NCBI GenBank assembly: GCA_032718475.1
Contig: JAUCBJ010006704.1
Coordinates: 4,004-68,003, forward strand
DNA length: 64,000 nucleotides
Reading direction: 5' to 3'
From: Nemertoderma westbladi
Lineage: Eukaryota; Animalia; Xenacoelomorpha
The notes below the pieces were generated by a model, which did no database searches, was not told the origin of the DNA, and saw only the letters and a list, made by a program, of their open reading frames with translations. Below, piece by piece: positions 1-64,000 of the stretch; the stretch's first letter is position 1, and each line of letters starts with the position of its first letter. A program made the translations under genes and the position numbers.

Positions 1-399
1 CATACCTGTATGTTGAGTAGATTTAATATATATTTGTGTTTTTTGTTTATGTTGTTTGTTTGTATTGTTTTGCGGTTTTTGATGGCCCTAGTGGCTGAGT
101 ACTATTTTGGGTGTTAATGTCCTGATTCTATGTTTTTTGTTAGTTTGTGGGGTGTAAGACTCGAGGTTTTTCCTGTTTATTTTATATTAATTTGTTATTA
201 CAATGATAGTACACTGGAGTTAGTAACGTTTTCAGTAAATCAATTGTGCCATGGTATCCATAGGGCTACCGTTAAAAAATAGAAAAAACTGTAAGGAACT
301 TATTTTTACTAAACTTAGAAGAAGCCGCCTTCATTGTTAGTCATTTTGTTAACATTAAGATTACAAAACTCCTGAGAAATTAAGATTCCTTTCAAACCA

Positions 400-1120
400 C
401 AGAAGTTCAATATAATAAGAAATATAACATTAATTCTCTGGATATATCTGTAAGTTATTTTCTTGATTTATGCTCTCTGAGGTGTGCAAAGAGTTTGGAA
501 GAAACCAGCAGTCTCTGATGATGATCGTACTAAGGTGTAGTCCAGCAGTGGTCTGGAAATCATACCAGTTGAATATTTCCTTAAAAGTGGTGAGTTAACT
601 GTGTTTTCTGTGTATCTGTGTAGTCACAGCTGCTGCTGTGCAGCCTAAAGCACTGTTCTGCATGAGCCCTTACAATTGAGGAGACCAGATCCCCGGATGC
701 TTCATATACAAGAGATTGTTGTATAGGGAAGACAATGGTGGATATTCCATGGAGTAACTTTTTCCCAAAATATAGATCTGCTAGACTGTCACGGCCCTTG
801 TATAAATAATACAGAATCAATTAAGAAATAATATACCGAATCATATGAATTTTGAACACAAGATGACATTGGTTTTTATTTCATCTCTAATCATACCATA
901 TATGGTAATAGTTTACAGAGGGGTTGGCACTCCTCAGCTCAATAAATTGAGAGGGAGAATATTATAGGTTGTAAAGTAGAAACTAGTGCCAGTACATGTA
1001 TACAAGGTGATGTTGCCTTGGAGCACTTTGGGGTTTCATTGGATAAGTTATGTATGGCTAATGAAAAGGAAGCACTGGTTACTAGGGCTACTTGTAGATT
1101 ATTGTTTTAACTTATTACTG
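400..1120 (-). mobile_element. Heavily degraded LINE reverse-transcriptase remnant
   Basis: Broken frames give GNITLY..TSFY, KTNVIL and YTLVRS...IKKI..IQR, in the order expected for the 3' half of a non-LTR RT. Confidence 0.4.
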
Positions 1121-1849
1121 ATTATTATTGATTGATTGATTAAATTTACAAGAATAATTTTTAAAGTTTGCAGTTGAGTTAATGGACAATAATGTGGGTG
1201 AAAGTTAACTAGTTGGAGATGAATATTAATGTGAATTCATTGAAAGGAAATTTTGGCTTGACAAAATATTTCCTTCTCTAATCCTATCTAGGTTAATTCT
1301 TGTGGAAACGAGGCCATTTTGTAATACCGAAGCTCTAAAACTCGACTACAATAAAAGTAATATTTATATTTGTATACCTTACACATTGCTCTAGGCTCAC
1401 AGCGTTCAAAGTAAAAAGCCTGACAATAGAAACATACATATATAAAGAATAAAGTAAAGTTATATAAGAATAAAGAATAAAGTTAATGGGTCTATATAAA
1501 TAAGGAAATTTATACTAATAAAATTGTATACTAAATAAAATCATTATAGCGAATATTTTTTTTAAATATTACTCAGATATAAGGTAACTTGATACTCATG
1601 TACCATGTTGCGGAGACAATAGTGCCATGATTGTTTGCAAATTGTTACTACGCAATTACACCGTTTATATAGTTTTTTTATGTTTATATATATATTGTGC
1701 ATTTAATTAATGTGTAATTGTGTTATTTTGTTTTTATAGTTGTTAATAACATACTTTATAACCTTGTGCTATAACAATTTCCTGGCTTCCACATGTACAG
1801 TACAGATGTGGTGGCCCTCAGGTACTTTCCTTCGATGGTTGTTGCACGC

Positions 1850-1952
1850 TCATTGGAGACTGGACTTGACAAAACCACCGAACTTGGAAAGTTTATGGCT
1901 GGCATAGTAAGTTTGGGTGGCATTAATTCTCAAGTTCCCGATAAATTTGATT
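1850..1952 (-). CDS. Crystallin-domain gene probable last coding exon (divergent 12th motif)
   Basis: Follows an 88-bp intron; in-phase translation IKFIGNLRINATQTYYASHKLSKFGGFVKSSLQ-stop; weaker motif match than the other exons. Confidence 0.55.
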
Positions 1953-4900
1953 CTTTAAATAAAATCTATGTTCACATAAGTGAACTGAGATATATTATTT
2001 TTTAAAAATAGGCATATAAATATATATAATTGCGACTAACTCTGCTAGTAACCATGTCCCTGAAGTAATTATGGCAGAAGAGATCCTGTCATGGAATCCG
2101 AAGTCATGGAGATTGGGTTCGCTGTGATCCAAAGTAATAGAACCCCCACAGAAGTTGGGATGCTGAAAGAGTGCTATGTAGGAACCAGTACCATCTAGTG
2201 CGGTCAATGCCCTCACGCTAGGCAAATAGTAATAAAAATAATAATGTTGATGTTAATTACAATACAATAATGGGTTACAATAAACAATGTCTACGAAAAG
2301 TTAGAGAGTTACATGGTTACATTGAGTGTATGATCTTGGATTAAAGTTAAGTTGACTGCAAAGTGACCTATTTGGCAACATGTTGAACCACATTGACTGA
2401 AGTTTAAATCCAGGCGGTTTCAATGTGTGGTATCTGGACATTGGGAACTTGGTGGATACCTATCGCGCGAGTAATAGTGGTGTAAGACCTCACATAACGT
2501 TGAGTCGGTTTTAAGTGTGAGCTCTATATCAACCCACAAAGAGTGATATCTTCTCCCTCAGAGCTTATAGTCCCACTGCTCTCACCAGATGGGGGGGGGG
2601 GGGGTGTCTGGATGCATTAAAAATTCATCCCTCTCCAGGGGAAATTTGATGCAAATAGCTGATTACTCGCAAAAATAAAACTGTAACCTGTTCTATTGTG
2701 TTTAGTTTATTATTTTGGTTAAAATAACGTGCCACTGCAACCTGCTCCTTTCCCTAAATAGAGAATTTAACTTTGAGGTGGGATATCATTTCGCCAAGAT
2801 GGGATTTTCGTCCAGTTCCCATCATGGTCTCACAGTCACATAATCAATCATGAATAAGTTCAAAACCAGACTCATCTGAGATGCAGATCCCAGCACTATC
2901 CCCTCCTTGGAGAAGCTCACAGGAAGCATGCATGAGGGTTGATGCGAAAATATCTTGCCTCTATGACAAACTTGCTCAGTGACCTTCTGATGAAGTATGA
3001 CTCAAAACCTGAGTTCAGTCCCCAGCACAAATGCAGGTATGGTCTCGTGCTTCTAACTTCAGCAGCTATCTGTGTCACTCTCTCTGTGAGGTTTCCACAC
3101 TTCCCCCAAACACCCTCTAATCCTGGCATTCTCCCTTCTCTCCGCTACCACTATGATCGATAGCTCTATGTCGACCGATATTATTCACCTGGTTTTGATG
3201 TAACTACCACTTCATGGACCATTACTAAGGGAAAATATACAGGGAAAATTAATTTACTTTAGATGGATGATATCATTCCCATCAGCTTTCTGGGCCTCAA
3301 ACTAAATTACGCATATTCTAGAATTCCAACGTCACGCCACCTCAGTTCAAGGTCACTGAGACTGCTCACACTGCGGTAGAGACATACAAAAAGGCTCTAA
3401 CAGGAATTGCTTTGCTAATTTCGCAACATTTCTGAAGTTTAGATATTATCAACCAATTAATGATATTCAATGTTTAAAATTACATTTTAAGAAATAAAGC
3501 TTTAATTTTTTTTAATATTTCAATTTTCGAATAAAAGTTCAAACTCCAAATCGTAATCTATCACTTTATAAGATGACAATTATTGTCTCTAATAAAATAC
3601 TCGTTATTGCTGGCTACTTGAAATGCTCGTTCTGTATTTTTATAAAAGTATCAAATATTTATGACGCTTAGATTATGAACTATGAAGTAAATAGTTATAT
3701 ATTAAATTAATATATCTTCATATTGTATATTTTAGACTTGCAGCTACTAACCTTGAAATAGTATTATCCCGAGGACCACTTGTACCCCAGCTTATAGGCT
3801 CAGGGTAATCACCTGGTCCAATTACCGAAGGCCTTCCGCAAAAGTTATCCTCATAGATGATCCACCTTAATAAAAATAAATATGACATGACGAAATAAAT
3901 TTAGTGAATGTCTAATGATGTTATACTGTATGTAAATGTTATATGTTATATGAGATACGAAGTAGAATTATGTCTAAACCTTTGTCAGCTACAAAGTTTG
4001 TAACCTACCCTTAGTCAGTTTAACATTGCTTTAGTTCCGCATCCAATATATTCATTCATGTCTGATACCTTTTGTGCCGGATTACTTACGTATTTATTTT
4101 ACTCGATTGAGAGTTATGTCCCATAATTTGAAAATTGAGACTGGAAGGTGGTTAAGGCTGTCGAGAGAGAACCGTGTGTGTCGCTGTGATAACCAATCGG
4201 TGCAGACAGAGACACACGTTCTTAACTTCATTGTCCCAATTCCAAACCGTTTCGTGTTACCCCCTATTTTCACACTAATCTTATTTTTTTCATCATTACC
4301 GGAATTTTTTCAGAGTAAGGAATTATGTATGTAATGTGTAAGTATATAGAGCGTGTTTTAGATAGTATGGATTAATTAAATTAGGTAAGAATATATTAGT
4401 TTGGATTATATTAATTAGGATTAAATTGTTTGTATTTGAAGTCATAATAACTGGACGATATTTTTTATTGCCGTAATTGTTTATTTGTAAATGGTTGTTT
4501 TGGTCTGTGTACGCGCTTTTGAAGACCTTTAGCAGTTTAACCTGCCAAAATTTATATGTCTTTTGATTCATAAATATACTTTAGAAGATGACAAATATTT
4601 AATACCAATAAACACAACATTAGCAGAAGCCAGCCTAGTGCGCGTCCATTCACCCGCTGGATAATCCCGGGAGACTGGATTCTGTCGGCTTAGATTATTA
4701 TTGCAGTGAAGCTTACGGTATTGTATTATTCGATTGATCGTTAATAATTAATTTCTGACTAATATTATTCACTTTCGGGAAATATTAACCGTTCCTTTAG
4801 GACGTGGCGCTCTATCTAAGTAAACAGAGCTATGACTTATACTAATCACAACGGTAAGTCGGTAAGGCTTATGATTCACGTATGAGGCGCATTCTTTAGG

Positions 4901-7900
4901 AAATGCCTAGTTATCAGCCACAATCATGCACACTATCAGTAACACACAATACTGCTCACTAATTTGCCGACCGTCAATGAATTTTATCATATATAAAGAG
5001 AATAGCAACGGACCAATGTAGTGCTTATCAAATAGCATTGAATTCAATACACACCACAATAATATAAGTCGCAATCGCTATAAATATAACCCGCCTCTCT
5101 AACCTGTAGTGTATCAAGAAAATTGGGAAATTTGGGTTCTTTATAAATGTTCTCCAGATAATATTCAATCAACTGATATAAAATATGACAACAGTAAAAA
5201 CATTAAGACGGTAGGTTAAGATATGATATATTGGAAGAGACGGTAACAATACCTGCAATATCCTACTGTAAAGTTTGTAAATCAAATCATAAATCCGACC
5301 TTCTCACCAAAACAGTAAACTCTAAGCAAGCGAATATATTGCAGTATCGATCTCTTATAACCGGTGAGGCAGAAAACAGTCTACGAGCAGACAAACTTCG
5401 ATAAAACAAATCCCGCGCAGCGAATCCTAAAATCAGGCTGACTCACTGACGGACTAAGGGGCTCGTATACTTTGCCGCGGTGTGATTTATATGGTTGGGC
5501 GAAGAGACGCTAGCTAGGTACAGGCAGAGATTTGGAGATGTCTAACTAGCGGGCAAAGCACAGTACGGACAAAGTTAATTTTATATATTTTGAGGTGTAA
5601 ATAATTTCTAACGCGCGTGTGTTAATTCTGAACGGTCAAAACAGTTTTGCTCCTTCACATATATAATTACTGGGTACGGTGTGCATTTTACGAATATTCT
5701 AATTTTATAACTTGTAGGTCCAATACTCACGAATGATAAGGTTCCTTCCCCTCTTGCGTATTTCCAGGACTCAAATTCAGGCATAAGGTTAATACTACGC
5801 CCAGAATTCGGCAATTTTAGGTACCAGGTCCCTGATACTAAGAAGAGATGTGTTAGTTTACTACTGTAGGCGTACGGGTACTAATAGCTATCCTGGCTCC
5901 TATCTAGAATTTTAGTCACCCAGGTAGTCCGGGTAACTTCCTATTAGGGCGTTGGCGGGGACACGGTAGATGTTAGTATATCCCTAATAGCCTCAATTTA
6001 TTTGCGCCTAGTACGTAAACTGCCCTACCGCCCGAACGGTACAATCCCAATTCAGGTGAAAACACAGCAACCCCCTAACCTACAAGTTCTAATGCAATGG
6101 ACACTGTCGTACTGCAAATAGTCGCACACACACCTGTACTTAGCAAGAGTTAAGCGTACAGTTTGCTGCACCCTAACCAATGTGTATGCCTTGTACCGGT
6201 GTGCCTACGTCCTATCTGCGTACTAGTATCTGCCTGCGCTCTCTCTCCCCCCCGTAGGAATGTGAAGGTCTACTGTGGGTTTTCCTGAATCAAGACAGTA
6301 CAGTCCCTATGATGTAATTTTGGGCTTACAGCGTGTCACTACGTCTACCTTTTGATCTTTTGGTCTTATACTTAGGTAGCAAGGATCGAACGCTGTCTAA
6401 CCTTTCAGGCGATGGGCGAATAACTCTAAATGGTATTGCGGGTTGTCTCTCGTCTACATTCCCGTGATGTTCCCGTTCATTGCTGCGGCCCGATCTCTAG
6501 CCGGCCATCCTGTCCCTGAGTTTGTTCACCGTAGTGAATCCATAGTAAAACAGATAGAAAAGCTGAGAGAATATTCTGACTTTATTACAGAAGATTATAA
6601 TAATATGTACAATGTAATCTGAAATAAACTAAGCACAACAGAATATTGATAAGATAATCTGTGAAGTAGAAGTGAAATTGAGAGATTGATAACTAATGAA
6701 CAAATCGCACCTTTATATAGCAAATTTGTGCCGCAATCAATCGAGAAAATTCTCGATTGTTCTATAGATTCTAACAAGGTTTTAAAGATAGCTATTGGTC
6801 CAGCTAATATATAACTTGCACGACATTGGTTACAATCAAATAACTACAGCCTCATTGGTACAGACAAATGCAATTAATTTGTAGCGGTTAATTTAAACGA
6901 GTTGAAATTCTGTACAAAAAATAATTCGCACTTACTAGGATTCGAACTCGATACCTACTACACATATAATTTCCAACGCTCTACCAACTGAGCTACTGAA
7001 CCACTTGACCGATAGATGTACAAATGATAGAACCAATACGAATGAGAACTCAAAGCAATCTTTACAAAGTTAATTCGAATAAAATAAAAATTTTGAAAAT
7101 CCACGGCATTTAGGGAATATAATTCTATATGATATGAAACAACAGTGATATGCACTGATGTGGACCGATAACAGTTATACGCTCTATAATCTTAAGCCTA
7201 CTAATGTTTCTTCTAAAGTATGAAACGAATTAACTCTAGAGCCGGTGTTTCTGGCTTAGACAGCAATAACAACAAAGTATCAAGTAAAAACAGTAAGACT
7301 GAACACTCTCCTTATGATCGGCCGAAAAGCTACACGTCGACAGGAAAAATCGCTCTGATTGGCTCAAGCCAAACAAAGAACCATGCGTCCAATGGCTGTT
7401 TCCATGTCAGCAACCAGCTGTTAGATGTCGTAATATGAATCATCACGGCTAAGCTGTGAAAGGTATTTGGTGCATTGTAGGTTTTTTGCCTTACCATGTC
7501 CGCCAAAACACGTATATAGCAGAATGACTTTTATGTCCGTTAAAACACCTATAACGGTACCTTGCGGGCGAGGGGAATATATATACAATTAGAGAACCTT
7601 TTTAGAGTATTCCAGCGCCTGGGGGGAAACTGGATTGCGAAGCAAAGGGGCCAGTTATATCCCACAGAAGCTTTTACACCGCTCCCAGAAAATGGGATTT
7701 GTGTCTATGAAATATACAAAATCACAGTTTCTAATATACGTAAATACTCTAAACAGTTAGTCTTTTTTGCGCGGACGGCGTTTACGCAGTTTTTTAAAGC
7801 TAGCCAGAGTCCTTTTCTCTTTGGGGCGAGCCACTTTACAAGGAGGGCTATAACTCCTGGGTGAAGGGTGCAATATGATTGCATCAGAGGGTATAGGATT

Positions 7901-10900
7901 ATGGTCGGTGTATCCGCCAGTCGAAGTACCGGGTTGATTGACATCAACGTCGGGGGAGAGGGGTCTAACGGCTTTGAGAGCGCGTTTTAAGACAGCTGCT
8001 CTTACGGGTCCTTTACGAGTGGTCTGAACGAGAGCCGTGGGTGGACCATAGGCAGTCAGAAACCTCCGGGGTTTAATGGTTCTTTCCAACTCGCGTTCGC
8101 GGGCTCGGTATTCATAAGGCCGTCGATATACTTCCTGTAACTCGGGGTGTGAGTTAACAAATAAGTCTCCATAGTCCGGGTCCTGGCGGATATAATTGAT
8201 TAAGCTATAGGAATGAAGGTCGCAAGGATTAACACTCCTGAGAAATTTGCGTACGAACTTGGTTGAAATACATTCTCCGACGCGCTTCAGTAGTTCGTAA
8301 CTCGATATGCGTGATTTCTGTTCGACAGAAGCGAATAGATAAGTATGGAACGCATAAACTCCTTCGTAAGCGCGTCCAGGATAATAACGATGGCGCGAAT
8401 CACAATGTAAATCAGCGTTCGCTTCCCAAGCTCTGATCTAACGTAGTGTGATCATTTCATCTAAGCTAATTCATCCAAATCGTGATTAAAAGGGCAATCG
8501 AAACTGGCGTGTCCCTTTAGTTGACAGTGGTGACATTGAGTCATAAATTGAGGGCAAACCGCAAAGATATGCAAGTTATTGAGTCTGCAATATGCGCAAT
8601 AAATTTCCATAGTCGGTTGTTCTTGGAAACAAGCTGGCAAGCCTGGAGGGTTCACGGTCCTCCTACTTAATCAGTACAATAATAATACGTTTTCGTTCGG
8701 GTAGGCCTATGTTTCCTTTTCACTTGTTCCCATCGTAGGCGACCTCATGCTCATCCCACCACGACCACGACCACCAGTTACGAGTTGGGTAGGCGTCTAC
8801 CGGCAACCGGTAAGTAATTACGCGCCACACGACGTCATCCCGCCATCCGCCAACATTTATACCGGTTCGGTAAGCCTACCACCTACCGGCTGGCTACCAT
8901 CGCACCGTAGGTCTACCGCCTACGCCTACCGGTCAACCGGTAACGGCAGGCTACCGCGTACCGGTACAGCGGTACTCAAAGTCGTACCAGTCTGCCAGTA
9001 TTGTCGTAATTGACAAATGCAGGATTAAACCGTAACCCGTTCCGGTACCGGTACCATATGCATCTGAACGACTGGACGGTTAATCTCATAGCATAGCTGC
9101 ATAGGCCTACCGGTAGTCAGTGCGAAGTCGCCTGCGAACATGGCGAAATATTATATTTACTGCTAGGGCTAGGCTAGGACCTACCAGCCTACTGCTGTAC
9201 TGACCTATGACAGTATGAAGATAGGCAGATAGGCCTACAGTGGTCAGGTAGTACCGGTCCGGTATGCCTACTACAGGCAGACAATCAGACAGTACTAGCA
9301 GTGCTAATTAATTACCTTAATTAAATCTTCAATTAGGTCATAATGTAGGTCCAAATTTAAAAATCGGCCTCCGTTAATCGATTTAGAAATAATTCAGGTA
9401 CCTCCATGCCAAATATCAGAATCATTCATTGCGTTCCCTATGACAAGATAGCTTTTTCCTAAACCATGCGAAAACACGCAAATATAGCGCTCACATCGCA
9501 CAAATACCATCTCGACACCCAATTTTTTGTATGAGCCTTCGCCATCCCTATATCTAACTTTTGTCCAAATTTTGTTTCGATTGATTAATAAATAACTGAG
9601 ATATCGCTCTGGACACACACACACACACACACACTAACACACACACACACACACACACACACATTACGGTAATAATGGTCACTTATGTCAAAGACCGTGA
9701 ACCAATAGGAACAGCGGACGTTGGTGTCCATGGGCGTATCGTGGTCTCTCGATGCGCATAACCGACAACGTTGCCTAGAAACATAGTTGGCATGTCGATA
9801 ATCGTACGCAGTGAGACACTGTGGACCTTGATACCATTCTATGATGTAGTCGTTGTCGCTGTTCCGGGCGCGATAGGCTGAATCTCCTCAGATTCTAGGC
9901 ATATTGGTTCGTCTTCCCAGTCTGTTACGAATAGAATTTTCGTGATATATTTTCGGTTTATCGTTACGACTCCGCTGGGTATGATATTTAAATAGAACCA
10001 TTTCCCTTTCGGTGTCTACATCGTCCGTATCATGTAAATCGATAGGATGGCAGGTAGTTAGGAAGTCCATATACGTACCATTACGATGCGTATAGCGAGC
10101 GGTGAATTTTCGATAGTCCAATTCACGCGTAAGTTGCTCTTGGGACATCGGCGGTTCAATATAACGACCATCGTCCTCCGTAATGGTTGGATCGGCTTCA
10201 CCGCGTATCAAGCTATCCACAAATGCTTGTAAAGGTAGAGTATATCGCTCCCTGATACCAAGATCATCTTATATCAACTCCGTCATATCTGCTATCTGAG
10301 TTTATTAATATTGTAATGAGTTTATGTTTAGGCGAGCGGGCGTCGCTGCCTACCTCTCTTCGCCCCGGACAGTGGGATTCTCAGCGCCGATGTACCGTCG
10401 TCGCGGTGTTTACGCCAACATGTAGCAACAGCAAGACAACGATAACCGGCACAAGTCACTCCACTGTCCGTCCCAAAGGCTTGAATCCACTTTAGGTTCT
10501 TTCTATAGGAGAGTTGGGCTACTTTCACAATTGCGACTAGCTACTGTAAACACACCTTAGCAGTAACATTCACTTACAAACGCACAAATTCCACACAACT
10601 GTCACCAATTGTACACATACAGGCCATTTGTCCGTTAGTCAGTGCCTTCCAGAATGTCACGTTATTACTGTGTATCCTTGGATACTAACAGTGTGTTATG
10701 TATTCTCTATGCTATGCAATGGGACAAGCTTTCTATTGTTCTTTTAACTTGCTTCTAATTCTAGCGTGGGTGTTACTATGGTGACATTATGGAATGCTAG
10801 CGGTAGAATTAGGGTAATTCTCATGCATACAGATCTGGGATGCTATTTAATAATAATTCTTTAATTGTCAATATCCTCTTTATGCATGATTTTATTAATT

Positions 10901-13900
10901 TTATCGGCTATTGACTATATGTTGGAGATTCTCGCACTCTAATACTCTCAATAGGATGAATCTCCGCTCCCATGATCTATTAATTAATGGAATTTTGGGA
11001 ATGTTATAAATTGTACAAAATGACAATTTATGAAATTCATTTAAAAATATGAATTTAAATTTATTCCCGTGAATTTTATTATTTGATGTTAAAATTGACA
11101 CAATTTTTATTCCAGAGCATGTCTGGGGACTGAGGATCTTTAATTCTATAAAATTGTCTTTTAAGAGTATCGGTAAGTGCTGCGATATCTTAATTGACTA
11201 GAAATTTTAAAGTATCCGAATTTTACAGATTTTAATAGATATTAATTAATATTTAAGATGGGCACCGATTTATTCCAGAACTTGTCTGGGGACGTTAACC
11301 ATTGATTCTAGAATTTGTCTTTCAAGTATATCGGTGGGTGCCGCGATATCTTAATCGACTAGAATTACAGATGGTCAAAAGTTTAACAGATTTATTTGCG
11401 TTTTACGCTACTGTTAGAGGGACATCACGCTACTATATGTATTATTTAATATAAGGTAGAAGAGCAATATCGCACGAAGCAATGTCAGTGTGAAGAGGCA
11501 AGTCGTTTCCAAGGTCTACCCAGAGCTTGGTTTAGCCGAGACACGAGGATCTGAACTTTGCATTCCTAATACTCTGTATTAGATCCAATAATAGAAAATA
11601 CTAATATCAGTTCACAAAATAATAATAATGATTTTATAATTTGTTAATATATATATATATATAAACTTGTCAGTCTACTGACTTACAATCATTGAAAGCA
11701 TACTACTAAGCTTCAGTAATTAACTTATTCAGTACTGCAGTAGGTGTTAAGCACCAAATCTTAAAAACTAAAAAAAACATTCTCTTTACCGGTATCAAAC
11801 TGTCCATACACTAATGTGTATCTCTTACACTACCCCCCCACCAGTAGCGGAGCGTCTTGTAGGTTATATGACTTGATTTTAGGACGAAGGTTAAACTTAA
11901 CAGTTTTCTTTTTTCGTTTCTTATAATCGTTTAGTGCTAAATCAAATGCCTTTTTGTATCCCCGAGTTGTTCGGTTATCAATATTTTGTTCAATTGGATT
12001 GAAGAGTTTTATGTTGTTCTCTGGAACAAATTCAATGCGATTAGACCCGTAATAGTGGACAGGAATCTTAGGTATAGATGAGCATTGTTTGTTTTGTAAA
12101 GATGGTATTACTAATCCAGGCCACGTTGGATATCCATCTTCTTTAGCCATTACAACAAGTCCTGGTTTGAACGTATTTTCGCCATATTTTCTTGTTGTCA
12201 TTACAGGTTCTTTGTTGTTTTTCATAGGTTTGATTTGTAAATGTGAGTTATTTGTAGTTGATTTCTCATCATTGTTTGATTTCTCATCATTGTTTGATTT
12301 CTCATCATTGTTTTGGATGAAAGCTGGTTTGGTTCGGTCTATCGAAATCTTTTGAGTCCTTCCTTTAATTTCAACTGTTACAGTTTTTTCATCGCGTTCT
12401 AGAACAACATATGGACCAGTATATCGATCACTGAGTGAAGATTTGACGCGTTCATTTCTAATCCAAATGTTATTTGCAGTTTCAAGTGATTTTGGGATAT
12501 ATGTTTTTTTATTGAATTGTCTCTCTGGGGCTCTATAGGAATCAATAGTTTTAAATAAATTATTCATATAGTCAGGAAGACTCTTTTGTTCATTTGTTTC
12601 GGTTGGCGCAAAAAATTGCTGGGGTAGATCGATTGTACCACCATATACCATTTGTGTTGCAGTATATCCATCAGGAGCAATACTATTGCGTAATCCAAGT
12701 AATACCATCGGTAATGTATCAACCCAGGAAGATGTGGTTGCATGACATCGTAGTGAATTTTTCAGAGTTCGATGAAATCTCTCTACAGCGCCATTGCATT
12801 GGGGATGATAGGTTGTAGTTCTTTTTCTATTAATTCCAAGTGAATGCATTAATTCACTCCAAACAGCAGATTCGAATTGACTTCCCCTATCAGTTATTAG
12901 TTCTCTTGGAACGCCGAATCTTGATATCCAATTAGTAATCATGGCTTTTGCAACTGATTCCGTGCTTATGTTATTTACTGGAATAACTTCAAACCATCTT
13001 GTGAAACGATCAAGTATTGTAACCATATATTCGTATCCTCTAGATTGTGGAACTTTACCAACTATGTCTATATGTACTGTTTGGAATCTACCTGTAGTTG
13101 GAATACCACCAATAGATGATTTTGTATGAAGTGTTATTTTGCATTTTTGACAGCGCTGGCATTCACGGCACCAACGTCTAATATCTTTCCGCATTCCTGG
13201 CCAAATATATTTGCCTGAAACCATGTTTAATGTTGGTTTAGTACTTGTGTGAGCCAATTCATGCAACTGTTTAAATAGTTGAAATCGCATAATAGTAGGA
13301 ACATATGGACGGAGATAATCCTTTGAGGCATCACAGACCAAAATCGAGTTTCAAATTTTCACTCGTTTTAGTGGTAGAGTTGTTTTCTGAAAAAATTGTG
13401 ACAGTGTGGAGTCATTATGTTGTTCTTTAGCTAGTTTTTCATCAAATTCAACAGATATGTTACTGCAATCGCGAGATAATGTATCAGCTACTATATTGGC
13501 GGTGCCTGATACATGAGATATGTGGCAATTGAATTCGGAAATATAAGATAGCCACCTAGTTTGTTGCGGAGATGGATTTTTCATTGTTAGTGCATTAATT
13601 AGTGGTTTGTGGTCAGTTTTAATGTCAAACTCAACAGAAATGAGCCATGAAAAATGTCGTAATGCAAGATAAATTGCAAGTAGTTCTCTGTCAAAGGTAG
13701 ACTTCCTAGATTCAAGTTCAGTTAGTTTCGCAGAAAAAAAAATGCAAGTGGTTGTCTTTCACCATTTTTCAATTGGTTCAACACTACACCAACAGCAACA
13801 CCAGAGGCATCAGTTGTTAGTTCTAATTTTGCAGTTGAATCAGGAAATGCCAGTGTAACTGAGTTTTTTAACATTTCTTTCAAATCAAAGAAGGCTTTCT

Positions 13901-16900
13901 CAGCTGTATCATTCCATTCTAAAGGTTTAAGTTTGTTTGTTTTATCTACAAAACGAGTCAAATCTGTTAAAGGAGTTGCAACTCGTGAAAATCCAGGAAT
14001 AAATCTGTGATAATAACCAGCCATACCAAGAAAACGTTTTAATGTCTTTATTGTGGTTGGTGTTTGAATTTTTTCTATAGCCTTAACGTTATCTAATAAT
14101 GGTTTTATTCCTGCACTGGAAATTTGAACACCAGCAAATTTTATTTCTGAACAGAAAAATTTGCATTTGTCTAGTCGTAATTTTAAACCAAGTTGTGTAA
14201 ATCTATTTAAAATTATTGACAAATGTTGAAGGTGTTCTTCTTCATTCTTGCTTGCTAAAGTGACATCATCTTGGTATCCCCAAGTAAACTCTAAACCATT
14301 GGTAGCGGAATCCATGAGTCTTTGGAATGTTGAACTAGCATTTCTCATTCCATATAACATCCGACGGAAAATAAACAAGCCAAATTGAGTTATTATTGCA
14401 GTCTTTTGTTGATCTTCGGGGTGAACTGGAATTTGTATGTATGCGGAGGCCAGATCGAGTTTTGAAAATACGGTACATCCTTGAAAACCACTCGGAAGGT
14501 CATTTAGGTTAGGCATTGGGTAACGATCAGGTACTGTTTGATTATTTAAGCCACGATAGTCACCACAAGCACGGAATGGTGTTGTTTTTGAGTTTGGTTG
14601 TTCTACTATATGCAAAGGGGATGCATAAGGTGATTCACCACGATAACATACACCAAGTTGTTCCCAATTTGTAAATATCTCTTTCGCTATTTGTAATTTA
14701 TTTCCATAAAGTCGGCGAGCTCTACAATAATATGGCGCGCCTTTTGTTATTATGTGATGTTCTACTTTGTGTTTGACAGGAGTGGATATGTTGATAGGAG
14801 TGAATAAGTCGGGATGGTTATTCAATAATCGCTTGACACTATCGCGATATTGATTATTTTCAATTGTAATATGACAAATATTAAAATCAATTGAATTAAT
14901 TGAGTTTGAATTAGTTGCTGGTAAAGTTTGTTTTATGCTATCTGTAGATTTAGGTAAATTATCTGAAGAAATCAGTCGATTATTCACGCAATCGATGAGT
15001 AATTTTTCTTTTTTTAAAAAATCTATACCTAATATTGGTTTTGAAACATCGGCTACATAAAAGTTCCATGTGAATACTTTGTTACCAATATCAGGCAGGG
15101 TAAACATTAAAGATTGTATTCCATTAACTTTAATAGGAGTTTGGTTTGCTGCCTTTAAATTTATTTGAGGAGTTGGGCGAGTTTCTAATGTTGTATAACT
15201 TAGAGGAAGTACACTACAATCACTCCCACTATCAGCTAAAAATTTGCCAATTGGATTTGCGGTCACAAAGATTGCATTTACTCCATCGCAGAAGGCCGCG
15301 GTCGCGGTGGAGTATTGGAGTTTCCCTGATGCTGAGGGAATCGGAAGTTATCTGGTTGTACCCAAGTGCAATTACCTGTACATTTTGTGGAATCCTTTCC
15401 AAATTTCCAGTGGTACCAGCACAATGAGGGAGTTTGGTTGAAAGAACGGGATTGGGAGTGTCCTCGGTAATATGATTCAGATCGATTTCTATACCCAGTG
15501 TCTCGGTCTGTGCTGGGATATCGTGAACGACCTCGTTCGTTTCTAGTTGATAGGGAATTAATAGCTTCAGATAGACGGTTGATTTCTTGAGTAATATTTT
15601 GGCACCAGGCCTGCATCTCAGGTGGAGGATTAATGTTACTCTCTGTTTTGGGTTTAACAGTTACTTCATTTACTAAACTATGACTTGGCATATTTTCAGT
15701 CATACGATCTGCTATTTCAGCAAGTTTATCTATGGGGACACCGTCTATAGAAATCAATACAAGCCGAATTGGTTCTGGTAGGATTTCTAAAAATCTTAAT
15801 TTAACAATATTTATGTTATTGGGTGCTAACCTCTGTAGATGTCGTAGTATTACGGATGGTTTCCGATCTCCAAGGCTTTGATCCTCTAGAAGTTTTTTCA
15901 AACGACGTTCTTCACTGTCGTCATAATATTTAATCAGACTTTCCTTAATTATATTAAAGCTGTCAGTAACCTGTGCCCCACTGTCAAATATGACATTAGT
16001 AGGAAGCACACGAAGTAAACTATTTTTCTTTATTGGTTCCGGGGTTTTATCGAGAATTTGCTCTATCTGGTCAAACCAAACATGGGTGTCTTTTTCATAA
16101 AATTGTGGCAACTTGACCGTTTGAGTTTGGTGAGTCGAGAATCCTGCATCAGTACTGCTACTGGATAAATTTGGGACATTGCGTAAGCTTTGCTGAACTT
16201 GATTAAAGGCTAGCTGTACAAACGTTTTATTTTGTTGCTTAAGTTCGTCTAGGATTTCTCCTTTAGTTTGTGGGGGTTGATATGATACATCTTCACTGTG
16301 TAGAATTTCAAGCACAGCTTCCAGTATAGACTTTGGCGCATTGTATATATCTGTAGACATTTCGGCTATTCTTTTATTGACTTACTGTATACTGACATGA
16401 CATACCTGGAGTTTAAATAGGCCCAATACGAATTAATCGCACTACCGGGCCAGCGTTCATCCTGCCGGTAATTTTGTGCTGGTACCAGGTTCGTTCTGAG
16501 TTCAGTTCAACATTCTGACATTCCAGCATTTACACCTAGGCCTAGTCGCTAGTCGTTGGCGTTGATGTTTAATATCTCGTCCGGGTCACCATTATTAGAT
16601 CCAATAATAGAAAATACTAATATCAGTTCACAAAATAATAATAATGATTTTATAATTTGTTAATATATATATATATATAAACTTGTCAGTCTACTGACTT
16701 ACAATCATTGAAAGCATACTACTAAGCTTCAGTAATTAACTTATTCAGTACTGCAGTAGGTGTTAAGCACCAAATCTTAAAAACTAAAAAAAACATTCTC
16801 TTTACCGGTATCAAACTGTCCATACACTAATGTGTATCTCTTACACTCTGCCTACCAATAATACTTGAATATAGTAGTGGCTTTATTGTACTTTAAGAAG

Positions 16901-19900
16901 TACGGACATTTCATCTTACTGTAATCACGTATTTATAATATGATACGGACAGTAAGGAAAGAGAAAAAATTATTTCTCGCCGTCGCACTGAATATATATT
17001 ATAAGTAATTACGTACGTAATAAACACTAATATATTGCACTAATCTACTAAATAATCACTAAAATAACATTATACTAAATAAAATTAAAGAAAACGATTA
17101 TAATAAAATTACATAATAATACATACATAAATATAAAATAAAAACAAATATAAAATGATATAGTCACACACCCACTCCATATGTTATTACGTTATAGAGT
17201 CCCTAGATATTTGTCGGATTAGGGAAGTGGTCGTAGGAAGAGTATCTTGCCTTCCATAGTTTCCGGACAGTTTTCGGTCTCTTTCCAGTAAACATAAACG
17301 ACCAGCTGGGCGATTGAGTTGTTGTGTTACTTTCTCCGCTCCCTTGGCCTGTCTAATCTCCGCCGGGGTAAGATGAGGAGGCCATTCTTCTTCTTCTTTA
17401 CTTAAGAAGTCGGATCCACCTAACCAGCCTGGAGTATCTATTAGTTCTTGAGGAGTTGCTCCTCTGGAAACGATGTCGGCTGGATTAATCGTCCCAAGGC
17501 AATGTCTCCATTGATCTATATTGGAGTTAATATCGTCATTATCTGAGGAGTATGGTGTTCCCTCAGTTGGATCGTCTACATCACTGCTCTCCACTTCCCA
17601 TTCCTTTACTTGGTATACCTGTTGTTGAGGTAATCTCTCTTTGAGAGTTCTACGGGAAGGGCCAGTGAAGTACCAACCTACTCTAGTTCTTACCGCATAG
17701 GTTTGCAGTGGCTGCGGTTGAGCAGGCCGTTTCTCCAATGTCTCGAGCGCCTCATGCGCGTTTTGGCCAATGAGTATTTGCACTCCAGGATAATCTGTCT
17801 GGAATCGAGGTATCTTAAGATGTTGGATGCTCTCATCCTCGTCCCAATTATAAAGGTCTGCTTGGGTAGTAGCGAAGTTCTTTATAGCCACCATTTTTAC
17901 TGACCTTATACTTTGTGCTCCTAATTTATCCTGGGGGGTGGACAACGCACCTACATAGTAATCTGCCGTTATGGTAGATTTCCAAACCTGCATAATTCCG
18001 GACATATTCAACTTAGTTTGGAATTTGGGTTGTCCAGCAAAGATATCTTCGGCTAGTTCTTGATCGATGAATGTTCCTGTGCTGCCAGAGTCAAGGAGGG
18101 CTTTCACTATGTAACTTTTGTTGGGACCGTGAACTCTTACTTGCACTACAGGAAATTCTCTGATTCCTACGTTGGAAGTTGGAGCTTTCCAAGATGGTTG
18201 TTTGGCATAAGTAGTTGGGGGAAACTCATTGTTGGTGTCCTTTTCATAAGTAAGTGCTCGATACACTGAGGTATTTATTAGGTAACAGGATTCGATGGCG
18301 TCGGAGAATTCGTCAGTATAGAATCCTTCCATCTCAGACTCTTGATCAGTGTCATTTACATCACTGAATTGGACATGTAGTTCGGGCTCACTTACCTGAC
18401 TCGGGTTGTTTCGTTCGAACTCACTGTGTAACAAGATGTGATGTTTCGCGCCACACTTTGCACACTTTACGTCGGAGTAACAGGTTCGCCGTTGGTGTCC
18501 TGATCTGAGGCAATTATAGCATAACCGCTTATTCCACAGGACTGTACGTCTGTCTACAAGGGATTTCTTTAGAAATTCAGCACACGCACTCAAATGGTGG
18601 GGCCCGTCGCACAGCGCACATTTTGGTTTGATGTTACTCACCTTACCTTGGGTAACGTTATGCACTCTCGTTCTTTCTTCGGGCTTTCTTCCGTGAATTC
18701 TCTTAGGAGACGTAGGAGGAGTTGTTGTTACCTGTTCTCTCCTGTCACTGGTTCGAGACTTGTATTTACTTACGTCTTTATAGGTCTTGTTGTCATAGTA
18801 AGATTTTGCTGTGTCTTTCCCGCTGTCCTCTTCTTGAGAAGCTTGGCTTTCGCCGTCGTCAGTATAACACACTGGTATTATCCTTCTCCTAGAAACGGGT
18901 TTCTCACTTACCTTATTTTCTGATGTTTTCTCTCTGGACTGCTTTATGAGTTGTAATTTTACTTCACTATCTAAGAAGGACATGAGATCAGCCATGGTAG
19001 GGCTTCGTCGTTGTTGTTCATTCATGTACAACACTTTCTTGTCCCAGCGCGTACATACTCCACCCTTTGGTAAAGTAGAGACTACGGCTCCAATAACCAT
19101 GGAACTCTGATATTCATGAGACTTACCTAACCAGTCCAATTGTCTACAGATTTCCTGAATTTCATCGGAAAACTCTATAATCCCGCTACTAAGGAAGTGT
19201 CGGGGGGCTACTAATTTTGCATACAAATACTTAGCTATGTTATCCTTGTTACCATACCTGATGTTTAATGTATCCCATACTTGTCGTAATCCTTCTGGAT
19301 GTCCAATAAACTTTAACGCCATTAACCTGGGAGGTCCTTCCAAGCACTTGATGAGGAACCTAAGTTTCTCTCTGTTAGATAGCACAGAGTTCTGTATGCT
19401 GTCTTTGTAATATTCATTGAAAGGTAACCATTTCATCTCATCTCCATTGAATTTGACGATCTCTCCCACTTTGACCGCTTGGCGGGCTTCTGTTCTAGCC
19501 ATCTGACGCGTAAAGCTTTCTTGGGCCATCGTGTTATTCAATATGGAATTATCGGTGTATAAATTTCTCGGATCATTATCAGGTCTATAGGGAATATCAT
19601 TAACAACAGGTCTATAATCACCCTTAATAGGGTTTGCTATAGGAGTTTCTACTTCACTAGCAGTATAGATGCGTGTAGGCTCCACACCTTGCGCATGTAA
19701 TACTTCAGACCTAACAGGTTGACACAATGTTACAGGGGGTATTGGTATGCCCTTTTGTATATTGACTAATTTGTCGCGTTCCAGCGCGATACTTTGCTGC
19801 ACTTCTTGCAACTCTGCCCTACCTTCCCTTACTGTTCCCTTAAGTTGGTGGACAGTCTCCTGCATCTGTCCGAGCAGGAGGTTCATCCCCCGCCGTCCCT

Positions 19901-22900
19901 CCTCTACCCACTCAACCGCCGAAGCGGGAGTCGCCAACATTGTAGCGGGCTGACGCGGGACGACGGGAGACAAATCTTTGATTCCTCTGTCAATGCTCAG
20001 GACAGGGGTATTCGCATGGACTGTTCCATCGGGTACAGGTAGTGTAGTACTGTGTAAAGGGAATTTAGAGTTAAGCTCTGGAAGTGCAGGGGTCTCTAGC
20101 ACAGGAGTGACTTTGGGAACGACAGGCCTAATTACTTCAGGCTCATCGACTATAGTAGGGAGTCTTTTGACCTGAATAAATTGTTCTATGGGTTCTACAC
20201 TACCTAAGTCTGTGCTAGTTAGTTGTCTTTTAACAGCTGGGGGCAAATCAGGCAATTTGTGACGGTAAGATGTTTTTCTACGCCTGCTTAGACGAGATCT
20301 ATTTCCTCCGCCTTCAGGATCGGTGGTTTCGCTTTCCTCCGATGAAGTATAGCCCTGGCATTTGGGAGTAGATTTTCTCATTATCTGCATGTGACTAGCA
20401 GTTAACTGTTTATTTATGTTGTCTTGCGTCTCTTGCAGCTTCTCCAACTCCAGTTGGGTAGTCTGCTCAGACGCTCTCCGTTCTGCTTCTGCTACTGCCT
20501 TTTTCGCCCTTGCTTCTGCTTCTGCCATGGCCGCCTTTGCTTCTGCCGCCGCTGCCTTTGCTTCTGCCGCCGCTGCCTTTCTTTGTATTTCTACTTCTGC
20601 CCTTGCTGCTGCCTCCTTTCTTTCTGCTTCGGCTTCTGCCATGGCCGCCGCCCTTTGTTCCTCTATCCGTCTTTTCTTTACTTGTTCTTCTTGGACTCTA
20701 ACGAGGCGGAGTTTTTCATCAAATTTAGCTTGGTTTGCAGCTAACATTTCCGCATCGATTGCGTCCAACACAAGCTTGGTTCCTTCACTATTAGGGCGAA
20801 GTCCAGACAGTCGTCTCCTCAACTCTTCGTCTCCTATGAATCGCTGATAGTCTGACAGATAGATGTCAATGGCGTCTCTAGTTCGCGGCTTTTCTGCTGA
20901 TGTTAATTCGCTTTCCACTTCGCTTTCCACTTGAGAAGAAGTGGCGTCGGTTGATTCTTCATAGGTTGGCCGTTCATCATAAACCGTATCCACCATCTTC
21001 GCTCCGCGTTCGGGTGTCCGCTCAGCAGTATCCAAACTACTGGAGCTATCGGGCCGCTGAGAACTAGGTTCTAGGCTAGGATGTTGCTGCTGTTTGACAG
21101 CTGCTTCTTGATCCCGCTTGACTTGGGCCCGAGTACCGATGATAGACCTACGTTGTTCTACTAGCCTAGGGTCTGACACTACTACTGTAGGGATGGCCTT
21201 TTTGACAATAGTAGGTGACTTAGACTTGGATCTAGGATGTTCTAGACTTGGATCTGGGTCATTGATCTTTTTAAGACACTGTCTAACAGTCATTCTAACA
21301 CTTTCTAAGAGACTATCCGACAGTGATTGGGTTGTGTCTGACATGTTTGTTTACACAATTGAATGCCTACGGCTATAAATACAGTTAAAGCAAGTCTAGC
21401 AATTCAGTATCACTGTTAGCCTAATAATTAATTACCGATACTGCTACTCAGTGTAGCGTGATATATATATAATATATTAGAATACCGGTATGCTTATAGT
21501 ATATATATAAGTATTATTACAGACTAGGTTTGTCACAGAGTACCGGTATATAAATTTAGCACAAATATATATAAATATATAATAGGCCTATCGTGAATAC
21601 CGGTATACAGCCTACACTTATAGTATATATAAGTATAATTATGAACTAGAATTAATTACAGAATACCGGTATGATTTCAGCTAAAATTTATAGAAATAAA
21701 TATAATAAGCCTATGGCAAATACCGGTATGTCAATTATTTTAGAATAATTGAATTTCTGAATATTTAGGGTTACTTGGTTACTTTAACTTACTTTGTTAC
21801 CGTTATTTAAGCAGTAGTCCAACTGATTTTGAGACCTAGTTGTTGTATGGCAGGCCTACTACTTATAAATCGTTTGAGTTGATTTATAATATATATATAC
21901 CCGTTAAAAGGGTTTTGTCTATATTTGAAATAAATGTTATTATTTCTGGGGGAGTCACTACACAGAAGCTGTGCGCTCTCAGTGAAGTGCTATTTATGGG
22001 ACACTAAAACAGATAATTCTAATTTACCTAAGTTACTTAATACTACAAATTACTTACGATATGGGTGAGATTAAATCTCTAATTAAACACAACAAAAATA
22101 TTACGTACGAAATTTTTAGGGTAATTTTACAGGAAGTCTACAAACCAGCCTAACAAAGGGTTAGAATTCTGGTTATTACAACGGACAGGGTACTACGGTA
22201 TTTGAAACAATAAGTAGTAGTAAATATATTGCACTGTCCAGATAGGAAAATACCACCGCCTGACGACCTATAACCGTATCGCTATAGGTACTACGTTATG
22301 TATCACGGAGTGTTCCTACCTAGAAGTTAATTACCGCGGACTACCAGATCCAGCGTGCCTATTAACCACTTTACAACACAAATTACCGCCTACACACTAA
22401 TTACTTCGGGAAGCACTGTACACTAAACCCTAAATTAGGTACAAGTAGTGGTACAACAAATAATCAGTAGTTAAATATACTTGAACAGTTAAAAGAACCA
22501 CGGCATCTGCTGGAGTGACCAGAGCACAAAGTCACCAGTCTTGTCCTACGCCAAGCAGCCCGTGTAGTACCGGGTTAATTTAACTATAACGGTATGTGTA
22601 ACAAACACAATTACTGTAGGAATAAACTTGGGGACATGAATGTTGCGAATAATCGCATAAACTCTGAATAATAAATATTACGCTACCCGTACAGAATACT
22701 CAAACAAAATACAAACCAAACGCTGGCAGACTACCACCAAGCCTAAATAAACTACTGTATGTGCAGATTCCAAAACGGTTAGTTAGTATGCGTTCTAACA
22801 CGGTAGTACGACTTATTCTTTAAGAGGGGATTGACCTTACAGTTATGACTGCCCCAACTTACTAACTGGCACTTTATCAGACAAACTCTACACAAGCAGC

Positions 22901-25900
22901 AATCTCTTCAGACCTAATAATAGCTAGACAACAATCCAGCCTACAAAATATCTGAGTAATAACTATTACGGTATCTGAACAGACTACACAAACAAACACA
23001 AGCCAAAACGCTGGCAGAATACTGTCAAGCCTAAATAAACTACAGTATGTGCAGATTCCAAAATTGTTAGTTAGTATGCGTTCTAACACGGTAGTACGAC
23101 TTATTCTTTAAGAGGGGATTAACCTTACAGCAATGGCTGCCCCAACTTACTAACTGGCACTCTATCGGACAAACTCTACACACGCCGTAATCTCTCCAAA
23201 CTCAACAACAATCAGACAGCAGCTAAGCCTACAATTATCTGAACAATCTGAGCAGACTTACACGTCTTCAGCTCAATATTAACTTACTAGTAAATAAATC
23301 CGACAGAAATGAGTAAAATCTCAATAAAAAACCAGGGCTGCAGTCCCTGATTAAATACTAAGACCTACCGGTATACAATAATCAAAATCGAATAATACTA
23401 ATGTACTTATACTGGAAGTACCGGTTAGGACAGTTGGGCCTACGGACCTACAGAAGTACCGGTTCTGGCAGTTGGACCTACGGACCTACGGCAGTACCGG
23501 TTCTGGCAGTTGGGCCTACTGACCTACAGAAGTACCGGTTCAGGTTTACCGGTTGACCGGTACTTTCAACTTTATTGCTTACTGCAATAAAGTCAATAAC
23601 TGTTATTGTACGCGCTTTTGAAGACCTTTAGCAGTTTAACCTGCCAAAATTTATATGTCTTTTGATTCATAAATATACTTTAGAAGATGACAAATATTTA
23701 ATACCAATAAACACAACATTAGCAGAAGCCAGCCTAGTGCACGTCCATTCACCCGCTGGATAATCCCGGGAGACTGGATTCTGTCGGCTTAGATTATTAT
23801 TGCAGTGAAGCTTACGGTATTGTATTATTCGATTGATCGTTAATAATTAATTTCTGACTAATATTATTCACTTTCGGGAAATATTAACCGTTCCTTTAGG
23901 ACGTGGCGCTCTATCTAAGTAAACAGAGCTATGACTTATACTAATCACAACGGTAAGTCGGTAAGGCTTATGATTCACGTATGAGGCGCATTCTTTAGGA
24001 AATGCTTAGTTATCAGCCACAATCATGCACACTATCAGTAACACACAATACTGCTCACTAATTTGCCGACCGTCAATGAATTTTATCATATATAAAGAGA
24101 ATAGCAACGGACCAATGTAGTGCTTATCAAATAGCATTAAATTCAATACACACCACAATAATATAAGTCGCAATCGCTATAAATATAACCCGCCTCTCTA
24201 ACCTGTAGTGTATCAAGAAAATTGGGAAATTTGGGTTCTTTATAAATGTTCTCCAGATAATATTCAATCAACTGATATAAAATATGACAACAGTAAAAAC
24301 ATTAAGACGGTAGGTTAAGATATGATATGAAACAACAGTGATATGCACTGATGTGGACCGATATCAGTTATACGCTCTATAATCTTAAGCCTACTAATGT
24401 TTCTTCTAAAGTATGAAACGAATTAACTCTAGAGCCGGTGTTTCTGGCTTAGACAGCAATAACAACAAAGTATCAAGTAAAAACAGTAAGACTGAACACT
24501 CTCCTTATGATCGGCCGAAAAGCTACACGTCGACAGGAAAAATCGCTCTGATTGGCTCAAGCCAAACAAAGAACCATGCGTCCAATGGCTGTTTCCATGT
24601 CAGCAACCAGCTGTTAGATGTCGTAATATGAATCATCACGGCTAAGCTGTGAAAGGTATTTGGTGCATTGTAGGTTTTTTGCCTTACCATGTCCGCCAAA
24701 ACACGTATATAGCAGAATGACTTTTATGTCCGTTAAAACACCTATAACGGTACCTTGCGGGCGAGGGGAATATATATACAATTAGAGAACCTTTTTAGAG
24801 TATTCCAGCGCCTGCGGGGAAACTGGATTGCGAAGCAAAGGGGCCAGTTATATCCCACAGAAGCTTTTACAGTCTGTATAATTTCAATTTGAATTAGTTA
24901 TTCTGTGCCGTAAAATTATTTCTTGGAACAAATACGTCAATAAACATATATATATATAGGAGAATGAAAGATTAAAGGTTGAGATTGATTGATTGGATTG
25001 CTCCTATTTTTACGATTTAATAACGTTTGTGAGAATATTATATTAATTTAATTATATTATATTATTATAGAATGTATTGTATAGAATGTATATAGAATAT
25101 ATATATGTATAGAATATAATATATGTATAGAATGTATATCGAATGTACATAGAATGTATACAACGTATTTATTATTAATGTATCAAAAATTACTCTAGAG
25201 TAGGTAATTTACTATACTTGAGGACCGGAGACTGGAGACATACAAATTGTAAGTATGTATTAATTAATTTTAACGATATCAAATTGGTGAACCTATTATT
25301 TGTTCTAGAATATTTTGATGGGGAGTGGAATATTGGTTCAATAATATTAGTATATTTTATTAGTTCATAGAATAATCTTATATACTCGGCACTGCATGAC
25401 AGCTGCGCAGTGAGATGCTAAGCAGGCTTAACAAATAAATATATCCACCACATGCATGTAGTCTACAATTGGCTTGCAGTGATGCAGCCTGCATTAAGAA
25501 TGCTATGCCGGCTTGTCGAGAAAGTTGCGCCTCCACACCTGACTTTCGCGATATTATCCGCATGTTCAAGGCCAGTTTCCTTTAAGAGGCGTCTTAAGTC
25601 ATGGGCAGTAATGAACCTTGCCTATTTACACCATGGGGCTGCCAAAACACAATATTGAGCAAAGCCTGGTCTTTGCGGCTAAAACAATGTCCTGCCAATC
25701 GGAGGTGGTTATGTTCAAGTTTCAAGCTTGGGGGGGGGGGGGATGAGTCAGAGTCATTTCCAATATTATATGATCTCTGGTTATCAGTAAACTACTTGAC
25801 AAAAGATAATTTTATTATATGAATGATACTCACCATCCACATTCCACTTTTATACTGGACACAGCGTTCTCAGTTTCAGTTCTGTCAAAAGTTCCCACAT

Positions 25901-28900
25901 CTGTGTCGCCATTTACAGTCATTTTGTATCCCTGGAAGTTTCGATCTGTGTAGAGAGTTATTTTTGGACTCGGGCAATCGCCAGACACTTCCTTCTCCAG
26001 AAGTTTTATTGAAGAAACAGCATCCCTACCCGGTGGGTAGAAAGCGTCCCAATATGGGTAGTACCCAGGGTTGAGTATTATTCTAGGTCCATTGAATGTG
26101 TCCCTGAATAAAAAGAAAATTTTTGAGAAATCTAATTATTTAAATATTAAATTCCTTGGGGTAGGTTAAAACCCTAAAACTAAAATATTTAAAATTGAGA
26201 AATCACACTTTTTCTATAACATCGTAAGTAAAGAGATCTCTAGTAACACATTGCTCGTGGTTGATTCCCACTTTACTTTTGCTAACTTGGAACATGGCGT
26301 ATTATTTTGCTTTCTTAGTAGAGCTTTTTCGATTTTCGAATTCGAGATTCCGTGTACGTACCGTACATCCCAGAAAACTCTTAAGATCACAAAAACAAGT
26401 TGATTTGGTAGTGATTTTTCATTATCAAACTTGCACTACTCGTTTCTTTCGTGGCCCACGGTGGTTCATACACCAAATTTATGTTATATTTTAATTCCAT
26501 AATCTTGATCAACATCCAATAAAACTAAATATACCACAAATTTGTTTATTTTAGAATGCTACATAAATTTTTGCACAAAATATATTAGTGAAGTTTAAAA
26601 GAATGATACAAAAACAATAATATAAATTCCCGTTTGCGCTGTTGAATATCTCATACAATTTTAAGAAGATTCACGAAATCTCGATGTTTACAACAAATCT
26701 GACGCATCAAACATCAACATCAAGATACTCAAGATACATATGAAATAAAAACAATTTCTAAAATGACACCCACTCCCTTTTTTTATGGAATAATGTTACA
26801 CCTGCCATTTAGTAGTACTAATAGTTATTGTTCTATTGTTGACACTTAATAATCGCTTTTGCATCCACTGTAGTTTACTTGTCAAGTTGTAGTATTTAGT
26901 TATTTTACCTAAACAATTCCCATTTTCCGGTACGAATGATTAAAGAATCTAGATTATTTTCCATTTTCCATGGACGCAAATCGCTGATCGAGTTTTGAGA
27001 AGAAACCCCCTCATCTGCGAAGTAAACACCTTGAAACATAATCAATCCACGCTGAAAAATAAAAAAAAAATATTTAATTTAACTTAATACCTTTAAACCT
27101 ATGCACAGTAGTTATTTTAATTTTATAATAGATAATAATTATTATATCTAACAAACTTTAAAAATATAATAGTTATAATTCGTTTTATTAAGTTAACAAT
27201 TGGGCTCTTTAGTGCATTAGAGAGCTAACCTAATGAGGAAGATGGCTGCCATCATTAGACAGACATTAGACAGTGTTTAGCCTACGGTAGTTGGCAGTGC
27301 AGTCTGCCAGTAGTCGTTGATAAGTTCGCAGATGGACGTCTGGTGTCTGGCTGTATGTCTACCTTGCCTATCAATGCAGCTTTGCATCGTGCAGCACAAT
27401 ACTTTTTGCCGGAGCTCTTGCACCTAATTTGACCAGAGATGGACCGGAGCTGGAGATGCCAACTACTGCCTGAGTCAGATCCTTACCGTAGGCAGATATA
27501 TGAAAATAATTGAGTCTCTGAGATTAATTCATTATTAGTAATTTCGGCTGTGGCAACGTCAGCACATCCTCAAAAACTAGAAATGTGAATTAATGATGTT
27601 ACGATGTGTAAGTCGACCTCAATGATCATCAATGGTACAATATGATTTATGCGTCACTCACTAACCTCTGTGATACGTGGCGCAACAGCGTCACCACTAG
27701 ATATTACATTATACATACAAATAACCATTAGTTGTAACACCTACCACCAGTTTAGTGGTGGTTTGAGCTCCTTTGCCCACCACCACCCCCATTCATATAA
27801 TCAAGAATAACATATGGAGCTTTGAATTCCGCATATATTATTATTATTAAACTAATAATCTTCAGACTGGCCCCCTATGTTGCCGGCCATCCACTAAACT
27901 TTATATCCATCTAATTTTACATTTAATACCCGATAAACAAATATTATCTCTCTGGGCATAGTTAGAACCATGACGTGAATCGGCTCAAAATGCTCGTCTT
28001 TTCGAATTGGGTAGTGTGATGATAATTGGCTTCGCCACATCTTGTTTCTTCCACTCCATCCAACCATACCAATGCCCACTGGTGTAGGGGCTTTTGTTGT
28101 CTTGTCAATTTCCCTGGGCCCTGGGAAAAATTTCTTGTTGTTTGACCACAAAATTGTTTAGGTGAAAACTTATATTGGTCACTGAAAAACAAGTTCCGTA
28201 GTAGACTAATGACAGCTATCCAATGATTTGACTAGATACCAAAAGCAAGAATTTCCTAGTAGTATATATGTATATAATACTCACATTAGTATAGGGGGGG
28301 GGGGGGGGGGGGGGAAACTGGACGCAATAAAAATTCATCCCTCTCCCGGGGAAATTCGACGCAAATAAATGATGCTTACTCTCCAAAATAAAACTGTAAC
28401 CTGTTCCATTGAGTTTAGTTTATTGTTTTGGTTAAAATAACGTGCCACTGTAACCTGCTCTTTTCCCTAAATTGAAATTTAACATTGAGGCGGGATATTA
28501 ATTCGCCAAGTCCTTACTGACTATATATTTAATATACATAACAAAATATTAAATTATCTTACAGGCGGTATAAAACGAATAAATGAAACTTTATCGTTTA
28601 GCTTGGTACTCCAACTTCCAGGTGAAGGATAAAGCCCAGGTTTCAGGATAACGTAATGACCACTCCTATGGTGTTCGTATAAAATCCAGGTACCACTGTA
28701 AATTCTGAAATATAAGATATGTAGGTGTACAAATTATAAAATTATTAATATGACATGCCAAACTGATATATATCTTGTATACCAAACTGCTAATATATAA
28801 TGTATCTTACTGCTACCAATATATAAATATATCGATACACACTACTACAACACAATCTGCAATAATTACTGGTTGATGTTCTTCACTTAGACTAGTCCAT

Positions 28901-31900
28901 CGTAATAAAGATTGTGTCGGTAATATAAATAATAATAACATTAATTATTATTTATATAGCGCTGTTCTATGTGCTATAAAATAGTATACTAAAAACGATT
29001 TTATTATTATTTCGCATTGGGGCTTTTTATTGGAAGTTGATAAGAAACTGGCCATGGCGTAGTGATTTCTCAGAAATGTTAGACTCAGCTTAGCCGGAAG
29101 TTTAGTTCTATTTTTTCCTACATTCCGATAGTTGCTCTTTATACAATAATCAAATATCTTAAATATAGATTCTAAGTTGTTATATGTGTTCATATATTTG
29201 GGGAAACTGAAATATATCGAACGAGGATTCGATTCCTTAAGAAAAATAATAAGAAAACCGAAATCCCCATATCCCCATTTATTAGTTTTGACTATGTTAC
29301 AATCAACAATTGTACTTTTGTGTACATGTTGAAGTAAATATACAAATATATTATTAATAATAATAATATATAAACTAACTTCAAGGATGAAATCTTGTCT
29401 TGCATTCCATTTTCAGAAAGCATACCATTGTGCACGTTTCCATAGTAAGTCAGGGCCTTTCCTTCATAATTGGGATGCTCAAATACTTCTATTTTCCCAA
29501 GTGCTCCATCTGTTTAAAGGATTTGCTCAGTGTTGATAAATTAAATTTGGATTTAATTAGCAGGGCCCATACAAACTTACATCATCTCCGACCACCAAAG
29601 TAAAAACGAACAAATAAATACAATGTATCGTACAAACTAAACAATTAGAAACAACCTAACTAATTAGAAACAAACCACCCTCTCACTCTGCATCTAATCA
29701 GAGTGGGACTATCTGCTGAGAGTTGTCCCTACAACCAATGACGAGTTCGTCCCAATCTGGACTGCGCTCATCCATGATTATGTACCAGTAATTTTCGGTT
29801 TCCCAGTGCGTGGCGTGGAAGAGAAGTTATTATTACTCCTAGGGTCGGATTGGACTATGTGATCCTCGGATCCATCGAGAACTCGCAAGGAAAGCCTCGC
29901 TTGAGGGTACAGTGCCTTAGTCTCAAAGGTGATCCAGGATGGCACACCACTCCAAGTACCTGATCACATCGCCACTTTGAACCAAGCACTCAGGTCTTTC
30001 TGGAAGACATTGGAGTCCAGGTTTACCGAGAAGCGGGACAATGCACTGAGTGGTCTTTGAGGGTTGTGGCGGTGCACAATTGAACGGGCAGTCGATCATA
30101 ACTAACTAACTAACTGCTCAGCCTTCAATTCTAGACCACACAGACCTCAGTGCAGAGGAGTTCCATATAACCTAAATGGCCTTTTTCCTCCCACTCTGCC
30201 AGTGAGGTGCGAGGGTTGTGGAGGCGAGTTCTCCACTTCCCATGCTCTGAGCTGTAAGTCAGGAGGGATGATCATTAAATGCCATGATGAGATTTGTAGG
30301 GTATTTGGTGACCTGCTCGCATCCATAGAAGGGGCCTCATGCGTGGAACGCGAAGTAACCCTCGAATCTAAGTGGCCCCCACTTGGATAGGGATGGGACT
30401 GCTGTCGGGGGTGTGACAGCTGTTTGGTTGCGTGGGGTGTGTGGGTTAACCAAAGGGTGGCGTCGTTTGAAGTTGCGATTATAAACGCGGATACCCTTGC
30501 AAACCGATCAACCGAATCACTTCTCGAGGAGCGCTGTTGGCATAAGAGCCGCTATTATCATTCCATCTGCGAAGAAAGGTGGATGTCGTTTACACCCCTC
30601 GTAGGAACCACAGGTGGCATATGGTGTCCGTAGACCCAAATACTAATAAAGCATATCACTGAGGTGCTCGTCCCCAAGCACCAGATGATGCGGGAATGCA
30701 GACTACCCTGTGTGTTGGGAGGTGTACACTGCCAACTACAGTTTGCGCTTATGCGGTCGACGCCACTCTGCATCCGAGGAGGCCATAGATCCTGCCAAGG
30801 ACTCGGGTTCACAGATGGCGCTGGTCTTCGTGGGTGAGACATCGAGGCCCAGTACTGAACATTGATAGAATATGAAATCCTAAATTACACAGTATAATTC
30901 TTACATAATTAAAATCTACAGTTAATTCATCTGCTACGGTTGGATCTAGTTTATAAAATATTAATTATCTTCTAGATTGTTGTCGTTGATTGAATAATCA
31001 AATAGAAGACTTTGTCAGCATTAAAAACAATAATGGAATGAGGTATGAGGAATACAGTTGTATAATTTTTAAGTCTAATTATTTAAATCTTATACTAGAA
31101 AATAGTTAATATCCTTATTAGAAACAAACAAACTAATTAGAAACAAATTAACCAATTAGACATAAACTAACCCGGTCCGTATAATGGTACTTCATCGCAG
31201 TTTATCCGCAATGATTGGACTTGATCATGGCCAACGGGTCTGATATCATCTACATAAAATCCGGGTTCAAGTCTAATTCTATTACCATGGAAATCGGAAT
31301 CACTGTAAGTATGAATATTAAATTAATTTTTATTTTTCAATTTGTGCTATAAATACTATTTATTGCTCTCTAGATTTCACAGGTTCCAATTTGAAAAATA
31401 TTATTCTTTTATATACCATTTAGTTGTTTTAAACGGGAAATAAATCGAAATGGTGCCAATCAAATGTGGTGTACTTGAGGATCTAATGCCATGGTAACCA
31501 AGGAACTATTTATATGACCATTTCATCCTCACATAAGTGTTCAGGGGAAGTCTTCAATAAATAAATTAAATTAAATTAATAAATAAACAACTATAAAACA
31601 CAAGTTGTAAACCTAAACCATAATATTAAATACGGTACAACTAATTATTATGCCACCAAATTCAGATGCAGTAGAATAATAGGATGTATAATACATAGTT
31701 AGTTTGATTTGATTGATTAAACGAAAAATTAAGTGATGGTAACATAAAAATATTTATTAAATAAATTTTCGGTAAACGTTTTTATATCTTTTCTGAAAAA
31801 TGTATTCAATTAATTATATTATTTGAAGAGTTCCCATTGATACACTCACTAGTTGTATAAGATGAACAGAACTGTACTGTTACCATGGATACACTCCACT

Positions 31901-34300
31901 AAAAATATATTACCTGAACAGTTCCCATGGATACGCTCCCGTGATAATAGCTGAACTGACTTTGTTATTAAACTTTCCTAAATCACGTCGACTATGAACA
32001 CCAGTATCTGGGTCATCTGCACTGATGATTTCGAAACGACCTTAAACGAAATGAAAATAAATTGAACATCTTTTTTTAATTGATGATGATGCGTATAATA
32101 TCCTCAAGGATAGTTAGATTAAATAATTAGTCATTGTAGCACATTTTAATTAAAATCAATAAGACATGTTAAAAACATAGTTAAATATATTTAAAACAGA
32201 GTTAACATATGATGTGAATAAAAGGAATATTTATTAAATTAAAGATTAGTAGTAAATATGCACATTAAAAATATTATGCGTAATGAAAATATTACGCATC
32301 AACCATCTTCAACTCATTAAAAATGATCAACTCATGCCCAAGATGAGGTTTACACCTCCCCACCCTGGAGACAGCTATCGCTGGCCTGCCCACAGCGCAG
32401 AAGCGCACAGTACGTCAGATATCTGAGAATAAATCCGGAGCCTGGCTTACCGTCCAACCTTCGACACTTGACCATGTGGATCTCGACCATGAGACTTTTA
32501 GGGACAACCTAGAGATCCACTATGGTTTTGCACCAGCTGGACTCGCACTCAAGTGCGATGGGTCTGAGGAGTCATTCTCGACTACCTACGATCTCAACTG
32601 GAAAACCGGCGGTTTAGTGATGAGGTGGCACAACAAGGTCCAGGATGTTTTCGCCGACCTCATGTCGTTGGAGGCCCGACGGCATACGAGGTTGTTCTTT
32701 CCATAGGTCCCATTAACCGGGATGGTCAGGTCATTCGTGGGGTGTGCGCAGATATTGTGGCGTGCGGAGCTGGGTTAGTCAGAGGGAGGCATCATTCGAC
32801 ATTGCGATTGCAAACACCCCCTCTTTCGCCAAGCTAACCACTCTACCAGACGAATCAGTATAGGATGAAATTAAATAGCCTGCGTGGACACCGCGCAGGC
32901 CACTGGGTAGTCGATGGCAAAAAAATAATGTTTATTTTTAATTGTAATGATTTTGCATCCATCATTTCGTGGTTATCATCAAAATAGCCATGATCTTTTC
33001 ATATCATTATTAAGCAGATATGTGCCACTGCTGTTCTTATAGTTAAATCTAAAATTGTGCTTTACGTGGATACTTCCAGAGAGCGCAGATAAGTTGGCAT
33101 AATGTAACGAATATTGCTAGCAAATCGAAATTACAAGTAGCAGCGCCGAGTTTGGATCAATTTTAGGCCAAATTAAATTAATCAATATTTTTTTAATACC
33201 ATTTACAAACCTCTAAATTTTGGATGTTCAAACAGCGTTATTCCCTGGGCAGGAAGCAGTAGAATAGAACTCATGCGGTCAGAATTTATAGGAAAATGTT
33301 CTGAGTTGTATTTCCCAAATTCTAGAATGTCAATTCCACCATTGTATTCGTGTTCGTATAATATCCAACTGTAAAGAAAACATAACATTTTCTAGATAAA
33401 TATCCACTTTAGCTGGTTAACTATCAGTATGGCAGAATTCTTAATTACATGATTTGAGTGTAGCCACTCCCTAACGTGTTTGAGAAATAAATAAATATAA
33501 TTCGTAATTATTGGTCACTCAAGCTTCTACTTCAACTATTATTTAATTTGACACTTCTTTGGGATCTATACCAAACCTTCGACTGGACTGACATCAGGAC
33601 CCCTGGTGTTTGAACCTAGAATGAGATTGATTAATAAGGGGAGGTAGATATTATTATCAGCTAAGGACATGAATTATAATCGTTGTAGTATTTTGAACTA
33701 CGTAGACCCGACGAAAACTACTCAGTCTGCTGTCAGTTGTCTTCTTTCAGATGCCTGCAGTCAGTTTTTTGCTGTCGGCATAAAGTTTAACCCGCTCAAA
33801 CCGTAGTACTTTAAGAACAGGTATCCATTCAGGTGTACCAGTGTCTTTAAATGGTAATTTACGGAGGTGCTTGCTTATTAAGCTTTTGCCCTGGGGTGCA
33901 ATGTATTACGAAAAACATTATCGGGGACCAGGGAAAATAGCTTGTATTTTTCTATATTGGTTTTAGGTAAAGAGAAAGACCCGTTAGCTCCTCTAAGAGA
34001 TGTTACTAAGGGCCGACCAGAAGACCCATTAGCTGAGTAGGTAGTTTTATTTCTATTGTATATAAAATTTCCTTCTACTTACATTCCACATACAACGTTG
34101 ACAGAAGATAATTTATCATTGAAATTGGCAGCTTTGATATCTGCGTAATTCAGGTTTCCATGTGCAACCAGTTTCTGTCCTGTCCATCCCGGGTCGGCAT
34201 ACAGCTCGATCATCGGTTCACAATCACAGACCTCATCCTCCTGCTGACACCCACCCAAACCTACAAGCATTAGAATTCCTACCAAGTATGTTAACATCAT
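1850..34300 (-). CDS. Secreted multi-domain beta/gamma-crystallin superfamily protein (about 570 aa, 11 coding exons, about 12 Greek-key motifs)
   Basis: Exons 34300-34083, 33368-33211, 32040-31914, 31302-31172, 29509-29380, 28704-28563, 27051-26909, 26103-25834, 3865-3752, 2217-2041 and 1952-1850 all have GT-AG boundaries and compatible phases (1713 nt in total). Hydrophobic N-terminus MMLTYLVGILMLVGLGGC. Repeated crystallin motifs such as ELYADPGWTG..FNDKLSS, TLFEHPKFRG..FNNKVSS, EVFEHPNYEG..MQDKISS and ALFQHPNFCG..FHDRISS. Confidence 0.85.
2041..2217 (-). CDS. Crystallin-domain gene exon 10
   Basis: SVRALTALDGTGSYIALFQHPNFCGGSITLDHSEPNLHDFGFHDRISSAIITSGTWLLAE; TAG acceptor, GTTAGT donor. 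Confidence 0.85.
2591..2820. mobile_element. MITE-like dispersed repeat, copy 1
   Basis: About 230 bp shared with 28293-28510 and 49572-49819; imperfect terminal inverted repeats (G-run..CTGGACGCA / CGTCCAGTTCCC). Confidence 0.7.
3752..3865 (-). CDS. Crystallin-domain gene exon 9
   Basis: WIIYEDNFCGRPSVIGPGDYPEPISWGTSGPRDNTIS; phase matches exon 8 across the 22-kb intron; GTTAGT donor. Confidence 0.83.
3960..4507 (+). mobile_element. 3' fragment of a LINE (C-terminal Cys/His domain and 3' UTR), apparently interrupted by the BEL element
   Basis: TRLRVMSHNLKIETGRW..RENRVCRC..QTETHVL is typical of LINE ORF2 C-termini. An AATAAA and (TA)n tail follow the BEL element at about 24939-24958. Confidence 0.6.
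5230..7126. mobile_element. 1.9-kb non-coding segment in one LTR only, flanked by the 9-bp direct repeat ATATGATAT
   Basis: Absent from the other LTR; ATATGATAT at 5221-5229 and 7127-7135; no TIR or poly-A tail seen. Confidence 0.6.
6926..7002 (-). other. tRNA-derived Pol III promoter-like sequence (A and B boxes), not an intact tRNA
   Basis: Minus strand reads TAGCTCAGTTGGTAGAGC ... GTTCGAATCC; the acceptor and anticodon stems do not pair. Confidence 0.6.
7757..8455 (-). pseudogene. BEL 3' accessory ORF of unknown function (about 230 codons, in-frame TAG at codon 6, basic C-terminus)
   Basis: Frame is open from 8437 to 7757; upstream ATG at 8455; ends KKLRKRRPRKKD. Confidence 0.45.
8461..8610 (-). 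CDS. Small double CCHC zinc-knuckle ORF (49 aa) in the BEL 3' region
   Basis: MEIYCAYCRLNNLHIFAVC..CHHCQLKGHASFDC gives CX2CX5HX4C plus CX2CX4HX4C. Confidence 0.55.
   Translation of the reverse strand: MEIYCAYCRLNNLHIFAVCPQFMTQCHHCQLKGHASFDCPFNHDLDELA
9338..9706. repeat. Short insertion-like segment containing a (CA)n microsatellite (9614-9663)
   Basis: (CA)n run with composition distinct from the flanking ORF-bearing DNA; boundaries are approximate. Confidence 0.4.
9700..10286 (-). pseudogene. BEL 3' accessory ORF remnant of unknown function
   Basis: One frame MTELI*DDLG...MPRI*GDSAYR... with two in-frame stops over about 195 codons. Confidence 0.35.
11577..11829 (-). repeat. Gypsy 3' LTR
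   Basis: Direct repeat of 16593-16845; preceded on the minus strand by the PPT GGTGGGGGGGTAG. Confidence 0.93.
11830..15326 (-). pseudogene. pol: Gypsy Pol (PR-RT-RNase H-integrase-PWWP), disrupted by one frameshift and one stop
   Basis: PR FLADSGS; RT LDLASAY and YQDD; RH TTDAS..DRELLA..TDHKPL; IN HHCC, D-D-E and GPY. Frameshift at the A9 run 13734-13742; in-frame TGA at 13351-13353. Confidence 0.88.
15278..16360 (-). CDS. gag: Gypsy Gag (Mag-type)
   Basis: VKLPQFYEKD..WFDQIE, LGDRKPS and C-terminal LCWYHWKFGKDSTKCTGNC. Confidence 0.88.
   Translation of the reverse strand: MSTDIYNAPKSILEAVLEILHSEDVSYQPPQTKGEILDELKQQNKTFVQLAFNQVQQSLRNVPNLSSSSTDAGFSTHQTQTVKLPQFYEKDTHVWFDQIEQILDKTPEPIKKNSLLRVLPTNVIFDSGAQVTDSFNIIKESLIKYYDDSEERRLKKLLEDQSLGDRKPSVILRHLQRLAPNNINIVKLRFLEILPEPIRLVLISIDGVPIDKLAEIADRMTENMPSHSLVNEVTVKPKTESNINPPPEMQAWCQNITQEINRLSEAINSLSTRNERGRSRYPSTDRDTGYRNRSESYYRGHSQSRSFNQTPSLCWYHWKFGKDSTKCTGNCTWVQPDNFRFPQHQGNSNTPPRPRPSAME
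15288..15326 (-). promoter_or_regulatory. Putative -1 ribosomal frameshift signal between gag and pol
   Basis: Slippery heptamer GGGAAAC (15326-15320) lies in the gag/pol overlap; a 7-nt spacer is followed by a CTCCA...TGGAG stem-loop. Confidence 0.7.
16574..16591 (-). promoter_or_regulatory. Primer binding site, tRNA-Trp-like
   Basis: TGGTGACCCGGACGAGAT matches 16/18 positions of the tRNA-Trp PBS TGGTGACCCCGACGTGAT as I recall it. Confidence 0.75.
16593..16845 (-). repeat. Gypsy 5' LTR
   Basis: Direct repeat of 11577-11829; the PBS follows 1 nt after it. Confidence 0.93.
17187..21344 (-). CDS. BEL/Pao Gag-protease polyprotein (1385 aa) with RT, most of RNase H and the integrase deleted in frame
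   Basis: Ala/Glu-rich coiled coil; DUF1759-like IVKFNGD..W..F; three Cys/His knuckles; ALLDSGS protease; GWYFTGP; then WRH..NPADIVSRG..WP and the BEL C-terminal-like RPAGRLCLLE. Confidence 0.88.
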   Translation of the reverse strand: MSDTTQSLSDSLLESVRMTVRQCLKKINDPDPSLEHPRSKSKSPTIVKKAIPTVVVSDPRLVEQRRSIIGTRAQVKRDQEAAVKQQQHPSLEPSSQRPDSSSSLDTAERTPERGAKMVDTVYDERPTYEESTDATSSQVESEVESELTSAEKPRTRDAIDIYLSDYQRFIGDEELRRRLSGLRPNSEGTKLVLDAIDAEMLAANQAKFDEKLRLVRVQEEQVKKRRIEEQRAAAMAEAEAERKEAAARAEVEIQRKAAAAEAKAAAAEAKAAMAEAEARAKKAVAEAERRASEQTTQLELEKLQETQDNINKQLTASHMQIMRKSTPKCQGYTSSEESETTDPEGGGNRSRLSRRRKTSYRHKLPDLPPAVKRQLTSTDLGSVEPIEQFIQVKRLPTIVDEPEVIRPVVPKVTPVLETPALPELNSKFPLHSTTLPVPDGTVHANTPVLSIDRGIKDLSPVVPRQPATMLATPASAVEWVEEGRRGMNLLLGQMQETVHQLKGTVREGRAELQEVQQSIALERDKLVNIQKGIPIPPVTLCQPVRSEVLHAQGVEPTRIYTASEVETPIANPIKGDYRPVVNDIPYRPDNDPRNLYTDNSILNNTMAQESFTRQMARTEARQAVKVGEIVKFNGDEMKWLPFNEYYKDSIQNSVLSNREKLRFLIKCLEGPPRLMALKFIGHPEGLRQVWDTLNIRYGNKDNIAKYLYAKLVAPRHFLSSGIIEFSDEIQEICRQLDWLGKSHEYQSSMVIGAVVSTLPKGGVCTRWDKKVLYMNEQQRRSPTMADLMSFLDSEVKLQLIKQSREKTSENKVSEKPVSRRRIIPVCYTDDGESQASQEEDSGKDTAKSYYDNKTYKDVSKYKSRTSDRREQVTTTPPTSPKRIHGRKPEERTRVHNVTQGKVSNIKPKCALCDGPHHLSACAEFLKKSLVDRRTVLWNKRLCYNCLRSGHQRRTCYSDVKCAKCGAKHHILLHSEFERNNPSQVSEPELHVQFSDVNDTDQESEMEGFYTDEFSDAIESCYLINTSVYRALTYEKDTNNEFPPTTYAKQPSWKAPTSNVGIREFPVVQVRVHGPNKSYIVKALLDSGSTGTFIDQELAEDIFAGQPKFQTKLNMSGIMQVWKSTITADYYVGALSTPQDKLGAQSIRSVKMVAIKNFATTQADLYNWDEDESIQHLKIPRFQTDYPGVQILIGQNAHEALETLEKRPAQPQPLQTYAVRTRVGWYFTGPSRRTLKERLPQQQVYQVKEWEVESSDVDDPTEGTPYSSDNDDINSNIDQWRHCLGTINPADIVSRGATPQELIDTPGWLGGSDFLSKEEEEWPPHLTPAEIRQAKGAEKVTQQLNRPAGRLCLLERDRKLSGNYGRQDTLPTTTSLIRQISRDSIT
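22700..23270. repeat. About 288-bp tandem duplication in the BEL 5' leader
   Basis: GTGCAGATTCC at 22761 and 23049 with long flanking identity. Confidence 0.8.
23414..23541. repeat. 38-bp tandem repeat (about 3.5 copies) in the BEL 5' leader
   Basis: AGTACCGGTT at 23417, 23455, 23493 and 23531. Confidence 0.85.
23607..24871 (-). repeat. 5' LTR of the BEL element (1265 bp)
   Basis: Direct repeat of 4508-5229 plus 7136-7678; TG..CA termini. Confidence 0.93.
25430..25720 (-). mobile_element. Possible degraded tyrosine-recombinase (DIRS/Ngaro-like) fragment
   Basis: HDLRRLLKETGL...KVRCGGATFS resembles the YR motif HSFRRGGATFA; the match is weak. Confidence 0.25.
25834..26103 (-). CDS. Crystallin-domain gene exon 8
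   Basis: DTFNGPRIILNPGYYPYWDAFYPPGRDAVSSIKLL...CPSPKITLYTDRNFQGYKMTV...TENAVSSIKVECG; CAG acceptor, GTGAGT donor. Confidence 0.87.
26909..27051 (-). CDS. Crystallin-domain gene exon 7
   Basis: RGLIMFQGVYFADEGVSSQNSISDLRPWKMENNLDSLIIRTGKWELF; CAG acceptor, GTAAAA donor. Confidence 0.83.
28293..28510. mobile_element. MITE-like dispersed repeat, copy 2 (truncated at the right end)
   Basis: Poly-G then AACTGGACGCAATAAAAATTCATCCCTCTCC..., homologous to 2591-2820. Confidence 0.7.
28563..28704 (-). CDS. Crystallin-domain gene exon 6
   Basis: IYSGTWILYEHHRSGHYVILKPGLYPSPGSWSTKLNDKVSFIRFIPP; CAG acceptor, GTAAG donor. Confidence 0.87.
29380..29509 (-). CDS. Crystallin-domain gene exon 5
   Basis: DGALGKIEVFEHPNYEGKALTYYGNVHNGMLSENGMQDKISSLK; CAG acceptor, GTTAGT donor. 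Confidence 0.87.
29676..31116 (+). mobile_element. Degraded 5'-truncated CRE-like non-LTR retrotransposon (restriction-like endonuclease end)
   Basis: CEGCGGEFSTSHALSCKSGG..HDEI; GVWVNQRVASFEV; SFTPLV.TTGG; candidate TSD ATTAGAAACAAAC at 29663-29675 and 31117-31129. Confidence 0.65.
31172..31302 (-). CDS. Crystallin-domain gene exon 4
   Basis: SDSDFHGNRIRLEPGFYVDDIRPVGHDQVQSLRINCDEVPLYGP; CAG acceptor, GTTAGT donor. Confidence 0.85.
31914..32040 (-). CDS. Crystallin-domain gene exon 3
   Basis: GRFEIISADDPDTGVHSRRDLGKFNNKVSSAIITGAYPWELF; AG/GT boundaries in phase. Confidence 0.85.
32340..32900 (+). mobile_element. Second CRE-like RLE fragment
   Basis: GAWLTVQP..DLDHETFRDNL..KCDG...GGLVMRWHNKVQDVFADL. 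Confidence 0.6.
33211..33368 (-). CDS. Crystallin-domain gene exon 2
   Basis: CAG acceptor; WILYEHEYNGG...NSDRMSSILLLPAQGITLFEHPKFRG; GTTTGT donor. Confidence 0.88.
34083..34300 (-). CDS. Crystallin-domain gene coding exon 1 (signal peptide + motif 1)
   Basis: ATG at 34300; MMLTYLVGILMLVGLGGCQQEDEVCDCEPMIELYADPGWTGQ...FNDKLSSVNVVCG; GTAAG donor, phase 2. Confidence 0.88.
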
Positions 34301-34858
34301 TTTATTCTTTGATGCCAACTTTTTAGTTTATAAGTTTAATTTCCAAGTTAAAATGTTAGGAAGGAAGGATATGAATCGGTTTTAGTAATTCCTTCTTTGA
34401 GGCACCATATGGCGTTTTTTGCACCTACACGGTAACAAAACGCCTTATTATTGATGTGCAACAATAAAGAAGCACTATAGAATACGAATCCTCAATACAT
34501 ATGGCGTTTTTCGCAGCTATGGTACATATATTTGTATTACATAGATACAAATATTGAATTATAATGTTGTACATAGCTGGACAACGCCTTATTATCATTG
34601 ATCTGAGACTCAAGAAAAACAACATAATAGAAGATGACACATCGAATAAAATAAGTAACATATGGTATTTTAGTTTTAAGTTATTTATTGCAAACCATTG
34701 GAATGCAATAACACTTATTCGTATGCCATATGCCATATGTTGCAGCATCGGTATTATGAGAAAGTATGAAAACTTCCGTGAAAAGTGAAAGTGAAAACTT
34801 ACATAATAATATAAAATAATATATCCCTAAATATTATATTTCATTATATGACATAATA

Positions 34859-35842
34859 TGTTAAAGCTTTGCGGCATAAATGTGACGTTTTTCTGTAATA
34901 CGCGAACAACTCTAAAACTGGCATTATATCGTCCGGAGATTTGAGAACGTATAAAACTTACGCCCTCTAGCGTATATTTTGGTACAGAGCTATAGTGACG
35001 AAATCACCTGCCATTGGCCAGTGTTTTTTCTTTCTCCCGTAGCCTCTATGTTAATTCCCGGCCAATCAGCACAATTTTCACTTTGCAAGTTCTTGAGGCC
35101 TTGTTTACATATGAATATGTCGCAGTGCGACAAAATCATTCATTCTGACTTCTGCCCGAGACCATCCATGGCCAGACTGCCAGAGGGTTATCAACCACAA
35201 TATATTATCGCTTCTTTCACTCTTTACTGCACTCTGCACTTACGGCATACATCTGACTGCTGATTAAATGCCGGCACCGCATAATTTTATACTGTTTTAT
35301 ACTGTTATTCATTGTTATTTGGTAACGTATTTAATGGATGTTTATATTTGAAGAATATCGATAATTCCCCCTAACTTTCTTTATTATTGAGGTAAGCAGA
35401 ATGGAACATTAGTAACAATTGCTTGGCTCAAATTACAGTGGTCTATATGAATTGTATGCTATTTCAGAACCCCAACGTAAGCGAGCTAAATTTCTCCTTA
35501 TATATGAGTAAAATTGGTAACAGTCGGCAAATTAACGTGTTTCAGTATTATTGTCAGTAAAGTGAGTGTGAGCGAATAATTCTACATTCCTAAAAAAAGT
35601 AAAACCGTGATGTTCCACAACCCTCCGTTGTAATTAGTATAAGTCGTAACTCTGTCTGATATTTAAAGCGCAGCATCTAAAGGAACTGTTGATATTGCCC
35701 TGAAAGTAAGCATAGTTGATAAGCATAAGCATATGCCGCGCTAGACTGGCTTCTACTGTGGTCATATATTGTGCAGGCTGTCAGACAACATAAGACACAT
35801 AAATTAACAGGTTAAACTGTTAAAGGTCTAACAGCGCGAAAA
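34859..35842 (+). mobile_element. Diverged solo LTR related to the BEL LTRs, in the opposite orientation
   Basis: Collinear blocks match the reverse complement of 23607-24871 (GTCGGCAAATTA, ATTAGTATAAGTC, CTAGACTGGCTTCT, CAGGTTAAACTG.TAAAGGTCT, GCCAATCAG); flanks TAATA/TGATA. Confidence 0.7.
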
Positions 35843-36303
35843 TGATATAATATGTAATAAAAGGTAATAAAAAACAATAACATCAACAAACAACTGGAAC
35901 GTACCGGTACTACAAGAGCACACTTGATCTGGAGTCAGCCTGCGAGTCAAGGATGCCCAGAAACCCCCTCCCCCGTACCGAATTCAGCTATATTTCCCCC
36001 TCATCCAATCAAGCTCGCTTTATTTGTGAGGTTGTTGTTGACCTTCTCTTTTGGCGACGTGGCAGGAGGTCTACGCTGCTCAGGGCCGGACTTGTACGGA
36101 CTTGGGGCAGTGGTGTGGGGCCTAGGCTCTACTGTTTGGGGTTTGCACATACGGCGCTAAGTACTTTTCACAGACAATACTAATACTAAACTAGGCCTTT
36201 ATACTGAAAGACACATTTTCTCTCGTTTCCATTACTCTAAATTTTCAATCTATTTCTTGCAAATACCTTGCAAAGAAATCTGAAGGTAGATGTAAATATA
36301 TTA

Positions 36304-36589
36304 TTAGGAAATGTGAGTCAGGAAATGTTTGGAATTTCCTATACATTTTTCCGGAAATTTCCTATACATTTTCCGGAAAGTTCCTTTTTAGTTTATTTAG
36401 CACATTCTTAAAACATAATATAATAGTAAAACACAAGTAGAGTAAACACTAGAAACATTAGGGATTCTTAGATGTGTTTAGGTGGTTCGTTGTCTTGTCT
36501 CTTGTGGTCGTAACTACGGATGAAATATACTTTCCGGAAATTTTCTGAATTTTCCTTGAAAAACATATTTCAGGAAACTCACATCCCTA
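36304..36589. mobile_element. Possible MITE with imperfect TAGG..CCCTA termini and internal TTTCCGGAAA repeats
   Basis: TAGGAAATGTGAGT at the left versus ACTCACATCCCTA at the right. Confidence 0.4.
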
Positions 36590-38030
36590 TGTCTTAAGAC
36601 GTGGAAATGTGAAATTTGAAGCATGTGGGGCGAGCCACGAAAGTAAGCGAGCTTAGCATACGGGTACAACTAACTCAATCGGTGTGTCTGTTGTTCTGTT
36701 GTGTCCAATTTTAAACGTTAATAACTCAGCCGAATGTTAATGAAATTTAACCAAACTTAGTACACATGTAGTCTGGCCACAGTTTAGAAATTTTCCAAGT
36801 TGAATCTCCATGTGGCCTTTGAGAAGCTAAGATAATAGCAGTTAATTAGATAATTAAGTTGATTAAGGTATAAAGCAGCATTTTGTCTGCTGCTCTTTAT
36901 TGGAAATTAATTATTTTCTAATATAAGATTTAAATAATTATATTTAAAAATATACAGTTGTAATCCCCATACTGCATTCCATTATAGGTTTTATAAAGTT
37001 CAAGTGATTTGCTTCAAGAAATCTGTTTTTAATTGGAGTAAAAGTAATTAAGTGATTAAAATACCCCTCAGCCGTCACTCTATACTCCCTATATACTCCA
37101 GCTAGCTCCCTTATTCCAAGTCATGATTGCTATTGCCCAGCCTAACTAGGAACCAGTCCAACCACCCCAGCTCACCTCTACTCAAAGGCAGCAATGTAAT
37201 GAGCCAAACTAATAAGCCAGCTTTGTTATTGTGTTTAGCTTACAAAATGATTGGCCGAGTACTTAATCATGATTCTTTATATTATTTGGTTAAATAATTT
37301 CGTTGAGGTGTTGACATGATAAAATCTCAGTATCAATACTATCGGCATAAGGTAAGTTTTATATTTATTACAAATTGGGTCGCCTCCACGCCTAAAATAT
37401 TTAATATATTACTTTATGAGTTTAACATGTTGCCAATAACATGAGTTTATTAAGTAAATTATATAACATGCTATCTTTAATTATTTTTGCTAGAAATTTG
37501 TGCTGTTTGTATATTTGTGAATCGCTTCCAGTTGTATTTTGTGATATATTAAAAATAAATATAACATATTACTTTTAAAACACAAATTTTATGTTAATAC
37601 CTCTGATTTTCATCAATCTTGTGTGCGCCTTTGGGTTGGGGTGGTGCAGATTAAGAGGGAGGTTGAAGGGGGGGGGGGGGTCTTTATTCCCCTCTCTTTG
37701 ATGTACTGGTGGTTGGTTAAATTTCTTGAATACCGAGTTTGTGATACAGTAGAATCGATCACTATTAATCTGTATATTATAACTAAGCCTCGTGCTGCAC
37801 GAAGGCGCCACGAACTTGTTCCTGTTTACATCAATATAAAAACATCTGATCTAAAAATGCAAGAATCGAAAGTGAAAAAAATATAATTTTATAAGCTACA
37901 AAAATATTTACTGTTTTTCACACAAAATTTTGAGTTTAATAAGTGGCAAAATTCAAATTTTCCATGTTCGGTTTCAGTTCGGTCGATCCCTATAGTTTTC
38001 CTAGGTGTCCGTGGAACCGTGGTGGGGGGC

Positions 38031-38065
<35 letters not shown>

Positions 38066-38639
38066 TACGGTCCAGAGCTACTGGACCTTGCTGCTATATT
38101 ACAATATTATAAAAGTTATATTAATTATTATTAATAATATATATTATAATAATAATAATTACAATTATAGTTTAAGTGACTGAGTGGTGTATATTTATTT
38201 ATTGAAAATTATAATATAGAGAAATATTATAATAATAATAATTAATTATAATTATTTTGGGTATTTGTATTTATAAAATATATCAGATAATAAGAAATTT
38301 GTACTAAGTACTTCACATACCCACAGAACCATTTTTACTTCGGAATATAAGAAAACAATATGTAAATAAATATATCCCTAACTATTTAAATGATATTAAC
38401 TATATATTCGAATTAAATAAGTAGACGAGTGTTAAGCGAGTGAGTGAGGGAGTGAATTAAGAAACGGAGAGCCTGTGAAATACTGTACAAATCGTACTGG
38501 TAACCTCTTTAGTGCATGCTGTCTGCAGCCTACAGGGTGTTGGCAGTGATTGAATGAGTGACACCGACTGTCCCCTGCATGGTACTGGTAACGGACCTTC
38601 TGTAAGTATCTTGTACTCCTATACAATGTGCATACCACT

Positions 38640-38940
38640 GGTCGAGCAAATACTTGTCAATCAGTTCTCTAGAACCAAAATGATGGTGAACTTGTAATGC
38701 CAAGCCTAGTGTAGTTTGATTATATACTTTAGCAATATGGGAATGAATTGATTGTGAAATGCAAATTGACTCTTTAGAAATATTACCATTCGAAACTAAT
38801 CGTGATATTAGTGAGAATAATGAACTGCTTGTGGATGATATCATGTTGTTGTATGATAAAGTATTCGAATTATTGTAGAACTTGCGATGAGATTCATCTT
38901 CAAGTTGCTTTATTTCACACGTTATTTTCTGGACCAAAGC
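38640..38940 (-). mobile_element. Fragment of a putative large DNA-transposon-like ORF
   Basis: NQTTLGLALQVHHHFGSRELID resembles repeat-derived ORFs I recall from invertebrate genomes; no splice support. Confidence 0.3.
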
Positions 38941-38973
38941 GTTAAATTAGTTATCAATATAATTGGTTGAGGA

Positions 38974-39128
38974 ATACAATGAACGCACCACGTACACTGA
39001 AAGCAAATAGCAAACAGGGTGACATGGTAGCGCTGGAATTTGAATATATCATCGACATCATCTGTATCCAAGAATATCAGATTTGTCATGAAGACACTGC
39101 CATGAAGTACAATTACATTGGAAATGGA
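38974..39128 (+). mobile_element. Short fragment of the RTE-like LINE endonuclease
   Basis: TMNA.RTLKA.SKQGD.VAL..EY.IDIICIQE..ICHEDTAMKYN.IGNG is nearly identical to 48294-48445. Confidence 0.85.
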
Positions 39129-39756
39129 TTTTTACTGAAATTTTTCTTAATTTATGGGATAGCCTATTCGTGCAATACTTACTGGTACCTTAGTTACTGT
39201 ATAATGGTTTGGTGCAGTTTTCCTTGTGGTAGTTGGGTTGGGAGCACTACAATCGATTTGGTATTTCAATTTTTAATAGGCCTTAGTGCCTGCCTGAGTA
39301 CTAACAGTGGCCCAAGTGGCCCAAAATTCTAGGTAGTATCTGAGGGAATAAGACCCCATTTCCTATTTTATTGTTTTCAGATTAATATCACAATCCCTCT
39401 AAAGTCGTGGTTGTCAAACATCATATAATTATATATTTGCAGGGGCATTTTCTGACATCTGTGCAATTTTGTTTAAAAATCTGATCATTTATCTGTTCAT
39501 ACCGGTAGGTACTAATTGGGGTTGGTTGCATTCAGTGGGGAATCATGTTTATGCATTTGTGGCTGATGGTAACATACAGGACCCAGGATCTACTGTAATT
39601 TCCCATCTAGGATCTAGAATCAGTAATATCACACCAAGTCTCACAACTAGATAGAGCCCTGAATCTAAGTTAGTGTCTATGATGTAAGGTAGCACCCCTG
39701 GTTCCCAGCTGAGTTCCCCTTGAAACTAATATTATATTATATATATTGGTTTTCAC

Positions 39757-40247
39757 AGCTGGTTTCAGGTGGTTTACTGCTGCTTTCAGATGGATTCAGC
39801 TGGTTTCAGGTGGCTTACTGCTGGTTTCAGGTGGTTTCAGCTGGTTTCATGTGGCTTACTGCTGGTTTCAGGTGGTTTCAGCTGGTTTCAGGTGGCTTAC
39901 TGCTGGTTTCAGGTGGTTTCAGCTGGTTTCAGGTGGTTTCAGCTGGTTTCATGTGGCTTACTGCTGGTTTCAGGTGGTTTCAGCTGGTTTCAGGTGGCTT
40001 ACTGCTGGTTTCAGGTGGTTTACTGCTGGTTTCAGGTGGTTTCAGCTGGTTTCAGCTGGTTTCAGGTGGCTTACTGCTGGTTTCAGGTGGTTTCAGCTGG
40101 TTTCAGGTGGTTTCAGCTGGTTTCATGTGGCTTACTGCTGGTTTCAGGTGGTTTCAGCTGGTTTCAGGTGGCTTACTGCTGGTTTCAGGTGGTTTACTGC
40201 TGGTTTCAGGTGGTTTCAGCTGGTTTCAGGTGGTTTCAGCTGGTTCA
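39757..40247. repeat. 10/11-bp minisatellite (GCTGGTTTCA / GGTGGTTTCA / GGTGGCTTACT)
   Basis: About 490 bp of tandem units; stop-free in all three + frames. Confidence 0.95.
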
Positions 40248-40387
40248 GTATTTTAGTTCGTACCATAAAATTCTGCATCAGATGATATAATTTTTGATTT
40301 AAATTATCACATTTAAATCATTTGATTTAAAAGAAATGCAGAAAATTAAATAAAACTGTGATTGAAATCAGAACATTGACGAATTCC

Positions 40388-40618
40388 AAGATAGCTCCTT
40401 TTTAAAGAATTCATTAAAAAGGCTCTATCTTAGAACTTCTATATGGTATCCTAAGATAGCGCCTTTCTAATGAATTTATTAGAATATGCTATCTCTAAAC
40501 AGTTCCTGAGATATCGCCTTTTTAATGAAATTCATTAGAAAGGTGCTATCTTAGTTATCCTTATACTGTTTTAGAGATATCGCCTTTTTAATGAAATTCT
40601 TTAGAAAGGCGCTATCTT
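40388..40618. repeat. Four spaced palindromic units of about 45 bp
   Basis: Consensus AAGATAGCGCCTTTYTAATGAAWTTCATTAGAAAGGCGCTATCTT; units separated by 21, 12 and 21 bp. Confidence 0.8.
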
Positions 40619-41184
40619 AGAAATTTGTTGACCAATTACAGAAGTTCAATTTCTACAGTTTGTAAGGAAACTGAGATAAAGGACATAAGTAAAAAATGTC
40701 AAAGTTTGCTTTGATAATTCTGAAATGAATATATCGTTTTCGATGTCGCTGAACACGATGAAACTAGTTATAAATACTATTTTTAGTAATGCAAACCCAT
40801 TTTTGGTGCCATTCTAGTGCCCCAAAACGAAAAGTACAAGTAGCACAAAATTATAATTTAATATATTATAATTTGTAATTCAGAAGCTATACTGGTTTTC
40901 AAAGCCGCTGATCACGATACAACTCGTTTAAATCATTCGTGGTAACGCAACTATAATTTTTGCTACATGTCTGGTGGGACGATAAATACAAATAGCGTAA
41001 ATAAACCCAACGTTAGATTAACGTTGGTGGTTTGCAGGGCAGTATGAGTTACAAATCTGTGTAGAACTTATGCATATTATTTCATTGTATTTAGGTACTT
41101 TTAATATATTAATATGAAATTAAATATTATCGCGCTTGCTGTTACCTTTTATTGTTATTATTGTATTGTTACTTTTTTCTTTGA

Positions 41185-42390
41185 AATACTTTTTCACCAT
41201 CACCAAACCGAAATTTAGTGTTGCTTACTACAGTATATTGCTCTATAACCTTACTGCTAACAAACTCACCTAGAGATTCCAGATATACTGATAACCACTC
41301 TTCTCCACATACTGTTGAAGTATAACCAGTATCCAATTTACCATGATTAAAATAATGTTTCTAGAATAAATGTCGACTGTTCTTCTTCGGGTTTTAAGAA
41401 ACAGTGTTAGATATACATCTTTACCGACTATCGACTTTAAAATGCTCTTATCAACCGTCTAATAGCTATCAAGATGGGGGATCTTGATAGCTAGTATTAG
41501 ACGGTTGATAAGAGCAGTCTTTTTGAAAATGGTGTGGGGATTTACAACTTCGGCACAACATTTGTTGACCATCTGGATGCCTTGGATTAGATACTCTTCC
41601 ATATCTCATGGACCTACCATTATACCTCTAACATACCGACCACGTGATGTAAAATAAACAGATTGTTCAGTTCATCATCACAGTCCTCCAGACCACCTTC
41701 CTCATATAAATAATCATTATCCTCACAAAGGAATGTAACCTCAGTCTCTTGCTTGACACGCACCGCAGTTGTACACCCACTATCGCCACCTGTAAACATT
41801 ACCTTTGATTCCCCAAAGATACGTTTTAATATCGTCTTCAATTAATTCTTGATATATTAAATTCTTTTCTGTTGTTAGAGCAATTTTTCTCTCTGAATCT
41901 GACAAATTCGCCTTATCTAGAAGCTCATAAGATAAAACTCCATCCCCAAAATCTCATGTCATATTCTTTGGCTTTATTATACTGTACCGTGTTTCAAACT
42001 CAGTGATAAACTCATCGGAAATAGTGTCTACATCTTTATTCTTTAAATATTTAAACAACGAATAGGCTTCGTAAGCACAGTCGATTTTATCCTTTAGATA
42101 AATTTCATCGAGTTTTCTAAGTAACGTTCTAACTTCTTTACCTTTTCGAGTCTTTAACTCCATCTGCATTTAGTTGTTCAATGAGTACCTCTAACGCGTT
42201 ATCCTTAGCTTTCCTTGGTAAACACAACAATCAACAATATAGCTGGGGCTTGTCGTTTCTTTTCAATATCATTAACAAGTTTCAAAATCTTTAACTCCCG
42301 TTGCCACGTTATATAATCCGAACCAACACCTAATAAAGGCGGATTTTTATACGACCGCCCACCGGAAACATTAGTACTACTTTCAGCCAT
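41185..42390 (-). mobile_element. Degraded Ty1/Copia (GalEa-like) gag-protease remnant
   Basis: YKNPPLL..YITWQREL; LLRKLDEIYLKD..AYEAY..F; LLDKANLS; MKTILKRIFG; knuckle CRSCKSPHHFQKDC; protease LDTGYTSTVCGEEW..FRFGDG; multiple frameshifts. Confidence 0.75.
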
Positions 42391-43600
42391 TATTTTATTA
42401 GATGCGTTTAGGCCTACTAGGCCTACCTACCTATTGTCTGTTTATTTAGCGTGTTTATTAACACGCTCTGTTAACACGTTAAAGTATAAGATAGGAAACG
42501 TACCTGCCATTTTCTGATGACACGTACTCGGACACCCCCCAGATTTTTCTACAAATCTTTATCATATTGCCTGAAATTTGAAACACAACTAGTTCAAGAA
42601 GCCGGAATTTTCGATTTTACCTTTAAATTAATTTTATAAGCGTTTTAAAAAAGTGTCTTTTGCGAAATCGCACCTTCAGTATCGTGGCCATTCTTCACAT
42701 TAGTCGTAATTTTTGTGACGGGATACGAGTTGGCAAAAGATCCCGACCGGTGTGTGTGTGTTTGAGTCAATAGAAAGCTTGCGTTGCAAGGATTCGAAAT
42801 ATGTAACAAAATATCATAGTTTGAATATCCCGCCACCAATATACTAGAATTTCCATATTATACTGTATACACACATGCATTTGGCATTAAAAACCTTTCC
42901 CGAAATGTATTCGTGCTGCCCAAGTACCGCGCGGAGGCTCCACAAAATATATCTTGGCAGAATTTATAAATTTATTGGCCTCCAAAATCGCTGAGGACAT
43001 CTGGTGGTTCACTAAATGGTGCCGCAATGCTAAGACTTCCCCTTAGTCATGTACCGACAAAATCATTAACAGCTACTACAGTGCGAGATAATTAATTTTA
43101 ATTAATTTTAGTTAATTTTAATTAATTTTTAATTAAGTTAATTAAGTCAGTCCATTAAGTCAGTTAAAATCATTGGTATGGTGACTAAATACAGTATGTT
43201 TTTAAATTTTCCATTTTGACAATATCAGCGACACCGAACAACTTTCAGTTTCACAAGGATTTAGTATTTATTTACCATTGAAATGTATTTTTTTATATTA
43301 TTTACAGATATTTTTACTATTTACAAATTTACAATAAAAATATTTCACAAACATTTCACAAGTTTTCTGTACCGGGTTTATAAACATTATAATATTAATT
43401 CCAGCTAATTATTGGATGGGTATCAATTTATTGATTATAATTTATCTTCGAGGAACGCGTTTATATTTTTATACACGTAATTATTTACATTATCTACAAA
43501 TAAGAAGCAGTTTGATAATTAAACACAAGATGGCGTTGTTGATACACATTTAAGTTCTACTACTGATTATTATCCAAAGCAGCAGTTCAAAAACTGATCA

Positions 43601-43660
43601 CTAGATGTCGTTGGTATTGGAGTTCTGGAATCTCTGTACATCAGATAGTCGGGCAAGAAA
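43601..43660 (-). CDS. FAM47E: FAM47-like terminal coding exon
   Basis: Pyrimidine-rich CAG acceptor; FLARLSDVQRFQNSNTNDI-stop completes a PE|FL junction. Confidence 0.65.
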   Translation of the reverse strand, partial: FLARLSDVQRFQNSNTNDI

Positions 43661-46600
43661 CTGAAAGTAGAAATAGAAAAACTAAGTTAAATAAAAAAGA
43701 GATAAGAATGTAATTAAAATTTATACAGGAATACTACATAATATATAAATGTTTTTCACCCGTGTGATAAATATTTTTCACCCGGGTGATAAATGTTTTT
43801 CACCCGTGTGATAAATGTTTTTCACCCGTGTGATAAATGTTTTTCACCCGTGTGATAAATGTTTTTCACCCGTGTGATAAATGTTTTTCACCCGGGTGAT
43901 AAATGTTTTTCACCCGTGTGATAAATGTTTTTCACCAGAGTGATAAATGTTTTTCACCCGTGTGATATATGTTTTTCACCCGTGTGATAAATGTTTTTCA
44001 CCAGTGTGATAAATGTTTTTCACCCGTGTGATAAATGTTTTTCACCAGTGTGATAAATGTTTTTCACCCGTGTGATAAATGTTTTTCACCCGTATGATAA
44101 ATGTTTTTCACCCGTGTGATAAATGTTTTTCACCCGGGTGATAAATGTTTTTCACCCGTGTGATAAATGTTTTTCACCCGTGTGATAAATGTTTTTCACC
44201 CGTGTGATAAATGTTTTTCACCAGTGTGATAAATGTTTTTCACCCGTGTGATAAATGTTTTTCACCCGTGTGATAAATGTTTTTCACCCGTGTGATAAAA
44301 GTTTTTTACCCGTATGATAAATGTTTTTCACCCGTGTGATAAATGTTTTTCACCCGTGTGATAAATGTTTTTCACCCGTGTGATAAATGTTTTTCACCCG
44401 TGTGATAAATGTTTTTCACCCGTGTGATAAATGTTTTTCACCCGTGTGATAAATGTTTTTCACCCGTATGATAAATGTTTTTCACCCGTGTGATAAATGT
44501 TTTTCACCCGTGTGATAAATGTTTTTCACCCGTGTGATAAATGTTTTTCACCCGTGTGATAAATGTTTTTCAGCCGTGTGATAAATGTTTTTCACCCGGG
44601 TGATAAATGTTTTTCACCCGTGTGATAAATGTTTTTCACCCGTGTGATAAATGTTTTTCACCCGTGTGATAAATGTTTTTCACCCGTGTGATAAATGTTT
44701 TTCACCCGTGTGATAAATGTTTTTCACCCGGGTGATAAATGTTTTTCACCCGTGTGATAAATGTTTTTCACCCGTGTGATAAATGTTTTTCACCCGTGTG
44801 ATAAATGTTTTTCACCAGTGTGATAAATGTTTTTCACCCGTGTGATAAATGTTTTTCACCCGTGTGATAAATGTTTTTCACCCGTGTGATAAAAGTTTTT
44901 CACCCGTATGATAAATGTTTTTCACCCGTGTGATAAATGTTTTTCACCCGTGTGATAAATGTTTTTCACCCGTGTGATAAATGTTTTTCACCCGTGTGAT
45001 AAATGTTTTTCACCCGTGTGATAAATGTTTTTCACCCGTGTGATAAATGTTTTTCACCCGTATGATAAATGTTTTTCACCCGTGTGATAAATGTTTTTCA
45101 CCCGTGTGATAAATGTTTTTCACCCGTGTGATAAATGTTTTTCACCCGTGTGATAAATGTTTTTCACCCGTGTGATAAAAGTTTTTCACCCGTGTGATAA
45201 ATGTGTTTATCACCCGTATGATAAATGTTTTTCACCCGTGTGCTATAAAATGTATAATGTGAGATATAAAATAAGAAACAAACTTTGAATTGTTTCCTTA
45301 TCTAATAATATTATAAATATTACATTATTTATTATCTGGACGGGACGTATTGTAGCCTATTAATCATGAATTACACGAAAATGTCAACCAAGGAACAAAA
45401 AAAGTAACTTTCTCTAATCCAAATTGTTTTCCCATTGGTCGAAACTGTAAACATTTAGGTTCTCAAAAATGGTTATATTACAGAAATTGCTTCATTGGGT
45501 GAATTTTTATAGCCTCTGAAACATTTGGCAAAATATTTCAAAATTTGCTACTTTCTATTACTTTTTATTATTATATGGTCGAGCGAACTCGGACAGTGGA
45601 AATGAGATCCTTCCAGGCTTCCCGATTCTCCATAGTTGTCGCAATTTCGTTTCTCCCAAGTTCCGTTCTTTCAAGTTGATCTATATATGTTATGGCAGGT
45701 CGTCCACGACTGCGCTTTCCATGAGTTGGTTGCCAGAGAAGTAGATCGGGTATGACCTCGTCTTTACTTCGCCAGCAGTGCCCACTGAATCTTAATCTGC
45801 GTTCACGGAGGGTGGTTGATACAGGTGCTATTGTACCATAAAGCTCGGCGTTTGTCATGTGTTGTCTCCAGCTGATGTTTAGGGCTGCCCTTAGTAGTCT
45901 TGTGTAGCAACCGAACCATCAATTCGTTGTTCAAGTGATTTAGTCAGTGTCCAGGTATCACCCCCGTATAAAAATACACTTTCCACTGTGGCTCGAAAGA
46001 ACTTAGTCTTCAGGTGCCTGGAGAGATCTGATTTCCAGATGGTATCCATTTTTGATAGAACTACCCAAGCCTTTGCTTTCCTAACTTCTATGTCCTTTTT
46101 GCTACTCTCTATCCATGATCCAAGGTACTGGAAGTCATCGACCTTCCTTAGTTGATTATTATCAATGGTTGTCAAGTTTCCATCAACATTAAAGGTCATG
46201 AATTCGGTCTTGGTAGCATTTATATGTAATCCAACCTCCTTAGCAGCCCTCTCCACTTTATTTAGTAGAAGCTGTGCATCTGCTAGCGTATTAGAGAGCA
46301 GGGCGATGTCATCCGCAAAGTCGGTGTCTGTGACTGTAGTTGCCGGATATCTACTACTTCAGCGTTCTTGAAGTGTGAATCCCAGATCTTCACCCTTTGT
46401 GGCCGTCCTCATTGCGTAATCCAGCACAATTACAAATAGTAATGGTGCTAATGTGTCACCTTGCAGTACGCCAGCCAGGATTGAGAAAAACTCAGTTTCA
46501 CCCTCTGGTGAGAGTACCTGCGCTTCTGTGTCACAATATAGCAATCCAATGCCAGCAACAATTACTTCTGGTATTCCATAAGCTCTTAGGATTTCAAGCA

Positions 46601-49600
46601 TTTTACCTCTATGGATGGAGTCGAATGCCTTCTTGAAGTCCACAAAAGTCATGACTGCGGGGAGATTCTTTGACTTAATTCCTTCAATCAGTCTCCGTAG
46701 TGCAAGTATCTGAGCTATTGTTGATCTACTTGGTCGAAATCCGTTTTGGCTCTTACGCAGTAGTTTCTCTATGTGAGGCCTAATCCTATATAGAATCATT
46801 TTATTGTATATTTTGGCAGCTACCACAAGCAGACAGATCCCACGATAGTTTGTTGGTATGCCGAGGTCTCCTTTCTTGGGGAGAGGCTTTAGTTGACCTT
46901 TAGTCCAAATTGGTGGTGGCTTTTCCCCTTTTAACATCCGGTTGCAAACATTCAATAATGGTCTATTTAGCACTCCGGTTTTCCATACCTCCGCTGGGAT
47001 TTCATCTAATCCACTCGCTTTATTATTGGACATGCTTTTAATGCTTCTTTGGAGTTCGGCAGGTGTGAAGTCCCCTGTTTCTATAGGTAGTATCTTGTCA
47101 TATATTTTCCTTGTAGGGCTGACCTCGATGTTTGGTGGCTGCCCAAGCAAGTTGCTGAAGTGATTTTTCCACTTCCCAACACGTTCTTCAGGACTATCGG
47201 CTTTGAGGCGCCCCTTTGCACAACTTTTCCGACCAGATACCTCATTTACAGTTTGCCAGGCAAGTCTTGATTGTTGCTGTATGTGAGCAGTTGTAATTGC
47301 TTCAGTTTTATCCTGTATGTACTTTTCCTGGCTGATGTTGTAGGCCAATTTAAGATCGTCTTTAGCTTTCTCAACCTTGTTAATGTTTTCGGTTGTTGGT
47401 TGTTCGGTTTTAACTTTGTAGGCTATCTTAAGATCTTCTCTCTTACAAGTAACCTCAGAGTTTTGCCATGGCACATACTGTTTTCGTTTAGGTTTCTGGG
47501 TGATATGCCTCTTAGCTGATTCCTTGTGGGCTGTTATTATATTCTGGTATATTGAATCGGTGGATTGGTCTTCATCCATTGACTGAAGTGCTTCAAAGCG
47601 GTTTTGAACTTCTACTGTATAAGCATACTTTACTGCATTGTCAGTTCTGAGTTTCTCCCAGTCATAGTTGATTTGCTTGCTTGTCCTGGGTTTGGTGGCT
47701 CTCAAACTGAGTCTGATCTCTGCAGTCACAATTCTGTGGTCCGAACCAATTAGGTTGAACGAGCTGTATGCCTCGCAGTTGATCATGCTATTTCTCCACT
47801 TTTTGTTTATAAGGATGTAATCCAGTTGTGCTTTGGTTCCATTAGGGTATTGAAAGGTCCATAGCTTCCCCTTACTCTTTTCGAATGTGTTGTTTGTTGG
47901 TATCAATTCACATTCTTCCATTAGGTCTAAAAGTAAGTACCCATTTCTGTTAGAACTGGTGTTATAGGTGTAACCCTTGATGTCTTCTGGGCCAATTTGC
48001 GCATTCAGGTCACCAGCAATGACTTTAACATTGTGTTTCGGGATGTCCTTAGTAAGTCCAGTCAGTTCTTCATAAAACTTGACTGCTTGTTCTGGCTCTG
48101 ATGCATTGGTTGGACTGTAGCAACATATAACTGTTGTCTTGGGATTCCCATGAAATGTTGCGATCATAGCCCTGGAATTTATAGATTCGATGTTGTTTAG
48201 GGTCTTAAGTGCAAATGGGCTTAGCAGAATTCCTACTCCACCAATTGATGCATTGGCCGAGTTCCTTACTGCTGAGCTTGTTACTAACGTCCATCCATTT
48301 CCAATGTCATTGTACTTCATGGCAGTGTCTTCATGACAAATCCGATGTTCTTGGATGCAGATGATGTCGATGTTATATTCCATTGCCAGAGCGACGATGT
48401 CACCCTGTTTGCTCTGTGCTTTCAGCGTGCGTGCGTTCATTGTAGCAATCTTTAGTGTCTTTTTACATTTCAACAAGTTGGTTCTTCTTTCTTCTCTGTC
48501 TTCTGTTCCAGTAGCCAATTTATCGACCCCAGCCTGGTGTACCACTGAGGGACGCGGTCCTTGTTGACCCAGGCGACGACCGAGCCGGTATTTCTCCTGG
48601 AGGGTTCTCATACTCATATCTTTCAGGTGCGGGAGTAAACCGCTTGTGGTCGCAACTCCTACAAGCGTCTTCGCAGTAGGTCGCCGTTGGTTGATTACCT
48701 TCCGCCGACCTTGTCAGCATTTCTAGCCGTTGGTTGATTACCTTCCGCCTATCCATGGCCTACAGCCCTGCTGCCGACTGTAGGGGTCCATTTGTTACAC
48801 CCTGAACCAAGTGTGCCTCCTGGGTTAGGTTACCTAACACTGGTAGAGGAGCATCCAGTATAGACAGGGAGGGGCTTGTATCATCTCTAATGCAGATGCG
48901 TATCAAGCCTTTGCCTTCAATGGTGCCCTAGGCGCTATAGCCCTCAATGACTTATTTAGTTGACGGGGCTGAACCAACCCACTCTTGATCAACTAAATAA
49001 TGAATAGGCTATGCTTATCGGGCCTGCCCTACTGGGCTGACAGCTACAGGTAGTACCACATTACTGCCATAGTGGTAGCAGGATCTGGGGACCTGACCTT
49101 GGGAAGTTTATGTGTCTTTTTTCTCTTAATAATCACATGTCTAGGTCAATAGAACAGTAAAACATTTCTCTTTGGCCTTCCTACTCACGATTACAAAGGT
49201 CACTTCATCTAATATCTTGTGATTTATATATTTTTTTAAAATTTCAAAAAAAATAGATACACCCTTGCGAATTTTGTAATTCCGTTACGAAAATGTTCTA
49301 TTTTTCTTGGCATTACAAGTTCTACTACCATCAGATATTTAATGTTCAATAATCTCTGCATTGGTTACAAGAGCTACCATTTCACCAAGCAGTGGAATAT
49401 CTGCAACGTCACAGAAGGCTACAAACAGTGTAACGGAATTACATATCTTGGTAACGGAATTACACTGTGTAACGGAATTACTTATCCCATTGATTAGTTA
49501 TTTGAATATTGCGGGTTATTTAAATACAGACGGGGCCCTTGGATGTTCTGCATCACTACTGCATTAAGGTTAGGGACTGGAGGCAATAAAAAATCATCAC

Positions 49601-52600
49601 TCTCCAGGGTAAATTGGACGCAAATAACAGTTGATTGATTACTCTCAAAAATAAAACTGTAACCTGTTCTATTGTGTTTAGTTTATTGTTTTGGTAAAAT
49701 AACGTTCCACTGTAACCTGCTCCTTTCCCTAAATTGAGAATTTAACATTGAGGTGAGGCGGGATATTGATTCGCCAAGGCGGATTTTGCGTCGAGTTCCC
49801 CCCCCCCCCCCCCCCCCCCTGTCTCACGGTCCGATGGTATCACTAACGTATTGTATATGCAGCTGCATTTTACATGCATGTATACATATATACATGTATA
49901 TATGTATATGTACGTATTGTATATATATATGTATTGTATATGGTAGAAACTTTTGCACTGTAATTCCGAGACGTTTATTTACGTTTGGTTTAGTATTTTG
50001 GTTACACTCAACCTCAATTAGTTAATCCAATTAAAACTTCCAAACTGCCATGCTCATGCAGTGGTACAAGACATTATAGACACCCTAACAAAACTACCAC
50101 AGCCAATCAATATCGTTAGTTCTTGAGATTTTAAGGGCAAGGAGCAGGTTACAGTGACTAGTTATTGTAACCAAAACAATAAACAAGAGTCAATATCTAG
50201 CACGGGTTATTGCACTATATTTTTGCTAGTAATCAAGTACTCGGCTGTAATTGGATGGTTACTGGTGGTTGTATCTCTGTTTTCCTAGGTTGTGGCAGGT
50301 CTGTTAGGCTGTATTCAATGATTTCATGAAATGGTAGCTCGGTAGGCCTATGACAAGCCTACACAGCTACATACAGCCCTAACCCGAAGTTAGGCTGCTA
50401 TAATCGAAGAAATTTTGCTCAAATTCGTAAATTAAAAGTTTTACAGTTTTGCAGTGTAAATTAGGTTAAAAATTCGCACCGTAATTCCGTGACGTTTAGT
50501 TTTGTAATTCCCGTTACGATCAGAAACCTTGAAACTAGAAATTGTTAAATTTATTAATTATAATAGTTTAATGAAAGTGAGCAGCAAATATTAGGAAGTA
50601 CTACAAGTAAGTTTTACAACTCAAATTTGCATCCAATTCGCAGCAATTCTTGTTTATAAAACACCAGTTTTTTATATTCGTTTTGCCGTGTAATTACCGT
50701 GACGATTTTTTAAACAACAAATATACAGTAATGAAATTAAATTTTGACTAATTTTTCGATTTCCATAACTAAATATAGAATTGTCTTTCCCCTCACACCA
50801 GTCCCATTGAATATACTTTTGAGGAAGATACATTTCCACAAAGAGTTTCGACAGCATTAATGCGAAGATTATCGAAGCCGGATAAGCTAACGAAAACCCC
50901 AAATGTTTCGAACCAATTTTGGAAAAACAAAATTTTCTAACATCGAACATGAAAACATACTAAAGGAGTTAAATAAATTGTAAGTGAAATTATCACAACC
51001 TGACGGACGGTTTGCCAGTCTCCATGACGACCTTGTGGGACCCCTTCCTGAATCAGAAGGTAATTCGTATCTGTTTACGATCACAGACCGCTTCACTCGC
51101 TGGCCAGAGGTAATTCCTCTGGAGAAGGCCACCACTGAGTCCTGTGCCCGTGCACTCATTAGGCACTGGATTGCTCGATTTGGTGTTCCAATCGACATTG
51201 TCTCAGATCGCGGCTCCCAATTCACTTCGCACTTGTGGTCGAAACTATATCAACTTCCAGGCATCTCTGCCTCGTCCACTACAGCCTACCACCCTCAGGC
51301 TAACGGTATATGTGCCGTCAACTTAAGCTGCCGACCTTGTTTACGACACAGCTCTACACCTCCCAGGGGAATGTCTACAGCGCGGATCTCCTACTGAACC
51401 TCTGTGTTACGGTATATGGCGCTGTATCCATAATATTAGTCATCATGCAGTATGCAATATTAGTCCGTTATGCAGTATGCAATATTAGTCCATTATGCAG
51501 TATGTAATATTAGTCCGTTGTGCAGCATGATATTTTAGATAAGGCATAATAACGCAGTGGTATTTAGGTAAGGAAGTTAAAACGCCCATATATTTTGCAT
51601 CCATTCATTTTGTATAGTATGTAGCTCTACCTACGTAATTTTGTATTAGGTTATATGTAGATAGTTCCAGGGTAAGTTTATTCGGACCCTGGATTCCGTG
51701 CTTGCTGATATTAGCTTTAGTAGGGCTAGCATATAGGGACGCCGTCCTGGCCATTCAGCAGCCAGAGACGTGAACCATTACCATATATGGTAATAATTCG
51801 AGGAAAGGGAGCAAATAGGGCTACAATCCGGCCTCCTTATTGGACTAGCTGCTTCCAGGTTGGTCTAGTGCTAGCACGGACTGGAGAGCCAATAAGAAAG
51901 CGATTGAGTCACCCTATTGCATCATCCCATCCGGATCACCTATAAATTGGCGGTGTGCCGGTAGAGCCTATCATCAATCTGTCACATGATACACCCCTGT
52001 TACAATTTACTTGCTGAGCTGTCTCTAATTTTGTATTTTTCTGCAATTTGCTAATTTTGATTAATTTCTTGGAATGATTTGCTAGTGCGATTACTTTGCT
52101 TGTGTTTCTCAATTAATTCCTTCGATTACTGCTAATTACAACTGAACTATGATTTCTACCTTTTGATTAATGGTTCTATGTGATTCTTTTCTGCGCAATA
52201 ATCCTAAGGGATTCCTGAGACTGTCAGACTTTGTGATTTGCATGCGCCGCTACGGTAGCTATTAGCATCATGAAGGGCTAAGGTGCCAGTGGGCGGTGGG
52301 CGCATCGGGGGGTTGAGCGACTAGGAGAGAGCGGAGGATTCAAAGCGGGCAACGCTGGCCAGAGTCACCGTTGCGGGCGGGTAACTTGCACTGCGGCACG
52401 CAGACCGATCGCCGGTACAGCAATTAGGGGGCTGATGATCCAGGTTTTGTCTCTATTTAGTATTAGGGGGGGCAGGAATTGGGTTAGTTAGGAATCCTAG
52501 ATGTACCCGGGAGAGGCCTGCGCGTATTAAAACGTTGAGTGTGGAGTACGAGTAGTGAATTGCACAATTGTAAACTGTGATTTCTAACGCTGATTGGTGT

Positions 52601-55600
52601 GTTATTGAAGTGTGCCTAAGATTACGAATGCTTAGATAGGCGCTCTTTTCCTTTGATTGATTTCTATTTCTTAGTTACAATAATTAGTTATTGATTAGGT
52701 CAAAGTAATACGGCAAATTAGGCTATTACTAGCGAAACCTGTTGCGTGATAAATTAGAATTACGTATTCTGGAACTCTTAGTAATTAGTACGCTGTTAAA
52801 TATTTGTGACTGTAATTAATTAGTAAAAAATTAAGAATTAGTACGCAGCATAGCGGAGAGTAGCTAAGGTAATAATTAGTGTACTGTAAACTATTCACGC
52901 TGAGCGGTTATTTGCATTAGCGGACAATCAGCTAGAACGCACTATTCGGTACGCACGATACGCTAGTAAATTTGCTGGCCTAAAGCCAGTCGCGGGCAGT
53001 TTTAGACCCGGAGTGGTATTATCCACGTAGAAACAGATACTGTACCATTTTGATATTTTAAATATTCTCGCATTCACACATTACGTTAGGGAACCTCCAG
53101 TATTCGCGATTAGAAAGACGTAGGTAATAGCGTGCTTTAATAGTGATAAAATTAGGCGTAAGAATACTCTGAGTGCAAGGCCTCTCCTCTCGCACTCGTC
53201 TTAAGTAAGCTTAGGGAGCCGACTCGGGTTTATTGTTTTGGTTATTCCCGCGTGGCTCATAGATTCGAACAGTTAGCTCTCTATCGAGCGATCGGTAGAG
53301 AAAGGAACAAGCGATTTTGCAGGAGTAGTGTAAAATTAGTAAAATATATTAGTGGACGGCAGATTAGCGCCATCTAACGGTAAGTAGCGGTTTTGTATTT
53401 AGCAACCCTTACAATTTAGTAATAGCACGCTCCTGATCCCCTTTACTTAACAGTAGAGCAGTCTTTGTGTCTTATTGGTTAGACGAGAACTTATTAGGTT
53501 GGCAGAAGGATATTAACAGGTATTGGTCTGTTCAACAGTTCTGCTGTTAGTATAGAGGTCGCGGTTGTTTATCACTCTGGATAACGAATTCCTGCTACGT
53601 CTACAGACTGCTATGCCCGCTATGACTGCTATCTCCCTCCGCCTTTCAACTATCTTGGCCAACGACATGAAAGCTTTCAAAACCACTTATCATCATCACC
53701 TGGAATCGTTAATGTTCGAGTAGACAACAATGGTAAAAACAAGATTCCGTCTCTGTTGGCAGACTCAAAGTAGCGTTTAAATCACAGTTTTCGACCACAG
53801 CTCCAAATCCACAGCTGCCAACAGCTACACCCACACCAACAAACCCCTCACCGGCTCCAACCCCAGCAACATTGGAACCCCAACAAGTATCACGTTCAGG
53901 CCGTATCATAAAGCTTCCACACTATTACGGGTTCCAGGCATCATCGCTTCAGTGCCCTCCGCTGGGGGGAGCCATGAGGCGACCCTGGAACTAGAACATG
54001 CTAGGTTTCCCAGATAAGGAATCTGGATATGTTTCTAGGCAACACAACAAACAATTATTCTTATAGCTAGCTAGATCATTAAATTAAATAATTAACAATT
54101 ATTACATATAATAATATATAAATATATAATAATAATTAAATAATAATAATACAATAAATTTAGCTCACGCTAAAAGACCAACTGGTATATATATATACCT
54201 GGCATTTCACCTGCCGGGACGTTACGTATGTTCCCAGTACAGTGTACAAAACTCAAAGGAGACATACCGTTGGAGGGAGTCAACACGTCTGTATATTGAT
54301 AGAATTATAATGTATTATTTTATACTATATTGTATAGTACGACATTATACTACAATATAATGGTGTTGGTATGGGATTGATAAAAAACGAAACGAAACGA
54401 ATATTTCATATGATTTGTAAAAACGAAACGATTACGAAACTAAGTTTGAAAACGAAACGATTACGAAACTAAGTTTGAAAACGAAACGATTACGAAACTA
54501 AGTTTGAAAACGAAACGAAATTGAAATTTCATTAGTTTCGTTTCGTTATAACATCCCCGGTTGAAAGAGCATCCAAATAGATATCGTCAGTCAATAATTA
54601 AGCAACAGAAAGGTAGAAATTTAAGAATAAAGATACGTATTACATGGGAAAAAAAGTAGGACTTTTCAATATTCTCTTGAACCTTTATTCACATAGCTGG
54701 CGCTCGGTATATAAATAAAATACCCCGAGAGCGAGAATAGTGAAACAGTTATACGTCTTTTCCCAAGTAATTAAACAACATATTATATTGTGTATAATGT
54801 ACCTTTATCTCACTTCGGTCCCTCGTTTCAATATTTCCATATTTATTTATTATAAATCATTCAAATTATCAAACATTAGATAAAATAAAAATGGGTATTC
54901 ACTTTTGATTTTTTGTGGCTAAGAGTTTCCAAAGATATTTTAGTTCACCAACAAATACCAAACCAGCTCACATGGAGCTACTTGGAGCCTCTATTTTATC
55001 AACGTGAGCCTGACCTTAGGTACCATCTATACTTACTTCAGGACAGCGGACACCTTTCCGATCAATAAAATCTTTGAAGGCCCGCGCCCCGTGCATATTG
55101 ACCAATTGCTCATCTAAATCAAACATTTTCTCTTTAATTTCGTTATCAATGTCATTCTCAACTCCTGGAGGGGGCTGCATCGGCTACAAACAATATAAAA
55201 ATTAAAAGGAAAGTTTCTTATTATAAAGGAGGATCTGTGTAGATAGAAGATGTGACACGTGTCGGATCTTGTACACCAAAATGATATCTACGACTGTAAA
55301 ATTGGTTTCCTACAATTATTATGGCTGAACTTTGAGCGTAAAACTGCGGAAACAACCAGAAGGATCCTTTCTCTTGGCTGTTACCTGTAGGGAAGGGATG
55401 GGCGGCTAAATAAAAACTTAAATTAAAAACTTAAACTTAATTTAGTTAGTTAATCACTAACTGTATAATAATCTTCACTATCCAACCCTTTCTTAATTAA
55501 TCCCCCAGTATCACGCAGGTTACAATTACATCAGGTTGGGTTATGGAGAATTTAAAAGTTAACGAAAACTTGTTATATTCCGTTTCTGAGGCTCGAACTC

Positions 55601-58600
55601 AGTACATTCCGGTTGGAATACCGACGCCCTAACCACCTTGGAAAATGAACCTGTCCATGCAATACGTACCTTAGTAGGGTCACGCTTCACCCATGTTCGG
55701 GGGGGAAGGTACCACGCGCCGTATGTCATCTTGGGTGGCTTCCGGTCCTCCGATTTCGGAATGCGGTCCACTTCTGTACCGTTCGATTCCGGAACTCCGT
55801 CGGAAACCCTCAGCTCTTCCGGAATCGTATTCATGTCAACAACTCGGATTGGAACTACAGAATAAAGTAGTAATTGCCGAACTGCAGATGGTGAACTTCA
55901 TTAACTGAGTATGTTCACTAAACAAACTCAGTTAATGAACAAACTCAGTTAATTAACATACTCAGTTAATGAACAAACTCTGTTAATGAGCATACTCAGT
56001 TAATGAACAAACTCAGTTAATTAACATACTAAGTTAATGAACAAACTCAGTTAATGAACATAAACAGCTAATGAACAAACTCAGCTAATGAACATACTCA
56101 GCTAATGAACATACTCAGTTAATGAACATACTCAGCTAATGAACAAACTCAGTAAATGAACAAACTCAGCTAATGAACATACTCAGTTAATGAACAAACT
56201 CAGATAATGAACATACTCAGTTAATGAACAAACTCAGTGAATGAATATACTCAGCTAATGAACAAACTCAGCTAATGAACCTACTCAACTAATGAACATA
56301 CTCAGTTAATGAACATACTCAGCTTATGAACAAACTCAGCTAATGAACATACTCAGTTAATGAACATACCCAGCTAATGAACAAACTCAGTTAATAAACA
56401 AACTCAGCTAATGAACATACTCAGTTAATGAACAAAAACTTAGTTAATGAACATACTCAGTTAATGAACATACTCAGCTTATGAACAAACTCAGCTAATG
56501 AACATACTCAGTTAATGAACATACTCAGCTAATGTACAAACTCAGTTAATAAACAAACTCAGCTAATGAACATAATCAGTTAATAAACAAACTCAGTTAA
56601 TGAACATAAACAGCTAATGAACAAACTCAGTTAATAAACAAACTCAGCTAATAAACAAACTCAGTTAATGAACATACTCAGTTAATGAACAAACTTAGTT
56701 AATGAACATACTCAGTTAATGAACAAACTCAGTTAATAAACAAACTCAGCTAATGAACATAATCAGTTAATAAACAAACTCAGTTAATGAACATACTCAG
56801 TTAATGAACAAACTTAGTTAATGAACATACTCAGCTAATGAACAAACTCAGTTAATAAACAAACTCAGATAATGAACATAATCAGTTAATAAACAAACTC
56901 AGTTAATGAACATACTCAGCTAATGAACAAACTCAGTTAATAAACAAACTCAGTTAATGAACATACTCAGTTAATGAACAAACTTAGTTAATGAACATAC
57001 TCAGCTAATGAACAAACTCAGTTAATAAACAAACTCAGCTAATGAACATAATCAGTTAATAAACAAACTCAGTTAATGAACATACTCAGCTAATGTACAA
57101 ACTCAGTTAATAAACAAACTCAGCTAAAAAACAAACTCAGTTAATGAACATACTCAGTTAATGAACAAACTTAGTTAATGAACATACTCAGTTAATGAAC
57201 ATACTCAGCTTATGAACAAACTCAGCTAATGAACATACTCAGTTAATGAACATACTCAGCTAATGAACAAACTCAGTTAATAAACAAACTCAGCTAATGA
57301 ACAAACTCAGTTTATAAACAAACTCAGCTAATGAACATACTCAGTTAATGAACATACTCAGCTAATGAACAAACTCAGTTAATAAACAAACTCAGCTAAT
57401 GAACATAATCAGTTAATAAACAAACTCAGTTAATGAACATACTCAGTTAATGAACAAACTTAGTTAATGAACATGCTCAGTTAATGAACATACTCAGCTT
57501 ATGAAAAAACTCAGCTAATGAACATACTCAGTTAATGAACATACTCAGCTAATGAACAAACTCAGTTAATAAACAAACTCAGCTAATGAACATAATCAGT
57601 TAATAAACATACTCAGTTAATGAACAAACTCAGATAATGAACATACTCAGCTAATGAACAAACTCAGATAATGAACCTACTCAGCTAATGAACATACTCA
57701 GTTAATGTACAAACTCAGCTAATGAACATACTCAGTTAATGTACAAACTCAGCTAATGAACATACTAGTTAATGATCAAACTCAGTTAATGAACATACTC
57801 AGTTAATGAACAAACTCAGATAATGAACATACTCAGTTAATGAACAAACTCAGTTAATGAATATACTCAGCTAATGAACAAACTCAGCTAATGAACCTAC
57901 TCAACTAATGAACATACTCAGTTAATGAACATACTCAGCTTATGAACAAACTCAGCTAATGAACATACTCAGTTAATGAACAAACTCAGATAATGAACAT
58001 ACTCAGTTAATGAACAAACTCAGTTAATGAATATACTCAGCTAATGTACAAACTCAGCTAATGAACCTACTCAACTAATGAACATACTCAGTTAATGAAC
58101 ATACTCAGCTTATGAACAAACTCAGCTAATGAACATACTCAGTTAATGAACATACTCAGCTAATGAACAAACTCAGTTAATAAACAAACTCAGCTAATGA
58201 ACATAATCAGTTAATAAACAAACTCAGTTAATGAACATACTCAGTTAATGAACAAACTCAGATAATGAACATACTCAGCTAATGAACAAACTCAGATAAT
58301 GAACCTACTCAGCTAATGAACATACTCAGTTAATGTACAAACTCAGCTAATGAACATAATCAGTTAATGTACAAACTCAGCTAATGAACATACTAGTTAA
58401 TGATCAAACTCAGTTAATGAACATACTCAGTTAATGAACAAACTCAGATAATGAACATACTCAGTTAATGAACAAACTCAGTTAATGAATATACTCAGCT
58501 AATGAACAAACTCAGCTAATGAACCTACTCAACTAATGAACATACTCAGTTAATGAACATACTCAGCTTATGAACAAACTCAGCTAATTAACATACTCAG

Positions 58601-61600
58601 TTAATGAACAAACTCAGATAATGAACATACTCAGTTAATGAACAAACTCAGTTAATGAATATACTCAGCTAATGAACAAACTCAGCTAATGAACCTACTC
58701 AACTAGTGAACATACTCAGTTAATGAACATACTCAGCTTATGAACAAACTCAGCTAATGAACATACTCAGTTAATGAACATACTCAGCTAATGAACAAAC
58801 TCAGTTAATAAACAAACTCAGCTAATGAACATAATCAGTTAATAAACAAACTCAGTTAATGAACATACTCAGTTAATTAACAAACTTAGTTAATGAACAT
58901 ACTCAGTTAATGAACATACTCAGCTTATGAACAAACTCAGCTAATGAACATACTCAGGTAATGAACATACTCAGCTAATGAACAAACTCAGTTAATAAAC
59001 AAACTTAGCTAATGAACATAATCAGTTAATAAACATACTCAGTTAATGAACAAACTCAGATAATGAACATACTCAGCTAATGAACAAACTCAGATAATGA
59101 ACCTACTCAGCTAATGAACATACTCAGTTAATGTACAAACTCAGCTAATGAACATACTGAGTTAATGAACAAACTCAGCTAATGAACATACTCAGTTAAA
59201 GAACAAACTCAGTTAATGAACATACTCAGTTAATGAACAAACTCAGCTAATGGACATAACCAGTTAATGAACAAACTCAGCTAATGAACATACTCAGCTA
59301 ATGAACATACTCAGTTAATGAACATACTCAGCTAATGAACAAACTCAGCTAATGAACCTACTCAACTAATGATCATACTCAGCTAATGAACATACTCAGT
59401 TAATGAACATACTCAGTTAATGAACATACTCAGTTAATGAACAAACTCAGCTAATGAACATACTCAGTTAATGAACAAACTCAGTTAATGAACATAATCA
59501 GTGAATAAACAAACTCAGCTAATGAACATACTCAGCTAATGAACATACTCAGTTAATGAACAAACTCAGCTAATGAATATACTCAGATAATGAACAAACT
59601 CAGTTAATGAACATACTCAGTTAATGAACAAACTCAGCTAATGAACATAATCAGTTAATAAACAAACTCAGCTAATGAACATTCTCAGCTAATGAACAAA
59701 CTCAGTTAATGAACAAACTCAGTTAATGAACATACTCAGTTAATAAACATTCTCAGCTATTGAACATACTCAGTTAATGAACATACTCAGTTAATGACCA
59801 TACTCAGTTAATGAACAAACTCAGCTAATGAACATACTCAGAAAACGAACAAACTCAGATAATGAAAATACTCAGTTAATGAACAAACTCAGTTAATGAA
59901 CATACTCAGTTAATGACCATACTCAGTTAATGAACAAACTCAGCTAATGAACATACTCAGATAACGAACAAACTCAGATAATGAAAATACTCAGTTAATG
60001 AACAAACTCAGTTAATGAACATACTCAGCTAATGAACAAACTCAGCTAATGAACCTACTCAGCTAATGAACATACTCAGTTAATGAACAAACTCAGCTAA
60101 TGAATATACTCAGATAATGAACAAACTCAGTTAATGAACATACTCAGTTAATGAACAAACTCAGCTAATGAACATAATCAGTTAATAAACAAACTCAGCT
60201 AATGAACATTCTCAGCTAATGAACAAACTCAGTTAATGAACATACTCAGTTAATGAACATACTCAGTTAATGAACATACTCAGTTAATGAACATACTCAG
60301 CTAATGAACAAACTCAGCAAATTAACATACTCAGTTAATGAACAAACTCAGTTAATGAACATACTAAGTTAATGAACAAACTCAGTTAATGAACAAACTC
60401 AGGTACTGAACATACTCAGTTAATGAACAAACTCAGTTAATGAACATAATCAGTGAATAAACAAACTCAGCTAATGAACATACTCAGCTAATGAACATAC
60501 TCAGTTAATGAACAAACTCAGCTAATGAATATACTCAGATAATGAACAAACTCAGTTAATGAACATACTCAGTTAATGAACAAACTCAGCTAACGAACAT
60601 AATCAGTTAATAAACAAACTCAGCTAATGAACATTATCAGGTAATGAACAAACTCAGTTAATGAACAAACTCAGTTAATTAACATACTCAGTTAATAAAC
60701 ATACTCAGCTATTGAACATACTCAGTTAATGAACATACTCAGTTAATGACCATACTCAGTTAATGAACAAACTCAGCTAATGAACATACTCAGATAACGA
60801 ACAAACTCAGATAATGAAAATACTCAGTTAATGAACAAACTCAGTTAATGAACATACTCAGCTAATGAACAAACTCAGCTAATGAACCTACTCAGCTAAT
60901 GAACATACTCAGTTAATGAACAAACTCAGCTAATGAATATACTCAGATAATGAACAAACTCAGTTAATGAACATACTCAGTTAATGAACAAACTCAGCTA
61001 ATGAACATAATCAGTTAATAAACAAACTCAGCTAATGAACATTCTCAGCTAATGAACCAACTCAGTTAATGAACATACTCAGTTAATGAACATACTCAGT
61101 TAATGAACATACTCAGTTAATGAACACACTCAGCTAATGAACAAACTCAGCTAATTAACATACTCAGTTAATGAACAAACTCAGTTAATGAACATACTAA
61201 GTTAATGAACAAACTCAGTTAATGAACATAAACAGCTAATGAACAAACTCAGCTAATGAACATACTCAGCTAATGAACATACTCAGTTAATGAACATACT
61301 CAGCTAATGAACAAACTCAGTAAATGAACAAACTCAGCTAATGAACATACTCAGTTAATGAACAAACTCAGTTAATGAACATACTCAGTTAATGAACAAA
61401 CTCAGTTAATGAATATACTCAGCTAATGAACAAACTCAGCTAATGAACCTACTCAACTAATGAACATACTCAGTTAATGAACATACTCAGCTTATGAACA
61501 AACTCAGCTAATGAACATACTCAGTTAATGAACATACTCAGCTAATGAACAAACTCAGTTAATGAACAAACTCAGCTAATGAACAAACTCTGTTAATGAA

Positions 61601-61877
61601 CAAACTCAGTTAATGATCATACTCAGTTAATGAACAAACTCAGCTAATGAACAAACTCAGTTAATGAACAAACTCAGTTAATGAACATACTCAGATAATG
61701 AACAAAATCAGCTAATGAACAAGTTCGGCCTGAACTCATAAATACTTGTGACTCACCAGACAAGGATGGCCTGGATTCGTAACCGCTGGCGAATAAACTC
61801 GACATCGTAGACGCTTCAATGTTGTCCTTCTGCCCTCCAATACTGGAAACCCAATCGCAAAACTCCTTGGTAACCTC
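43601..61877 (-). CDS. FAM47E: FAM47-family protein (FAM47E-like), last four coding exons; 5' exons presumably lie beyond the window
   Basis: Exons 61877-61757, 55854-55670, 55183-55037 and 43660-43601 splice in frame with GT-AG boundaries. Motifs KEFCDWV..SLFASGYE, KMTYGAWYLPPRTW and HGARAFKDFIDRKGVRCPEFL match my recollection of the FAM47 C-terminal region. Confidence 0.78.
43746..45243. repeat. 22-bp tandem satellite (AAATGTTTTTCACCCGTGTGAT), about 68 copies, intronic
   Basis: Period 22 (e.g. CACCCG at 43801 and 43823); highly homogeneous; no spacers. Confidence 0.97.
45562..49100 (-). mobile_element. Near full-length RTE-like LINE (APE endonuclease + RT), frameshifted
   Basis: ATMNARTL, IQEHR, GDLNA, QLDYIL, SDH; RT FVDFKKAFDSI, GVLQGDTLAP, FADD at about 46309-46320; (TAA)n-like 3' tail; frameshifts near 46360, 45910 and 45665. 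The 5' boundary is approximate. Confidence 0.9.
46359..48617 (-). CDS. LINE ORF, endonuclease plus N-terminal part of RT (752 aa to the first frameshift)
   Basis: ORF track translation carries the APE and RT motifs listed for the element. Confidence 0.8.
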   Translation of the reverse strand: MSMRTLQEKYRLGRRLGQQGPRPSVVHQAGVDKLATGTEDREERRTNLLKCKKTLKIATMNARTLKAQSKQGDIVALAMEYNIDIICIQEHRICHEDTAMKYNDIGNGWTLVTSSAVRNSANASIGGVGILLSPFALKTLNNIESINSRAMIATFHGNPKTTVICCYSPTNASEPEQAVKFYEELTGLTKDIPKHNVKVIAGDLNAQIGPEDIKGYTYNTSSNRNGYLLLDLMEECELIPTNNTFEKSKGKLWTFQYPNGTKAQLDYILINKKWRNSMINCEAYSSFNLIGSDHRIVTAEIRLSLRATKPRTSKQINYDWEKLRTDNAVKYAYTVEVQNRFEALQSMDEDQSTDSIYQNIITAHKESAKRHITQKPKRKQYVPWQNSEVTCKREDLKIAYKVKTEQPTTENINKVEKAKDDLKLAYNISQEKYIQDKTEAITTAHIQQQSRLAWQTVNEVSGRKSCAKGRLKADSPEERVGKWKNHFSNLLGQPPNIEVSPTRKIYDKILPIETGDFTPAELQRSIKSMSNNKASGLDEIPAEVWKTGVLNRPLLNVCNRMLKGEKPPPIWTKGQLKPLPKKGDLGIPTNYRGICLLVVAAKIYNKMILYRIRPHIEKLLRKSQNGFRPSRSTIAQILALRRLIEGIKSKNLPAVMTFVDFKKAFDSIHRGKMLEILRAYGIPEVIVAGIGLLYCDTEAQVLSPEGETEFFSILAGVLQGDTLAPLLFVIVLDYAMRTATKGEDLGFTLQER
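49572..49819. mobile_element. MITE-like dispersed repeat, copy 3
   Basis: Homologous to 2591-2820; ends TTGCGTCGAGTT plus poly-C. Partial copies at about 50130-50185 (inverted) and 63464-63501. Confidence 0.7.
50984..53990 (+). mobile_element. Gypsy integrase/3'-end remnant split by a solo LTR
   Basis: DLVGPLP..DRFTRWPE..SDRGSQF..TTAYHPQANG (50984-51306); resumes at 53580 with VSVGRLK..SRSGR; PPT GGGGGGAG then TG at about 53975. Confidence 0.8.
51405..53574. mobile_element. 2170-bp solo LTR
   Basis: TG..CA ends; 5-bp TSD CTCTG at 51400-51404 and 53575-53579; removing it restores the frame GSPTEPL|DNEFLLRLQ; non-coding inside. Confidence 0.72.
54384..54557. repeat. 29-bp tandem repeat (about 3.5 copies) with an inverted TTTCGTTTCGTT end
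   Basis: AAACGAAACGATTACGAAACTAAGTTTGA repeated three times. Confidence 0.8.
55037..55183 (-). CDS. FAM47E: FAM47-like exon
   Basis: PMQPPPGVENDIDNEIKEKMFDLDEQLVNMHGARAFKDFIDRKGVRCPE; TAG acceptor, GTAAGT donor. Confidence 0.82.
55580..55651 (-). other. Degenerate tRNA-derived (SINE-like) fragment in a FAM47 intron
   Basis: Minus strand shows A-box-like TCCAAGGTGGTTAGGGCG and B-box GTTCGAGCC. Confidence 0.4.
55670..55854 (-). CDS. FAM47E: FAM47-like exon
   Basis: VPIRVVDMNTIPEELR...KMTYGAWYLPPRTWVKRDPTK; TAG acceptor, GTACGT donor. Confidence 0.82.
55920..61722. repeat. 17-bp tandem satellite (AATGAACAWACTCAGYT), about 340 copies, filling a FAM47 intron
   Basis: 5.8-kb array of 17-bp units with recurrent variants. 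Confidence 0.97.
61757..61877 (-). CDS. FAM47E: FAM47-like exon
   Basis: EVTKEFCDWVSSIGGQKDNIEASTMSSLFASGYESRPSLS; TAG acceptor, GTGAGT donor. Confidence 0.8.
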
Positions 61878-64000
61878 CTAATAATAATAAAAATAAATAA
61901 AAATAAATAATAACTATAAAACTAAATAAAACTAATAATAATAAAAATAAATATTAAACTGAAATTAATCTTACTTCGACTAGTTTATAATAACCGTGGT
62001 TCAAAACCACACTCATTCCTCGTCCTAAATGTTTATCATTTTAGTAATATTTTGATGATGATATGCTAAGATGTTTGTATATATGGTAGCTGCACAGTGC
62101 ACGTACATGAGGTGTTAGGCATTCATCAATACTATAGTAAGTAACTATTGAATTCACATAAATATTTCTGCTTACAAAATATGTAAATATTGTTTGGGAT
62201 CGAACTGTCGAAACTAATAACCCACTTTACACAAAAATGAGGCCGGCTGGCAATATGCTTGCTATCATGGAGACCTAAGATGGGCCAGATGTAACGTACA
62301 CTTCCTAATCTATTCATAAATTCTACATCTACATACCAAGAACAATAAAATAATTGATTTTTTTAGGACAGATGTTGTAGGAAGCAAATACATTTTTATC
62401 TCCTGGGCGTATAATGTTGTGCTAATCTAATACGGTTCAGTTCTGTCACAATTTATCACCTAAAACAATGAATTTACCCAATGAATATATTTAACTTGCG
62501 CAACAAATCAACAATTTAAAGGAAGGATACAAAAGTCAACAAATATTTTGTTAGATTTGGTGCAGAATTTAAGGGCAAATCCGAATATGTAAGTTATGTT
62601 TCTCAACATGTTTTAGTTTTTTAGATATGACGATTCTATTATGGCATGTTTCTATTAATAAAATTATCTTACCGAAAAAAAGGCGTTTCCAATCAAACTG
62701 ACAGAATAGATTTCGGCACACATCAAAACTGACATTGGAAATGAAATCAGCAACCCAGAAAACCCCCATAGTGAAAATTTTATGTTAGGTTGCGCGTTTT
62801 ATTATATTTTGACGGACAAAACAGCAGACAGCAGGCAGAATAGATTTTCCCAAACCTGAATACTCAAATCAGAAATGAAATCAATGACCATGAAAACCCC
62901 CTACTGAAAATTCCAGCCCTATATATGTTTCCTTAATAACATTCATAAATGACAATTTCAATTAATTCATATTGGCAGACACATAGTGACATAAGCCGCG
63001 GGAAGTTTGAATTTTAAAAGCATTTTATTCGGAATTATTTATTTCACGTTTTTTACGCCACTCAAAGTGCTACTGTTAATTTTTTAACAATTTTTTTTTT
63101 AATTTTCAGTGAATGGACTTGACATTTATTGACACTGTGTGGTTCAATGTCAATATACCCGGAAATAAAAATACTCCCCAAATGACTCGGTCAGCCATGG
63201 TAATTTTTTGCAGTCGTCGGCATCGCGGTATTTTACGTAGTATAGTGATATAGTATACACCATGTCCTGGAATATAGTGTCATAATTCAGTGACATGGAC
63301 TGAAAAATTAATAAATAACCAAATATAAACACAATAAACAAATATTTTTACATATTTGGAATCCTTGCTATATTACTAATTTACTATAATAATACTATAA
63401 TTAACTATATTACTAACACATTACTATATCGACCAGTAAAAAATACCCCTTATTTCCAGATAAGGGGGGGGGGGGGGGGGGGGGGGGAGAACTGGACGCA
63501 CATACAATGCTTGTAACAAGTCAGCTCGAGAATATTAGCCCAATCACTAATCCAAAATCTCTAATCACACTAATATAATAAGATATAGATATAAAGATAG
63601 ATATAAAGCTTATAATCTTATATATCTTATATATAAATCTTATAAGCTATATAAATCTTAGATATAAAGATATATATAATAAGATAATAAGATATAATAT
63701 CAGCTGATATCTACTAATATACATTCTTGGCCGGGTAATCTAATAGTTACATTCACTATTCAACTCTCACCAATTATCACCATCTCTAATACCGCATACA
63801 ATGACAATAAGACACATTGACCTATGACAGCTCTCCTTTACAACGTCCCTGTCCCTTCGTATCTCAACCTATTTAATCAACTAACAACCGCGATGAAATT
63901 CATTCTGTTATTAGGGAATCCGAAGTGTATCTTTTTACCGAACATATTTTGATAATATTAAATTCTAACATTCTTTAATAAACATTCCTGTTATTGCTAT

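Follow-up and report, generated by a model that had tools for sequence, protein, structure and literature searches.

Does the integrase of a Gypsy element from the xenacoelomorph Nemertoderma westbladi end in a PWWP chromatin-reader domain of its own and, if so, is this domain an accident of one copy or the property of a lineage that uses it to reach chromatin? The element lies in a stretch of 64,000 nucleotides of contig JAUCBJ010006704.1, hereafter the window, for which an initial annotation, made from the sequence alone, had proposed such a domain. The parts of the element are as follows.

11830-13350, minus strand: integrase frame, 506 aa, open
12481-13350, minus strand: integrase zinc-binding domain (aa 17-72) and catalytic core, from Pfam and motif positions
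12322-12480, minus strand: GPY/F module, with the lineage signature S-L-S-x-R-Y-x-G-P
12172-12321, minus strand: low-complexity linker with an 18-nt repeat in three copies (NNDEKS, 12259-12312)
11923-12171, minus strand: PWWP domain with a Tyr-Trp-Tyr cage, from Pfam, PDB sequence search, model and fold searches
11830-11922, minus strand: basic tail KKRKKKTVKF ... DAPLLVGG and stop codon, after the PWWP domain
11833-11842, minus strand: polypurine tract, within the last codons of the integrase frame
11577-11829, minus strand: 3' LTR, 253 nt
16593-16845, minus strand: 5' LTR, 253 nt, TG...TA, the same as the 3' LTR letter for letter
16574-16591, minus strand: primer-binding site, first letters TGGTGACCC
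15278-16381, minus strand: gag with a C-x2-H-x9-C-x3-C motif, overlapping pol in the -1 frame
13351-15347, minus strand: pol with protease, RT and RNase H, interrupted in this copy
11572-11576 (left, plus strand) and 16846-16850 (right): target-site duplication CTCTG

A PWWP domain at the end of a Gypsy integrase

Profile and fold comparisons both identify the C-terminus of the Gypsy integrase (aa 394-476 of the frame) as a genuine PWWP domain. Pfam PF00855 matches the integrase frame with 38.3 bits (E 1.9e-9, profile positions 3-87 of 93), against a curated cut-off of 25.6 bits, while a profile built from nine relatives, with the window left out, gives the integrase tail 50.1 bits. The top score of shuffled tails against the latter profile was 7.3 bits (924 of 1000 shuffles reported), which rules out a chance match. 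When the PDB was searched with the window domain, the PWWP domains of LEDGF/PSIP1 and of HDGF-related proteins came out on top (E 4.4e-5). An AlphaFold model built with the ten element sequences (pLDDT 83.5; a single-sequence model reached only 37.8) presents five strands followed by a C-terminal helix, i.e. the five-strand barrel and helix of the PWWP fold. The matches listed by Foldseek for this model were all PWWP-containing chains, and the best match of a wide fold search was the PWWP domain of MSH6 (Z 11.5, rmsd 2.3 for 85 residues); Tudor domains rank lower, from Z 6.5 down. The initial annotation had recognized the domain by its sequence pattern and had suggested both the Pfam comparison and a structure prediction of the C-terminal part; both bear it out. 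Its description of a GPY/F module, three NNDEKS repeats, a PWWP domain and a basic tail within a single open reading frame is likewise accurate, all of these lying in the 506-aa frame.

The catalytic triad of the integrase consists of D95, D154 and E190, with 35 residues between the last two (DD35E). The GPY/F module is marked by YTGPY (12409-12423) and DRTKPA (12322-12339), and a flexible linker of 50 residues separates it from the PWWP domain. The stop codon of the frame directly adjoins the 3' LTR, past the purine tract. By its LTRs, primer-binding site, polypurine tract, target-site duplication, gene order PR-RT-RH-IN, DD35E triad and GPY/F module, the element belongs to the Ty3/Gypsy group, and it is young. 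Its primer-binding site may resemble tRNA-Trp, the primer expected in the CsRn1 clade. A G-GGA-AAC heptamer, which is a putative slippery site, lies in the gag/pol overlap, and pol is interrupted by a frame break near 13722-13758 and by a stop at 13351-13353. The duplication can be read as 5 nt, with TG as the start of the LTR, or as 4 nt, with the start one base earlier; two contigs of public run X1 that end at 16845 favour the 5-nt duplication. The LTR termini read TG...TA instead of TG...CA (16593-16845), TGTA being among the terminal motifs used by LTR_retriever (PMC8220671).

The element had initially been labelled Mag-like. The Mag clade is defined by conventional CCHC Gag knuckles; the gag of the window has a CHCC motif instead, and the label is not supported. 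Indeed, this gag contains one match to C-x2-H-x9-C-x3-C, the Gag motif given for the CsRn1 clade (PMC2582038), which points to a CsRn1-like Gypsy element. An assignment to the chromoviruses was also rejected, since Pfam matches up to E 1 include no Chromo family and the corresponding slot is taken by the PWWP domain.

A lineage of integrase-PWWP proteins

A search with the whole integrase returned 264 relatives, the best of them at 52% identity, which mostly end in short basic tails; a PWWP annotation was found in none of the best 120 of the 264. A search with the GPY/F module and the PWWP domain together, against 1.84 billion representatives, gave 1003 matches, of which 150 were listed. The domain is carried by nine of the 270 proteins fetched: seven are seeds, and two were found by profile (E 4e-17 and 1.5e-14, the next best match being at 0.15). 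In a Pfam scan of 30 proteins, seven scored above the PWWP cut-off, P0132 scored below it and P0133 had no match. The nine relatives are unnamed records from JGI, Logan, ENA or NCBI, and P0128 is a single frame of 1128 aa that reads PR-RT-RH-IN-PWWP. The combination of rve and PWWP, for which the initial annotation had recommended a wider search, is therefore found in nine further proteins. Pairwise identity of the domain among the window and these relatives is 18-41%, which implies that it has been retained over a long divergence, and all ten sequences keep the frame and the fold motifs of PWWP. The C-terminal tail has a median of 55 aa in 171 relatives, compared with 136-192 aa in the seven PWWP members matched and 164 aa in the window.

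Several other searches were performed. A word-indexed tail search among proteins of 887-2530 aa found the architecture in none of 286 candidates; this search was weak and missed P0128. With a PWWP-only profile, five of 7995 scored proteins were returned, all of them known members, with no host proteins among them. Single-protein locus searches yielded nothing in viral contigs or metagenomes, and two loci with a 42-residue match lacked PWWP. The ESM Atlas returned integrase clusters only, with PWWP in none of the matches listed and no usable match for P0121, a result that says nothing on novelty.

In a tree computed on 171 integrase columns from which the PWWP domain is excluded, the window, five relatives and P0001 form one clade (99/92); this tree contains 70 of the 154 rows (64 of the 70 chosen by score), is midpoint-rooted, and has a bootstrap that did not reach convergence (0.912). 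With all 154 rows, FastTree recovers the same seven-row clade (0.907). Four proteins (P0132, P0135, P0141 and P0199) were too short and were left out of the trees, and P0001 ends at the GPY/F motif and so cannot show a tail. The signature ahead of the GPY motif is present in eight of the ten PWWP members and in 0 of 227 other proteins. The sister rows P0002, P0003 and P0111 lack PWWP and have a similar tail end, K/R-V-x-F, with P0111 ending in DAPLLEGG. It seems that a single insertion placed PWWP in the linker, ahead of an older tail, and the domain is likely to have been captured once from a host chromatin protein. A one-off capture, the case that the initial annotation had named as speaking against its proposal, was rejected: ten sequences that diverge from one another have the domain after the GPY/F module in one frame, and the members long enough for the tree fall into a single clade on non-PWWP columns.

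The stretch is present in four of six public runs listed (three samples, three studies, one species label). The part from the PWWP domain to the LTR is covered gap-free by contigs of X1 (488 nt, four differences) and X4 (504 nt, seven differences), over 346 nt in X2 (two differences), and in three pieces in X3. Four differences in the tail were classified, three as synonymous and one as missense; two more, in the last codons, fall outside this count. Contig depth, which is not a copy number, is similar for the PWWP part and the integrase core (121 and 127 in X1, 84 and 86 in X2); it shows no common PWWP-less form. Every contig breaks at the 18-nt repeat and none bridges the integrase core and the PWWP domain, so the join between the two rests on the window and its relatives. 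In X4 a piece from PWWP to LTR occurs without the integrase core, and the right junction of the window copy is covered by none of the runs; such holes carry no weight as evidence. In one X3 contig a different flank adjoins the LTR end, and at least one further insertion therefore exists. The breaks in pol may be private to the window copy or assembly errors, because the contigs from three public runs have a different sequence at the pol stop codon and, in this stretch of pol (13351-13758), two gap letters.

A second, related Gypsy family was observed in X1, X2 and X4, with 26 differences over 126 nt (window 13183-13308). Its X4 contig of 4728 nt would, if collinear and LTR-ended, reach to about 76 nt short of the 3' end of the element, and would therefore exceed what a tail without PWWP needs; the same species is likely to have a second family with PWWP.

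The proposed chromatin tether and its alternatives

The initial annotation had noted that the cage positions Y, W and Y are present, and these three residues do align with Y18, W21 and F44 of LEDGF. The full aromatic trio occurs in six of the ten members and is incomplete in four, P0133 being one without the cage; the exposed Tyr position is aromatic in seven. Two further PSIP1 positions have changed throughout: M15 is kept in none of the ten (the window has Glu), and no member has an acidic residue at position 49, which is occupied by Arg, Lys, His or Val (Arg in the window). K14 is kept in six. In PSIP1, a cage of M15, Y18, W21 and F44 and a basic surface of K14, K16, K39, K56 and K73-K75 together bind H3K36-methylated nucleosomes at 1.5 µM, whereas the peptide is bound at 17 mM; methyl specificity is lost when M15, Y18, H48 or E49 is replaced by alanine, and a structural role is possible for W21 and F44 (PMC3663649). 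With M15 and E49 lost, and W21 and F44 possibly structural, only the Tyr speaks for the cage. The non-acidic residue at position 49 lowers the case for a PSIP1-type domain and not that for a methyl reader, because DNMT3B, by alignment, also lacks an acid there.

In each of the six members whose cage is complete, two of the four residues that precede the last helix are basic, compared with none or one in the other four members; this patch was compared with K73-R74-K75 of LEDGF in a register that is our own reading. The domain core is net basic in nine of ten. As regards the donor, LEDGF/PSIP1 is the best PWWP match in the PDB for three members searched singly, and the ten-sequence profile, with 40.2 bits for NSD3 PWWP2 versus 39.4 and 39.1 for LEDGF/HDGF, does not single out a donor. 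The domain may also resemble that of GLYR1/N-PAC.

The insertion site of the window copy is built of three nested features.

3866-25833, minus strand: host intron of 21,968 nt in a beta/gamma-crystallin-domain gene, on the same strand as the Gypsy and BEL elements
4508-24871, minus strand: enclosing BEL/Pao-type LTR element, with LTRs at 4508-7678 (interrupted) and 23607-24871
11300-11576, resuming at 16851 to at least 17100, no strand given: very high-copy repeat that was the Gypsy target, from contig depth

The intron is bounded by GT-AG and interrupts a crystallin motif: the exons on either side can be joined in frame, the upstream one matching positions 1-41 of Pfam Crystall and the downstream one positions 43-73. 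The host gene (1998-34327, minus strand) has a signal-peptide-like start and several beta/gamma-crystallin motifs spread over short exons. The BEL element, at 20,364 nt, makes up 93% of the intron; its LTRs are 99.6% alike and it has a 5-nt duplication, GTCTG. Its gag-protease frame (17187-21350, 1387 aa) runs into a piece that we take to resemble the end of an RNase H; no RT was found by Pfam in the frames scanned, and in its 3' region the frames 7757-8437 and 9585-10268 have no Pfam matches. This young element is probably a non-autonomous derivative. One of its LTRs carries a 1.9-kb insertion at 5230-7126 with a 9-nt duplication and without clear terminal inverted repeats.

Summed contig depth is about 1e6 in the repeat that flanks the Gypsy element versus about 1e2 inside the element (runs X1-X3), and contigs join across the empty site. 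The statement in the initial annotation that this copy sits in a host intron is thus correct as far as the intron is concerned, but omits that the copy is nested in a high-copy repeat within the BEL element. Because of this nesting, a single site is uninformative on targeting and was rejected as evidence for it; the mapped site is equally compatible with silent chromatin and with a gene body.

By analogy with LEDGF/PSIP1, we consider it moderately probable that the integrase PWWP acts as a methyl-H3K36 tether for the integration complex; tethering to nucleosomes would be the well-grounded part of this proposal, and H3K36 specificity the less well-grounded one. The PWWP domain would be kept on the mature integrase, where its aromatic cage would hold the methyl-lysine and its basic residues the nucleosomal DNA, as in LEDGF/PSIP1. 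The multimeric integration complex would carry several such domains, which could provide avidity and tether it to nucleosomes, probably to H3K36-methylated ones in transcribed regions. Insertions would then favour gene bodies, in which introns that are long and filled with repeats may make them tolerable. A broader reading, which we put forward more tentatively, is that of an old, undescribed Gypsy lineage with an in-built LEDGF-type tether: such elements would encode their own H3K36me reader and aim at transcribed gene bodies, as a mirror of the chromoviruses, and some sub-families may have lost or retuned the pocket.

The domain might also tether the complex by reading nucleosomes or DNA without specificity for H3K36 methylation, or by reading another mark, and so raise efficiency or steer insertions to repeats, not genes. 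We regard this as rather unlikely, even if the absence of M15 and of an acidic residue at position 49 from all ten members, the missing cage aromatic in four, the net basic core and the mapped insertion in a high-copy repeat inside the BEL element would suit it well, as would the solved PWWP domains that bind DNA or other marks (PDB entry titles; PMC11910589). Set against these points are the exposed Tyr position, which is aromatic in seven of ten members despite such low domain identity, and the coincidence of full cage and basic patch in the same six members, both of which favour the methyl-H3K36 tether.

It is improbable that PWWP serves another step, without a choice of site, by keeping the pre-integration complex on chromosomes or in the nucleus, by binding to nucleic acid in the particle, or by acting once released from the integrase. 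The flexible linker would permit cleavage, and the basic tail after the domain is a possible nuclear signal; yet PWWP fills the slot in which chromovirus chromodomains direct integration (10.1101/2021.11.30.470311) and is flanked by the GPY/F module on one side and by a terminal motif common to PWWP-less relatives on the other. A neutral passenger or chance capture in the window copy, for which the lack of PWWP annotation among the best integrase relatives and the broken pol might be cited, is very improbable and largely refuted by the ten divergent sequences that keep frame and fold motifs and by the gap-free coverage of the domain in contigs of four runs.

Relation to known systems and other features of the window

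Chromoviruses such as MAGGY also have a Royal-family methyl-lysine reader fused after the integrase GPY/F module; the MAGGY chromodomain targets H3K9me regions, and integration is guided to heterochromatin by chromodomains at this position (10.1101/2021.11.30.470311). The window element differs in that its reader is a PWWP domain, its backbone looks to be CsRn1-like and its predicted mark is one of transcribed chromatin. In lentiviruses, a PWWP domain likewise links integrase to nucleosomes, through LEDGF/p75 (PSIP1; PMC8149907, PMC3663649, PMC10018349), whereas the PWWP of the window is encoded in cis by the element, without an integrase-binding domain and without M15 and E49, and its role is a predicted one. 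With CsRn1, Kabuki, Boudicca, PwRn1 and AgCR of the CsRn1 clade, the element shares the Gag CHCC motif, the -1 gag/pol overlap and short LTRs; unlike the window element, these have no reader domain reported in the available part of that source, where the PwRn1 and AgCR rows give a 4-nt duplication (typical, and not stated as defining) versus the 5 nt read here (PMC2582038). Host chromatin readers have also been taken into element proteins as PHD fusions (10.1101/2021.11.30.470311) and as an MBD in arthropod Copia (PMC6673714), which involve a different domain and superfamily.

A survey of 172 genomes recorded 823 cases in which a mobile element is fused to a reader or modifier, PHD and Chromo accounting for most of them; its section on fusions makes no mention of PWWP, of which its Figure 5d or Supplementary Table 6 may list cases (10.1101/2021.11.30.470311). 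In the accessible text of a paper on PWWP gene evolution, a term search found no mention of integrase or transposons (PMC3457860), and the consulted portions of PMC11244446 and PMC6673722 bring up PWWP only in connection with DNMT3 or LEDGF. Among the full-text literature matches listed, with Repbase, Dfam, GyDB and most subscription journals outside the scope, there was no description of an integrase-PWWP element, in agreement with the supposition of the initial annotation. The conserved integrase-PWWP lineage is real and appears to be undescribed, and its role would be one of targeting.

The best-studied reader encoded by an element as part of its integrase, the chromodomain, leads to silent chromatin, and HIV depends on a PWWP protein of its host to get to active genes. 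In a natural fusion of integrase and PWWP the two would meet, as a convergence on the lentiviral solution without the host cofactor. Drosophila LTR elements exhibit a gene-body preference for which the tether is not known (PMC10018349). The PWWP lineage makes a route of LTR elements to gene bodies testable, and natural controls come with it: the six members whose cage is complete, the four in which it is not, and the sister group that lacks PWWP.

Several unrelated features complete the window. Pieces of another Gypsy integrase (50984-53991, plus strand; rve 55.5 bits) have an ordinary short tail that ends in SRSGR and lack PWWP. The segments 41172-42426 (decayed and gag-like) and 61677-61877 (exon-like) look coding and have no useful Pfam match. 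A LINE at 45574-48713, with endonuclease and RT, is presumably RTE-like. Finally, a 22-nt tandem array of 68 copies occupies 43745-45242, and a 17-nt satellite extends over several kilobases from 55794.
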